Positions 1 to 32,000 of a DNA stretch of 32,000 nt are shown here, piece after piece. This DNA is from Alkanindiges illinoisensis DSM 15370 (GTDB taxonomy: Bacteria > Pseudomonadota > Gammaproteobacteria > Pseudomonadales > Moraxellaceae), in contig NZ_JHUX01000004.1 of the NCBI RefSeq assembly GCF_000619845.1, positions 120,001 to 152,000 on the forward strand, written 5' to 3'. The translations under genes were made by a program, and so were the position numbers. The notes under the pieces were generated by a model that saw nothing but the letters and a program-made list of their open reading frames with translations, was not told the origin of the DNA and made no database searches. Positions within the stretch are counted from its first letter, which is position 1. Each line of letters begins with the position of its first letter.

Positions 1-327
1 CGGGTTGAAGCGGCCCTGACGCTGGGCAAGGTTAAGCCGCAGTCCGCCATTATTCCGTTAATTACAGCGCTTGCCGACTCCTATTGGCAGGTGCGTATTC
101 CAGCCGCACGCAGTCTGGGCAAACTTAAAGCCACTCAGGCTTTAGAAGCGCTGGCCCTGCCCCTGCAACATGAGATTAGTAACCTGCGTAAGGAAGCCGC
201 TCTGGCCCTGGGCGAAATTGGTGGCCACCGTGCCTTGCAACTTCTGCAACAGGCAGAAACAGACAGTGATCCCGAAGTGCGAAAGGCAGTACGCATTGCC
301 ATCAATCAAATTGGTCAGGCGGATTGA
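1..327 (+). CDS. HEAT-like repeat protein, C-terminal part (ORF enters from upstream of the window)
   Basis: Frame 1 is open from base 1 to TGA at 325-327. Repeated helical units are present (VRIPAARSLGKLK, RKEAALALGEIG, EVRKAVRIAI), as in PBS-lyase/HEAT-like repeats. Confidence 0.55.
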   Translation, partial: RVEAALTLGKVKPQSAIIPLITALADSYWQVRIPAARSLGKLKATQALEALALPLQHEISNLRKEAALALGEIGGHRALQLLQQAETDSDPEVRKAVRIAINQIGQAD

Positions 328-329
328 AG

Positions 330-617
330 ATGAAACCTGAGCACATCAAGGTCGATGTATCACAACAAATCCTGCACCTGTATTGGCCGGATAGCAAGGT
401 GCAGGCATTAAGCCATCAGGTGTTGCGTGAGCAGTGTCCCTGTGGTTTTTGCCGGGCAAAACGCTTAAGACAGCAAGAGATTATTGCAGCACCAGATACT
501 ACAATTACTGCCATGTTTGATCAGGGCTATGGGGCACAGATTTGTTTTAGTGATGGGCATGACAAGGGAATTTTTCCATGGACTTATTTATATGAAATCC
601 AGCAAGCTGAGCTATAA
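330..617 (+). CDS. DUF971-family small protein (gamma-butyrobetaine hydroxylase N-terminal-like)
   Basis: Motifs LREQCPCGFC and FSDGHDKGIFPWTYLYE match my recollection of the DUF971 pattern. ATG at 330; the ORF track opens at TTG 324. Confidence 0.55.
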   Translation: MKPEHIKVDVSQQILHLYWPDSKVQALSHQVLREQCPCGFCRAKRLRQQEIIAAPDTTITAMFDQGYGAQICFSDGHDKGIFPWTYLYEIQQAEL

Positions 618-761
618 CTTATGAGCCTTTACCTTAACAAATAATTATTTATCATCTTCATCCGCTAAAAATTTTAGCTGTAGTGGATGATTTAAATGCG
701 CTGGACAACCTCACGTTCTCAATCCTTTAAACCATCTACACGATGGCCCATAAATTTTTAT

Positions 762-804
762 AGGCATAAAAAAACCCTTAACCATTGCTAGTTAAGGGTT
801 TTAG
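762..804. repeat. Distal 43-bp direct repeat (att core) of the island
   Basis: aggcataaaaaaacccttaaccattgctagttaagggttttag is identical to 18256-18298. It contains the hairpin aacccttaac/gttaagggtt. Confidence 0.9.
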
Positions 805-845
805 GCTCATATCACCGCAAGTAACGGCATATGAATTTAAGCAAA

Positions 846-870
846 TGGTAGAGATGGCGTCAACTGAACA
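846..870 (-). repeat. Diverged island-borne copy of the ssrA 3' end
   Basis: tggtAgagatggcg (846-859) versus tggtGgagatggcg (18340-18353). Both lie exactly 41 nt from the 43-bp repeat, and the two 41-nt spacers are about two-thirds identical by hand alignment. Confidence 0.55.
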
Positions 871-919
871 ATAATCATAAGTTACTGATATTAAATTAAA
901 ATTTAATTAGTAAAACTCT

Positions 920-940
920 CAGGATACACCGCAGGATACA
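920..940 (+). promoter_or_regulatory. Pair of AGGATACA direct repeats (candidate integrase/excisionase arm-type sites), distal end
   Basis: AGGATACA at 921-928 and 933-940, starts 12 bp apart. The same motif pair with the same spacing occurs at 18196-18215. Confidence 0.4.
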
Positions 941-968
941 AAATAATTTTCGTTGCTCTACTTAATAA

Positions 969-1505
969 TTACTTTGGTGATCGTGTTGGAAGCTTACCAC
1001 CCTTCTTTATGGCTATATTGATAGCACTAGAAAGTTTAGCTACATGATCCAAACCAAAAAAAGCCGAATACTCTTTTAAAGGCGTGGTCATCTTTTCCCT
1101 CATCATTTCATGATTTTTTTTAAGCTCAGGATAATCATCATTTTCGTTAAAGGCATTAACCGCTATGTCATCGCCCACATACAAACGTCCACCATTAGAA
1201 AGACAATACTCAGTTAAATAATCAAGTAAATCATAAATAAATTTTCTTGGAACATTAGTTATATGAGAGAGCATATAAACATGAGAAATATGTAGAGAAG
1301 ATATTCCATTCTCAAGTTTGCTATATCCGGATTTTGATATACCACCCAATTGAAAACCCATGATTTCCTGACTTACATCTAACTCTGTCCTGAATAGATA
1401 TAAGATATAGCCAAATAAACTATCAACCGAACACCTAAAAGTCCTCTGCTGATCTTCTAATATTTTCATTGTTTCATCGAAAGAAAGATGATCACTATTT
1501 TTCAT
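969..1505 (-). CDS. HTH (XRE-like) regulator with uncharacterised C-terminal domain
   Basis: 178-aa ORF with strong SD (aaggagg) upstream. The segment SQEIMGFQLGGISKSGYSKLENG resembles an XRE helix-turn-helix. It is divergent from the AlpA-like gene. Confidence 0.45.
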   Translation of the reverse strand: MKNSDHLSFDETMKILEDQQRTFRCSVDSLFGYILYLFRTELDVSQEIMGFQLGGISKSGYSKLENGISSLHISHVYMLSHITNVPRKFIYDLLDYLTEYCLSNGGRLYVGDDIAVNAFNENDDYPELKKNHEMMREKMTTPLKEYSAFFGLDHVAKLSSAINIAIKKGGKLPTRSPK

Positions 1506-1738
1506 ACTAGCCTCCTTTATTTCGCTATTGTATCATAAAAAAAATAATAACCACCAATCCGTCACTTTTAATCATATAAATATTTAAAGTTTCCTAAAAG
1601 AGTCTATTCACTCATAAGAATTTATGTGTTATTTTGAGTCCGTGAAATTAAAAGCTATGAAAACCCCTACTGAACTAGCAGTGGCAATTCCATACGCAAA
1701 TGCTTTTCACGCGTTAATGATTATCAAGAGGAAAATAT

Positions 1739-1987
1739 ATGAATACTGAATTTTCACAACTTTCCCAAAAGTATCTGATTAGTCAGAAAGATTTGGCAAG
1801 AAAGCTTGGGATGAGCGTAGATGCCCTACGCAAGCTGCAAAAAATTGATCCTGTATTTGCCCAAGCTATGATTAAAATGGGTTCAACTCGACAAGCTGCT
1901 GTTTTTTACATAGTCGCTGAAATTTTAAAGTGGATTGAGTCAAAAAAAACTCAGAACGTGTTTAATCAAGCTATTGAATGCAAATGA
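1739..1987 (+). CDS. AlpA/excisionase-like small HTH protein
   Basis: 82 aa with SD agagga. The N-terminal HTH (ISQKDLARKLGMSVDALRKL) followed by ...EILKWIESKK has the layout of AlpA/Xis-type winged-helix proteins. Confidence 0.45.
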   Translation: MNTEFSQLSQKYLISQKDLARKLGMSVDALRKLQKIDPVFAQAMIKMGSTRQAAVFYIVAEILKWIESKKTQNVFNQAIECK

Positions 1988-2138
1988 AAAAAGCTGCTCT
2001 AAAGCAGCCTTTCTCAGTGAGAACGCTGGTTGCCGCCAGCTTCCATCACAAACTGAATAATCGACTCAAAATCAATCACCAGCAGTTCATCCTAACATAA
2101 AAATTTAGGATGAGCATGCTGGTAAATATTCTAACAGC

Positions 2139-3335
2139 TTGGAACACTCCAAGCCTATATTAGGATCTTTTCCAATGGTTAAGCCTTATCACGAAGCAGT
2201 GGATGGCAAGTTATTACTGGATCAAATTATTGAGAAGGTTAACTTGCATATTACCTGTGAACCACAAGTTGCTGTCGCAATTGCTCTATGGATTATGTTC
2301 ACTTGGTGTATTAATGCATTTGATATCGCACCAATTGCCTGCATTACCGCTCCTGAAAAACGCTGTGGTAAAAGCCAGCTTTTAACACTGATGAGTTTAA
2401 TGTCCAAAAATCCTTTAAACACATCCAATATTTCACCAGCAGGACTATTCCGAACTATCGATGCCTTTGCACCCACTTTATTTATTGATGAAGCAGATAC
2501 CTTTGTCGCTGGTAATAATGAGTTACGAGGAATTTTAAACAGTGGCCAAGACAGGGCTAATGCCTATGTGATCCGCTTGGTCGGTGAAAAATTTGAACCT
2601 AGGCGGTTTTGTACTTTTGGTGCCAAGGCTATTGCAGGCATTGGACAGTTACCCAGTACTCTAAAAGACCGCTCTATTACTTTAGAACTCAGGCGACAGT
2701 ATAAGGACGAGGTACGCCAGCGCTTACGGCATACTGACAAGGCAGAGTTTGCGCTAATGAGTAGGATGCTGATGCGCTGGGCACAGGACAACATGGAAGC
2801 ACTTGCAATCGCACGTCCAGTTTTACCTGATGTATTAAATCATCGGGCACAGGATAATTGGGAACCGTTATTTGCGATTGCTGATCAAGCTGGTGGGCAC
2901 TGGCCAGAAACGGCACGACAGGCTGCTATTACTATCTCTGGTATTGATGAGGAATCACAAAGTATCAATGAACAGCTATTAAGTGATCTTCGGGATATTT
3001 TCCAAACCTTCCCTTTGGAGCGCTGGAGTACCAAAGCGCTACTACAGCAATTATGTGCCAATGAAGAAACACCTTGGCATGCATGGAACAAAGGTAAACC
3101 AATGACAGCTTATCAACTAGCCCATCAGTTGAAGCCCTTCAAAATCCGGCCAAAACAAATCAGAGTTGGTAGCGAAACATGTAAAGGTTACGAGGCTGAA
3201 GATTTTAAAACTACTTTTGAGCGTTACCTGTCAAAGTGTGAGCCTCCTTCCCTAACTTTACCCGAAACAGGGAAACACGAGCCTAACGGCATTGCCTTGG
3301 CGATGTTAGAATATTTTAATACCATCCAATCATAA
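2139..3335 (+). CDS. DUF3631-type P-loop protein (island replication/helicase-loader-like)
   Basis: Walker A-like APEKRCGKS and Walker B LFIDEAD. C-terminal motifs KDRSITLELRR, DNWEPLFAIADQAGGHWPETAR and CKGYEAEDFKTTFERY match my recollection of DUF3631. The ORF opens at TTG 2139; ATG 2175 is an alternative start. Confidence 0.65.
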   Translation: MEHSKPILGSFPMVKPYHEAVDGKLLLDQIIEKVNLHITCEPQVAVAIALWIMFTWCINAFDIAPIACITAPEKRCGKSQLLTLMSLMSKNPLNTSNISPAGLFRTIDAFAPTLFIDEADTFVAGNNELRGILNSGQDRANAYVIRLVGEKFEPRRFCTFGAKAIAGIGQLPSTLKDRSITLELRRQYKDEVRQRLRHTDKAEFALMSRMLMRWAQDNMEALAIARPVLPDVLNHRAQDNWEPLFAIADQAGGHWPETARQAAITISGIDEESQSINEQLLSDLRDIFQTFPLERWSTKALLQQLCANEETPWHAWNKGKPMTAYQLAHQLKPFKIRPKQIRVGSETCKGYEAEDFKTTFERYLSKCEPPSLTLPETGKHEPNGIALAMLEYFNTIQS

Positions 3336-3356
3336 GCGGTTTTGTTATGACAAAGG

Positions 3357-3392
3357 CAACCCTTTGATGTCAAAGGGTTGTTTCGTTGTTTC
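3357..3392 (+). terminator. Putative intrinsic terminator after the DUF3631 gene
   Basis: Inverted repeat caaccctttga/tcaaagggttg followed by the T-rich tract tttcgttgtttc. Confidence 0.4.
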
Positions 3393-3517
3393 GGGTAATT
3401 TAACTAAAGCAGATCACATTCAACAAAAATTATAATTTGTGGCCGAAGCACCTAGATATGATTTAACTGGTACTTGAAATATACATAGCCCCACTATCTG
3501 TTGAGGCCTGCCCCCCC

Positions 3518-3760
3518 CTATGAATAATAAATAACTCCGTATTTAGCAGGAGGGTTTTTGGGGTCAACCCTGTAAGCGTTTACCACAAGCGGTTCAATAG
3601 CGTTAAAAAGCATTGCTACTCCACAGCACACAGGCATAGCCTGCCGTACTGTCGGAGCAGCTTCAAACGACAATGCACTATCATTGAGTTGAGGTATAAC
3701 CGTTACATGGCCATTAAGCGGTAAAAGTGACAGGTTTGATCTTTCATCATTAATACCCAC
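3518..3760 (-). CDS. Hypothetical protein (weak call)
   Basis: 80-aa ORF with a GTG start, no clear SD and no recognisable motif. Confidence 0.2.
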   Translation of the reverse strand: MGINDERSNLSLLPLNGHVTVIPQLNDSALSFEAAPTVRQAMPVCCGVAMLFNAIEPLVVNAYRVDPKNPPAKYGVIYYS

Positions 3761-3830
3761 TTAGCAGATCAACAGCAGTACCAGTAATACAAACATGGGC
3801 ATCAGGTTAAAATCAGATAAAAACGTTAAC

Positions 3831-4121
3831 TTAGGCATGATCAGCTAACACCTGTAATGCAGCCTCTACGACCTCAAGTAGACGTAGTGCTAACGGGTTA
3901 TCAGCAATCACATGGTATTCGTCTGCTTCAAGCTGATGGGTTTCCACGTAGTCTAGGACATGGTTTAACATCGCTTGGCTAATCAGGTCAGTATCATGCT
4001 CGGTTAGTAGCTGTAAGGCTGCAAAGTTCAAAGCTTCGATATAGACGTGGGTTTCATTATCTATGGTTTCGTGGGTAATGGGTAATTCATAAGTTACGAC
4101 TTCTTTAATACTGGACATCAT
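3831..4121 (-). CDS. Small, strongly acidic protein (hypothetical; DNA-mimic/anti-restriction or antitoxin-like composition)
   Basis: Start chosen at the internal ATG ATG preceded by aggaaataaattt. The 96-aa product has 18 D/E versus 2 K/R by my count. The longer 161-aa form overlaps the upstream gene and adds an unnatural basic leader. Confidence 0.5.
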   Translation of the reverse strand: MMSSIKEVVTYELPITHETIDNETHVYIEALNFAALQLLTEHDTDLISQAMLNHVLDYVETHQLEADEYHVIADNPLALRLLEVVEAALQVLADHA

Positions 4122-4254
4122 AAATTTATTTCCTTTTTTATTGATTTGCTGGTTCATGATTTTTTTAAATTCGTGTTTATAGTGGTCACTAATGTGTTGT
4201 GAGCTACTAAATTTCTTCCTCTGGAATTGGCTGCATTTATTATCAATGTTTTTA

Positions 4255-4803
4255 TCATTGGTCTTGGCAAGGTATAAATACCTGTCGATACAATCCAGTG
4301 TTTCCTGCTTGACCAAGTGGTAATAAGGATGCAGTGGCTTCGGCAGCGTTGGGAATACCTTCCTCTGGTAGATACCGCATCCGTTTTACAATTTCTCGTT
4401 CACTGTCGTTGTAGTTCACATCGACATGCTTTAAGCCTTGTAATGCAGGCAGTGCAATATTCCTGAACAGGTGATCATAGTCGGCATTCAAAAATGGAAC
4501 ATCAAGAATCAGGCAAAAGTGAATATGTACCGTCTCACAGAATTTCTGCATATAAGTCTGTTCAACTGACCAGAAGTACATCAGGCCGTTTACCTTATCC
4601 TTCAGTACACGGTTTAGACGCTGGGCGATGGATCGGATATCAAACTCATACTTGGTAAACAATACGAAATGGGCAGCTACGGGATTAAGCATGGTCTCAT
4701 TAGCTTGCAGGATGACCGCAGCAATGGTCTCAGCATTGTCATGGTCATATTGATAGCTTTTTTTGTGTTTGGAATTAATCAGGTTATAGATATTTCTATG
4801 CAT
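4255..4803 (-). CDS. YagK/YfjJ-like (inovirus Gp2-type) protein with HxH motif
   Basis: LMYFWSVEQ...VHIHFCLILD resembles the gYiWvrE...HYHvlLll pattern of YagK/YfjJ-family proteins found in P4/CP4-57-like islands. HIH is a His-hydrophobic-His motif. Confidence 0.4.
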   Translation of the reverse strand: MHRNIYNLINSKHKKSYQYDHDNAETIAAVILQANETMLNPVAAHFVLFTKYEFDIRSIAQRLNRVLKDKVNGLMYFWSVEQTYMQKFCETVHIHFCLILDVPFLNADYDHLFRNIALPALQGLKHVDVNYNDSEREIVKRMRYLPEEGIPNAAEATASLLPLGQAGNTGLYRQVFIPCQDQ

Positions 4804-5506
4804 TATAATCTCTCTTATAATAAATGGTTTGTTTTAATAGTTTATTATGTGGGTTTTATAAGTGTGAATAGCGTGATTATTAATACCCATCGGTATTAGA
4901 TAACCACAGCCAATAGTATTTCATACTGTATAATGGTTGTCAAATCAGTGGAATATCTCAGTATAGAGTCAAGGAAATAGTAAGAAATTACATAGATTAT
5001 AAAATGATTAAGAATAAAGAATAATTAATCATCAAGAAAGGATAGGTTAACTATTAAATATTAACTAGTATGAATAATCAATAAAGAGAAGATAGAGGAA
5101 TAGAAGTAGATAAAACTATTAAAAGCACTCTAAGGGGGTTAATTTAAAATATGAAAAAAGCTATAATATATAAGCGTTTTATCAAGGTTGAAGGCTTTAA
5201 TAGCATGCACGTAGAATCAGGCTTTTGGGGCTGTTGACCGTTGCTAAGTAATGCAACCTCAAAAATAGTTCTAGTGAAAGTCATATTTTAGGAATCATAA
5301 ATGAACTTTCACTAGTAATGTGATTAGCTTCAAAGCCAGTTAAAAATAAATGTCACCCAACAACTATTTAATTCACCCATCCAGAATGCGATAGCAGCCC
5401 CATAGCGAAGTTTAAAATCATAAGTGATAAGAATGTACCACCAGAATTAAAATGGCTGTAATAAGTATTTAAGGCCTTTTAGAGCGAACTAAATATTAAT
5501 CAAATA

Positions 5507-5755
5507 TTATGGCTTGTTAACTGCATCAAAATTTAAGCCATTAAAGAACAATGAAGGATTACTCTCTAAAGCGTTCAGCCAATCCAGCAACTCAATCACA
5601 TCCAAGCGGCGTTCAAGCAGCTCAGTCTTGGAAATGTAAGATTGAGGTTTAAGTAGTTTCTTCGCTAGTTCAACCTGCGTAATTTTCTTTTCATCTCTAA
5701 TCTGGATGAGCTTGGCAATTACTAAGCTATAGCGTGGATCATGGATAGTTCGCAT
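5507..5755 (-). CDS. XRE-family HTH transcriptional regulator
   Basis: KITQVELAKKLLKPQSYISKTELLERRLDV is a classic XRE HTH. ATG at 5755 is preferred; the ORF track opens at TTG 5791. Confidence 0.6.
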   Translation of the reverse strand: MRTIHDPRYSLVIAKLIQIRDEKKITQVELAKKLLKPQSYISKTELLERRLDVIELLDWLNALESNPSLFFNGLNFDAVNKP

Positions 5756-5781
5756 GACCAGCACTATCAGGGAATATGAAA

Positions 5782-5802
5782 AATATCCCAAAATAGGATA
5801 TT
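5782..5802. promoter_or_regulatory. Inverted repeat AATATCC-N7-GGATATT in the divergent XRE / djlA-like intergenic region (candidate operator)
   Basis: Perfect 7-bp arms at 5782-5788 and 5796-5802, between the two divergent starts. Confidence 0.3.
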
Positions 5803-5852
5803 ATTAAACCTATAAGTTATTATTTAAAAAATATTGCTATAAAGGGGTTTAC

Positions 5853-6665
5853 ATGGTCTGGCTCATCATTCTGTTTATTGTTGGCATCATCATTGAGATA
5901 TGCAAGCAAAACGATAACAACTCAACATCTGACAGTGTGCCAAAAATTGGTAATGGACAAGAACAGCATAATGCTGCTAACGAAGCACAGCACAACTCAT
6001 TTAAGAACCTTTATCCCTTTATTGATCTGTATACCTACTATGCCCTAGAGGGCAAGCGGTCTTGGACACCTGAAAAAATCCAGTTCATTAAAACAGTGCT
6101 TAGCCCATTAAATGATGCTGAAAAGATATTGCTTCGGGATCGGCTAAAGCATGTACCTAACGTAAGCCTGAGTATCCTGATTGATGGGGTAAAACAGGCA
6201 GTCAGCAATAATCCGGCAGCACGTCCTGAAATTACTTATGTAATAGCAAGGATGCTGGTTATTGACCAAACCCCTCACCCAAGCATTGAACGCAAGATTA
6301 ATGATTTAGGACATTCCTTTGGCTTATCTAATGATGAGATTGGCAGGATTATCAGTACAGCCATTCATGCCAGTGAAGAATCCTATCAATCTGGGGAATC
6401 ACAGCAGGAACACCAAGGCTATGAGCAACAAACCACAACGAACTCTGCCACTGAATGGGCATGTGAAATCCTAGGGCTATCACAGGCAGAGATTAGCACA
6501 GCACGTATCCAACAAGCCTACCGCCAGAAGATGCGGGAATATCACCCTGATAAGCACCAAGGCTTGCCAGAAGCCATCCAGAAGCTCCTGCATGAAAAGA
6601 CACAGGACGTCAATAAGGCTAAGGACATATTACTCAAGCTAGCCAATAACAAAATGAGTGCTTAA
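5853..6665 (+). CDS. djlA: Membrane-anchored DjlA-like J-domain co-chaperone
   Basis: N-terminal TM helix (VWLIILFIVGIIIEI), a central TerB/DjlA-N-like region, a Q-rich linker, and a C-terminal J domain with an intact HPD (AYRQKMREYHPDKHQGLPEAIQKLLHEKTQDVNKA). This closely parallels the E. coli DjlA J domain. SD aagggg. Confidence 0.75.
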   Translation: MVWLIILFIVGIIIEICKQNDNNSTSDSVPKIGNGQEQHNAANEAQHNSFKNLYPFIDLYTYYALEGKRSWTPEKIQFIKTVLSPLNDAEKILLRDRLKHVPNVSLSILIDGVKQAVSNNPAARPEITYVIARMLVIDQTPHPSIERKINDLGHSFGLSNDEIGRIISTAIHASEESYQSGESQQEHQGYEQQTTTNSATEWACEILGLSQAEISTARIQQAYRQKMREYHPDKHQGLPEAIQKLLHEKTQDVNKAKDILLKLANNKMSA

Positions 6666-6676
6666 GGAAGATTACG

Positions 6677-7114
6677 ATGCTAAGAACACTATTACTACTA
6701 CTGGTTGCTGTGGGTGGGCCAGTCGGCTTGGTCACTTATATTATGCTTCACGGTAGGATTCAAAAAGCCAAGCTAGCGCTATCCTCAGAAGATCATTACA
6801 GCAGGCTAAAGACACCTGCATCCTCGACACTTAGCTACCAAAGCCAAAGCACAAGTCGCACTTTGCAGCCAGTGCCGAGTAGTGATCATAAGCAACAGGA
6901 TACCCGATCCATTGAATGGGCTTGCCAAGTGCTAGGGCTAACAATGGAAGGACTAACGCCAGAGACGATTGAAAAAGCCTACAATCGAAAGATGGAAGCG
7001 TATCAGGCCAGCGATCAACAGAATCTACCTGAATCGATTCAGCAGCTATTGCATGAAAAGATTCAGGAGGTAAAAGAGGCTAAAAAAGTTTTATCAGAGG
7101 GTAATAAAATTTGA
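6677..7114 (+). CDS. Membrane-anchored J-like protein lacking the HPD motif (paralog of the DjlA-like C-terminus)
   Basis: N-terminal TM helix. The C-terminus IEWACQVLGL...AYNRKMEAYQASDQQNLPESIQQLLHEKIQEVKEAKKVL aligns with the upstream gene's J domain, but HPD is replaced by QAS-D. SD aaggaag. Confidence 0.65.
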   Translation: MLRTLLLLLVAVGGPVGLVTYIMLHGRIQKAKLALSSEDHYSRLKTPASSTLSYQSQSTSRTLQPVPSSDHKQQDTRSIEWACQVLGLTMEGLTPETIEKAYNRKMEAYQASDQQNLPESIQQLLHEKIQEVKEAKKVLSEGNKI

Positions 7115-7116
7115 AT

Positions 7117-9840
7117 TTAATATTCAAAAGGAATCATTCTTTTATATCTTGTCTTTAATGCATCGACCCCACCTTCCATTATTGAGCATACCAAATCCCT
7201 AACAGCTTTCTCTTGTAACGCACCACTAGCTTCAATTTGAATTAGACCTTTATTTTGTAAAGCTATTACATTTTCAGAGTCGGAGTTGACTACTATATTT
7301 GGATTATGTGTTACAAGAATAACCTGCCTTTTGGTTTTTGATTCTTTTAGCTGTTTAACAATTAATCTAGTAATTAGAGAGTTATCTAGATCATCTTCTG
7401 GTTGATCTAGAATTAATGGCTCATTACCATAATTCAATAATAAGCTCAGTATCGTTGCTGATTTTTGACCTGCCGATCCTTCAGCAATATTTCTAAAATT
7501 ATTTCCATTAGTTCTAAAATCAATTTTGATATCATCGTGTGGAAACCATCCGAGGATGCTTTCAATTACTTCAGAGGAAGAATTTATTTTCATTAGGTGA
7601 TCGAATAATCTTTTCTCAATCTTTTCTTTTATAACACTAGCTATTGGGTTTGATAATATCTCCATTTTAAATTCTGATATTATTTTATGACATTCTTCAA
7701 TGTCATAATTTTTGTTCTTAAAATCATTTTCCAAATTAAATAAAATGCCTTTTTGCTCATCGGAGTCATAAATACTACTTGAAAAATAGTCTCCTGTTTT
7801 TTGTATACATGCTCTAAAACCATTTTCATTAATTTTACCAAAAGGAATTATAGTAACTCTAATTTCATCATTGCTAGAAAAATAATTACTTATAAATTCT
7901 TTTCTACGTTTGGTTAGATTCATCCTATTTTCTATCAATTTACCATATATAGCTTTTAATTCGATTTTATTATTTATTAATTCACTCTCATATATACTAA
8001 TATTCTCCAAATTTTTATCAATAATTTCTATGCTATTCACTAATTTCTGATGACTTTGAAAGTCAATACCTACATCTTTGAGTTGATCTAAAGTTATTTT
8101 ATAATCTTCAATAGCTCTATCTATCCTCTTATAATCATCTATTTGAAGAATTTTTTCCTCAAAATCCGTAAAAAGATTACTCAGTTCCTGAGTTTTAATA
8201 ACTAAATTATTTTTAATATCAGCAACTAGATTTAAAATTGAATTAATTTCATTATTTGCATATGTTTCATCTATTTGATTAGATATTTCTGAGTAATTAT
8301 CTGTAAATTTTGTTAGTTCCAATATTTTCTCTGAAACACTATTTTTAAAATCCTTAAATTTATTTTTTTGTATTAAGGCATTTTTATAGTCTTGTGCTAT
8401 TTTTTCATTTAAGGGATTTTCAATAAGGCTTAACTTATTAATTAAGTCTTTCCTCTCACCTAATAGCTGATTTTTAAAACCTATCTCAGAAACTAAATAA
8501 TTTTTACGATTCAAACTATGTTTTAAATCCCTAATTATTTCATTTGATTCTCTATTAAGACTATTAATATCTACTATGAGTGATTGATCAATCATATTAA
8601 ATAAAAAAGAAGGATTCTTGGAAAGTTCAAATATCTGCTTTTGGCTATAAATACTGATTGGAAATCTTTGATGAATTTCCCCAAATTCTTCCTCTAAGAT
8701 ATTAAATTCATTGTCAATTTTATATATATTATGTTTTTGATTATCAGCAGACCATACAATTTTATATTTTAAATTATCTTTTTCATAAATACATGAAATA
8801 ACACTTTTTTCTAAGAACATACCAGAATCTTCACGAGATTTTGAAATCTTTTTAAATAATTCAAAGGTTCTTTTAATTTCATGTAAATCTTTAGTATCTA
8901 AAATTTCTTTATCCTTTGATAATACTATCCTTATAAATTCCACTAAAGAAGATTTACCTGCACCTCTACCACCAATTATTGAATTTAGCCAAGGACTAAT
9001 ATTTATAGTAAGTCCACTAGAGCGTCCTGCATACTTACAATCCTTAATATCTATAGATTGTATTAATAGTTTAGATTTTTCATCATTTGGATTAATGCTT
9101 GTTGTCTCCTTCCTTTTAATAGAAGTATTTCCATCTATTAATGCAAGTTTTAGACCCTCAATAGTTGGAGCACCCATTTTGACCCAAGTAAATGCCCTAC
9201 CAACCTCTCTGGGCATATGAGCATCACTACCTATTACATTTGGCAAGTTGCTTATATGTGAATATTTATTTTTAAAATCATTATTCCATAATGAAAATTT
9301 TTCTGGAAAAACGACTTCTACAGCTAAAACCGCTTGTATCAATTGTTTGTATGAACTCATTGATTGCATCAGAAAAGCTCCTGCTGCAAGATCAACATGA
9401 GCTGGAATAGCAATCCCTCCAGCTTGATGAATTGCATGTACAACTTCAATTGCACTTTTAGTGCAGGGTATATCTATTTGATTTGGTTTAGCTCCTACCG
9501 CTCCAATTAAACTAGAAATTTCTTCTTGGGAGCAGCTTGGATCAAATATTGCAAGTATATGAACATTCGAGTTTGCTGTTATTTCCATACCAGGAAATAT
9601 AGAAATATTTTTACCTTCATTTTTTAATAATTCAGCCTCTTTTTTTAGGCTATCTATCCATGTTGCAGTGTTATGGTCTGTTACAGCTACGCACTCTATC
9701 CCTTCATCTATAAATTTCATTAGCCAATCACGAGGGTTAATCGTTTTTGGATCAAATTGAGCTTTAGCATAATCACTTGATGCAGGTGTATGTGTATGAA
9801 AATCAAATTTCCACCATCTTGCTCCAGTAGTATTAATCAT
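7117..9840 (-). CDS. PHP-domain + SMC/ABC-like coiled-coil ATPase (single-gene anti-phage candidate, Ppl-like architecture)
   Basis: N-terminal PHP motifs (WWKFDFHTHTPASSDY, VAVTDHNT, IPAHV, GSDAHMP). Walker A GGRGAGKSS, a long N/K/I/E-rich helical region, a signature-like GSAGQKSA, Walker B LILDQPEDDLD and VILVTHNPN. SD aagggga. Confidence 0.8.
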   Translation of the reverse strand: MINTTGARWWKFDFHTHTPASSDYAKAQFDPKTINPRDWLMKFIDEGIECVAVTDHNTATWIDSLKKEAELLKNEGKNISIFPGMEITANSNVHILAIFDPSCSQEEISSLIGAVGAKPNQIDIPCTKSAIEVVHAIHQAGGIAIPAHVDLAAGAFLMQSMSSYKQLIQAVLAVEVVFPEKFSLWNNDFKNKYSHISNLPNVIGSDAHMPREVGRAFTWVKMGAPTIEGLKLALIDGNTSIKRKETTSINPNDEKSKLLIQSIDIKDCKYAGRSSGLTINISPWLNSIIGGRGAGKSSLVEFIRIVLSKDKEILDTKDLHEIKRTFELFKKISKSREDSGMFLEKSVISCIYEKDNLKYKIVWSADNQKHNIYKIDNEFNILEEEFGEIHQRFPISIYSQKQIFELSKNPSFLFNMIDQSLIVDINSLNRESNEIIRDLKHSLNRKNYLVSEIGFKNQLLGERKDLINKLSLIENPLNEKIAQDYKNALIQKNKFKDFKNSVSEKILELTKFTDNYSEISNQIDETYANNEINSILNLVADIKNNLVIKTQELSNLFTDFEEKILQIDDYKRIDRAIEDYKITLDQLKDVGIDFQSHQKLVNSIEIIDKNLENISIYESELINNKIELKAIYGKLIENRMNLTKRRKEFISNYFSSNDEIRVTIIPFGKINENGFRACIQKTGDYFSSSIYDSDEQKGILFNLENDFKNKNYDIEECHKIISEFKMEILSNPIASVIKEKIEKRLFDHLMKINSSSEVIESILGWFPHDDIKIDFRTNGNNFRNIAEGSAGQKSATILSLLLNYGNEPLILDQPEDDLDNSLITRLIVKQLKESKTKRQVILVTHNPNIVVNSDSENVIALQNKGLIQIEASGALQEKAVRDLVCSIMEGGVDALKTRYKRMIPFEY

Positions 9841-9919
9841 GTTTTCCCCTTAATTAATTTATTATGAATATATTCATATAGTGTAAAGAAGGTTTCTCAA
9901 ATTTTATAGGTTTTGAGAA

Positions 9920-10222
9920 TCAAAGTTTTATAACTTCTGGCTTATGCTTGTTTAGAGATTGGTTTTCATTGTCAGCTAACTTATCCCTATAATCAGCCCA
10001 CCGTCCACACGTTGCACTAGGATAGTACTATGTTATAGAAACTAGCCACACCGCCTTTACATGCGCTAGGGCGGCTTCTAAATATTTCTCATTAAGTGTT
10101 TTACTGGCAACTTTCCTAAAGCTATGTGGTATTTATTGGCCTTTATACCCTAAGCGTATTAAGATATCAGAGACAAAAGGGCTTTTAGTATTGTACTTCT
10201 GGCTCAGGAACAGATAAGGCGA
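9920..10222 (-). pseudogene. Tyrosine-integrase 3' remnant (paralog of the int at 16893-18119), with in-frame stops
   Basis: Nucleotide similarity to 16893-17220. Translation gives PYLF.S....SP..SD.LIRLGYKGQ*IPHSFRKVASKTL..., parallel to SPYLFPSRS...RRLGYEGRQSPHGFRHIASTTL. It is truncated at 10222. Confidence 0.75.
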
Positions 10223-10600
10223 ATGATAGGTGAGCCTGTTGGCTTAGTGGCATACATCACGATTCACACTAAGACTGAACAAGCCAAACTATCACGCTCA
10301 TCAGAAGATCATTATAGCAGGCTAAAGTTACCTGCATTATCGATGCTTAGCTATCAAAACCAAAATACAAGCTTCAGTGTGCAATTAGTTCCAAGTAATG
10401 AACATACTCATGCCTATCTATTGAATAGGTTTGTGAAGTCTTAGGGCTGCCAATGGATTAATTAACCAAAGAGACGATTAAAAAAGCCTCTAATCGCAAG
10501 ATAGAAGCGCATCAGGCCAGCGATCACCAAAATCCATTCGAGAGTTATTGGAGCAAAAGATTTAGGAAGTTAATGAGGCGAAGAACATTTTCACTTTCTC
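10223..10600 (+). pseudogene. Decayed second copy of the HPD-less J-like gene
   Basis: Colinear with 6710-7100 at the nucleotide level. It lacks the first ~11 codons and carries several stops and frameshifts (e.g. TAG at 10442). It still encodes ...AHQASDHQN..., i.e. it is also HPD-less. Confidence 0.8.
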
Positions 10601-10764
10601 AAGAAACCACTATGTAATGCTCAAGTAAAATTAGTCACCTTACTACCAAGGCAGAGCACACAAAATGTTTACTATAGTCAACAATATGCTATCATTTAGG
10701 TATATCACTTATTGAATTAGTCGACTCTAGTGTAGAAGATAATAGTCAATGACTCACAGGAAAT

Positions 10765-12033
10765 ATGCAAACTAAATTATTCCCCAAAGCATCTTTTGAA
10801 ATAGAAGCCAAGCACACTACACACTCGGGTGGTAAAGGTGAATATTTACATGATTGGTATTCATATTTAGAAGGTTTTTCATCATCATTTGTATATGAAA
10901 TTTTAAAAACTTATGCTCCTGATGCTGAAATCGTTCTGGAACCTTTTGCTGGAGTTGGAACGACTCCAGTGAATAGCTCGATTTTAGGTTGCACATCTTA
11001 TTATTGTGAAATTAACCCTGTTTTAAGAAAAGTTGTCGCAATTAAGCAAAAAATTCTTAACCTTTCAGATAGTAAAAAATCAGAATTTTTATTAGATATC
11101 AATGAGCTAGGGAATAATTTAAATCATTATTTACAGAATGTAAGACCATCAGAAGAACTAAGGAAAAAATATTACGATTGTTTTGATAAGAGTATTTTCT
11201 TTTCTCAAGATACTTTTGAGCAAGTACTAAAATTTAGATCCTTAGTGGATCAGATTGCATTAAAAGATGAACTTTTAGCTGAAGCTTTAGAGGTAGCCAT
11301 ACTATCTTGTTTAGTAACTTGTTCCTTATTAAAAAGATCAGGAGATGTACGTTTTAAAACTCCAAAAGAATTATCTAAAGGTGTACCTTTATTACTACCT
11401 TCAGTATTAAAGCAACTAAAGCTGATGATGGATGATTGTAGAAATTGTCCTCAAGCATTAGCTCCAATAAACTTATTGGCAAATAATTCAAAAGAAGTTT
11501 TAGATATCGAAAGTATCCAAGCTGATATTGTTATCACAAGCCCTCCTTACTTAAATGGTACTAATTATTTTCGAAATACAAAGCTCGAACTTTGGTTTAT
11601 TGGAGAGCTTTTAAACAATAAGAGTCTTCGTATTTTTAGAGATCAGGTTGTGACATCTGGAATAAATGATGTCACTAAAGATAAAGGGAAAGATATTTTA
11701 CCTTTGGTATCTGATTTATATGCTGAATTATTAGAAAAAGCTTATGACGCTAGAATTGCTAAGATGATGTCAGCATATTTTTATGAAATGAAAATAGTGC
11801 TAGAAGGATTGAAACACCATACGAAACTTAATGGTGTTATATGCATTGATATTGGAGATAGTGTCTATGCAAATGTGTATATTCCTACACACATAATTTT
11901 GACGGAAATCGCGAAAGATTTAGGTTTTTCATTATATGAAGAAATTTTATTAAGGAAAAGATATTCCAATGGTGGAGCTGAGTTAGGTCAGTATTTATTG
12001 GTATTAAAGAAGATGGATAGTGAAGAAAAATGA
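10765..12033 (+). CDS. DNA amino-methyltransferase 1 (SPPY catalytic motif; N4-C or N6-A)
   Basis: AdoMet motif I EPFAGVGTT sits near the N-terminus and catalytic motif IV ITSPPYLNG ~190 aa later (an alpha-type motif order). The stop overlaps the next gene (ATGA). Confidence 0.8.
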   Translation: MQTKLFPKASFEIEAKHTTHSGGKGEYLHDWYSYLEGFSSSFVYEILKTYAPDAEIVLEPFAGVGTTPVNSSILGCTSYYCEINPVLRKVVAIKQKILNLSDSKKSEFLLDINELGNNLNHYLQNVRPSEELRKKYYDCFDKSIFFSQDTFEQVLKFRSLVDQIALKDELLAEALEVAILSCLVTCSLLKRSGDVRFKTPKELSKGVPLLLPSVLKQLKLMMDDCRNCPQALAPINLLANNSKEVLDIESIQADIVITSPPYLNGTNYFRNTKLELWFIGELLNNKSLRIFRDQVVTSGINDVTKDKGKDILPLVSDLYAELLEKAYDARIAKMMSAYFYEMKIVLEGLKHHTKLNGVICIDIGDSVYANVYIPTHIILTEIAKDLGFSLYEEILLRKRYSNGGAELGQYLLVLKKMDSEEK

Positions 12034-13181
12034 AATCTGCCAAACTCGCTGAAATTTTAGAAAAATGGGATAACTTTAAAACAACGTTTCCTCATATGGA
12101 GGAACCATTTTCAAAAAGAAATTGGGGATCTGATTTACACTCGGTTTGTTCTTATCAAGGAAAAATGAAACCAGCTTTGGCTTATCATTTAATTGATACC
12201 TTCTCGGTAAAAGGAGATATCGTCTTAGATCCATTTAGCGGATCAGGAACTATTCCATTCGAAGCCGCTATAAATGGTCGTTTTGCCTTTGGGTTAGATA
12301 TTGGTGTATTAGCTACTTCTCTCTCGAATGCGAAGTTAAAAAAGCATAATAAAGAAGAAGTACTTAAAATAATTGACATGTTAGATGATTTTATTCGTAA
12401 TAATACACCGCAAGATAAAAGCATATCGGACTCAATAGGAGTCGCTTTTAATAAAACTATTCCAGAATATTTTCATGAGGATACTTTTAAAGAAATTCTC
12501 TTAGCGAGGGAATTTTTTCTTAAACACAATGACCCAGAATCAGAGAATTGGTCATTAGTTTTCGCATGTATGCTACACATTTTACATGGTAATAGGCCTT
12601 ATGCTTTAAGTCGTAATAGTCATCCTATTACCCCTTATGCACCTACGGGTGAATTTATATATAAGAATGTAATTGAAAAGTTGACAAATAAAGTTAACAA
12701 ATCAATAGAGGCTCAAGAGTTATTAAATTTAACTTCATCTAAATGCTTTTTATCAGATATCCTTAGTAAATGGCCTGAAGAAATTCAAAAAGTCGATTCA
12801 ATTATTACATCTCCCCCTTTTTTCGATAGTACAAAATTCTATATGACGAACTGGATGAGGTATTGGTTTTGTGGATGGAATAAGAAAGATTTTCAAGAAA
12901 ATCCTAAATCTTTTGTAGAAGTGATGCAGAAAAAAAATTTTGATGTTTATGAGTTTATATTTAAAGAAAGTTATGAACGTTTAGTTGCTAATGGTATTGC
13001 AGTCTTTCACTTAGGTCATAGTGATAAATGTGATATGGCTAAATCATTAATTCCTTTTGCTGAAAGATACTTCGAGATTCTTGATGTTTTTACAGAGTCT
13101 GTTGAGCATTGTGAAAAACACGGGATCAAAGATAAAGGTAGCGTTAAAGGACACCAATATTTAGTCTTAATGAAAAAGTAA
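12030..13181 (+). CDS. DNA amino-methyltransferase 2 (SPPF catalytic motif; N4-C or N6-A)
   Basis: Motif I DPFSGSGTI and motif IV ITSPPFFDS, with the same layout as methyltransferase 1. Translationally coupled by ATGA at 12030-12033. Confidence 0.8.
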   Translation: MKSAKLAEILEKWDNFKTTFPHMEEPFSKRNWGSDLHSVCSYQGKMKPALAYHLIDTFSVKGDIVLDPFSGSGTIPFEAAINGRFAFGLDIGVLATSLSNAKLKKHNKEEVLKIIDMLDDFIRNNTPQDKSISDSIGVAFNKTIPEYFHEDTFKEILLAREFFLKHNDPESENWSLVFACMLHILHGNRPYALSRNSHPITPYAPTGEFIYKNVIEKLTNKVNKSIEAQELLNLTSSKCFLSDILSKWPEEIQKVDSIITSPPFFDSTKFYMTNWMRYWFCGWNKKDFQENPKSFVEVMQKKNFDVYEFIFKESYERLVANGIAVFHLGHSDKCDMAKSLIPFAERYFEILDVFTESVEHCEKHGIKDKGSVKGHQYLVLMKK

Positions 13182-13194
13182 ATTGATTTTTACA

Positions 13195-13227
13195 AAAGGC
13201 TATAATTTTTTGAAAATTATAGCCTTT
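13195..13227. terminator. Bidirectional hairpin terminator between the convergent methyltransferase and endonuclease genes
   Basis: Perfect 15-bp arms aaaggctataatttt / aaaattatagccttt with a 3-nt loop, flanked by A/T runs. Confidence 0.6.
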
Positions 13228-13236
13228 CTTAAAAAA

Positions 13237-14643
13237 TTAGCCTAGATTTCTGTAAAGTTTGAGAAGATCTATTTTTTTTCCAACATCTGTTTTGTTTAGT
13301 GTTTTCTGTAAAGCTTTTAATAATAAATCTGAAGTCAGCTTTCCATCGCGTACTTTCTGTAGTTCTGATTTTTGGCAAAAAGAATTAAATAACCAATCTA
13401 AATTTTCAATTAGACAATTTACCGCATTCAAGTTAGGACTTGGATTTTGAAGTTCATCAAGTGAAAGTCCTGTTATTCTTGATAATTCAGAAAGTTTTTC
13501 TTGTGAATAAAATTCAGAAGGCGCTCTGTCCCTTTTTTGTGAATTGCAGGAACCACAAAGACATGTTGCTGTCTCATCTAATGGCCATAAGAGAGCTAAA
13601 GGACGGGTATGATCTAAATGCATTTCTTTCGGAGATTTGAGGTCAATTGAACAATTAAAACATTTTTTGCCAAATTTTAACCATATGTCATCAGTTAACT
13701 CACGACCACCTGATTTCTCTCTATATATAAGTTGCGGGCTTTTGCCAAAAATCTCAGTTAGGAGTAATTCAAAAGCTCGTCTTCTTGCCCCATCCTCCTT
13801 CATTTGAGCAGCAGTACGCTGTGGATTGTGTGCAGCATTAACCTCATATTTTTTACAGAATCTACATTCCAACTGATAACCGTACTCTAATTGCATTATT
13901 TGATTTGTTTCAACGTTTCTTAGCTTCCCAAAACCAGCATGGGAACAAGGCCGCCTATGAACGGCAACACAATGATTTGAAAAACTTAAGTGATGTCTCT
14001 CGTTATTAATATTTATTGGAAGGAAGCGAGCACAACGATTGCAAGACTTTAAGTAGATATGTGCATTTGAAGTTTCAGTCGAGTCAAAGCTTAATTCGAT
14101 GCTGACATCACCTTCTACAGAATAGAAATTTGATTCTGGTGCAAATTGGTACATATTTTTCAATAGTACAGGCTTTTCCGATTTTGCCCATTCCAAGTGT
14201 TTATGTTTGACAATACCACAGCCAACTTCGTAAAGTGCTAGATATGAATCTTCAAGGGCTGTAAATCTAACTTGTGTTTGCTCAACATTCGTATAAGTAC
14301 TAGAAGTTCCCATTGAACCAAACTTTGACCAGTTATTATCTTCTGGGTCAGTATGAAGCTCCTTTACAAATCCCCCTTTAAAAACTTCGACCCTTATTTG
14401 GTCATTACATGAATACCATCCCCCAAATGCAACTATATCTCCAAGGTTATGGTCTGGAATTTGGAATGTTATAGTAATATTTTGCCCTTTAGGAATTAGT
14501 ATACTTTCAATATCTTCTATTTTAAGCTCGCCACCAGTTGAATCAGGATGGCTTTTAAATCCACTAGTTCTTGTAGTTGTTCTTCTACGGCCTGCAAATT
14601 CAGTTTTCCCCGGAAGTTTATTGCCAAAATTTACTTTTTCCAT
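13237..14643 (-). CDS. HNH (beta-beta-alpha-Me) endonuclease with four CxxC pairs, putative restriction endonuclease subunit 1
   Basis: HLDHTRPLALLWPLDETATCLCGSCNSQKRDR plus CNRC, CRFC, CFNC and CGSC. The ATG directly abuts the C-gene stop (TAAATG), the classic C-R operon arrangement. Confidence 0.7.
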   Translation of the reverse strand: MEKVNFGNKLPGKTEFAGRRRTTTRTSGFKSHPDSTGGELKIEDIESILIPKGQNITITFQIPDHNLGDIVAFGGWYSCNDQIRVEVFKGGFVKELHTDPEDNNWSKFGSMGTSSTYTNVEQTQVRFTALEDSYLALYEVGCGIVKHKHLEWAKSEKPVLLKNMYQFAPESNFYSVEGDVSIELSFDSTETSNAHIYLKSCNRCARFLPININNERHHLSFSNHCVAVHRRPCSHAGFGKLRNVETNQIMQLEYGYQLECRFCKKYEVNAAHNPQRTAAQMKEDGARRRAFELLLTEIFGKSPQLIYREKSGGRELTDDIWLKFGKKCFNCSIDLKSPKEMHLDHTRPLALLWPLDETATCLCGSCNSQKRDRAPSEFYSQEKLSELSRITGLSLDELQNPSPNLNAVNCLIENLDWLFNSFCQKSELQKVRDGKLTSDLLLKALQKTLNKTDVGKKIDLLKLYRNLG

Positions 14644-14859
14644 TTACATTCCCTCAAAAAGCTGAGATAAATTTTTGTCTAATGCCTTAGCAATGGAATT
14701 CAAAGCCCTCAAAGAGATATTTCTCTTTCCTGTTTCAACGCCACTTACGTAAGTTCGATCTAGACATGCTTTATCAGCTAAAGCCTCTTGAGATAGCCCA
14801 TAATTTTTTCTGAGAATTTTAAGGTGGTTACCAAAAGCTCTAAGGAGTTCTTCTTCCAT
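14644..14859 (-). CDS. Controller (C) protein of a restriction-modification system, XRE-type HTH
   Basis: The 71-aa sequence LSQEALADKACLDRTYVSGVETGKRNISLRAL strongly resembles C.PvuII/C.AhdI-type controller proteins. It lies immediately upstream of the endonuclease. Confidence 0.8.
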   Translation of the reverse strand: MEEELLRAFGNHLKILRKNYGLSQEALADKACLDRTYVSGVETGKRNISLRALNSIAKALDKNLSQLFEGM

Positions 14860-14903
14860 GGCAGAAGCTGTCCAATTTTTTACTTAATCTTATGATAGTT
14901 TTT

Positions 14904-14935
14904 GTAGACTATGAGCCCACGTACTATGAGTCACA
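14904..14935 (-). promoter_or_regulatory. C-box operator pair upstream of the C gene
   Basis: tgtaGACTATGAGCccacgTACTATGAGTCaca holds two ACTATGAG(T/C) boxes (14907-14916 and 14922-14932), resembling GACT-N3-AGTC C-boxes. Confidence 0.55.
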
Positions 14936-15045
14936 TACATGTCAAATAAATATTTATTTTATTGAATAAGAATAGATACATATCTTCAAATTTTTTGCAT
15001 CATCTGGAAGTAGATAAATTGAATCTTCTCTCCACTTTCATCAAT

Positions 15046-16395
15046 TTATTTTTTTACATCTTGATAAAGTTGCAATAAGTTATAATTCTTTCCATATTCA
15101 GTTTCATCTAATGTCCTTTGTAAGGAAGTAAGAAATATTTCAGCAGTAATTTTTCCATCTCTATCTTTTTGTAAAGTATTGCTAAAACAGAAATCTGATA
15201 TTAGCCACTCTATATTATCTAATATCAACTTTACTGCTTCTAGGTTTACTTTAGCATGGGTTAAATCTGAAATAGACAATCCAATAATAGATGATAATTC
15301 TTCTATTTCTTCTGGTAGATAATATTCAGATGGTAACTTATTACTTTTTTGAGAATTACAAATTTCACATAAGCATGTGGCTGTTTCATCTAACGGCCAT
15401 AATAATGATAAAGGTCTTGTATGATCTAAATGCATATCTTTGGGATTATTTAGTTCAATATCGCACTTAAAACATCTTTTATTAAATTTAATCCAAGTAT
15501 CTGTAGCTAATCCACCATACCGATGTTTATTTTTATAACTTAACAGATGGCTTTTTTTATATAATTCAGTCAATAAGGACTCCATAGCACGTCTTCTTGC
15601 TGAATCTTCTCTTAACTGATCAATCGTACGTTGCTTATTTAGTGGTATATTTACAAATAGCTTTTTACAAATCCTGCATTCTAATTGATATCCATATTTT
15701 AGAGACAGAGCATCGTCACATTCTTCATGTTTTAAAGTGTTAAATCGTTTATGATTAGAAAAACTTAAGTGACTTTTTTCATTATTAATATTTATTGGTA
15801 AAAAACGCGCACAACGATTACAAGATTTTAAATACAAATCTATTTTTTTTTCTAACATATTGGCTGCTTGATTATAGACAATAATTTTCCCTTTATTTTG
15901 GTAAAAATTCCCTTCTGGAGCATATGTATGAATATTATCTAATTGTTTTTCAACATATGCGTCATTTCGAACTCTTTCAATTTCCTCATGATAAACTGTA
16001 CCACAATCAATATTATGAAAAGCTATATTAGTATCTTCTAATGCAGTAAAAGTTATTGAGGTGGTTGGAACATTATTTGTTGTATCAGAAACTCCTATAG
16101 AACCAAATTTAGACCAATTTAGCGGTTGATAAATTATCAATATAGTGTCTACAAACCCTCCTTTTTGTATATGTACTTTTATATTTTTATCACAAAAAAA
16201 CCATCCTCCAAATGCTACAAGATCTCCAATATTATGAGGTGGTATTAAAAACTCAATTTTAATGGACTGATTTTTATTAAGAAAAAAACTATCTTTTTTT
16301 TCTATTTTATAATTTCGCCCAGTACTGTCTGGATGGGTGCTATAACCAGATGTTTTTGTGGGCTGTCTTCTCTTAGGTAATAAAATATCATTCAT
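15046..16395 (-). CDS. Paralogous HNH endonuclease, putative restriction endonuclease subunit 2
   Basis: 449 aa, colinear with the 468-aa protein over its full length. It shares SG..SHPDSTG, GD.VAFGGW, NWSKFGS, YLKSCNRCARFLPININNE, YGYQLECR.CKK and HLDHTRPLSLLWPLDETATCLCEICNSQK. Confidence 0.7.
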   Translation of the reverse strand: MNDILLPKRRQPTKTSGYSTHPDSTGRNYKIEKKDSFFLNKNQSIKIEFLIPPHNIGDLVAFGGWFFCDKNIKVHIQKGGFVDTILIIYQPLNWSKFGSIGVSDTTNNVPTTSITFTALEDTNIAFHNIDCGTVYHEEIERVRNDAYVEKQLDNIHTYAPEGNFYQNKGKIIVYNQAANMLEKKIDLYLKSCNRCARFLPININNEKSHLSFSNHKRFNTLKHEECDDALSLKYGYQLECRICKKLFVNIPLNKQRTIDQLREDSARRRAMESLLTELYKKSHLLSYKNKHRYGGLATDTWIKFNKRCFKCDIELNNPKDMHLDHTRPLSLLWPLDETATCLCEICNSQKSNKLPSEYYLPEEIEELSSIIGLSISDLTHAKVNLEAVKLILDNIEWLISDFCFSNTLQKDRDGKITAEIFLTSLQRTLDETEYGKNYNLLQLYQDVKK

Positions 16396-16608
16396 TACAT
16401 AGCCTTAAATAGATCGAATAAATTTTTTCTAGGACTTTAGCAATGCAATTAGGAGCTTTTAAAGAGATATTTCTTTTTCCTGCTTCAACGCCACTCACGT
16501 AAGCTCGACCTAGACATGCTTTATTAATAAAGCATCTTGAGATAGGCCATAATCTTTTCCGAGAGTTTTAAAATGGCTTCTAAAGTTCTTTAGGAGTTCT
16601 TTTTCCAT
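16396..16608 (-). pseudogene. Frameshifted copy of the C (controller) gene
   Basis: Nucleotide-colinear with 14644-14859. A 1-nt deletion (gctttagctgataaagca becomes gctttattaataaagca) gives MEKELLKNFRSHFKTLGKDYGLSQDALLIKHV*. Confidence 0.75.
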
Positions 16609-16892
16609 TGCAGAAGCTATTCATTTGTGTAACTATTGTTATAGTAATTTATGTGGCTTATACATCCACGGACTATGAGTAACAAAATGGTTTATCGGAA
16701 AGTCAGTAGTTATTCCATACAATTTCTAGAAAGCTTACAAGAAAATTACATGTAACGGTATTTTCTGATTTTAAAAGAATTTTATTATCAACTGCTTAAT
16801 TTTAAGTTTTCAAGGACACTACCTTCCCTTTAACATTCTGGAATTAAAACTCATAGATTAGCTATAAGTTTTAATTTGATTAAAAATAAGCT

Positions 16893-18119
16893 TTAAGCTT
16901 TTTTAAAAACAATAACTTCATCATTAGCTAAACTATCCAGATAATCAGCCCACCATTGCATCATAGGCTTACGATCATTCAGGTAAGCTGCTTTATTGTA
17001 TACTCCTTCTACCCCACCAGTGACATGGGCTAAAGCACTTTCTACATGATCACGGTTAAAACCTTTTTCCCTTAATGTCGTGCTGGCAATGTGCCTAAAG
17101 CCATGTGGCGACTGTCTCCCTTCATAGCCTAATCGTCTAAGTGCCATAATAAAGACTGTATCTGATTTTGGACTATTGTTACTACTACGGCTAGGGAATA
17201 AATAAGGACTATCACTACTATACGCCTTAAGCTCTTTTAATAGCTCTACTGCTTGTGTCGGTAAAGGAATGATATGTTCACGCCGCTTTTTCATGCGCTC
17301 TGCGGGAATTGTCCATTCGGCTGCTTGAAGATTAACCTCTTTCCATAAAGCTGTTCTAAGCTCACTGGGACGGCAAAACAGCATAGCTAATAGCTGTAAC
17401 CCTATACTTACATCACGAGTTGGATAGTTTCTAATTGCTCTTAATAATGCTGGCAATTCATTTGCAGAAACATGCTTCATATTTTCTGATTTAGCTGTTT
17501 CCAAGAACCTGTGTAAGCCTTCTAATGGGTTAAACTCAATCCGGCCAGTCACTTTAGCAAGATCATAAATTTCCTGGCACAAAGCACGCATGCGATTAGA
17601 CTGCTCAATGATCCCCTTCTCTCGCTGGATACTCTTAAACAGATTCATCCATTCAATAGGTTTAATTTCCTTATATGCACGCTTACCCATAACAGGAAAA
17701 ATATGTTTTTCTAAAGCGCCCTTATTGCGCTTCATTGTACCTTCAGTCCATTTATTGACTTTTCCATCCAGCCACTCTACCGCTAGCTTTTCGAAGGTAC
17801 TGTTAGTTGCTTCTAATTCTTGCTGCTTTTTTTCTTGTTTAGTAATAATAGGATCTTCACCCTTCGATAGGGCTTTATTTAATTCTTGCGCTGTTTTACG
17901 TGCAAGTTCGCCAGATACCGCTGGATATGTTCCTATACCAACCCAAGACCATTTACCATCAGCTTTCTTATAGCGTAGTTGCCACGACTTATTGCCATTA
18001 GGTTTGATACGAAAATATAAGCCATTACCGTCTAACTCTCTATACTCCTTATCTTCCGGCTCTAATGTCTTAAGAGTTGTATCAGTCATTGGCCGTTTCT
18101 TAATATCATCGCGCTTCAT
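16893..18119 (-). CDS. int: P4-type tyrosine integrase
   Basis: N-terminal arm-binding-type domain (GLYFRIKPNGNKSWQLRYK). Catalytic region HGFRHIASTT ... VEGVYNKAAY. Strong SD aaggag. Adjacent to and co-oriented with ssrA. Confidence 0.9.
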   Translation of the reverse strand: MKRDDIKKRPMTDTTLKTLEPEDKEYRELDGNGLYFRIKPNGNKSWQLRYKKADGKWSWVGIGTYPAVSGELARKTAQELNKALSKGEDPIITKQEKKQQELEATNSTFEKLAVEWLDGKVNKWTEGTMKRNKGALEKHIFPVMGKRAYKEIKPIEWMNLFKSIQREKGIIEQSNRMRALCQEIYDLAKVTGRIEFNPLEGLHRFLETAKSENMKHVSANELPALLRAIRNYPTRDVSIGLQLLAMLFCRPSELRTALWKEVNLQAAEWTIPAERMKKRREHIIPLPTQAVELLKELKAYSSDSPYLFPSRSSNNSPKSDTVFIMALRRLGYEGRQSPHGFRHIASTTLREKGFNRDHVESALAHVTGGVEGVYNKAAYLNDRKPMMQWWADYLDSLANDEVIVFKKA

Positions 18120-18167
18120 TGTATAACTCCTTAATCCTATTAACGAAAACAGTAGACATACAATTTA

Positions 18168-18215
18168 TGTATCCCGCCAGTTCAATAAATATTAAAGGAT
18201 ACAAGATAGGATACA
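18168..18215. promoter_or_regulatory. AGGATACA repeat cluster (candidate arm-type sites), ssrA-proximal end
   Basis: AGGATACA at 18196-18203 and 18208-18215 (12-bp register, same as 921/933), plus an inverted 7/8 copy tgtatcc at 18168-18174. Confidence 0.4.
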
Positions 18216-18255
18216 CAATGGGCTGGCCTATACAGCCTCAAAGCTCCCCATAAAC

Positions 18256-18298
18256 AGGCATAAAAAAACCCTTAACCATTGCTAGTTAAGGGTTTTAG
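18256..18298. repeat. Proximal 43-bp direct repeat; contains the ssrA intrinsic terminator
   Basis: Identical to 762-804. On the minus strand it reads as the hairpin aacccttaac/gttaagggtt followed by a T7 run, 41 nt after the tmRNA CCA end. Confidence 0.9.
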
Positions 18299-18339
18299 TC
18301 TGATACATCATCATGTTGCAGTGTATCAATTTAGGTATA

Positions 18340-18697
18340 TGGTGGAGATGGCGGGATTTGAACCCGCGTCCGCCAGCACTACGCCCACGAATCTACATGC
18401 TTAGTTATCGTCTATTGCTTTAACCGCTAACAGCCCAACGAACAGGACGTTAGAAGCGATTCCCTAAGTTTGACACCATGTCACGGGACATTACACGGTG
18501 CGGATCTGTGTGCGTGCGCTTCGGTCGGCCTCACCAACCACAGATATTTGGTTCGGCGGACAAGCAGCCCTTAGGCTGCTAGAGCGTAAGTTTCGTCGTT
18601 TGCGACTATAAAAATGCAAGATTGATTTACGAGAGATAATGCGCTCTCGGCATGCATCATTGAGTTTCATCACCAGCGTCGAAGCCAGAACATCCCC
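18340..18697 (-). ncRNA. ssrA: tmRNA (transfer-messenger RNA)
   Basis: The minus strand starts GGGGATGTTCTGGCTTCGACG and ends GGTTCAAATCCCGCCATCTCCACCA. The tag ORF GCAAACGACGAAACTTACGCTCTAGCAGCCTAA encodes ANDETYALAA (18603-18571). Confidence 0.92.
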
Positions 18698-18834
18698 AAT
18701 GCGAACACTTACTATAACAGGTTATACAACTGGACGCTATGTGCTTCACCAATTCATAACATTCCTGTTTAAAGCAAGGTTATGTATATAATGGTATCAA
18801 TCACAAAAATTTCAAGCAGGAAGTGAACAACAAA

Positions 18835-20322
18835 ATGGATTATTTACTGGCTCTAGATCAGGGCACCACCTCCAGCCGTGCCATTATTTTTGACAGCAAA
18901 GGCCAGGTCAAGGCCAGTGCCCAGCGTGAAATTACGATTCGCACGCCCCATCCCGGCTGGGTTGAACAGGATGCACAGGAGCTGTGGAATACCCAAATTG
19001 GTGTTGCCCAACAAGCCATGGCCGCAGCGGGTTTGCTGGCACAGGACATTGCCGCTATCGGCCTAACTAACCAGCGTGAAACCACAGTAGTATGGCATAA
19101 AAAAACCGGCAAGCCTGTAGCACCAGCTATTGTCTGGCAGGATCGCCGTACTGCCGAATGGTGCGAACAGCAACGCAAGCAAATGGATGAACAGCAATTA
19201 TGCAAAAAAACTGGCCTGCGGCTTGATCCGTATTTCAGTGCAGGCAAGCTGGTGTGGATACTGGAAAACCTGCCAGAGGCACGGGCGCTTGCTGATGCAG
19301 GTAATCTTGCATTTGGTACTGTGGACAGCTGGTTAATCTGGAATCTAACCCGTGGCGAGCAGCATGTGATTGACATGAGCAATGCCTCACGTACCTTGCT
19401 CATGAACATTCAAACCCAGACATGGGATGAGGAACTGCTCGATTATTTTAATATTCCAGCCAGTGTATTGCCCAGCATTGTGCCATCTGGCGGCTTGATT
19501 GGTTATACCGCAGATGGCTTATTAGGCCGTAAAGTACCCATCTGTGCGGCCATTGGTGACCAGCAGGCTGCCCTGTTTGGACAAGGCTGTTTTAATGCCG
19601 GATTGGCCAAGAATACGTATGGCACTGGCTGCTTTATGCTAATGAATACCGGCAGTGAACTGAAATACAGCCAGCACCAATTACTGTCTACCCTGGCCTG
19701 GCAAACCCCGCAGCAATCACCACAATATGCGTTGGAAGGCAGTGTTTTTATGGCAGGTGCTATTGTGCAGTGGCTACGCGATGGACTGGGCATTATCCGG
19801 CAAAGTAATGAAGTGGAAGCATTGGCCCGGCAGGTCAAGGATACTGATGGCGTGGTGCTGGTTCCTGCATTCACTGGCTTGGGTGCGCCTTATTGGGACA
19901 GTGAAGCCCGCGCTATGCTCACTGGCATGACCCGTGGCACCAACCGCTGCCATATTGCCCGTGCTGCACTGGAATCCATTGCATTTCAGGTCGCCGATGT
20001 CCTAGTGGCCATGCAGCAGGATGCCCCAACCCCACTGACAGAATTGCGTGTGGATGGCGGCGCCTGTTGCAATGACATGCTCATGCAGTTTCAGGCTGAT
20101 TTACTGGGTGTGCCTGTCCTACGGCCAAAACTTCAGGAAACCACTGCATTAGGCGCGGCTTTAATGGCGGGCCTTGGTGTTGGCTTATTTGGTTGTACTC
20201 GTGATATTGAGCATTTATGGCAGCTTGACCGTAGTTTTGAGCCCAGTATGAATGATGATGAACGCCAGCAACATCTATATCAGTGGCATCAGGCCGTGAG
20301 TAAGGCACGTACCACTATGTAA
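18835..20322 (+). CDS. glpK: Glycerol kinase
   Basis: LALDQGTTSSRAIIFD, NQRETTVVW, DPYFSAGK, GDQQAALFGQ, KNTYGTGCFMLMNTG and VPAFTGLGAPYWD are colinear with E. coli GlpK. ATG 18835 is preferred over GTG 18823. Confidence 0.93.
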   Translation: MDYLLALDQGTTSSRAIIFDSKGQVKASAQREITIRTPHPGWVEQDAQELWNTQIGVAQQAMAAAGLLAQDIAAIGLTNQRETTVVWHKKTGKPVAPAIVWQDRRTAEWCEQQRKQMDEQQLCKKTGLRLDPYFSAGKLVWILENLPEARALADAGNLAFGTVDSWLIWNLTRGEQHVIDMSNASRTLLMNIQTQTWDEELLDYFNIPASVLPSIVPSGGLIGYTADGLLGRKVPICAAIGDQQAALFGQGCFNAGLAKNTYGTGCFMLMNTGSELKYSQHQLLSTLAWQTPQQSPQYALEGSVFMAGAIVQWLRDGLGIIRQSNEVEALARQVKDTDGVVLVPAFTGLGAPYWDSEARAMLTGMTRGTNRCHIARAALESIAFQVADVLVAMQQDAPTPLTELRVDGGACCNDMLMQFQADLLGVPVLRPKLQETTALGAALMAGLGVGLFGCTRDIEHLWQLDRSFEPSMNDDERQQHLYQWHQAVSKARTTM

Positions 20323-20396
20323 AGCGCCTAATTTATTACTTAAAAAGTCTTAATCTGGCTTTTGACCTAAGCGTTTTTAGCTTGGCACTAAAATAC

Positions 20397-20430
20397 AAAA
20401 GCAGGCGATCATTTTTGATAGCCTGCTTTG
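20397..20430. terminator. Hairpin between convergent glpK and the downstream helical-protein gene
   Basis: aaaagcaggc ... gcctgctttg inverted repeat with a 14-nt loop. Confidence 0.45.
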
Positions 20431-20475
20431 CTATAACGTGTCTTTAAGTAGTCCAAACCTGTTATAGTTTTTTGG

Positions 20476-20937
20476 TTAGCCCTTAAATTTCTGCCATGCA
20501 TCCAGTGTGGTTTTTTTGCTGTCATCCAGCTTAACCAGCGCGTCATCCTTGGCTTTGGTCAGGACTTCTTTTACCTCACCAATCGTGCCTTGTGCATCGT
20601 TCAGCAGTTCATTAAAGGTATCAGTAATTTCAGCTTTTAGCGTATTAAACAGATCAGTAATGTTCTGGCGAGTGGTGTTTAAATGTTCCTTGGCATAGCT
20701 CACGCGTGCATTCACCTCTTCCTGTAAGCCGGCAACATTTTTCTGGATGGTTTCAGAGGCAGCCTCGGCTTGTCCTTCAAAACGATCCCGTGCACTGCTG
20801 GTTAATTGCTTGACTTCATTTAAAGTGGCACTGGTATTTTCTTTGAGCTGGTCAATATGCTGGCTCACCTGTTCAACAGGAGTCTGGGCAGTGGCTTTTT
20901 TAGCAGTTGTTTTAGCGTTAGTGGTTTTACTGGTCAT
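20476..20937 (-). CDS. Hydrophilic all-helical protein (phasin/LEA/hydrophilin-like)
   Basis: 153 aa, rich in A/K/E/T/Q, with no Cys or Trp-rich core and amphipathic repeat character. Assignment is by composition only. Confidence 0.45.
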   Translation of the reverse strand: MTSKTTNAKTTAKKATAQTPVEQVSQHIDQLKENTSATLNEVKQLTSSARDRFEGQAEAASETIQKNVAGLQEEVNARVSYAKEHLNTTRQNITDLFNTLKAEITDTFNELLNDAQGTIGEVKEVLTKAKDDALVKLDDSKKTTLDAWQKFKG

Positions 20938-21186
20938 CGTCGTGCTCCATTAAAATTGAATAATGTTGCCTCAATATGACATAAATTATAATTCTATCCA
21001 GCCAAACTGTCTGACAATTATTTGTTTTAGATTAACGGTTTGTTAACCTAATCTTAAATAGATTTAGCTTTTAAACATCTTGTCTTAAAATCCGAACAGC
21101 CATTAAAAAAGTACTACCAGCCTTAGGCCAATAGTACTTTTTCCTAGCAATTTAGAATTTACTAGTAATGCAGAAGTTAAAAGCAA

Positions 21187-21792
21187 TTAGCTTTTAATTT
21201 TTTCCAGTGCTTCTTTTGCTTTGGTTTTGATTTCTTCCAGCTTATCTAGAGCCTGCGCTTTAAGATCATCAACATTAATGTTATTTTCCTCAAGTTTTTC
21301 AAGCGCTTTGGTTTTCAGCTCTTCATATTTTTCCAGAGCCTGCGTTTTTAACTCTTCGACATTAATATTGTTGTCTTCAAGCTTTTCAACCGCCATGGCC
21401 TTAAGCTCATCCAGTTTTTCCAGCGCCTGTGCTTTAAGGTCAGCCAGTTTATCGGCATTGTTTTCCAGTGTTTCGCTAGCTTGATCTTTCAGGTTAGTAG
21501 CCTGATCTTTTAGGGTACTGGCCTGCTCAGTTACTGTGTCAGTCACCTGGTCTTTTAACTCAGTGGCTTTATCCTTTAAGGCATTGACCTGATCGGTTGC
21601 GTTGGTTTTCAGGCTATCCAGCTTCTCAGTGGCCTGCTCATTGAGGTCACTGGCTTTGCTTTTAACCTGATCCACAATACCCTGATCGGCTGCGTCCTGC
21701 TGTGCTTCCTCACGCTTCTTGGCATTTTCCAGCGCAGCTTCTACCAGATTGTTGGTGTGTTGCTTAAACTCGTTCAGATTGTTATTTGGCAT
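21187..21792 (-). CDS. LEA-like repeat hydrophilin
   Basis: ATG at 21792 with SD ggaga; the ORF track's upstream extension is unlikely. It has 11-mer-type repeats (ATELKDQVTDT, ASTLKDQATNL, KDQASETLENN) and two ~30-aa repeats (E[DN]NNINV[ED][ED]LK.QAL[ED]K..E[LI]KTKA). Confidence 0.55.
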   Translation of the reverse strand: MPNNNLNEFKQHTNNLVEAALENAKKREEAQQDAADQGIVDQVKSKASDLNEQATEKLDSLKTNATDQVNALKDKATELKDQVTDTVTEQASTLKDQATNLKDQASETLENNADKLADLKAQALEKLDELKAMAVEKLEDNNINVEELKTQALEKYEELKTKALEKLEENNINVDDLKAQALDKLEEIKTKAKEALEKIKS

Positions 21793-22199
21793 AATGTTCT
21801 CCACAAGATCAAATGTTGAAAATAAAAAAATCCACAATTTCAATTTAATATATAAAGCGGCTTGGCAGATGACTAAGTGTTTCTTGTGATATTTTTATAC
21901 ATCGATTATCTAATGTGACACTTGTGTAATTGTTGCTTCGACGTAGCTGGCAATATGTAGAAACGGGTCAGGTATTGCACTTTAATCACTTAAAATAGCG
22001 ATCTGTTGTTTCATCTACGGTCATCACAGGAAAACTTGCAGCATCCATAGACTTTCAACCGACAAATCCGTACAATATGCGGTTAATTCAAGCGAGAAGA
22101 CTCAAGGAGACCGTGTTACCTCAACACTGTCTATCATTTGGCACGTCTACTCGCTTTTTTACAGCCCCAATTTTCTGGTTCAAGCTCAGGAGCTCAGTT

Positions 22200-23339
22200 T
22201 TGCGCACCCCTGCCATTTTAGCCCTCGCCGACGGAACGATCTTTCATGGTACTTCTATCGGAGCCACGGGTAGTACGACTGGTGAAGTCGTTTTCAATAC
22301 TGCTATGACAGGTTATCAGGAAATTCTAACTGACCCCAGTTATGCCAAACAAATCGTTACCCTGACCTATCCGCATATTGGTAATACCGGCACCAATGAC
22401 GAGGATCATGAGTCTGGTCGTGCCAGTCGCGTGTGGGCCAGTGGTCTGGTCATTCGCGACCTGCCCCTGCTTGCCAGTAATTTCCGCTCTTCCAAGCCGC
22501 TAGATCAGTATTTAAAAGAACAAAATATTGTGGCGATTGCCGATATTGATACCCGCAAGCTCACCCGTATCCTGCGTGATAAAGGGTCGCAAAACGGCTG
22601 TATTCTGGCAGGTGAAGATATTACCGAACAACAGGCGCTGGAAGCCGCACGTGCGTTTGGTGGCCTGAACGGACTGGATCTGGCTAAGGAATGCTGTGAT
22701 CCTGAAGGCTATGAATGGTCTGCCGGTTCTTGGGAGCTGGGCAAAGGCTTTAGTCAGCCAGAAGAAAAATTCCATGTCGTGGCTTATGACTATGGCTTTA
22801 AAACCAACATCCTGCGCATGCTGGCAGATCGTGGTTGCCGCCTGACGGTAGTGCCTGCGCAAACGCCTGCTGAACAGGTACTGGCCATGAACCCGGATGG
22901 TATTTTCCTGTCTAATGGCCCGGGCGATCCGGCTGCCTGTGACTATGCCATTGAGGCGGTAAAAAACATTGTCGACAACACGGAAATTCCAGTGTTTGGT
23001 ATTTGTCTGGGACACCAGATTCTGGCGCTGGCCTCTGGTGCCAAAACCGTAAAAATGCCGCATGGCCATCATGGCGCCAACCATCCGGTTAAAAATCTCG
23101 ATGACGGCACGGTGATGATCACCAGCCAAAACCATGGCTTTGCAGTGGATGAAAGCACACTGCCTGCGTTCCTGCGTGTGACCCATCGCTCGCTGTTTGA
23201 TGGCACCAATCAGGGCATCCACCGTACCGACAAGCCAGCGTTCAGCTTTCAGGGCCATCCTGAGGCCAGCCCCGGCCCGCATGACTGTGCGCCGCTGTTT
23301 GACCATTTTGTCGAATTGATGCAGCAGGCTAAAAAATAA
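22200..23339 (+). CDS. carA: Carbamoyl-phosphate synthase small (glutaminase) subunit
   Basis: [35 protein letters not shown] is colinear with E. coli CarA, with the GATase motifs GICLGHQ and HGFAVD. A TTG start at 22200, 7 nt after aggag, matches homolog length. Confidence 0.9.
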
Positions 23340-23965
23340 TGTCTTTAATAAAGACTTCTTTTTTTTTATCCCTACTGATACTAAAAAGTATCAGTAGCTA
23401 TGCTGCATCCCTTGAAAATACAGAAAATTCAAGGGCCAGATCTGAATTACTAACTACAATTACAGATAGTTTTGCAATTCATGATTTTTTAAATGCCGTT
23501 AGAAATGCAAGTCAATCTTCTGATGAATGGAAAAACTGCGTTACTAGTAATGATACCGTTCAGAAAGTAGCTGCAGCTCTATCTAAAGAGGTAAATAAGA
23601 CAATCCAACCTCTTAACGATCAAGAGGTAATTGTATATGCAAATTTCTTTAAAGACGGCGGTACAACTGCTTTATCTAAATATTATCAATCCAACTATCG
23701 CAATGCAGTACTTTCGCAAAATGGTAAAAAAGTTTCGGCACATAAAGTCATACATAACCTTTTAAGTTCTTTTAGTGAACAAGAAAGGCAAGCGTGGAAT
23801 AGTTCTAACTCTTTACCAAACGTAGAAGTACGAAATCTGCTTATGCCTCTAGCTGATAAGGATAAAGAAATGTTTAGAACAATGTATTTTGGTCTAACAA
23901 TGCGTTGGGCTGCTGAGGATAGTTGTCAAAAATTTTCAAGTCAAAAGGTTCCAAATGGTAAGTAA
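23339..23965 (+). CDS. Hypothetical secreted protein, low-GC ORF between carA and carB
   Basis: Signal-peptide-like N-terminus (SFFLSLLILKSISSYAAS). The ATG overlaps the carA TAA by 1 nt. It is markedly more AT-rich than the flanking car genes. Confidence 0.55.
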   Translation: MSLIKTSFFLSLLILKSISSYAASLENTENSRARSELLTTITDSFAIHDFLNAVRNASQSSDEWKNCVTSNDTVQKVAAALSKEVNKTIQPLNDQEVIVYANFFKDGGTTALSKYYQSNYRNAVLSQNGKKVSAHKVIHNLLSSFSEQERQAWNSSNSLPNVEVRNLLMPLADKDKEMFRTMYFGLTMRWAAEDSCQKFSSQKVPNGK

Positions 23966-24012
23966 ATATACTTTCTTATCAAGGCACTGGAATACCTTTG
24001 GAGTAAATCGTA

Positions 24013-27000
24013 ATGCCTAAACGTACAGACATAAAAAGCATCCTGATTATTGGTGCTGGCCCGATTGTGATTGGTCAGGCCTGTGAGTTTGACTATTCCG
24101 GTGCACAGGCCTGTAAAGCGCTGCGTGAAGAAGGTTACCGCGTCATTCTGGTGAACTCAAATCCGGCCACCATCATGACCGACCCCAGCATGGCTGACTC
24201 AACCTATATTGAGCCAATCACCTGGCAGACGGTTGCACAAATCATTGAAAAAGAACGTCCTGATGCCGTGTTGCCAACCATGGGTGGCCAGACTGCGCTG
24301 AACTGCGCGCTGGCACTGGATGCCAATGGCGTGCTGGAAAAATATAACGTTGAGCTGATTGGTGCGACCAAAGAAGCCATTGAAATGGCCGAAGACCGCA
24401 AGCTGTTCGATCAGGCCATGCGTCGTATTGGACTGGAATGCCCACGTGCTGCCGTGGCCAGCAACATGGAAGAAGCCTTTGAAATTCAGGCCAAACTGGG
24501 CTTTCCAGCGATTATCCGTCCTTCTTTCACCATGGGTGGTTCAGGTGGCGGGATTGCCTACAACCGTGAAGAGTTCATTGAAATCTGTGAACGTGGCTTC
24601 GATCTTTCCCCAACCAAGCAATTACTGATTGATGAATCATTGATTGGCTGGAAAGAATACGAAATGGAAGTGGTACGTGATAAAAACGACAACTGCATTA
24701 TCGTCTGTTCCATTGAAAATTTTGACCCGATGGGCGTGCATACCGGTGATTCGATTACCGTTGCTCCGGCGCAAACCCTGACAGACAAAGAATACCAGTT
24801 GATGCGTAATGCATCGGTTGCGGTATTGCGTGAAATTGGTGTGGAAACCGGTGGTTCCAACGTTCAGTTTGGGATTAACCCCAAAGATGGCCGCATGGTG
24901 GTCATTGAAATGAACCCGCGTGTGTCACGTTCATCTGCACTGGCGTCCAAGGCAACTGGCTTCCCGATTGCCAAGATTGCCGCCAAGCTGGCCGTGGGTT
25001 ATACGCTGGATGAACTAAAAAATGACATTACCGGCGGTGCAACCCCGGCGTCATTTGAGCCGTCCATTGACTATGTCGTGACCAAGATTCCACGCTTTAA
25101 CTTTGAAAAATTCCCGCAGGCCGAGCCAATCCTGACGACCCAGATGAAGTCTGTGGGTGAAGTGATGGCGATTGGCCGCAGCTTCCAGGAATCGGTGCAC
25201 AAAGCCTTGCGTGGCCTTGAAGTGGGTGCATCCGGTTTTGATGAAAAAATTCCATTGGGTGCAGAAGGCGCAGAAGATAAACTACGCCTTGAACTCAAAG
25301 TGCCCGGCCCAGACCGGATCTGGTACGTGGCTGATGCCTTCCGTCATGGCATGAGTCTGGAACAGGTGTTTGAATATACTGCGATTGATCCATGGTTTCT
25401 GGTACAGATTGAAGACATTGTTAAAACCGAAGAACAGGTTAAACAACTGGGCTTTGCTGGCTTAACCTACGATGTAATGCGCAGCTTAAAGCGTAAGGGC
25501 CTGTCTGACTTGCGTATTGCCAATCTGCTGGGTATTCGCCAGAAACAGTTGCGTAAGCGCCGCTGGGATCTGGGCATTCATCCGGTGTACAAGCGTGTGG
25601 ATACCTGTGCCGCCGAGTTTGCCACCAGCACTGCTTATATGTATTCCACCTATGAAGATGAGTGCGAAGCCAACCCCAGCAACCGTGACAAAATCATGGT
25701 ACTGGGCGGCGGGCCAAACCGGATTGGTCAGGGCATTGAGTTTGACTATTGCTGCGTGCATGCTGCTCTCGCCATGCGTGAAGATAGTTATGAAACCATC
25801 ATGGTCAACTGTAACCCGGAAACCGTTTCCACTGACTATGACACTTCAGACCGCCTGTACTTTGAACCGGTCACTCTGGAAGATGTGCTGGAAATTATCC
25901 GCCTTGAAAAACCCAAGGGCGTGATTGTGCAGTACGGTGGCCAAACCCCACTGAAACTGGCCCGTGCGCTAGAAGAAGCAGGCGCGCCCATCATTGGCAC
26001 CTCGCCGGATGCGATTGACCGTGCAGAAGACCGTGAACGCTTCCAGCAAATGATTGAGCGCCTGAATTTGCGCCAGCCACCAAACCGCATTATCCGCAGT
26101 GCTGAAGAAGGCATTGTGGAAGCTGAAAAAGTGGGTTATCCGCTGGTGGTGCGTCCTTCCTATGTACTGGGTGGCCGCGCCATGGAAATCGTGTATAACG
26201 TGGATGAACTCAAACGTTATTTGCGTGAAGCGGTACAAGCCTCCAATGAAGCCCCGGTATTGCTTGATCGCTTCCTGGATGACGCCATTGAAGTGGACGT
26301 GGACTGTGTGTCTGACGGCACCACGGTGGTAATTGGCGGCATTATGCAGCACATTGAACAGGCTGGCGTTCACTCCGGTGACTCGGCCTGTTCACTACCA
26401 CCATATTCATTGTCTGATGACATCCAGAATGTGATGCGCGAGCAAACCATTGCCATGGCCAAGGAATTGGGCGTGGTTGGTCTAATGAACGTGCAGTTTG
26501 CAGTCAAAGGCAATGATGTTTATATTCTGGAAGTGAACCCACGTGCCTCACGAACTGTGCCGTTTGTGTCCAAGTGCATTGGGGTGAGTCTGGCCAAGAT
26601 TGCAGCACGCTGCATGGCGGGCAAAACGCTGGCCGAGCAGAACTTTACCACTGAAATTGTGCCCAAGTTCTTTGCGGTGAAAGAAGCGGTATTCCCGTTT
26701 GCCAAATTCCCGGGTGTTGATCCAATCCTTGGGCCAGAGATGAAGTCCACTGGTGAAGTGATGGGCGTGGGCAAAACCTTTGGTGAAGCGTTCTACAAGG
26801 CAGTTCTGGGCAGTAATGACCGTCTGCCGGGCAAGCCAGTTGAGGGTGAAATCAAGCGCGCGTTCCTGTCGGTGCGTGATAGCGACAAGCCACATATTGC
26901 TGCCGTTGCTACAAAGCTCAGTGAGTTGGGTTTTAAACTGGTTGCTACCGGTGGTACTTACCGCATGCTGCAAGAACAGGGCATTGAATGCGAGCGTGTG

Positions 27001-27243
27001 AATAAAGTCACTGAAGGCCGTCCGCACATTGTAGACCGCTTGAAAAATGAAGAGATTCACCTCATTATCAATACCACTGAAGGCAAACAGGCACAGCAGG
27101 ATTCATTTTCGATCCGTCGTAGTGCCCTGCAAGGTAAAGTGTATTACACCACGACCTTAAGTGGTGCGGATGCAGTGTGCCAGGCTGTGAATATCCAACT
27201 GCCAATGGACGTTTATCGTTTGCAAGATTTGCAAAACATCTAA
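24013..27243 (+). CDS. carB: Carbamoyl-phosphate synthase large subunit
   Basis: The 1076-aa product [42 protein letters not shown]... has duplicated ATP-grasp halves and is full-length colinear with CarB. Confidence 0.97.
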
Positions 27244-27256
27244 TAGCGTCTAAAGG

Positions 27257-27291
27257 GTTCCGCTACTGTTTAGTGGCGGGGCTTTTTTTTT
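27257..27291 (+). terminator. Intrinsic terminator after carB
   Basis: ccgctact-gttt-agtggcgg hairpin followed by ggc and a T9 run. Confidence 0.7.
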
Positions 27292-27351
27292 AGCGCTGGA
27301 TTTATTTTTTGTGATGAACACAGGTGCTTTACCATTTAAAAGGACATGATT

Positions 27352-27831
27352 ATGCAACGCTATCCCATGACCCCCCAGGGTGAACAAGCCCTGAAAGAAG
27401 AACTGCAACAATTAAAATCAGTGGAACGTCCACGGATTATTGCGGCAATTGCTGAAGCACGGGCGCATGGCGACCTGAAGGAAAATGCGGAATACCATGC
27501 CGCCAAGGAACAGCAAGGCTTTTGCGAAGGCCGGATTCAGGAAATTGAAGCCAAGCTGGGTGCAGCTGATGTGATTGACGTAGCTAAGCTGCAACAGGAT
27601 GGCCGTGTGGTGTTTGGCGTGACGGTTGAAATTGAAAATCTGGATACTGAAGAACGTCGCAGCTATCAGCTGGTAGGCGACGATGAAGCTGACTATAAGG
27701 TCAATAAAATTTCCATTAACTCACCAATTGCCCGTGGCCTGATTGGCAAGCGCGAAGGCGATGAAGTCAAGATTCAAACGCCCAAAGGTGAAGTTGAATA
27801 TGAAATCATGAGTGTGAAATATATTGGTTAA
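27352..27831 (+). CDS. greA: Transcription elongation factor GreA
   Basis: [62 protein letters not shown] is near-identical in pattern to E. coli GreA. Confidence 0.95.
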
Positions 27832-28102
27832 TAGCCAATAGATCTTCAGGCTAGTAATAAAGGCTGCATGATGAACGGTGCCCCAAAAGCTGGGCAATGA
27901 ATTAAGCGACTCGTCAGATCTGTTTTCTATAATGAATAGGAAGCAGGCCTTTTTTATTGTGCAGTGTCTGTTTGTTTTAAGCGGATCATTCAAGCGGCAG
28001 AATGAGCGTTTCTGCACAGTCAGCAAGCTACTCTGGTATGGCAGCAATTTGCCCTGTCATTATACTGGTTTGCATCATCCACATGATCCAGAGCGCTGAT
28101 CC

Positions 28103-28639
28103 ATGAAAAAAATATCTGCCTTATTAGCCCTGCTCCTGAGTACCACTCCTGCCTTTGCCGATGATTTTACTGTCAGCAGCCATGACATGAATGCACAGCA
28201 ACCCTTAGCCATGAATCAGGTGTTTAATGGTTTTGGCTGTACTGGTAAAAATCTGTCACCACAACTTTCATGGCAACATGCACCAGCCAACAGTAAAAGT
28301 TTTGCCATTACGCTGTATGATCCTGATGCGCCCACTGGCAGCGGTTGGTGGCACTGGACAGTGGTCAACATTCCCGCCACTATTCTTCAATTGCCTACGG
28401 GTGCAGGTAGTAAACACAGCAACTTGCCAGTCGGCAGCATGCAGGGTCGCAATGATTTTGGCTTTGGCGGTGCCTGTCCTCCGGCTGGCGATAAGCCGCA
28501 TCGCTATATTCTAACCGTCTGGGCACTGGATACTGATAAACTACATGTAACCCGGAATATGAGTGCTGCCATGATTGGTTTTATGTTGAACGCGCACAAA
28601 CTGGCCACAGCCAGCCTGACTGCAACTTATGGTCGCTAA
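28103..28639 (+). CDS. YbhB/YbcL-family PEBP (Raf-kinase-inhibitor-like) periplasmic protein
   Basis: Signal peptide, plus YDPDAPTGSGWWHW and GACPPAGDKPHRYILTVWALD, the PEBP family signatures. Confidence 0.8.
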   Translation: MKKISALLALLLSTTPAFADDFTVSSHDMNAQQPLAMNQVFNGFGCTGKNLSPQLSWQHAPANSKSFAITLYDPDAPTGSGWWHWTVVNIPATILQLPTGAGSKHSNLPVGSMQGRNDFGFGGACPPAGDKPHRYILTVWALDTDKLHVTRNMSAAMIGFMLNAHKLATASLTATYGR

Positions 28640-29476
28640 GTGATGGTTGCTCAGTTACTGCCTGCCTCTGAGCAAATGCTGCTGCAAAATAGCCAGATGG
28701 ACTTTGCCACCATCCGGGCCAGACAGCAGCAGCATATCCGGCGAGTGCATATCTTGGCACCTGCCCTGTGCCGTATTATTCAGGGACATAAAATTTTGCA
28801 CTGGCAACAACAGGCATTAAAAGTCACTTCCAGCGACCTGCTGCTATTTCCGGCAGGTGCTGTGGTTGATATTGAAAACCATCCTGAACAGCAGCTTTAT
28901 AAAGCTGAAATCGTTAGCTTTCCCCTACCACTGATTCACCAGTATCAATTAATGCGGCAGGCGCATGCAGGTACGCTTCAACCTTCGGCGCCTGTCATTA
29001 CATCCCTATCCATGCCAATTACCTCAGAACTGGATTTTTGCTGGCAAACCCTGACCCACAGTATTCAGCAGCCGCTTTCCTGGCCGGTGCAACAGCATTT
29101 TGCCCAGGGTCTGTTACTGGCGCTGGAAGGGAGTGTGCTGCTGGAAAACCTGCTGGTGATTGAACAGCATCAATTGCGGCATAAATTACAGCAATTGTTT
29201 TTAAGAGAGTGCGGGCTGGACTGGAAACTGGCAGATGCTGCCCACTGGCTGCACTTGGGCGAATCCACCATTCGGCGCAAACTGGCCGAGGAAGGCAGCA
29301 GTTTTCGGCAAGTGCTGGATGAAGTGCGTTTTACCGTGGCGCTGGGCATGGTGCAAACCACTGATTTACCCATTAGCAGGGTGGCAGAACATTGCGGCTA
29401 TGAATCAGCCTCACGCTTTGCAGTGAAATTTAAAAGCATGTATGGCATTTCGCCCAGTGAGCTGCGGATCAACTAA
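28640..29476 (+). CDS. AraC-family transcriptional regulator
   Basis: C-terminal double HTH: LADAAHWLHLGESTIRRKLAEEGSSFRQVL ... ISRVAEHCGYESASRFAVKFKSMYGISPSELR. Confidence 0.8.
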   Translation: MMVAQLLPASEQMLLQNSQMDFATIRARQQQHIRRVHILAPALCRIIQGHKILHWQQQALKVTSSDLLLFPAGAVVDIENHPEQQLYKAEIVSFPLPLIHQYQLMRQAHAGTLQPSAPVITSLSMPITSELDFCWQTLTHSIQQPLSWPVQQHFAQGLLLALEGSVLLENLLVIEQHQLRHKLQQLFLRECGLDWKLADAAHWLHLGESTIRRKLAEEGSSFRQVLDEVRFTVALGMVQTTDLPISRVAEHCGYESASRFAVKFKSMYGISPSELRIN

Positions 29477-29809
29477 TTTTAAATAGCTGGCTTGTTTTAA
29501 ATGCTTAAAAAGCTGCATTTGAAAAACCAGATTGCCTTTGAGCAGTCAACTGCCTATATTCAACCGATGGCCCATTTAACGCTGCATTCCTCAAGCTGTG
29601 TATTCCATGCATTATTTCAATCAGAACAATGCCGTGGCAAACAGGCTTGCCTGCACATTAACCAGCCTAAACACAAGAAACAGTTGCTGATCTGATCGGG
29701 GCAACTGTTCCGTCAGATGAGTGACGGAACAGTGCAAAGCCCTACGCTACAAACAACTTCCCACCATCTGATGTCCCCTAAGCCGGTCAGTATTGCTTAG
29801 AGAACGCTC

Positions 29810-30697
29810 ATGTCTTTTGATTTTTCCGGAATCTGGATTCCCCTCATTACCCCACTGCATTCTGACGATGAGGGGGTGGATCATACCGCCCTGTCCCAAC
29901 TGGTTGCACAGTACCGAAGCAGCGGCATTCGTGGTTTTGCCAGCTTAAGTACCACGGGTGAAGCCTCGTTACTGAACGCTGAAGAACAGGATGCCGTACT
30001 TGATACAACCTTAACCGCAGCGCAAGGTTTACCCGTCATTGCCGGGCTAATTGCCAGTACTTTTAAAGCAGCCTGTGAACGCATACGCCAGCTCAACCAG
30101 TATGACATTGCAGGGATTATGCTTAGCTCGCCCAGCTATATCCGGCCTTCGCAACAGGGGCTGGTTGATTACTTTAGCCGGCTAGCGGATATCAGTGAAA
30201 AACCATTGGTAATTTATGAAATTCCCTATCGCACAGGCATTCGCATGGAACTGTCATCGCTATTAACGCTGGCGCGTCATCCGAATATTCAGGCCATCAA
30301 GGATTGTGCGGGATCACCGACAATCACTCAGGCCTTAATCGACGCTGGCAATCTGCAAGTGCTGACGGGTGAAGATTTCAATATTTTTAATACTCTGTGC
30401 ATGGGTGGACACGGAGCCATTGCAGCAGCAACGCATATCCGGCCAGATTTATATGTCAGCATGATGCAGGCGATTCAAGCGGGTCAATTGGCTAAAGCAC
30501 GGCAGATTTTTGCCAGTGTCACTCCATTAATCCAGCAGTTATTTGCTGAACCTAACCCTGCGCCACTCAAAGGCTTGCTGGCACAACAGGGCCATATCGC
30601 CAATCAACTCCATTTTCCTCTGCTACCCGCGTCTACAGGACTGGTGGAACAGCTTGGCCGTCTGGCACAGCAACTGGATACATCATATCCTGCCTAA
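29810..30697 (+). CDS. Dihydrodipicolinate synthase/N-acetylneuraminate lyase-family enzyme
   Basis: PLITP, TTGEASLL..EE, IYEIPYRTG and the IKDCAG (Schiff-base Lys context) layout typical of the DHDPS family. The exact substrate cannot be called. Confidence 0.75.
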   Translation: MSFDFSGIWIPLITPLHSDDEGVDHTALSQLVAQYRSSGIRGFASLSTTGEASLLNAEEQDAVLDTTLTAAQGLPVIAGLIASTFKAACERIRQLNQYDIAGIMLSSPSYIRPSQQGLVDYFSRLADISEKPLVIYEIPYRTGIRMELSSLLTLARHPNIQAIKDCAGSPTITQALIDAGNLQVLTGEDFNIFNTLCMGGHGAIAAATHIRPDLYVSMMQAIQAGQLAKARQIFASVTPLIQQLFAEPNPAPLKGLLAQQGHIANQLHFPLLPASTGLVEQLGRLAQQLDTSYPA

Positions 30698-30787
30698 CTG
30701 CTATTGAATGACATATGCTGAACTGGCTGCAATAGACCAGTTCAGCAATCATTTACTGTAAAACCAATCTCTTTTTGAGCGCAATTT

Positions 30788-31372
30788 TTAAACGGGATTT
30801 TTGGCCATATTTTTTTCAATCCGGCTGTCTGGAATTACCCAAAGCAATGCAATCGCCAGATAAATCAGTTGGGCCAGCCATTCATAATAAAATGCCAGCG
30901 GTACCGCCAGACAATAACCAATCACTGAAAAAATGCCCTTATAATCGCGGCCAATGGCAAAGCGCAAGGTGTTATTTTCTTCCGCAGCACAGGTAATACT
31001 ATGAACCAGCATCCAGTAAGCCACGGCACAAGCCGCCAGATTCACCCCATAAACCGCGGTGGGCAGCGCATTAAAATGATTTTCCCCCATCCAGCCAGTG
31101 CTAAACGGCAATAGTGACAGCCAGAATAGCAAATGCAGGTTGGCCCATAACACCCGGCCATTGATATGGTGAGTGGCATGCAGCAGGTGATGGTGATTAT
31201 TCCAGTAAATGCCAATGTATAAAAAGCTCAGGATATAGCTTAAAAACACAGGAATTAATGGCGTAAGCGCATGCAGGTCTGAACCATGCGGCACTTTAAG
31301 CTCCAGCACCATAATGGTAATGACAATGGCCAGCACGCCATCACTAAAGGCTTCAAGCCGGTTCTTTTGCAC
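30788..31372 (-). CDS. TMEM175/DUF1211-family membrane protein (putative K+ channel)
   Basis: The N-terminal signature RLEAFSDGVLAIVITIMVLE (RxxxFSD) and multiple TM helices. Confidence 0.75.
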   Translation of the reverse strand: MQKNRLEAFSDGVLAIVITIMVLELKVPHGSDLHALTPLIPVFLSYILSFLYIGIYWNNHHHLLHATHHINGRVLWANLHLLFWLSLLPFSTGWMGENHFNALPTAVYGVNLAACAVAYWMLVHSITCAAEENNTLRFAIGRDYKGIFSVIGYCLAVPLAFYYEWLAQLIYLAIALLWVIPDSRIEKNMAKNPV

Positions 31373-31461
31373 AATGGATTCCTTATGTGTTGCTAACAGA
31401 TGGTTCTGTTTAATAAAAATTTAAAGCCCTAAACGTGTTTCAAGCGCTGCAATCTGCTGAC

Positions 31462-32000
31462 TTAACCCGGTTGGGCCAAATTCGCTTGGGTCATTGTGGC
31501 TGGTGGAAATGTCATTTTAAAATGAGTCATTTTAAAAGCGGCCAGCACCTTGCCCTGGCTTAAATCCGGGAAGTAAAACGGATCAAACCACCAGTTTTTT
31601 ATAGTGGCCAAACAGGCCTGACCGCTGGCTTCCGGCGCTGTATAAAAGCGTTTGCCACCCCAGTCCTGCACTAGCGTCCTTAAGCGTGCTGGAATTAGCG
31701 CAGTGCTCACCGGAAATGTAAAGCGGTTGGCTTGTAGTTCAATTTGGGCAATGGCTTGCTGGTCTAGTGTTTTCAGCTGTATGGATTCAGCCTGCAATTG
31801 GGTTGCCGCGCTGTCCTGTTGATAATCAAACTCAGCCAGTTGCTTGGAAATGCCCCAGTTTTGCTGACCATTAATGACTGATGCCATAGTTGATACATAA
31901 ATTTTATCAATGGATGGATAACCCGCCACTATCCCGTGGCTCAGGTGCGGAATATGCAATAGTTCATCATAAGGCCCGACATCACTTTGGCGATAGTGGG
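31462..32000 (-). CDS. Acetoacetate-decarboxylase-like family protein (5' end outside the window)
   Basis: The ORF stays open to the window edge (upstream codons read HYRQSDVGPYDELLHIPHL). SDVGPYDEL and the C-terminal pattern recall the ADC-like family. Low certainty. Confidence 0.4.
   Translation of the reverse strand, partial: HYRQSDVGPYDELLHIPHLSHGIVAGYPSIDKIYVSTMASVINGQQNWGISKQLAEFDYQQDSAATQLQAESIQLKTLDQQAIAQIELQANRFTFPVSTALIPARLRTLVQDWGGKRFYTAPEASGQACLATIKNWWFDPFYFPDLSQGKVLAAFKMTHFKMTFPPATMTQANLAQPG

Follow-up and report, generated by a model that had tools for sequence, protein, structure and literature searches.

A membrane-anchored J-domain protein and its HPD-less J-like paralogue in the backbone of defence-carrying genomic islands

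Results

Composite island at the tmRNA gene

The genes described here lie in a 32,000-nucleotide stretch of the Alkanindiges illinoisensis genome (the window, by which we mean the whole of the DNA analysed), where a genomic island at the tmRNA gene carries two neighbouring genes, gene 1 and gene 2. The tmRNA gene, which is the integration target, was located with ARAGORN at 18340-18697 on the minus strand (tag ANDETYALAA). The attL-side repeat (762..869), which duplicates the 3' end of tmRNA and its terminator hairpin at a displaced position, forms the left end of the composite island; it and the attR-side repeat (18256-18363, minus strand, repeat D5) make up a 108-nt direct repeat with 80% identity and a 45-nt identical core. 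An intact P4-type tyrosine integrase gene (16893..18119, minus strand) has matches to Pfam Arm-DNA-bind_3, Phage_int_M and Phage_integrase. With an Arm-DNA-bind_3 tyrosine integrase, an adjacent tmRNA gene and flanking repeats of the tmRNA 3' end all present, the island-borne position of the pair that the original prediction had claimed was confirmed.

From the left end, the backbone of the island includes a gene for a 178-aa XRE/HTH_3 regulator (969..1505, minus strand; Pfam HTH_3 E=1.8e-5), which is divergent from a replication-like module and is matched by syntenic genes for 177-182-aa XRE proteins in the islands L050 and L065. An 82-aa HTH-like gene (1739-1987, plus strand; 52% identical to its L050 counterpart) and a gene for a 398-aa DUF3631 protein (2139-3335, plus strand; DUF3631 E=4e-47) constitute a putative replication/primase-associated module (1739..3335), and the genes occur in this order in L065 as well. 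The backbone further includes two overlapping ORFs (161 aa and 182 aa; 3831..4803, minus strand), for which weak syntenic homologues exist in L001, L050 and L004, and the 182-aa ORF shows a weak Rep ORF2/G2P-like similarity (Pfam REP_ORF2-G2P E=0.004, under the cutoff). Beyond the pair, a gene for a Ppl/TrlF-family PHP-AAA anti-phage protein (7117..9840, minus strand; PADLOC Ppl E=8e-134, and 546 bits with the NCBIfam TrlF family model, for which the cutoff is 350) is convergent with and abuts gene 2. This is cargo of the left island, and the predicted defence cargo next to the pair is thereby verified.

The former right end of the left island is marked by an integrase pseudogene remnant (9965..10231, minus strand), which corresponds to about aa 310-412, the C-terminal third, of a P4-type tyrosine integrase. 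It has in-frame stops and deletions, matches the L050 integrase in tblastn (50% identity, E=6e-23) and is linked to the resident integrase gene by repeat D9. Next to it lies a decayed gene 2 allele (10226..~10600, plus strand), which is 5'-truncated from about codon 12, carries frameshifts and stops, and reads HQASD. A recent duplication in situ was rejected as its origin, because the decayed copy shares only 72% DNA identity with the resident gene 2 (75% with the L047 clade) and abuts the integrase stub. For these reasons we read the decayed copy as the stub of the J module of a second, related island, and the window as two related islands that were once in tandem and were later fused by deletion. 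Thus, the second copy noted in the original prediction exists and has the sequence reported for it, although it is not a duplicate made in place. The cargo of the right island consists of four genes. Two on the plus strand encode type II-like DNA methyltransferases, one at 10765-12033 (PADLOC MTase_II E=1e-53) and one at 12030-13181 (E=3.5e-19). The other two, on the minus strand at 13237-14643 and 15046-16395, are paralogues that are 49% identical to each other and have no Pfam or PADLOC match.

Divergent XRE regulator

An 82-aa XRE-family HTH regulator is encoded divergently from gene 1 (5507..5755, minus strand; Pfam HTH_3 E=4e-7), as had been predicted. Its start codon, ATG at 5755, agrees with that of its homologues, which are 94% identical in L052 and L056 and 65% identical in L004 and always adjoin the J module; a weak HipB-like similarity was also found. 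The region between the two genes (5756..5852) is 94% conserved in L052 and L056, and contains inverted repeats with the half-sites GGAATAT, ATATCC and GGATAT at 5771-5801, which are putative XRE operators. Weak sigma-70-like matches on both strands of this region were not above those in shuffles, and promoter and terminator scans around the pair gave nothing above the shuffled background.

Gene 1 is related to DjlA

Gene 1 (5853..6665, plus strand) encodes a 270-aa membrane-anchored J-domain protein, in which a TM segment is followed by a helical middle domain, then by a Q-rich linker and finally by an HPD-bearing J domain. Its only hydrophobic windows are at aa 1-20, where the AF2 model has a helix (aa 2-21), the predicted anchor. 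The J domain (aa 205-261, YHPDK) matches Pfam DnaJ (PF00226; E=7e-9, 36.1 bits against a gathering cutoff of 27.8). The same match was found in all 16 members of the gene 1 family, in which HPD is nearly invariant, with HSD in one member (P0026). The dN/dS of gene 1 is 0.07-0.13. The middle domain (aa 50-170) was modelled by AF2 with a pLDDT of 77-94, and its best PDB folds in Foldseek were the TerB-family structure 2ou3 (E 0.098, prob 1.0, TMt 0.56) and 2h5n. However, Pfam TerB (PF05099) matched 0 of the 16 family members at E<=1; the domain may be labelled TerB-like on weak fold scores (E about 0.1) with no sequence support.

The profile alignment by hhalign showed that gene 1 is colinear with Escherichia coli DjlA (97.8% probability, aa 138-263 against DjlA 143-267), starting within the last helices of the DjlA TerB region. 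With the NCBIfam DjlA equivalog model (NF006948), only aa 136-262 were aligned and the score was 57 bits, below the cutoff of 162. Gene 1 is thus a distant relative of DjlA and not an equivalog. Of the full DjlA architecture that had been predicted, the TM segment, the Q-rich linker, the J domain with HPD and the colinearity with DjlA stood, and the TerB domain did not by sequence.

DjlA (E. coli b0055 and its orthologues) is a membrane-anchored type III J-domain co-chaperone of DnaK. It has the same domain order as gene 1 and almost the same size (271 aa), and gene 1 has the DjlA 'HPDK..GLP..' extension and colinear homology over the last ~125 residues. Such similarity in length, domain order and the C-terminal half might be expected if gene 1 were an ordinary chromosomal djlA duplicate with a housekeeping function. 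However, unlike DjlA, gene 1 lies on a mobile island under an XRE regulator, is paired with a J-like paralogue and belongs to a tiny family. The island is att-bounded and low in GC and has its own integrase, the DjlA model score is far below its cutoff, and no close relative was found in 185,579 species (one genome each), plasmids, phages or E. coli. A djlA duplicate, which the original prediction had set against its own reading, is therefore hardly credible, and the genomic context refutes it.

The family is very rare. A megablast search with the locus found no match in any complete E. coli genome, and the gene 1 alignment found only generic J domains and no family member in one genome each of the 185,579 species; in IMG/VR, again only generic J domains were found. 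Among 1.84 billion proteins, the family of the gene 1 N-terminal domain comprises only 18 representative clusters. Tblastn searches gave nothing in plasmids; phages yielded just two records, both labelled Acinetobacter phage, with a host-like 'DnaJ-like membrane chaperone' that matched at 40% over the J domain. The gene 2 alignment had one weak partial match in JGI metagenome contigs. PHROGs gave nothing informative for gene 1 or gene 2, and Foldseek of gene 1 against BFVD gave nothing significant.

Gene 2 is a selected, HPD-less J-like gene

Gene 2 (6677..7114, plus strand) encodes a 145-aa protein made up of a TM anchor, a conserved linker motif rich in S/T (aa 37-70) and a J-like domain. 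The stop codon of gene 1 overlaps a Shine-Dalgarno sequence (TAAGGAAG), which is followed by an 11-bp spacer (6663..6676, plus strand); TAAGGA[AG]G and the 11-bp spacing are kept in 8 loci. Gene 2 is 39% identical to gene 1 over 107 aa (BLASTP, E=2e-19), and its profile matches the gene 1 family profile (hhalign, 99.6% probability, E=5e-25) and E. coli DjlA (91.6% probability). The predicted location of gene 2, 11 bp past gene 1, its homology to gene 1 and the replacement of YHPDK by YQASD were all borne out. The score of gene 2 with Pfam DnaJ (PF00226) was 15.8 bits, below the gathering score of 27.8, and that with the NCBIfam DjlA model was 25.4 bits. A PDB sequence search with the gene 2 profile gave no J-domain match and chance-level matches only, and the AF2 model was poor (pLDDT 50).

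In 10 of 10 gene 2 variants, HPD is replaced by Q-[ANV]-x. Furthermore, R/K residues of helix II are replaced by N/E/D, and the scaffold of helices I, III and IV is kept. From these substitutions, gene 2 appears to have lost exactly the elements that contact DnaK and to have kept the J-fold scaffold. A single N-terminal hydrophobic segment is common to gene 1 and gene 2. In L057, the TM segment of gene 2 was swapped for an unrelated hydrophobic sequence, which indicates that the property of an anchor, not its sequence, is retained.

The overall dN/dS of gene 2 is 0.2-0.45 (at dS 0.17-1.2), and thus it evolves faster than gene 1. By part, the values are lowest for the S/T-rich motif (0.15) and the J-like domain (0.21), and the TM segment reaches 0.94. 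The S/T-rich motif, which is the most constrained part, is predicted to be disordered. An invariant motif of gene 2 is EDHYSRLKSPASSTLS. Since the gene is under purifying selection, it is not a remnant, a possibility that the original prediction had raised against itself, and the claim of a conserved and selected HPD-less state holds.

The same data bear on whether gene 2 could lack a function and be a by-product of inter-island recombination, namely a residual 3' portion of the J gene of another island. Such a stub is in fact present in the window (the decayed copy at 10226-10600). In addition, when helix II and HPD are left aside, the J-like domain resembles B-type J domains (65%) more than it resembles gene 1 (56%), which fits an origin by inter-island recombination. 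However, the gene 2 ORF is intact in 10 variants with a protein divergence of up to 39%, its motif and J-like domain are constrained, its Shine-Dalgarno sequence and spacing are conserved, and its hydrophobic anchor is kept even where the sequence has been replaced; the true stub decayed quickly. This explanation is therefore largely refuted and seems to us highly improbable.

The module in the island family

Comparison of related loci shows that the XRE-J module is part of the backbone conserved in a small and rare family of islands that carry an integrase, in Moraxellaceae-like bacteria. In most of the islands, the module is the last conserved gene and is followed by variable defence cargo up to the integrase. 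Across islands, the cargo includes Ppl, Tmn, type I RM, ThsB-TIR, E1/E2/JAB and PDC candidates. For example, the cargo is Ppl in the window, PDC-M26A in L001, type I RM in L050, ThsB-TIR in L047, PDC-M48B with E1/E2/JAB and type I RM in L006, a C5 MTase in L055 and ImmA/HTH in L065. Homology between islands ends within the last codons of gene 2, and judging from these alignments the breakpoint between backbone and cargo falls within the final codons of the J gene or the J-like gene. In L004, however, the module adjoins the integrase and then a backbone-like gene, and thus not every island has it as the final gene ahead of the cargo. Gene 2 is absent from more distant islands (architecture B), where genes for a 4-TM and a Zn-ribbon-DUF805 protein lie upstream of the J gene; this shows that the J-like partner is not obligatory. 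In all contexts recovered, a divergent XRE gene is linked to the J gene. Gene 2 is thus not universal among these islands. The predicted context of integrase-bearing islands with defence genes was found, mostly with the cargo directly next to the module; the module itself, however, behaves as an island backbone beside a cargo hotspot, not as cargo. Pfam and PHROG scans of the backbone, which were non-exhaustive, recognised no capsid-redirection or packaging genes.

Discussion

As functions, the original prediction had offered hijack or titration of DnaK, an infection sensor or an abortive module, and the present data favour none of these over the others. A defence function of the module itself is a question that arises from its position. 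The module might be an anti-phage or superinfection-exclusion device, in which DnaK is diverted from phage functions or the chaperone status is monitored to trigger abortive infection, and in which gene 2, or the DUF805 and 4-TM proteins, would be partners of the membrane-tethered J protein. The immediately adjacent defence cargo in most islands, the control by a small XRE, and the partners, which are all membrane proteins as is typical of exclusion systems, are consistent with it. There are also precedents for the involvement of such chaperones: host DnaJ mediates phage sensing by bNACHT25 (PMC12169576), overproduction of DjlA triggers Rcs signalling (PMC11709261), and Rki of the T4-like phage RB43, which like gene 1 is a J-domain protein of a mobile element, acts on host DnaK, not as a generic co-chaperone, and is toxic through DnaK (PMC3486835). 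However, unlike gene 1, Rki is soluble and phage-encoded and has no J-like partner, and their sequence relationship is limited to the J domain. Furthermore, no effector domain was recognisable, PADLOC-DB 2.0 had 0 families for gene 1 and gene 2 at E<=0.01, and the module stays the same where the cargo beside it changes, as is expected of a backbone and not of a swappable defence gene. We consider an exclusion device of this kind rather unlikely.

A related but different possibility is a chaperone-directed immune or addiction device, in which gene 1 would hold DnaK at the membrane and gene 2 would act as a decoy or guard, leading to exclusion or abortive infection; through its S/T-rich motif, gene 2 might sense phage interference with the DnaK system, or might free gene 1 activity upon infection. 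We regard such a device as clearly unlikely. As for addiction in the narrower sense, gene 1 would be toxic via hyper-engagement of DnaK at the membrane, gene 2 would neutralise it as a decoy, and the XRE would autoregulate the operon, so that the pair stabilises the island like a toxin and antidote. Tight, translationally coupled genes beside a small XRE with weak HipB-like similarity, the documented toxicity of J-protein overexpression in the case of Rki, and the faster evolution of gene 2 would be explained in this manner. However, architecture-B islands have the J protein without gene 2, and the order of the J gene first and the J-like gene second, as well as the protein sizes, is atypical of TA systems; this scheme seems distinctly improbable.

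Our preferred explanation, to which we lean somewhat, is that the module encodes an XRE-controlled, membrane-tethered recruiter of DnaK with a non-stimulating J-like partner, as part of the backbone of defence-carrying islands. The single N-terminal helix of gene 1 would be the inner-membrane tether. From general J-domain biology, the J domain on the cytoplasmic side, in which HPD is intact and helix II is basic, would dock host DnaK and trigger ATP hydrolysis, and DnaK activity would thus be recruited to the membrane. Gene 2, the translation of which is probably coupled to that of gene 1, is a 5'-truncated paralogue that retained the J-fold scaffold and the membrane anchor, and it is most likely a non-stimulating partner or regulator of gene 1, by analogy with Pam16 for Pam18. 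Alternatively, it may compete for the same membrane site. For the island, the gain could be phage exclusion at the membrane, DnaK-dependent steps of the island cycle, or stress signalling.

Pam18 (Tim14) and Pam16 (Tim16) of the mitochondrial import motor are likewise a membrane-associated J protein and a structurally related, HPD-less J-like protein, and they heterodimerise via their J-type domains (PMC3237618, PMC3806816). However, there is no detectable common descent with our pair beyond the J fold, and our pair is on a bacterial mobile element. Furthermore, gene 2 has an extra, strongly conserved S/T-rich motif that Pam16 does not have, and the analogy leaves this motif unexplained.

The arrangement of the islands resembles another known theme. 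Hotspots for defence genes in P4-like satellites, and in integrative islands of other kinds, were reportedly described by Rousset et al. in Cell Host Microbe in 2022. As in the window, a conserved backbone and a P4-type integrase flank exchanged, unrelated defence systems including Ppl. In contrast to the P4-like backbone, however, the backbone here consists of DUF3631, XRE regulators and the J module, none of the P4 psu, delta and sid genes was seen, and the anchor gene next to the cargo is the J or J-like gene.

J-like proteins with the J fold but without Hsp70 activation are regulators in eukaryotic organelles. To our knowledge, there is no described example of such a regulator in bacteria or on a mobile element, and none was found in the literature searched. 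Likewise, no such module was described in the literature on J-domain anti-phage systems and on DjlA and phage resistance. Together with the lack of a PADLOC match, this agrees with the earlier claim that the pair is an undescribed system. What is new here is a conserved and selected membrane pair of J and J-like proteins in the backbone of defence-carrying islands, although its general importance is limited because the family is very rare. The locus also records how these islands evolve: the breakpoints of cargo exchange lie within the 3' end of the J gene, and islands that stand in tandem are fused by deletion. If the immune or addiction device were real, the Pam18/Pam16 logic would have a counterpart in bacteria, used in conflicts between mobile elements. 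If the two proteins interact, they would offer a simple genetic system for an inactive J domain that tunes an active one, and would show that a mobile element makes use of the DnaK machine of its host.

The J-domain gene and its HPD-less neighbour

Two open reading frames lie on the + strand of the window, gene 1 at 5853-6665 (270 aa) and gene 2 at 6677-7114 (145 aa), as the original prediction had placed them. Gene 1 has a single hydrophobic segment at its extreme N-terminus and a DnaJ domain (aa 205-261; Pfam E=7e-9, above the gathering score) in which YHPDK is present. Between the transmembrane (TM) helix and a linker rich in Q, S and E lies an all-helical domain (pLDDT 77-94 in AF2 with a 9-sequence alignment), whose best two PDB fold matches were TerB-family 2ou3 (E 0.098, probability 1.0, target-normalised TM 0.56) and 2h5n. 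The gene 1 family profile is colinear with Escherichia coli DjlA (138-263 versus 143-267, 97.8% probability), and the alignment includes the DjlA-type 'HPDK..GLP' extension. However, gene 1 fails the NCBIfam DjlA equivalog (57 bits versus a cutoff of 162), and none of 16 family members matched Pfam TerB at E<=1. Thus, the DjlA architecture claimed for gene 1 stands as regards domain order (TM helix, helical domain, linker and J domain with HPD), but the protein falls outside DjlA membership.

When the N-terminal 200 residues of gene 1 were used in an exhaustive HMMER search of 1.84 billion proteins, 18 representative clusters matched. All aligned family members share the architecture, and all carry HPD except P0026, which has HSD. 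No member turned up in the genomes of 185,579 species (one per species), or in IMG/VR, JGI metagenome contigs, phage or plasmid collections, or E. coli.

Gene 2 aligns with the last 107 residues of gene 1 (39% identity, E=2e-19; 99.6% by profile-profile comparison) and has a hydrophobic N-terminal helix of its own. Among 5.8 billion proteins searched, 10 gene 2 variants were found, with 64-100% identity to the query, and every one has YQ-[A/N/V]-x-[D/N/E] in place of YHPDK. In helix II (AYRxK[IM][KR]) the variants carry N, E, D or Q where the basic residues stood, and helix I (IEWACxVLGL) and helices III and IV (NLPESIQQLLHEKIQEV.EAK) are retained. Stimulation of the Hsp70 ATPase by a J domain requires both the HPD loop and a basic helix II, and the toxicity of the phage J protein Rki is abolished when its J domain is mutated (PMC3486835). 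Gene 2 has lost the DnaK-contacting surface and kept the J scaffold.

Pairwise Nei-Gojobori comparison of seven gene 2 DNA sequences gave dN/dS of 0.20-0.45 at dS of 0.17-1.2; at the same loci gene 1 is under tighter selection (0.07-0.13). By region, dN/dS of gene 2 was 0.94 in the TM segment, 0.15 in the linker motif SEDHYSRLKSPASSTLSYQNQSTSRSVQPVP, 0.82 in a short variable stretch and 0.21 in the J-like domain. Gene 2 is a real, HPD-less gene under purifying selection, and the proposal that the HPD-less state is conserved and selected is borne out by these ratios and by the ten variants. We give very little weight to the reading of gene 2 as a remnant, or of the pair as a housekeeping duplicate. 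In one related locus (L057) the TM sequence is swapped for an unrelated hydrophobic one; gene 2 therefore keeps the property of an anchor and not its sequence. The most constrained part is the S/T-rich motif (6785-6886, aa 37-70), which is unstructured in AF2 (pLDDT below 50), with no counterpart in the J proteins of the distantly related B-type islands and no database match. It probably takes part in whatever gene 2 does.

The 11-bp spacing between the two genes, which are on the same strand, is identical in eight loci, and a Shine-Dalgarno sequence, TAAGGA[AG]G, overlaps the gene 1 stop codon; both features argue for coupled translation. The intergenic region between gene 1 and the divergent XRE gene contains GGAATAT, ATATCC and GGATAT half-sites (5771-5801), conserved in L052 and L056, which are probable operators.

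Layout of the island

The pair is island-borne, as predicted. A tmRNA gene (18340-18697, - strand), an intact P4-type integrase gene (16893-18119) and a 108-nt direct repeat of the tmRNA 3' end and terminator hairpin (762-869 and 18256-18363; 80% identity, 45-nt identical core) delimit an island of low GC content, about 17.5 kb long. With the island the tmRNA gene receives a new 3' end and terminator; the copy that was displaced forms the left boundary. The backbone opens at the left with a 178-aa XRE protein, followed by a small HTH-like gene and then a DUF3631 protein. Next come two ORFs on the - strand, of which one is weakly Rep-like, and after these the 82-aa XRE and the J pair, gene 1 with gene 2. 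Two coiled-coil proteins (20476-20937 and 21187-21843, both - strand; apolipoprotein-like and YtxH-like) are chromosomal, just beyond the island, near a glycerol-kinase-like FGGY gene, and have no relation to the J module.

A Ppl gene (7117-9840, - strand; PADLOC 8e-134) runs towards gene 2 and directly adjoins it. Its product passes the NCBIfam TrlF family cutoff (546 bits versus 350) and fails that of the Ppl equivalog (573 versus 1000), and is a divergent member. Farther right are two type II-like methyltransferases (10765-13181) and two paralogous minus-strand genes of 468 aa (13237-14643) and 449 aa (15046-16395). The paralogues are 49% identical, have duplicated upstream regions (14670-14935 and 16420-16684) and match nothing in Pfam, NCBIfam or PADLOC; beside the methyltransferases, they may be undescribed restriction-like or defence cargo.

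A decayed gene 2 allele (10226-10600, + strand) is frameshifted, lacks the first ~11 codons and reads HQASD. Back-to-back with it, directly to its left, is a P4-type integrase pseudogene (9965-10231, - strand) covering about aa 310-412, the C-terminal third, with internal stops and deletions (50% identity to the L050 integrase, E=6e-23). At the DNA level the stub shares 72% identity with the resident gene 2 and 75% with another subclade, so it is a different allele and not a recent copy. Since the normal layout runs from backbone through J module, cargo and integrase to att, and an integrase stub adjoins the gene 2 stub, the window is best read as two related islands, formerly integrated in tandem and fused by deletion. 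Island A would have comprised backbone, gene 1, gene 2, Ppl and integrase A, and island B backbone, gene 1', gene 2', the two methyltransferases, the two paralogous genes, integrase B and tmRNA; everything from about codon 310 of integrase A to about codon 12 of gene 2' would have been lost. The decayed copy of the original prediction is thus HPD-less, as claimed, but is a tandem-island scar rather than a plain second copy. It confirms a second HPD-less lineage, although the alignment of homologues is better evidence of that state.

Related loci and their cargo

The contigs of the exact proteins that had matched in the database searches were inspected. The pair with its 11-bp gap occurs in the loci of seven further gene 2 variants (L006-8, L047/48, L052/53, L055, L056, L057 and L068/69), with the same XRE beside it in L052 and L056, where the contig extends far enough. 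Distant gene 1 relatives (30-42% identity) lack gene 2 (L001-5, L049-51, L065-67). There the J gene, also divergent from a small XRE, follows a four-TM protein of 126-137 aa and a membrane protein of Zn-ribbon-DUF805 type (L001 4715-5708; L050 5308-6301; L065 5045-6038; L004 2186-4056), an alternative all-membrane operon around the same J protein. L050 and L065 have the overall backbone of the window and a P4-type integrase at the far end, that of L050 being 68% identical to the window integrase.

The genes 3' of the J or J-like gene differ in every locus: Ppl in the window; a PDC-M26A-like and an unknown gene in L001; type I RM S and M subunits in L050; PDC-M48B, E1/E2/JAB and type I RM in L006; a 316-aa unknown gene, resolvase and ThsB-TIR protein in L047; a C5 methyltransferase in L055; an ImmA/HTH pair and DUF8370 in L065; and a Rep-like gene, then resolvase and Tmn, in L004, the exception in which the J module adjoins the integrase. 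Among pair-bearing loci, similarity ends within the last 5-15 codons of gene 2, and the C-terminal tails differ. Given this variable cargo and the point where similarity ends, the J or J-like gene is the conserved anchor that borders a hotspot of defence cargo. The adjacency to defence cargo originally noted is real in that Ppl abuts gene 2, but the J module is the hotspot's backbone anchor, and a dedicated defence or exclusion role for it seems unlikely. Three independent metagenome assemblies (L006, L007 and L008) break in gene 1 at codons 233-235 (position 1-3 of the contigs); J or J-like 3' segments, or multiple co-resident island variants, probably act as assembly repeats.

Possible origin and role of gene 2

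With helix II and HPD left aside, the J-like domain of gene 2 shares on average 65% identity with J domains of DUF805-type islands and 56% with the neighbouring gene 1, over about 47 positions, so that the comparison is only suggestive. This closer identity, together with the gene 2 stub, which shows a route, suggests an inter-island event as the source of gene 2, which would have started out as a 3' fragment of the J gene of another island. Having gained an anchor and a start codon, the fragment would then have been kept.

Gene 1 has a canonical J domain, and each protein has a single N-terminal anchor. The genes are tightly coupled, always linked to the XRE and in a backbone position. We somewhat favour the pair as a backbone module of partner or regulator type. 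At the inner membrane, gene 1 would recruit and activate host DnaK; gene 2, unable to activate DnaK, would act as its partner or regulator, and the XRE would repress the operon through the GGATAT-type half-sites at 5771-5801. Pam16 and Pam18 form a J:J-like heterodimer (PMC3237618, PMC3806816), and gene 2 may stand to gene 1 as Pam16 does to Pam18. Overproduced DjlA weakens the IgaA-RcsD interaction and so perturbs envelope signalling (PMC11709261), Rki reprograms the heat-shock response (PMC3486835), and host DnaJ can mediate phage sensing (PMC12169576). On these grounds, roles in defence, addiction or the life cycle are all plausible. That the pair is an addiction module strikes us as improbable, more so than a defence role. 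The claim that such an island pair is undescribed is upheld, and the locus brings together kinds already known: a J protein resembling DjlA, and the pairing of a J with a J-like protein.

Follow-up and report, generated by a model that had tools for sequence, protein, structure and literature searches.

A candidate composite of two sibling islands at ssrA and its variable slot of mostly defence genes

How does a small island come to carry, between two AT-rich cargos, the tail of an integrase joined end to end to a broken copy of one of the island's own genes? Such a locus lies in the window analysed here, a 32,000-nucleotide stretch of DNA, and on balance we favor the view that positions 860 to 18255 form a single integrative island at the 3′ end of ssrA, assembled from two islands of the same family. 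The integration target, the tmRNA gene ssrA, is found at 18340..18697 on the minus strand (ARAGORN, tag peptide ANDETYALAA). Comparing the window with itself identified an ssrA-proximal att repeat at 18256..18353 and a far-end att repeat at 762..859 (neither assigned a strand), the latter marking the distal island boundary and reproducing the ssrA terminator and spacer along with a diverged version of the ssrA 3′ end. In a 98-nt alignment the direct repeats are 81.6% identical and share one exact block of 43 nt; the far-end junction was also found in a relative, L096. Beyond the far-end repeat, outside the island, a GBBH-like (DUF971) gene lies at 324-617. As Islander looks for, the tmRNA gene is intact, a displaced 3′ fragment lies in direct orientation at the far end, and a tyrosine integrase sits within the island beside its target, 220 nt from the ssrA 3′ end. 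The island is ~17 kb in size (a 17.4-kb composite), with the tmRNA gene adjoining, and the self-comparison gave no third att copy between 860 and 18255. Two alleles of the att spacer were seen, neither of which allows the island ends to be assigned to parents.

The gene order is J-like gene, Ppl/TrlF PHP-ATPase, integrase relic, J-like pseudogene, restriction–modification (R-M) genes, integrase and ssrA, which up to the intact integrase is the order given by the original prediction for this DNA. Its description of the cargo as AT-rich was also borne out, with a GC content of 24–30% for Ppl and 30–34% for R-M against 40–45% for the backbone and ~49% for the host. The far-end backbone consists of an HTH protein (969-1505, minus strand; Pfam HTH_3), an AlpA/excisionase-like HTH protein (1739-1987, plus strand; weak match to PHROG 66 excisionase) and a DUF3631 protein (2139-3335, plus strand; Pfam DUF3631, E=4e-47). 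This block (969..3335) is 87–93% identical to L096 at the amino acid level, and 91–96% identical in nucleotides over most of its length. The middle backbone (3518..5791, minus strand) holds ORFs of 80, 161 and 182 aa together with an HTH repressor-like gene (5507-5791); the 161-aa and 182-aa ORFs are 66–68% identical to those of L096, and the repressor-like gene is 92% identical to that of L093.

Beyond the backbone lie two J-domain genes. The product of J270 (5853..6665, plus strand) is a DjlA-like membrane protein whose J domain contains the HPD motif (Pfam DnaJ, E=7e-9; NCBIfam DjlA, E=2e-15, under the model cut-off); it is 86–88% identical in L091, L093 and L094. Its paralogue within the island, the J-like gene (6677..7114, plus strand), combines a TM helix with a J-like domain lacking HPD and forms the left flank of the cargo slot. 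The HTH94-J270-J-like segment is the most conserved one shared between lineages, at 83–87% nucleotide identity. Among 5.8 billion proteins, the J-like protein has 9 homologues, 61–78% identical in the alignment and 64–81% by BLASTP, all without HPD, and its dN/dS is 0.20–0.44. A survey of related genomes anchored on the J-like gene, which the original prediction had proposed, was unproductive: in 58–59 genomes the sole hit, at 38% identity, was a longer J-domain protein encoded by one congener in a different context. One scan each of reference-genome contigs (single-protein query) and metagenome contigs (alignment query) for J-like loci returned nothing usable. The J genes are entirely absent from L096, and the J-like gene is missing in one parent of L106, a relative with a scar of its own (see below), so that this flank is better named the ‘J module’. 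The left flank of the slot is therefore not a fixed feature of the island family; the family is rare, and the J genes are not universal within it.

The right flank is an intact P4-type tyrosine integrase (16893..18119, minus strand; Pfam Arm-DNA-bind_3, Phage_int_M and Phage_integrase), 92–94% identical in metagenomic relatives (96% over one partial match) and 64–68% identical in Acinetobacter/Moraxellaceae relatives, of which those checked adjoin ssrA. Inside the island, a second P4-type integrase survives as a relic of its ~100 3′-terminal codons at 9920..10222 (minus strand), interrupted by two in-frame stops and disrupted by several indels. A tblastn search of the window with the intact integrase matched 10222->9965 to residues 304-401 (40% identity, E=1e-10), and a global alignment without a shuffled control gave a soft estimate of 71% nucleotide identity to the 3′ end of the intact gene. 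Of the integrases in its own genome, that of the island matches the relic best, outranking seven others. The same was found in a six-frame search of 297 family genomes, where no closer parent emerged. Since the relic is 40–49% identical to any integrase, its target specificity is not readable. Its kinship with the intact gene, as originally proposed, stands, while its extent is somewhat smaller than thought: the last quarter (105 of 408 codons) rather than a third.

Within ~4 nt of 10222/10223, as had been predicted, the relic meets a J-like pseudogene (10223..10591, plus strand). The prediction had described a decayed copy lacking its first ~11 codons, and we found codons 1-11 missing from a frameshifted copy with a 7-nt deletion, a 10-nt deletion and stops. 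A blastn comparison of the window with itself, akin to the dot-plot proposed at the outset, recovered the pair (J-like 6713-7092 against pseudogene 10229-10591, 71.6% over 380 nt, E=2e-53); by MAFFT alignment the identity is 74.6%. In the tree, the pseudogene falls with the P0006-P0009 allele clade of metagenomic islands (support 95/95), and a single clade of the pseudogene and the resident J-like gene was rejected (AU p=0.021). From the sequence comparison, then, the pseudogene is not a local duplicate of the resident gene, and its origin in another allele lineage points to contributions from two island copies.

These results bear on a rival account in terms of local events, in which the pseudogene would be an in-situ J-like duplicate and the integrase fragment unrelated debris, or the two would form a conserved cassette travelling with one cargo. 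The J-like copies are just 3 kb apart, and paralogous pairs occur elsewhere in the island (J270/J-like, RE1/RE2 and two C genes), as this account would have it. It is opposed by the placement of the pseudogene in the other allele clade and by the AU test, and the cargos themselves speak against it as well. The first cargo (numbered from the integrase side) is an R-M cassette at 10764..16684 (no strand assigned; Pfam and PADLOC MTase_II, HTH_3) with two methyltransferases (10765-12033 and 12030-13181, plus strand), an HNH-type endonuclease RE1 (13237-14643, minus strand), a C protein (14644-14859, minus strand), RE2, a paralogue 49% identical to RE1 (15046-16395, minus strand), and a second, frameshifted C gene (~16424-16608, minus strand). 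Acinetobacter baretiae has the same cassette with the same ends (window 10764 and 16684) at 84.7% nucleotide identity, and A. rudis has a one-endonuclease form at 89%. In Acinetobacter, the cassette is a discrete unit that carries neither relic; it was found away from ssrA and never in ssrA islands.

Cargo 2 (7117..9840, minus strand) is a single gene for a Ppl/TrlF-type PHP-SMC/ABC ATPase with a predicted anti-phage role, which scores 546 bits against NCBIfam TrlF (cut-off 350), 573 bits against the NCBIfam Ppl equivalog, below its cut-off of 1000, and E=8e-134 against PADLOC Ppl. Its nearest homologue on record, 48% identical, lies in an unrelated chromosomal defence locus with no called integrase or DnaJ-family gene, again at odds with a travelling cassette, and was rejected as a parent island. 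A parent island with only one of the two cargos, which the original prediction had suggested seeking, was not found in what are sparse data, the Ppl homologues reaching at most 48% identity and the R-M cassette lying away from ssrA.

A second scar was observed in the metagenomic relative L106. Here the last 41 codons of an integrase (73% identical to this integrase family in amino acids, 84–89% in nucleotides) run into the terminal ~80 nt of a J270 copy across a CATG microhomology, in the layout J-like(+), cargo, integrase relic(-), J fragment(+), cargo. Order and orientation are those of the window, whereas breakpoints and sequence differ and two other defence cargos lie on either side; judged by these differences, the L106 scar is independent of the window scar. 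The relics are thus not parts of one conserved cassette, the finding named in advance as telling against a fusion. With the AU test and the Acinetobacter cassette ends, the L106 breakpoints led us to discard both in-situ duplication and a conserved cassette, and local events of any kind now seem highly improbable. A chimeric join made by the assembler is more improbable still. The relics are ~72–75% identical to the intact copies, too diverged to mislead an assembler, and the many independent lesions in both imply long decay in place. In addition, the comparable scar of L106 was assembled identically in a second sample, as L107, a separate metagenome assembly that is 100% identical across it.

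The relatives also bear on whether the interval between J module and integrase is a site of cargo exchange. Homology to relatives stops 20–40 nt short of the stop codon of the J-like gene (window 7074-7093), and six different neighbours follow. On the integrase side it stops ~27 nt before the stop codon, at ~16920 (16860 in L099), with four different downstream neighbourhoods across the contigs of five relatives. Each flank was read on separate contigs, since none of the contigs recovered from relatives spans from the J-like gene to the intact integrase. Gene content beside the J-like gene and beside the integrase differs in every relative recovered, and the sharp breaks at both flanks bear out the cargo-exchange hotspot that had been proposed. 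Known slot contents include Ppl/TrlF, Type II R-M, PDC-M48, E1/E2/JAB, HSDR_N/NACHT-like, ThsB-like TIR, PycTM, Mokosh MkoA and a C5 methylase along with several unknowns; most are defence genes, an enrichment for anti-phage functions. Further unknown cargo had been predicted for relatives and was indeed present, as genes that fall into no recognisable family, in L106 (320 aa and 248 aa), L091 (316 aa) and L099 (167 aa) and as partial ORFs running off contig ends in L093 (at least 146 aa) and L105 (at least 172 aa). An integrase-anchored catalogue of GTDB genomes was set aside: the closest integrases there (54–68% identical, in Acinetobacter and Pseudomonas; those checked adjoin ssrA) come from islands that are laid out differently and lack J genes, and they cannot test this slot.

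Taken together, the sequence comparisons support the reading of the locus as a composite island with a hotspot. The duplicated markers are colinear, the extra J-like copy comes from a different lineage, and an unfused island of the family occupies the same site in a near-conspecific strain (L096; glpK 99% identical in amino acids), where L096/L097 hold ssrA, integrase (92%), DUF3631, HTH82, HTH178 and att in about 8 kb. The order and orientation of the relics are those that a head-to-tail pair with an internal deletion would predict. We therefore lean towards two islands having lain in tandem at ssrA before a deletion of ~7 kb, with both the tandem intermediate and the size of the deletion inferred. 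Each parent would have had an ssrA-side integrase, a cargo slot, a J module (J270 with or without the J-like gene), the backbone and a far-end att. One slot would have held the C-controlled R-M cassette with its two methylases and two HNH endonucleases, and the other the Ppl/TrlF PHP-ATPase. Once the two were head-to-tail at ssrA, an illegitimate deletion would have taken out the backbone of the proximal island, starting at J-like codon 11, as well as the att site between the islands and codons 1-303 of the distal integrase, leaving a 670-bp scar of integrase relic and J-like pseudogene between two intact cargos. The product would have a single intact integrase, together with one excisionase-like gene and a single att pair, and we infer that it still moves as one unit.

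Two contributing islands, as originally proposed, are indicated by the foreign lineage of the pseudogene and by the L106 scar; the tandem route is not separable from a one-step recombination, because a single illegitimate event yields the same scar. The same two parents could, with a lower but real probability, have met when a linear piece of the second island, spanning part of its integrase, Ppl, the J module and some of the backbone and starting mid-integrase, entered a resident made up of integrase, R-M and J module by homology-facilitated illegitimate recombination. One end would have joined by homology in the shared backbone and the other illegitimately at J-like codon 11, with neither a tandem intermediate nor a separate deletion, giving exactly the scar and order seen. 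Moraxellaceae such as Acinetobacter are naturally transformable, and this type of recombination was reportedly described in Acinetobacter by de Vries and Wackernagel in 2002. The L106 junction lies on a 4-nt microhomology, and both scars fall within about 1 kb of HTH94-J270-J-like, the likely location of an anchor. Compared with L096, the window is 91–93% identical in nucleotides at the integrase, 91–96% in the far-end backbone and 90–95% in the host flanks, but 63–77% in the interior, with abrupt drops at ~3250 and ~16920. Ends that diverge like the host flanks around a less similar interior suggest a resident island whose interior was replaced, an explanation at least as simple. However, the break at ~3250 could stem from the history of L096 itself, and ~90% identity is typical among all sampled integrases of the family, so that little weight can be placed on the seeming orthology of the ends. 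L100 also suggests that real head-to-tail junctions occur in this population: its ssrA-core att copy has a Lamassu-carrying element before it, in place of ssrA, and a 92.6%-identical integrase after it, which is the structure expected at an inter-island junction, though it could instead be the attP of an excised circle. No intact tandem pair of this family was seen among the relatives recovered. Two Pseudomonas loci with extra integrases downstream of ssrA (L025 and L027) were dismissed as tandem arrays, having no ssrA-core repeats between the integrases.

If two tandem islands did fuse by deletion, stable fusions would arise only where nearly all of the duplicated backbone had been removed, as a longer direct repeat would recombine and delete one cargo; this would explain why short pieces were kept in both known scars. 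A bolder extension, which we hold tentatively and think rather unlikely, treats integrase/J scars as ‘growth rings’, with slots growing mainly by whole-island fusion and near-complete backbone loss and not by insertion of cassettes. Were it true, multi-system defence islands could be dated and dissected by their internal scars. The HPD-less J-like gene may itself descend from such a scar and have been domesticated later (dN/dS 0.2-0.44). A fusion deleting the cargo and integrase of one island, and all that lies before mid-J270 of the next, would leave J270 followed by a 5′-truncated J270 copy, the present J270/J-like arrangement. Under the fusion reading, the window offers a clean, dated example of a small mobile island that acquired two defence systems through fusion with a sibling and loss of the redundant backbone, an outcome apparently reached independently in a second lineage. 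The rare ssrA island family of this Moraxellaceae-like host was previously undescribed, and the slot unknowns from L106, L091, L093, L105 and L099 can reasonably be considered candidate new anti-phage genes.

Both accretion plus deletion and integrase-adjacent hotspots are established principles, and the value of this locus is therefore as a worked case and a small source of candidates, not as a new concept. Island evolution by tandem accretion and deletion was established with ICESt1/ICESt3 of Streptococcus thermophilus (Pavlovic et al. 2004, as cited in PMC3146451), and tandem ssrA islands occur in Dehalococcoides (PMC3146451). Our locus resembles these systems in its presumed head-to-tail placement of related elements at one att and in internal deletions that leave composites movable under one integrase, and the Dehalococcoides islands also share its ssrA target. 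It differs in that the middle att is lost and the two sides of the join fall within an integrase and within a backbone gene, in the small size of the islands (8–17 kb), which carry anti-phage cargo and no conjugation or mobilisation genes, and in the recurrence of the same type of scar in a second lineage.

Tandem arrays at tDNAs are known from Islander/TIGER, with the tmRNA gene the most enriched integration target (PMC4383910). The tmRNA gene, the displaced target fragment in direct orientation and a P4-type integrase beside the target are all found here. By the Islander definition every array member carries an integrase and a tDNA fragment of its own, whereas at this locus the second integrase is reduced to a 100-codon relic with stops and there is no middle fragment, which makes the locus a fused composite and not an array.

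The Ppl system (Gao et al. 2020)/TrlF is matched over the full length of the 907-aa protein, with an N-terminal PHP phosphoesterase and an SMC/ABC-type ATPase. The score of 573 against an equivalog cut-off of 1000 bits and the identity of at most 48% to any recorded protein set it apart, and its anti-phage activity is a prediction from sequence.

In P4 defence loci, pseudogenes of core genes are common and have been interpreted as leftovers of recombination (Rousset et al. 2022, PMC9122126; PMC13586616). Like the psu-int hotspot of P4, the slot described here lies beside a P4-type integrase with a conserved element gene opposite, and holds different known and candidate anti-phage systems in each relative. 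Scans of the backbone proteins (Pfam, NCBIfam, PHROGs) gave only the integrase, HTH regulators, a weak excisionase-like match, DUF3631 and DnaJ, and none of the P4 hallmarks (psu, delta, sid, alpha primase-helicase, ash/cos) was recognised. The non-integrase flank is here a DjlA-like J-domain module, the host is Moraxellaceae-like and the site is ssrA. Moreover, the relics are those of an integrase and of the flank gene itself, which points to fusion of whole islands rather than swapping of cassettes.

The island occupies about 17.4 kb and is bracketed by a 98-nt direct repeat (762-859 and 18256-18353; 81.6% identity, with a 43-nt exact block inside) that comprises the ssrA terminator, a spacer and a diverged ssrA 3′ end. 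Its neighbours outside are host genes, a GBBH-like (DUF971) gene to the left and glpK to the right. The tmRNA gene ssrA is at 18340-18697 (minus strand), and 220 nt from its 3′ end is a P4-type tyrosine integrase gene (16893-18119, minus strand). Two alleles of the spacer between ssrA 3′ end and terminator were observed (735-885, 18230-18380, and contigs L096 and L100 of relatives): the ssrA-proximal and far copies differ in allele in the window, while those of L096 agree, the crossover point lying in either the ssrA 3′ end or the terminator. From the far end, the island begins with an HTH protein, an AlpA/excisionase-like small HTH protein and a DUF3631 protein, followed inward by three small ORFs and a repressor-like HTH gene. 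Next are J270 (5853-6665), encoding a DjlA-like membrane J-domain protein with HPD, its HPD-less paralogue, the J-like gene (6677-7114), and a 907-aa PHP-SMC/ABC ATPase (7117-9840, minus strand) that scores above the TrlF family cut-off and has a full-length Ppl match. An integrase relic and a J-like pseudogene separate this ATPase from a restriction-modification (R-M) cassette of two methyltransferases, an HNH-type endonuclease with its C protein, and a paralogous endonuclease (49% identity) whose C gene is frameshifted, after which comes the integrase. This gene content, read from the far end, matches the order of the original prediction (J-like gene, PHP-ATPase, integrase relic, J-like pseudogene, R-M, intact integrase). 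The cargo is also far more AT-rich than the rest, as had been proposed, with GC troughs of 24-30% and 30-34% against 40-45% in the island backbone and about 49% in the host; the steps coincide with the island boundaries.

With the integrase as tblastn query, a second match was found in the window at 10222→9965 (residues 304-401, 40% identity, E=1e-10), which confirms the proposed relic of a paralogous integrase at 9920-10222. It contains two stops and several indels, and its frame continues to a stop at 9920. Genome-wide, it matches the island's own integrase best, ahead of seven others, and a six-frame search across 297 genomes from the family agreed; its decay is too great for target-site assignment. 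Outside the window, the same genome carries a short integrase fragment (C4:331696-331917, 43% identity to residues 325-397 of the island integrase), which may be a further island relic. Self-blastn of the window aligned 6713-7092 with 10229-10591 (71.6% identity, E=2e-53), revealing the decayed J-like copy, which begins at about codon 12, thus lacking the first ~11 codons, and carries 7-nt and 10-nt deletions and stops. The two relics join within ~4 nt of 10222/10223, where any microhomology is blurred by decay.

The J-like gene belongs to a small family, with nine homologues among 5.8 billion proteins, all without HPD, and under purifying selection (dN/dS 0.20-0.44). In the proteins of the window and the nine relatives, Q-A/N-x uniformly takes the place of HPD and the N-terminal TM helix is kept. 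The position of the J-like gene directly after J270 is the arrangement expected from a J270 fusion scar (5853-7114). A maximum-likelihood tree, with the J270 C-terminus as its root, placed the pseudogene within one allele clade of J-like homologues (P0006-P0009) with 95/95 support, and the best tree forcing it to be sister to the resident J-like gene was rejected (AU p=0.021). It is 78.5% identical in nucleotides to its counterpart in the relative L091 versus 74.6% to the resident gene (MAFFT for the latter). The source of the pseudogene was therefore a second island, one of another allele lineage. Local duplication of the resident gene is rejected on the clade placement and the AU result.

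A second scar of this kind, an integrase relic joined to a J-gene fragment between two different defence cargos, was found in a 12.6-kb metagenomic contig, L106. It opens with the J270 3′ end and an intact J-like gene (87% nucleotide identity to the window's), followed by a PDC-M48 module, an MBL protein with an E1/E2/JAB fusion and a 951-aa HSDR_N/NACHT-like protein. At the scar (10795-10978), the last 41 codons of an integrase (10795-10917, minus strand; 73% amino acid and 84-89% nucleotide identity to the window's integrase family) meet the last ~80 nt of a J270 copy (plus strand) at a CATG microhomology; beyond it are a resolvase and a PycTM-like gene. L107, from a separate sample, is 100% identical across the scar. 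The layout, J-like (plus), cargo, integrase relic (minus), J fragment (plus), cargo, repeats the order and orientation of the window with different breakpoints and sequences, so the scar is independent of the window's and the relic pair is not one conserved cassette. The J270 fragment keeps its natural stop codon and is directly followed by cargo, so a J-like gene was absent from the parent island it came from. A 221-aa serine resolvase is shared between L091:1854-2519 and L106:11015-11680 (94% identity), at different slot positions and beside different neighbours (ThsB-like TIR/Nmad2 and PycTM, respectively); this gene could be a semi-conserved component of the slot or could belong to a mobile cassette.

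The proposal that two related ssrA islands contributed is upheld by the foreign lineage of the pseudogene and by a relic order like that of a head-to-tail pair, and whichever route the merger took, both parents had the layout of integrase, cargo and J module (J270 with or without J-like). The topology equals a head-to-tail pair that has lost ~7 kb internally, namely 5.8 kb of the proximal island's backbone, the att region in between and 909 nt of the distal island's integrase. Two islands would have integrated head-to-tail at ssrA and then undergone this deletion, a route that we slightly favor. The mechanism is of a known kind: islands are known to form by accretion in tandem and subsequent deletion (Pavlovic et al. 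2004, as cited in PMC3146451), and PMC4383910 catalogues tandem arrays at tDNAs. In the relative L100, a 12-nt ssrA core with the integrase-side arm of the window's family is joined on its other side to a Lamassu-carrying element, not ssrA, which could support the existence of inter-island tandem junctions or might just as well represent attP in an excised circle. At this junction (L100:2597-3044) the Lamassu module (LmuB, MC3-domain protein) ends 212 nt before the ssrA-core att copy, and a 92.6%-identical integrase follows. The same product would arise in one step if a linear piece of a second island were patched in, with a homology anchor in the shared backbone and an illegitimate join at the other end, a possible but rather doubtful route. 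Both scars lie close to the most conserved shared segment, and against L096 both island ends diverge like host flanks, identity collapsing at ~3250 and ~16920; these observations lean to a patch but are not decisive because ~90% identity is also typical between any of the family's sampled integrases. If a long stretch of backbone stayed duplicated, its copies would flank one cargo as direct repeats and homologous recombination would eliminate the duplication, so that only fusions shedding nearly all of the duplicate would be stable; such instability would account for there being short relics only.

L096, whose host is near-conspecific (GlpK 99% amino acid identity, flanks 90-95% nucleotide identity), has an island of ~8 kb at the same site, with ssrA, integrase (92%), small ORFs, DUF3631 (87%), two HTH genes (HTH82, HTH178), att and diverged homologues of the 182-aa and 161-aa ORFs; J genes, Ppl and R-M are all absent from it. 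The family therefore has conserved ends, a mosaic middle and an optional J module. Of the expectation that relatives would have a single island with one of the two cargos, the single island was found, and none of the relatives recovered carries the window's cargos in a single island. The R-M cargo is a discrete unit: Acinetobacter baretiae (L127:7989-13866) has the entire window 10764-16684 at 84.7% nucleotide identity with two endonucleases, and A. rudis (L125:9311-13514) has a one-endonuclease form, C-RE1-M2-M1 only, corresponding to window 10764-14959 at 89%, both away from ssrA. In the window as in A. baretiae, the second C gene has an apparent frameshift around codon 27; this may be one shared lesion or a meaningful shift.

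Cataloguing genes beyond each flank supported the predicted cargo hotspot between the J-like gene and the integrase. The relatives are mostly short metagenomic contigs from few studies, and none of those recovered spans the whole slot. On the J side, three distinct relatives (L088/L106, L091 and L093) share HTH94-J270-J-like with the window at 83-87% nucleotide identity, the homology ending at window 7074-7093, 20-40 nt short of the J-like stop codon; L104 and L105 also have J270-J-like, then unrelated genes. What follows is Ppl in the window, 320-aa and 248-aa unknowns before PDC-M48 in L106, a 316-aa unknown, resolvase, ThsB-like TIR and Nmad2 in L091, a C5 methylase in L104 and an unknown gene in each of L093 and L105; no two of these six neighbours are related. 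On the other side, five relatives were compared whose integrases are 92-93% identical by tblastn; homology breaks off near window 16920, a point 27 nt within the gene, except that in L099 it extends to 16860. Beyond lie the R-M cassette (window), small ORFs and HTH (L096/L097), an unknown 167-aa gene and a Phd/ParE pair (L099), Mokosh MkoA (L102) and the contig end (L100). In this part of L099 (444-7287) the integrase lacks its N-terminal codons, and upstream lie Mu-like transposition genes, one with a Mu-transposase C-terminal domain/rve and one with AAA_22 that faintly matches TniB. Slot genes without a Pfam or PADLOC match (L106:584-2331, L091:859-1809, L093:2264-2704, L105:1256-1774, L099:7616-8119) stand where sibling islands hold known defence systems and are candidate new anti-phage genes.

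Taken together, the composite-island and hotspot interpretation is supported, and the island is most aptly classed as a fused composite from a rare family not described before. With its second integrase reduced to a relic and no middle att, it is not an Islander-type tandem array. The island lacks all P4 hallmark genes, and its slot resembles in its working the psu-int hotspot known from P4-like satellites (PMC9122126), in which core-gene pseudogenes are common inside defence loci (PMC13586616).

Follow-up and report, generated by a model that had tools for sequence, protein, structure and literature searches.

Organization of the locus

The window, a 32,000-nt stretch of the genome of Alkanindiges illinoisensis DSM 15370 (contig NZ_JHUX01000004.1, positions 120,001 to 152,000), carries two forward-strand methyltransferase genes, M1 and M2, followed on the reverse strand by an endonuclease gene (R1), a controller gene (C) and a second endonuclease gene (R2) (Table 1). 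Their assignment to a Type II-like restriction–modification (R-M) locus under the control of a C protein is supported, as is the identification of M1 and M2 as amino-methyltransferases and of R1 and R2 as paralogous Zn-ribbon HNH endonucleases, both of full length, and all the open reading frames (ORFs) described in a first-pass annotation of this DNA indeed exist.

Table 1. Features of the R-M locus and of the adjoining end of the island, with positions in the window
Feature	Position	Strand	Basis
M1, DNA methyltransferase, 422 aa	10765..12033	+	ORF; Pfam N6_N4_Mtase 2.4e-7; PADLOC MTase_II PDLC03389 1.2e-53
M2, second DNA methyltransferase, 383 aa	12030..13181	+	ORF; Pfam N6_N4_Mtase; PADLOC MTase_II
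Perfect 15-bp AT-rich hairpin	13195..13227	.	In the gap between M2 and R1, which converge
R1, endonuclease, 468 aa	13237..14643	-	ORF
C, HTH controller protein, 71 aa	14644..14859	-	Pfam HTH_3 7e-15; PADLOC Control_protein 1.6e-19
C-box operator GTGACTCATAGTAC-GTGG-GCTCATAGTCTAC upstream of C	14904..14934	-	Sequence
R2, paralogue of R1, 449 aa	15046..16395	-	Intact ORF
C', remains of another controller gene, ahead of R2	16388..16608	-	Frameshifted ORF fragments; likeness to C
Degenerate C-box TGTTACTCATAGTCC-GTGG-ATGTATAAGCCAC upstream of C'	16653..16684	-	Comparison with the intact C' boxes of L006 and L010
P4-type tyrosine integrase of the island carrying the R-M locus	16893..18119	-	Pfam Phage_integrase, Arm-DNA-bind_3, Phage_int_M
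ssrA, tmRNA gene, integration target of the island	18340..18697	-	ARAGORN

Between M2 and R1, where a bidirectional terminator had been proposed, there is a stable hairpin (RNA fold of -18.8 kcal/mol, z = -4.2) that is likely to act as one; since a simple consensus terminator scan did not flag it, this is a function that we infer. The genomic island is inserted at ssrA, and the suggestion that the locus was acquired as its cargo is supported because the P4-type integrase (NCBIfam PRK09692 match, 1.3e-76) adjoins ssrA and an imperfect 108-nt direct repeat (762-869 and 18256-18363), which takes in the 3' end of ssrA, bounds the island. The locus is not, as had been thought, the most AT-rich part of this island: the Ppl/TrlF gene (7117-9840) has a GC content of 24-29%, versus 28-37% for the R-M locus.

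The methyltransferases

Both methyltransferases display the motifs previously attributed to them. M1 has motif I (EPFAGVGT) close to its N-terminus and, some 200 aa further on, motif IV (TSPPY), the counterparts in M2 being DPFSGSGT and TSPPF; the two genes are coupled, the start of M2 overlapping the end of M1 by 4 nt (ATGA). Proteins with a SAM-binding motif I and a catalytic motif IV thus adjoin a nuclease gene, the arrangement of a Type II R-M system, and every endonuclease gene of the family has an M1 orthologue beside it. M1 and M2 share 24% identity and are fused in many relatives, e.g. in proteins of 774-806 aa in two loci (L003 and L005). A motif IV of the form S-P-P-[YF], rather than [DN]-P-P-[YFW], is a mark of N4-cytosine DNA methyltransferases. 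All M1 and M2 homologues have TSPPY or TSPPF, the TSPP[YF] and FxGxG motifs being invariant across them, and the weak PDB matches of M2 include cytosine-N4 methyltransferases (8s9n and 8s9m). We regard M1 as a probable N4-cytosine methyltransferase that acts on one target strand; M2 probably modifies the other.

The endonucleases

The AF2 model of R1 (mean pLDDT 87) reveals an N-terminal β-sandwich, a Zn-ribbon region, a helical hairpin, an HNH (ββα-Me) core and a helical C-terminal domain. Nucleases with such a core have a D/H-H general base and, further along, an Asn/His metal ligand, commonly within a CxxC...CxxC frame. In R1, the core residues D344-H345...N367 are flanked by CxxC pairs, and the whole pattern C328xxC331...D344-H345...C363xxC366-N367 is invariant in 36 sequences. 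An HNH, or His-Me finger, core is thus indicated by the motif, by the strand-strand-helix topology at 342-370 in the model and by Foldseek, in which the best match of this part of R1 is the HNH domain of Cas9 (probability 0.82). The whole protein has no Foldseek match, and its match to Pfam HNH_5 is weak (E 0.049, below the cut-off). R1 has a dN/dS of 0.07-0.15 and its orthologues are the sole endonuclease in L001, L008 and other loci. Since it occurs without R2 in Acinetobacter rudis (L008), beside methyltransferases that are ~93% identical, R1 is evidently the principal and self-sufficient nuclease.

R2 is, as had been claimed, a paralogue of R1, with 49% identity over 451 aligned residues (E 8e-163, far beyond chance) spread over the full length, N-terminal domain included. 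Both proteins retain HLDHTRP...CxxCN and four CxxC pairs, and the AF2 model of R2 (pLDDT 85.9) has the same topology. Missing from R2 are the N-terminal KLPGKT motif and a conserved element of 11 aa (H-C...P-C), and two acidic residues that are otherwise invariant are replaced (E315G and D372N, R1 numbering). The R2 clade has 16 replacements of its own at sites with a conservation of 93% or more, the loss of the Cys/His element and of both acidic residues among them, versus 0-4 in control clades. This pattern would suit redundancy and a changed or dependent function equally well. R2 evolves approximately twice as fast as R1, and its ORF is intact in three lineages separated by dS values of 0.4-1.0, with a dN/dS of 0.18-0.24, by which measure it is under purifying selection.

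Two controller genes, one of them decaying

C, which had been taken to tie the locus to Type II R-M systems, matches controller profiles, and its stop codon directly abuts the start codon of R1 (TAAATG). The C-box upstream of C, which we take to resemble the PvuII-type C-box, is conserved ahead of C in L006, L008 and L010; the first and last of these loci have it ahead of C' as well. An HTH controller upstream of an endonuclease gene and a conserved bipartite C-box are the features of a C-controlled R-M system.

The first-pass annotation did not describe the frameshifted C' that lies directly upstream of R2, or its degenerate C-box; the position at which the annotated stretch ended, 16608, is the ATG of C'. 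C' is 83% identical to C over 105 nt, and a 1-nt deletion has frameshifted it, leaving ORF fragments at 16608-16510 and 16498-16388. C is intact everywhere, whereas C' has been frameshifted independently in L010 and, although it is an open 66-aa ORF in L006, has a deletion and an altered tail there. In the C-box upstream of C' in the window, the left half is recognizable and the right half has decayed. Because both C' and this box have decayed, the expression of R2 in the window is uncertain; a promoter-like site is present on the R2 strand at 16813-16784.

This decay raises the question of whether R2 is itself a relic of cassette replacement or recombination, with little or no expression and heading for loss. 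Such a fate would be in accord with its faster evolution and its many changes at conserved sites, and with the A. rudis locus, which does without it, and it would have a precedent in Natronococcus, where a truncated endonuclease gene copy lies beside the methyltransferases. However, an ORF of 449 codons that has stayed open over the above divergence at a dN/dS of ~0.2, the preservation of the HNH core and of all four CxxC pairs, the confident AF2 model and the promoter-like site speak against it, and we regard this explanation as unlikely.

Relatives of the locus and the role of the second endonuclease

The family unit, an endonuclease gene, with or without C, facing M2-M1, was found in ~55 loci from many phyla, and M1 and M2 are always present in it, either separate or fused. 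The synteny is shared by Proteobacteria, Actinobacteria, Planctomycetes, Chloroflexi, Verrucomicrobia, Firmicutes and archaea. Among the 58 genome loci and the metagenome loci, all but a few have one endonuclease per M1 and M2. A Psychrobacter plasmid of 6.4 kb has no genes beyond the four canonical ones, RepM and a single unnamed ORF. In the resources searched, there is no characterized member of this family and no recognition site for any of its enzymes; the family is widespread and apparently uncharacterized.

Two sets of relatives are particularly informative. In A. rudis, C, R1, M2 and M1 are 87%, 89%, 94% and 93% identical to those of the window, and no homology to R2 is found upstream. 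In three metagenomic loci (L066-L068), M1 (92%) and M2 (89%, in both cases evenly along their length) and C (80%) are again highly similar, yet the sole endonuclease is only 52% identical to R1 and 48% to R2. R2 itself is restricted to three clusters in Moraxellaceae (the window, L006 and L010), in which C'-R2 is always upstream of C-R1. Its closest relatives outside this clade (P0051 and P0126) are each the sole endonuclease of a canonical system, L066 and L069 being the nearest such outgroups. Tandem or partial endonuclease gene copies have arisen independently in Burkholderia (L005) and Natronococcus (L055), and cassettes of this gene therefore turn over in the family.

The combination of two methyltransferases and two endonucleases had been read as the signature of a BbvCI-like (Type IIT) heterodimer or hetero-oligomer that divides the two strands of an asymmetric site between its HNH subunits. 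In a weaker, derived form of the idea, R2 would have become a partner that works only with R1 in the Moraxellaceae clade. R1 and R2 are full-length paralogues that both keep their catalytic motifs, and the identical C-boxes in front of both cassettes in L006 and L010 imply that these would be co-regulated. In the three related loci that have it, R2 has never been found without R1, and its loss of conserved elements under continued purifying selection is what might be expected of a partner-dependent subunit. Nevertheless, the logic of the family does without a second subunit, since more than 50 loci pair two methyltransferases with one endonuclease, since R1 evidently suffices in A. rudis and since the nearest outgroups of R2 are sole endonucleases. 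Subunits of the BbvCI type are co-conserved across relatives, both being required, whereas R1 and R2 occur together in no more than three closely related loci. The heterodimer proposal is accordingly not supported, and we consider it, weaker form included, distinctly improbable.

It had been suggested as an alternative that two independent specificities were stacked by duplication. The stacked cassette has stood up, the second specificity much less so. An identity of only 49% between R1 and R2, N-terminal domain included, would be consistent with R2 having a target different from that of R1, but the third endonuclease lineage, which is equally diverged (~50%), goes with the same methyltransferases, and divergence of this order is therefore compatible with a single specificity. 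The island has a single methyltransferase pair, M1 and M2, and R2 has no further methyltransferase gene beside it, which makes a second specificity unlikely since an active R2 without matching protection would kill its host. We give this possibility hardly any credence.

A model for the system

The explanation that we favour, and hold to be fairly probable, is that the locus is one C-controlled Type II R-M system to which a second endonuclease cassette has been added, R2 being an accessory enzyme whose specificity is the same as that of R1 or overlaps it. That M1 and M2 both belong to one endonuclease is argued by the sole-endonuclease loci, by A. rudis without R2 and by the pairing of endonucleases of ~50% identity with methyltransferases of ~90% identity; together they presumably serve this endonuclease at an asymmetric site. 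Following established R-M logic, M1 and M2 would each methylate one strand of that target, while C would bind the C-box and first delay, then limit, expression of the endonuclease. The latter, with its single HNH active site, would recognize the unmethylated target and cut both strands, either in two successive actions of a monomer or by forming a homodimer transiently; such behaviour is reported for other HNH enzymes with asymmetric sites. Endonuclease lineages would be exchangeable against one methyltransferase pair, so that R1 and R2 may recognize the same methylation-protected site, which would make R2 an accessory endonuclease. Since no enzyme of the family has a known recognition site in the resources searched, we infer the asymmetric site, the m4C chemistry and the shared specificity.

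C'-R2 might have been gained by cassette stacking or by recombination at the conserved C and C-box sequences. C' would now be redundant and decaying, R2 would depend for its expression on trans-acting C or on an upstream promoter, and the R-M system is expected to work without R2.

Comparison with known systems

Type IIS/IIA R-M systems that combine a single HNH endonuclease with two strand-specific methyltransferase activities include MnlI, HpyAV/Hin4II, Eco31I, HphI and MboII/HpyAII (PMC4081073; for HpyAV, PMC2816704; for HpyAII, PMC7494987). These types pair one HNH (ββα-Me) nuclease chain, in many cases containing CxxC zinc sites, with two methyltransferases, fused or separate, for an asymmetric site. 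The locus resembles them in this plan, presumably down to the asymmetric site, and differs from them in that its endonucleases have an unmatched N-terminal β-sandwich and helical C-terminal domain, with no detectable sequence or whole-fold likeness to any solved or modelled restriction endonuclease, and in that M1 and M2 both have SPP[YF], with motif I before motif IV.

In BbvCI and Bpu10I, the two subunits are of the PD-(D/E)XK type and both are required (PMC4081073). The window resembles these systems in having two methyltransferases and two related endonuclease genes, and presumably in its asymmetric site, but its second endonuclease is missing from almost all relatives, a near-identical system included, and each related endonuclease lineage is found alone.

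The stacked arrangement has a possible parallel elsewhere. SsuDAT1I, a DpnII-type system of Streptococcus suis (Sekizaki et al. 2001, J Bacteriol 183:500), reportedly has two methyltransferases and two isoschizomeric endonucleases. Two related endonuclease genes under one methyltransferase set are likewise present in the window, in L006 and in L010, and the analogy would extend to isoschizomery if R1 and R2 share their specificity, as we presume. SsuDAT1I differs in its nuclease family, in its palindromic GATC target and in the rationale for its two methyltransferases, and each of the endonucleases discussed here came with a controller gene, that of R2 being decayed.

Finally, a small HTH controller directly upstream of the endonuclease gene, abutting or overlapping it, and a bipartite inverted-repeat C-box with GACTCATAGT-type half sites upstream of the controller are shared with the PvuII, BamHI, Esp1396I and AhdI types. 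Unlike these, the locus has two tandem cassettes of C-box and controller–endonuclease genes, and the degradation of the distal controller in all three known loci implies that one C protein may regulate two nuclease genes in trans.

Gene content and genomic setting

All five genes of the restriction-modification (R-M) locus, two methyltransferase genes (M1 and M2), two endonuclease genes (R1 and R2) and a controller gene (C), were found as the first-pass annotation had described them, and their coordinates are collected below together with those of the surrounding island and of the domains of the endonuclease. M1 and M2 match N6_N4_Mtase in Pfam and are classed as Type II methyltransferases by PADLOC, while C matches Control_protein (1.6e-19). 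Motif IV reads TSPP[YF] in all homologs of M1 and M2, a form typical of N4-cytosine methyltransferases. R1 and R2 can be aligned end to end with 49% identity (E 8e-163), and both have kept a C-x2-C ... D-H ... C-x2-C-N signature and two more CxxC pairs. R2 matches a protein of Alkanindiges illinoisensis with 100% identity. The earlier interpretation of this locus as an R-M system with paralogous HNH endonucleases, acquired as cargo, stands, but its heterodimer logic does not.

Features of the two-endonuclease locus, of the island that carries it and of the endonuclease models
Feature	Position	Strand	Remarks
Direct repeat bounding the island	762-869 and 18256-18363		108 nt, imperfect (80%); takes in ssrA 3' end
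Degenerate direct repeats either side of Ppl/TrlF gene	6713-7083 and 10229-10582		74-80%; one copy overlaps a 145-aa ORF (6677-7114), the other is a broken remnant
Ppl/TrlF-type anti-phage ATPase gene	7117-9840	-	907 aa; PHP and SMC/ABC-like ATPase
Remnant of integrase 3' end	9965-10002		38 nt, 82% vs 16917-16954
M1	10765-12033	+	422 aa; EPFAGVGT ... TSPPY
M2	12030-13181	+	383 aa; DPFSGSGT ... TSPPF; 4-nt ATGA overlap with M1
Hairpin between convergent M2 and R1	13195-13227		perfect, 15 bp, AT-rich; z = -4.2
R1	13237-14643	-	468 aa
C	14644-14859	-	71-aa HTH protein; stop abuts R1 ATG (TAAATG)
R2	15046-16395	-	449 aa
C' (second controller)	16388-16608	-	1-nt deletion, frameshifted; directly upstream of R2
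C-box of C'	16653-16684	-	degenerate, decayed in the window
P4-type integrase	16893-18119		adjoins ssrA
tmRNA gene (ssrA)	18340-18697		island insertion at its 3' end
R, N-terminal beta-sandwich	residues ~30-145		AF2 domain map
R, Zn-ribbon region	residues ~190-265		AF2 domain map
R, long basic helical hairpin	residues 261-323		AF2 domain map
R, HNH core	residues 328-372		AF2 domain map; followed by helical C-terminal domain

The R-M genes are cargo of a ~17.5 kb island inserted at ssrA, since an integrase lies beside the tmRNA gene and a direct repeat includes the 3' end of the latter. They had also been taken for the most AT-rich part of this island, which is incorrect because the neighbouring Ppl/TrlF gene, with 24-29% GC, is its most AT-rich gene. 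The product of that gene is under the 1000-bit cut-off of the NCBIfam Ppl model (7e-172) and over the 350-bit cut-off of the TrlF family (546 bits). The degenerate repeats that flank it, together with the remnant of an integrase 3' end, suggest that defence modules accreted here in nested fashion or in tandem. Further island genes (969-1505, 2139-3335 and 5853-6665) encode an HTH_3 protein, a DUF3631 protein (4e-47) and a C-terminal DnaJ-domain protein.

The endonuclease family and its methyltransferases

The relatives of R1 form 886 clusters at 90% identity, are ~465 aa long and are nearly all unannotated; among 50%-identity representatives, searched exhaustively, 86 have E < 1e-30. When M1, M2, R and C were mapped onto 58 genome loci and, in addition, onto metagenome loci, M2-M1 was found to be adjoined by one R, often preceded by C, usually in convergent and in a few loci in co-directional orientation. 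Archaea, Proteobacteria, Actinobacteria, Planctomycetes, Chloroflexi, Verrucomicrobia and Firmicutes all show this one-R architecture uniformly, and both methyltransferases are present in every locus, either separate or fused in a protein of ~800 aa. The 6.4-kb Psychrobacter plasmid pA39BP3 (NZ_MN657077.1) encodes only RepM, one small unnamed ORF and the canonical four genes, M1-M2 facing R-C, with R and M1 annotated as 'hypothetical protein'. This conserved synteny means that the normal partner of the two methyltransferases is one single endonuclease, and the argument that two methyltransferases plus two endonucleases make a heterodimer is without basis in the family. The main result is a negative one: as far as comparative sequence data go, they do not show a first HNH heterodimeric restriction enzyme.

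Database searches returned no structural or annotated relative of the endonuclease. In Pfam and NCBIfam its only match was to HNH_5 and stayed below threshold, none of the REase models of PADLOC was matched, and sequence and profile searches of the PDB were without match. With Foldseek, the PDB hits were limited to CBM-like beta-sandwiches and the HNH domain of Cas9, none of them below E 1e-3. Annotated E. coli genomes and phages were also without match, plasmids yielded one 'hypothetical protein', and a search of the literature for a characterised relative found none. Such a widespread family could yield both a new asymmetric-site enzyme and a new DNA-recognition domain.

Origin of the second endonuclease

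Full-length R1 and R2 occur together in the window (to which locus L007 is identical), in Acinetobacter baretiae (L010) and in the metagenome contig L006, always as C'-R2 followed by C-R1 and facing M2-M1. Acinetobacter rudis carries C, R1, M2 and M1 (87%, 89%, 94% and 93% identity), and R2 was sought there and no trace of it was found. R1 is thus self-sufficient and R2 dispensable. Upstream of the C-box in this species, homology ends after ~140 nt, which favours neither loss of R2 in A. rudis nor its gain in the others.

In loci L066-L068 the methyltransferases are 92% and 89% identical to those of the window, the identity being spread evenly over the proteins, and the C protein is 80% identical. 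Their only endonuclease, P0051, has no more than 52% identity to R1 and 48% to R2. Three R lineages differing by ~50% are thus served by a single methyltransferase pair. Since the nuclease that a host carries has to be blocked by its methylation, all three should recognise one and the same site.

In a neighbour-joining tree the R2 clade (bootstrap 100) lies outside the R1 clade. It is joined, with weak bootstrap support of 51-64, to P0051, P0126 and others like them, all of which are the only R in a canonical system. A recent in-place duplication of R1, which would have placed R2 within the R1 clade, was rejected on these grounds. R2 is best read as part of a C-R cassette that stems from a sister system and was stacked here with no methyltransferases of its own, since it is not nested among the R1 sequences and groups, if weakly, with sole-R lineages.

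State of R2 and of its controller

NG86 estimates of dN/dS between the three two-R loci are 0.18-0.24 for R2, 0.07-0.15 for R1, ~0.11 for M1 and ~0.07 for M2 and C, so that R2 is constrained, yet about twice as relaxed as R1. Replacements specific to the R2 clade number 16, counted at positions whose conservation elsewhere in the family is at least 93%; in seven control clades the count is 0-4. Among the changes, an 11-residue H-C...P-C element is deleted, the N-terminal KLPGKT motif is lost, and E315 and D372 (R1 numbering), both otherwise invariant even in outgroups, are replaced by G/S and N, respectively. These changes are compatible with a relaxed, redundant copy, and equally so with a shifted function or with dependence on R1.

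It is for this reason that a derived R1-R2 partnership is kept as a live minority possibility. In this scenario, which draws on the loss of the Zn/His element and of two invariant acidic residues and on the fact that R2 never occurs alone, a stand-alone isoschizomer may have turned, in the Moraxellaceae clade, into a dedicated partner of R1, the paralogs sharing the labour at an asymmetric site. With a hetero-oligomer of this sort, Type IIT enzymes would have their first HNH-type member, and strand-specific nickases a natural source. The family as a whole, which combines a beta-sandwich, a Zn-ribbon and an HNH core with two m4C-type methyltransferases, may for its part represent uncharacterised restriction enzymes with a new DNA-recognition fold. 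Taken jointly, that R2 is now the dedicated partner of R1 in a hetero-oligomer and that the family perhaps has a new recognition fold, this proposal strikes us as improbable, and the stacked cassette remains our preferred account.

The controller of R2, which the first-pass annotation did not include, has decayed. C' retains 83% nucleotide identity to C over 105 nt and is frameshifted by -1 in the window and, independently, by +1 in A. baretiae, while the metagenome copy is short of 5 residues and differs in its C-terminal tail. Both of these relatives keep an intact C-box upstream of C', whereas that of the window has decayed. Most simply read, both cassettes are now served by one C protein. 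With two nuclease genes and duplicated C-boxes but only one working controller, the locus offers a natural and testable model for C-protein regulation in trans.

Signs of cassette turnover and of a mosaic history

Additional endonuclease genes or pieces of them are also seen in unrelated hosts. In Burkholderia ubonensis (LPDW01000074.1; 8001-10980 of locus L005), one C is followed by tandem R genes of 469 and 488 aa that are 79% identical, opposite a 774-aa fusion of M1 and M2. Over their first 450 nt the copies are 98-100% identical and beyond that 54-91%, except for a gapped window of 90 columns in which identity is 40%. The final bases of C recur ahead of the second copy, and the pair looks like a recombination or gene-conversion intermediate. 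Natronococcus roseus (9028-12002 of locus L055) has, beside its methyltransferases, a full R and after it a C-terminal half-R. In a Methanobacteriota MAG (2105-5280 of locus L049) a full R stands between M2 and M1, and an R fragment lies beyond M2. The fragments in these last two hosts look like relics of R turnover.

When the window is compared with L006, A. rudis and A. baretiae, dS is 0.67-0.74 on the C/R1 side, about twice the 0.24-0.36 of the M1/M2 side, which indicates a mosaic locus whose nuclease and methyltransferase halves have different histories. Conversely, relative to L001, a locus with R1 as sole R, R1 is 84% identical but M1 only 62% and M2 only 72%. The association of a ~90% identical methyltransferase pair with three R lineages ~50% identical, and the tandem or partial R genes in three unrelated hosts, point to turnover of the endonuclease cassette against a stable methyltransferase module.

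Domain architecture and proposed mechanism

AlphaFold models of R1 (pLDDT 87) and R2 (pLDDT 86) have a common topology. Distant relatives of ~330 aa and ~500 aa (P0204-P0225 and P0298-P0316) match R1 only from residue ~190-250 to 465-468, a stretch that runs from the Zn ribbon through the helical hairpin and HNH to the C-terminal helices; their N-termini differ. Such a pattern implies that the nuclease core is a module whose N-terminal domains can be exchanged, and suggests that specificity is carried or tuned by the N-terminal domain.

In the proposed scheme, the two strands of an asymmetric site would be modified one by M1 and the other by M2, while C, acting via its bipartite C-box, would delay nuclease expression upon entry into a new host. 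R would bind the unmethylated site and cut it with its single HNH centre (D344/H345/N367), presumably set within a Cys4 zinc site. The protected site would be the same for R2, whose cutting would add redundancy, and any benefit might lie, speculatively, in resistance to inhibitors or mutations disabling one nuclease.

Comparison with known systems

The heterodimers BbvCI and Bpu10I are defined by co-conservation and joint requirement of their two subunits, whereas in the present system R1 occurs without R2 and does not need it. The likeness is rather to MnlI, HpyAV, Eco31I, HphI and MboII, in which HNH nucleases, asymmetric sites and two methyltransferase activities go together, although PDB sequence and profile, PADLOC and Foldseek searches revealed no homology between these enzymes and the system in the window. 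Two related nucleases under a single methyltransferase set have their closest precedent in SsuDAT1I of Streptococcus suis, reportedly of this composition.
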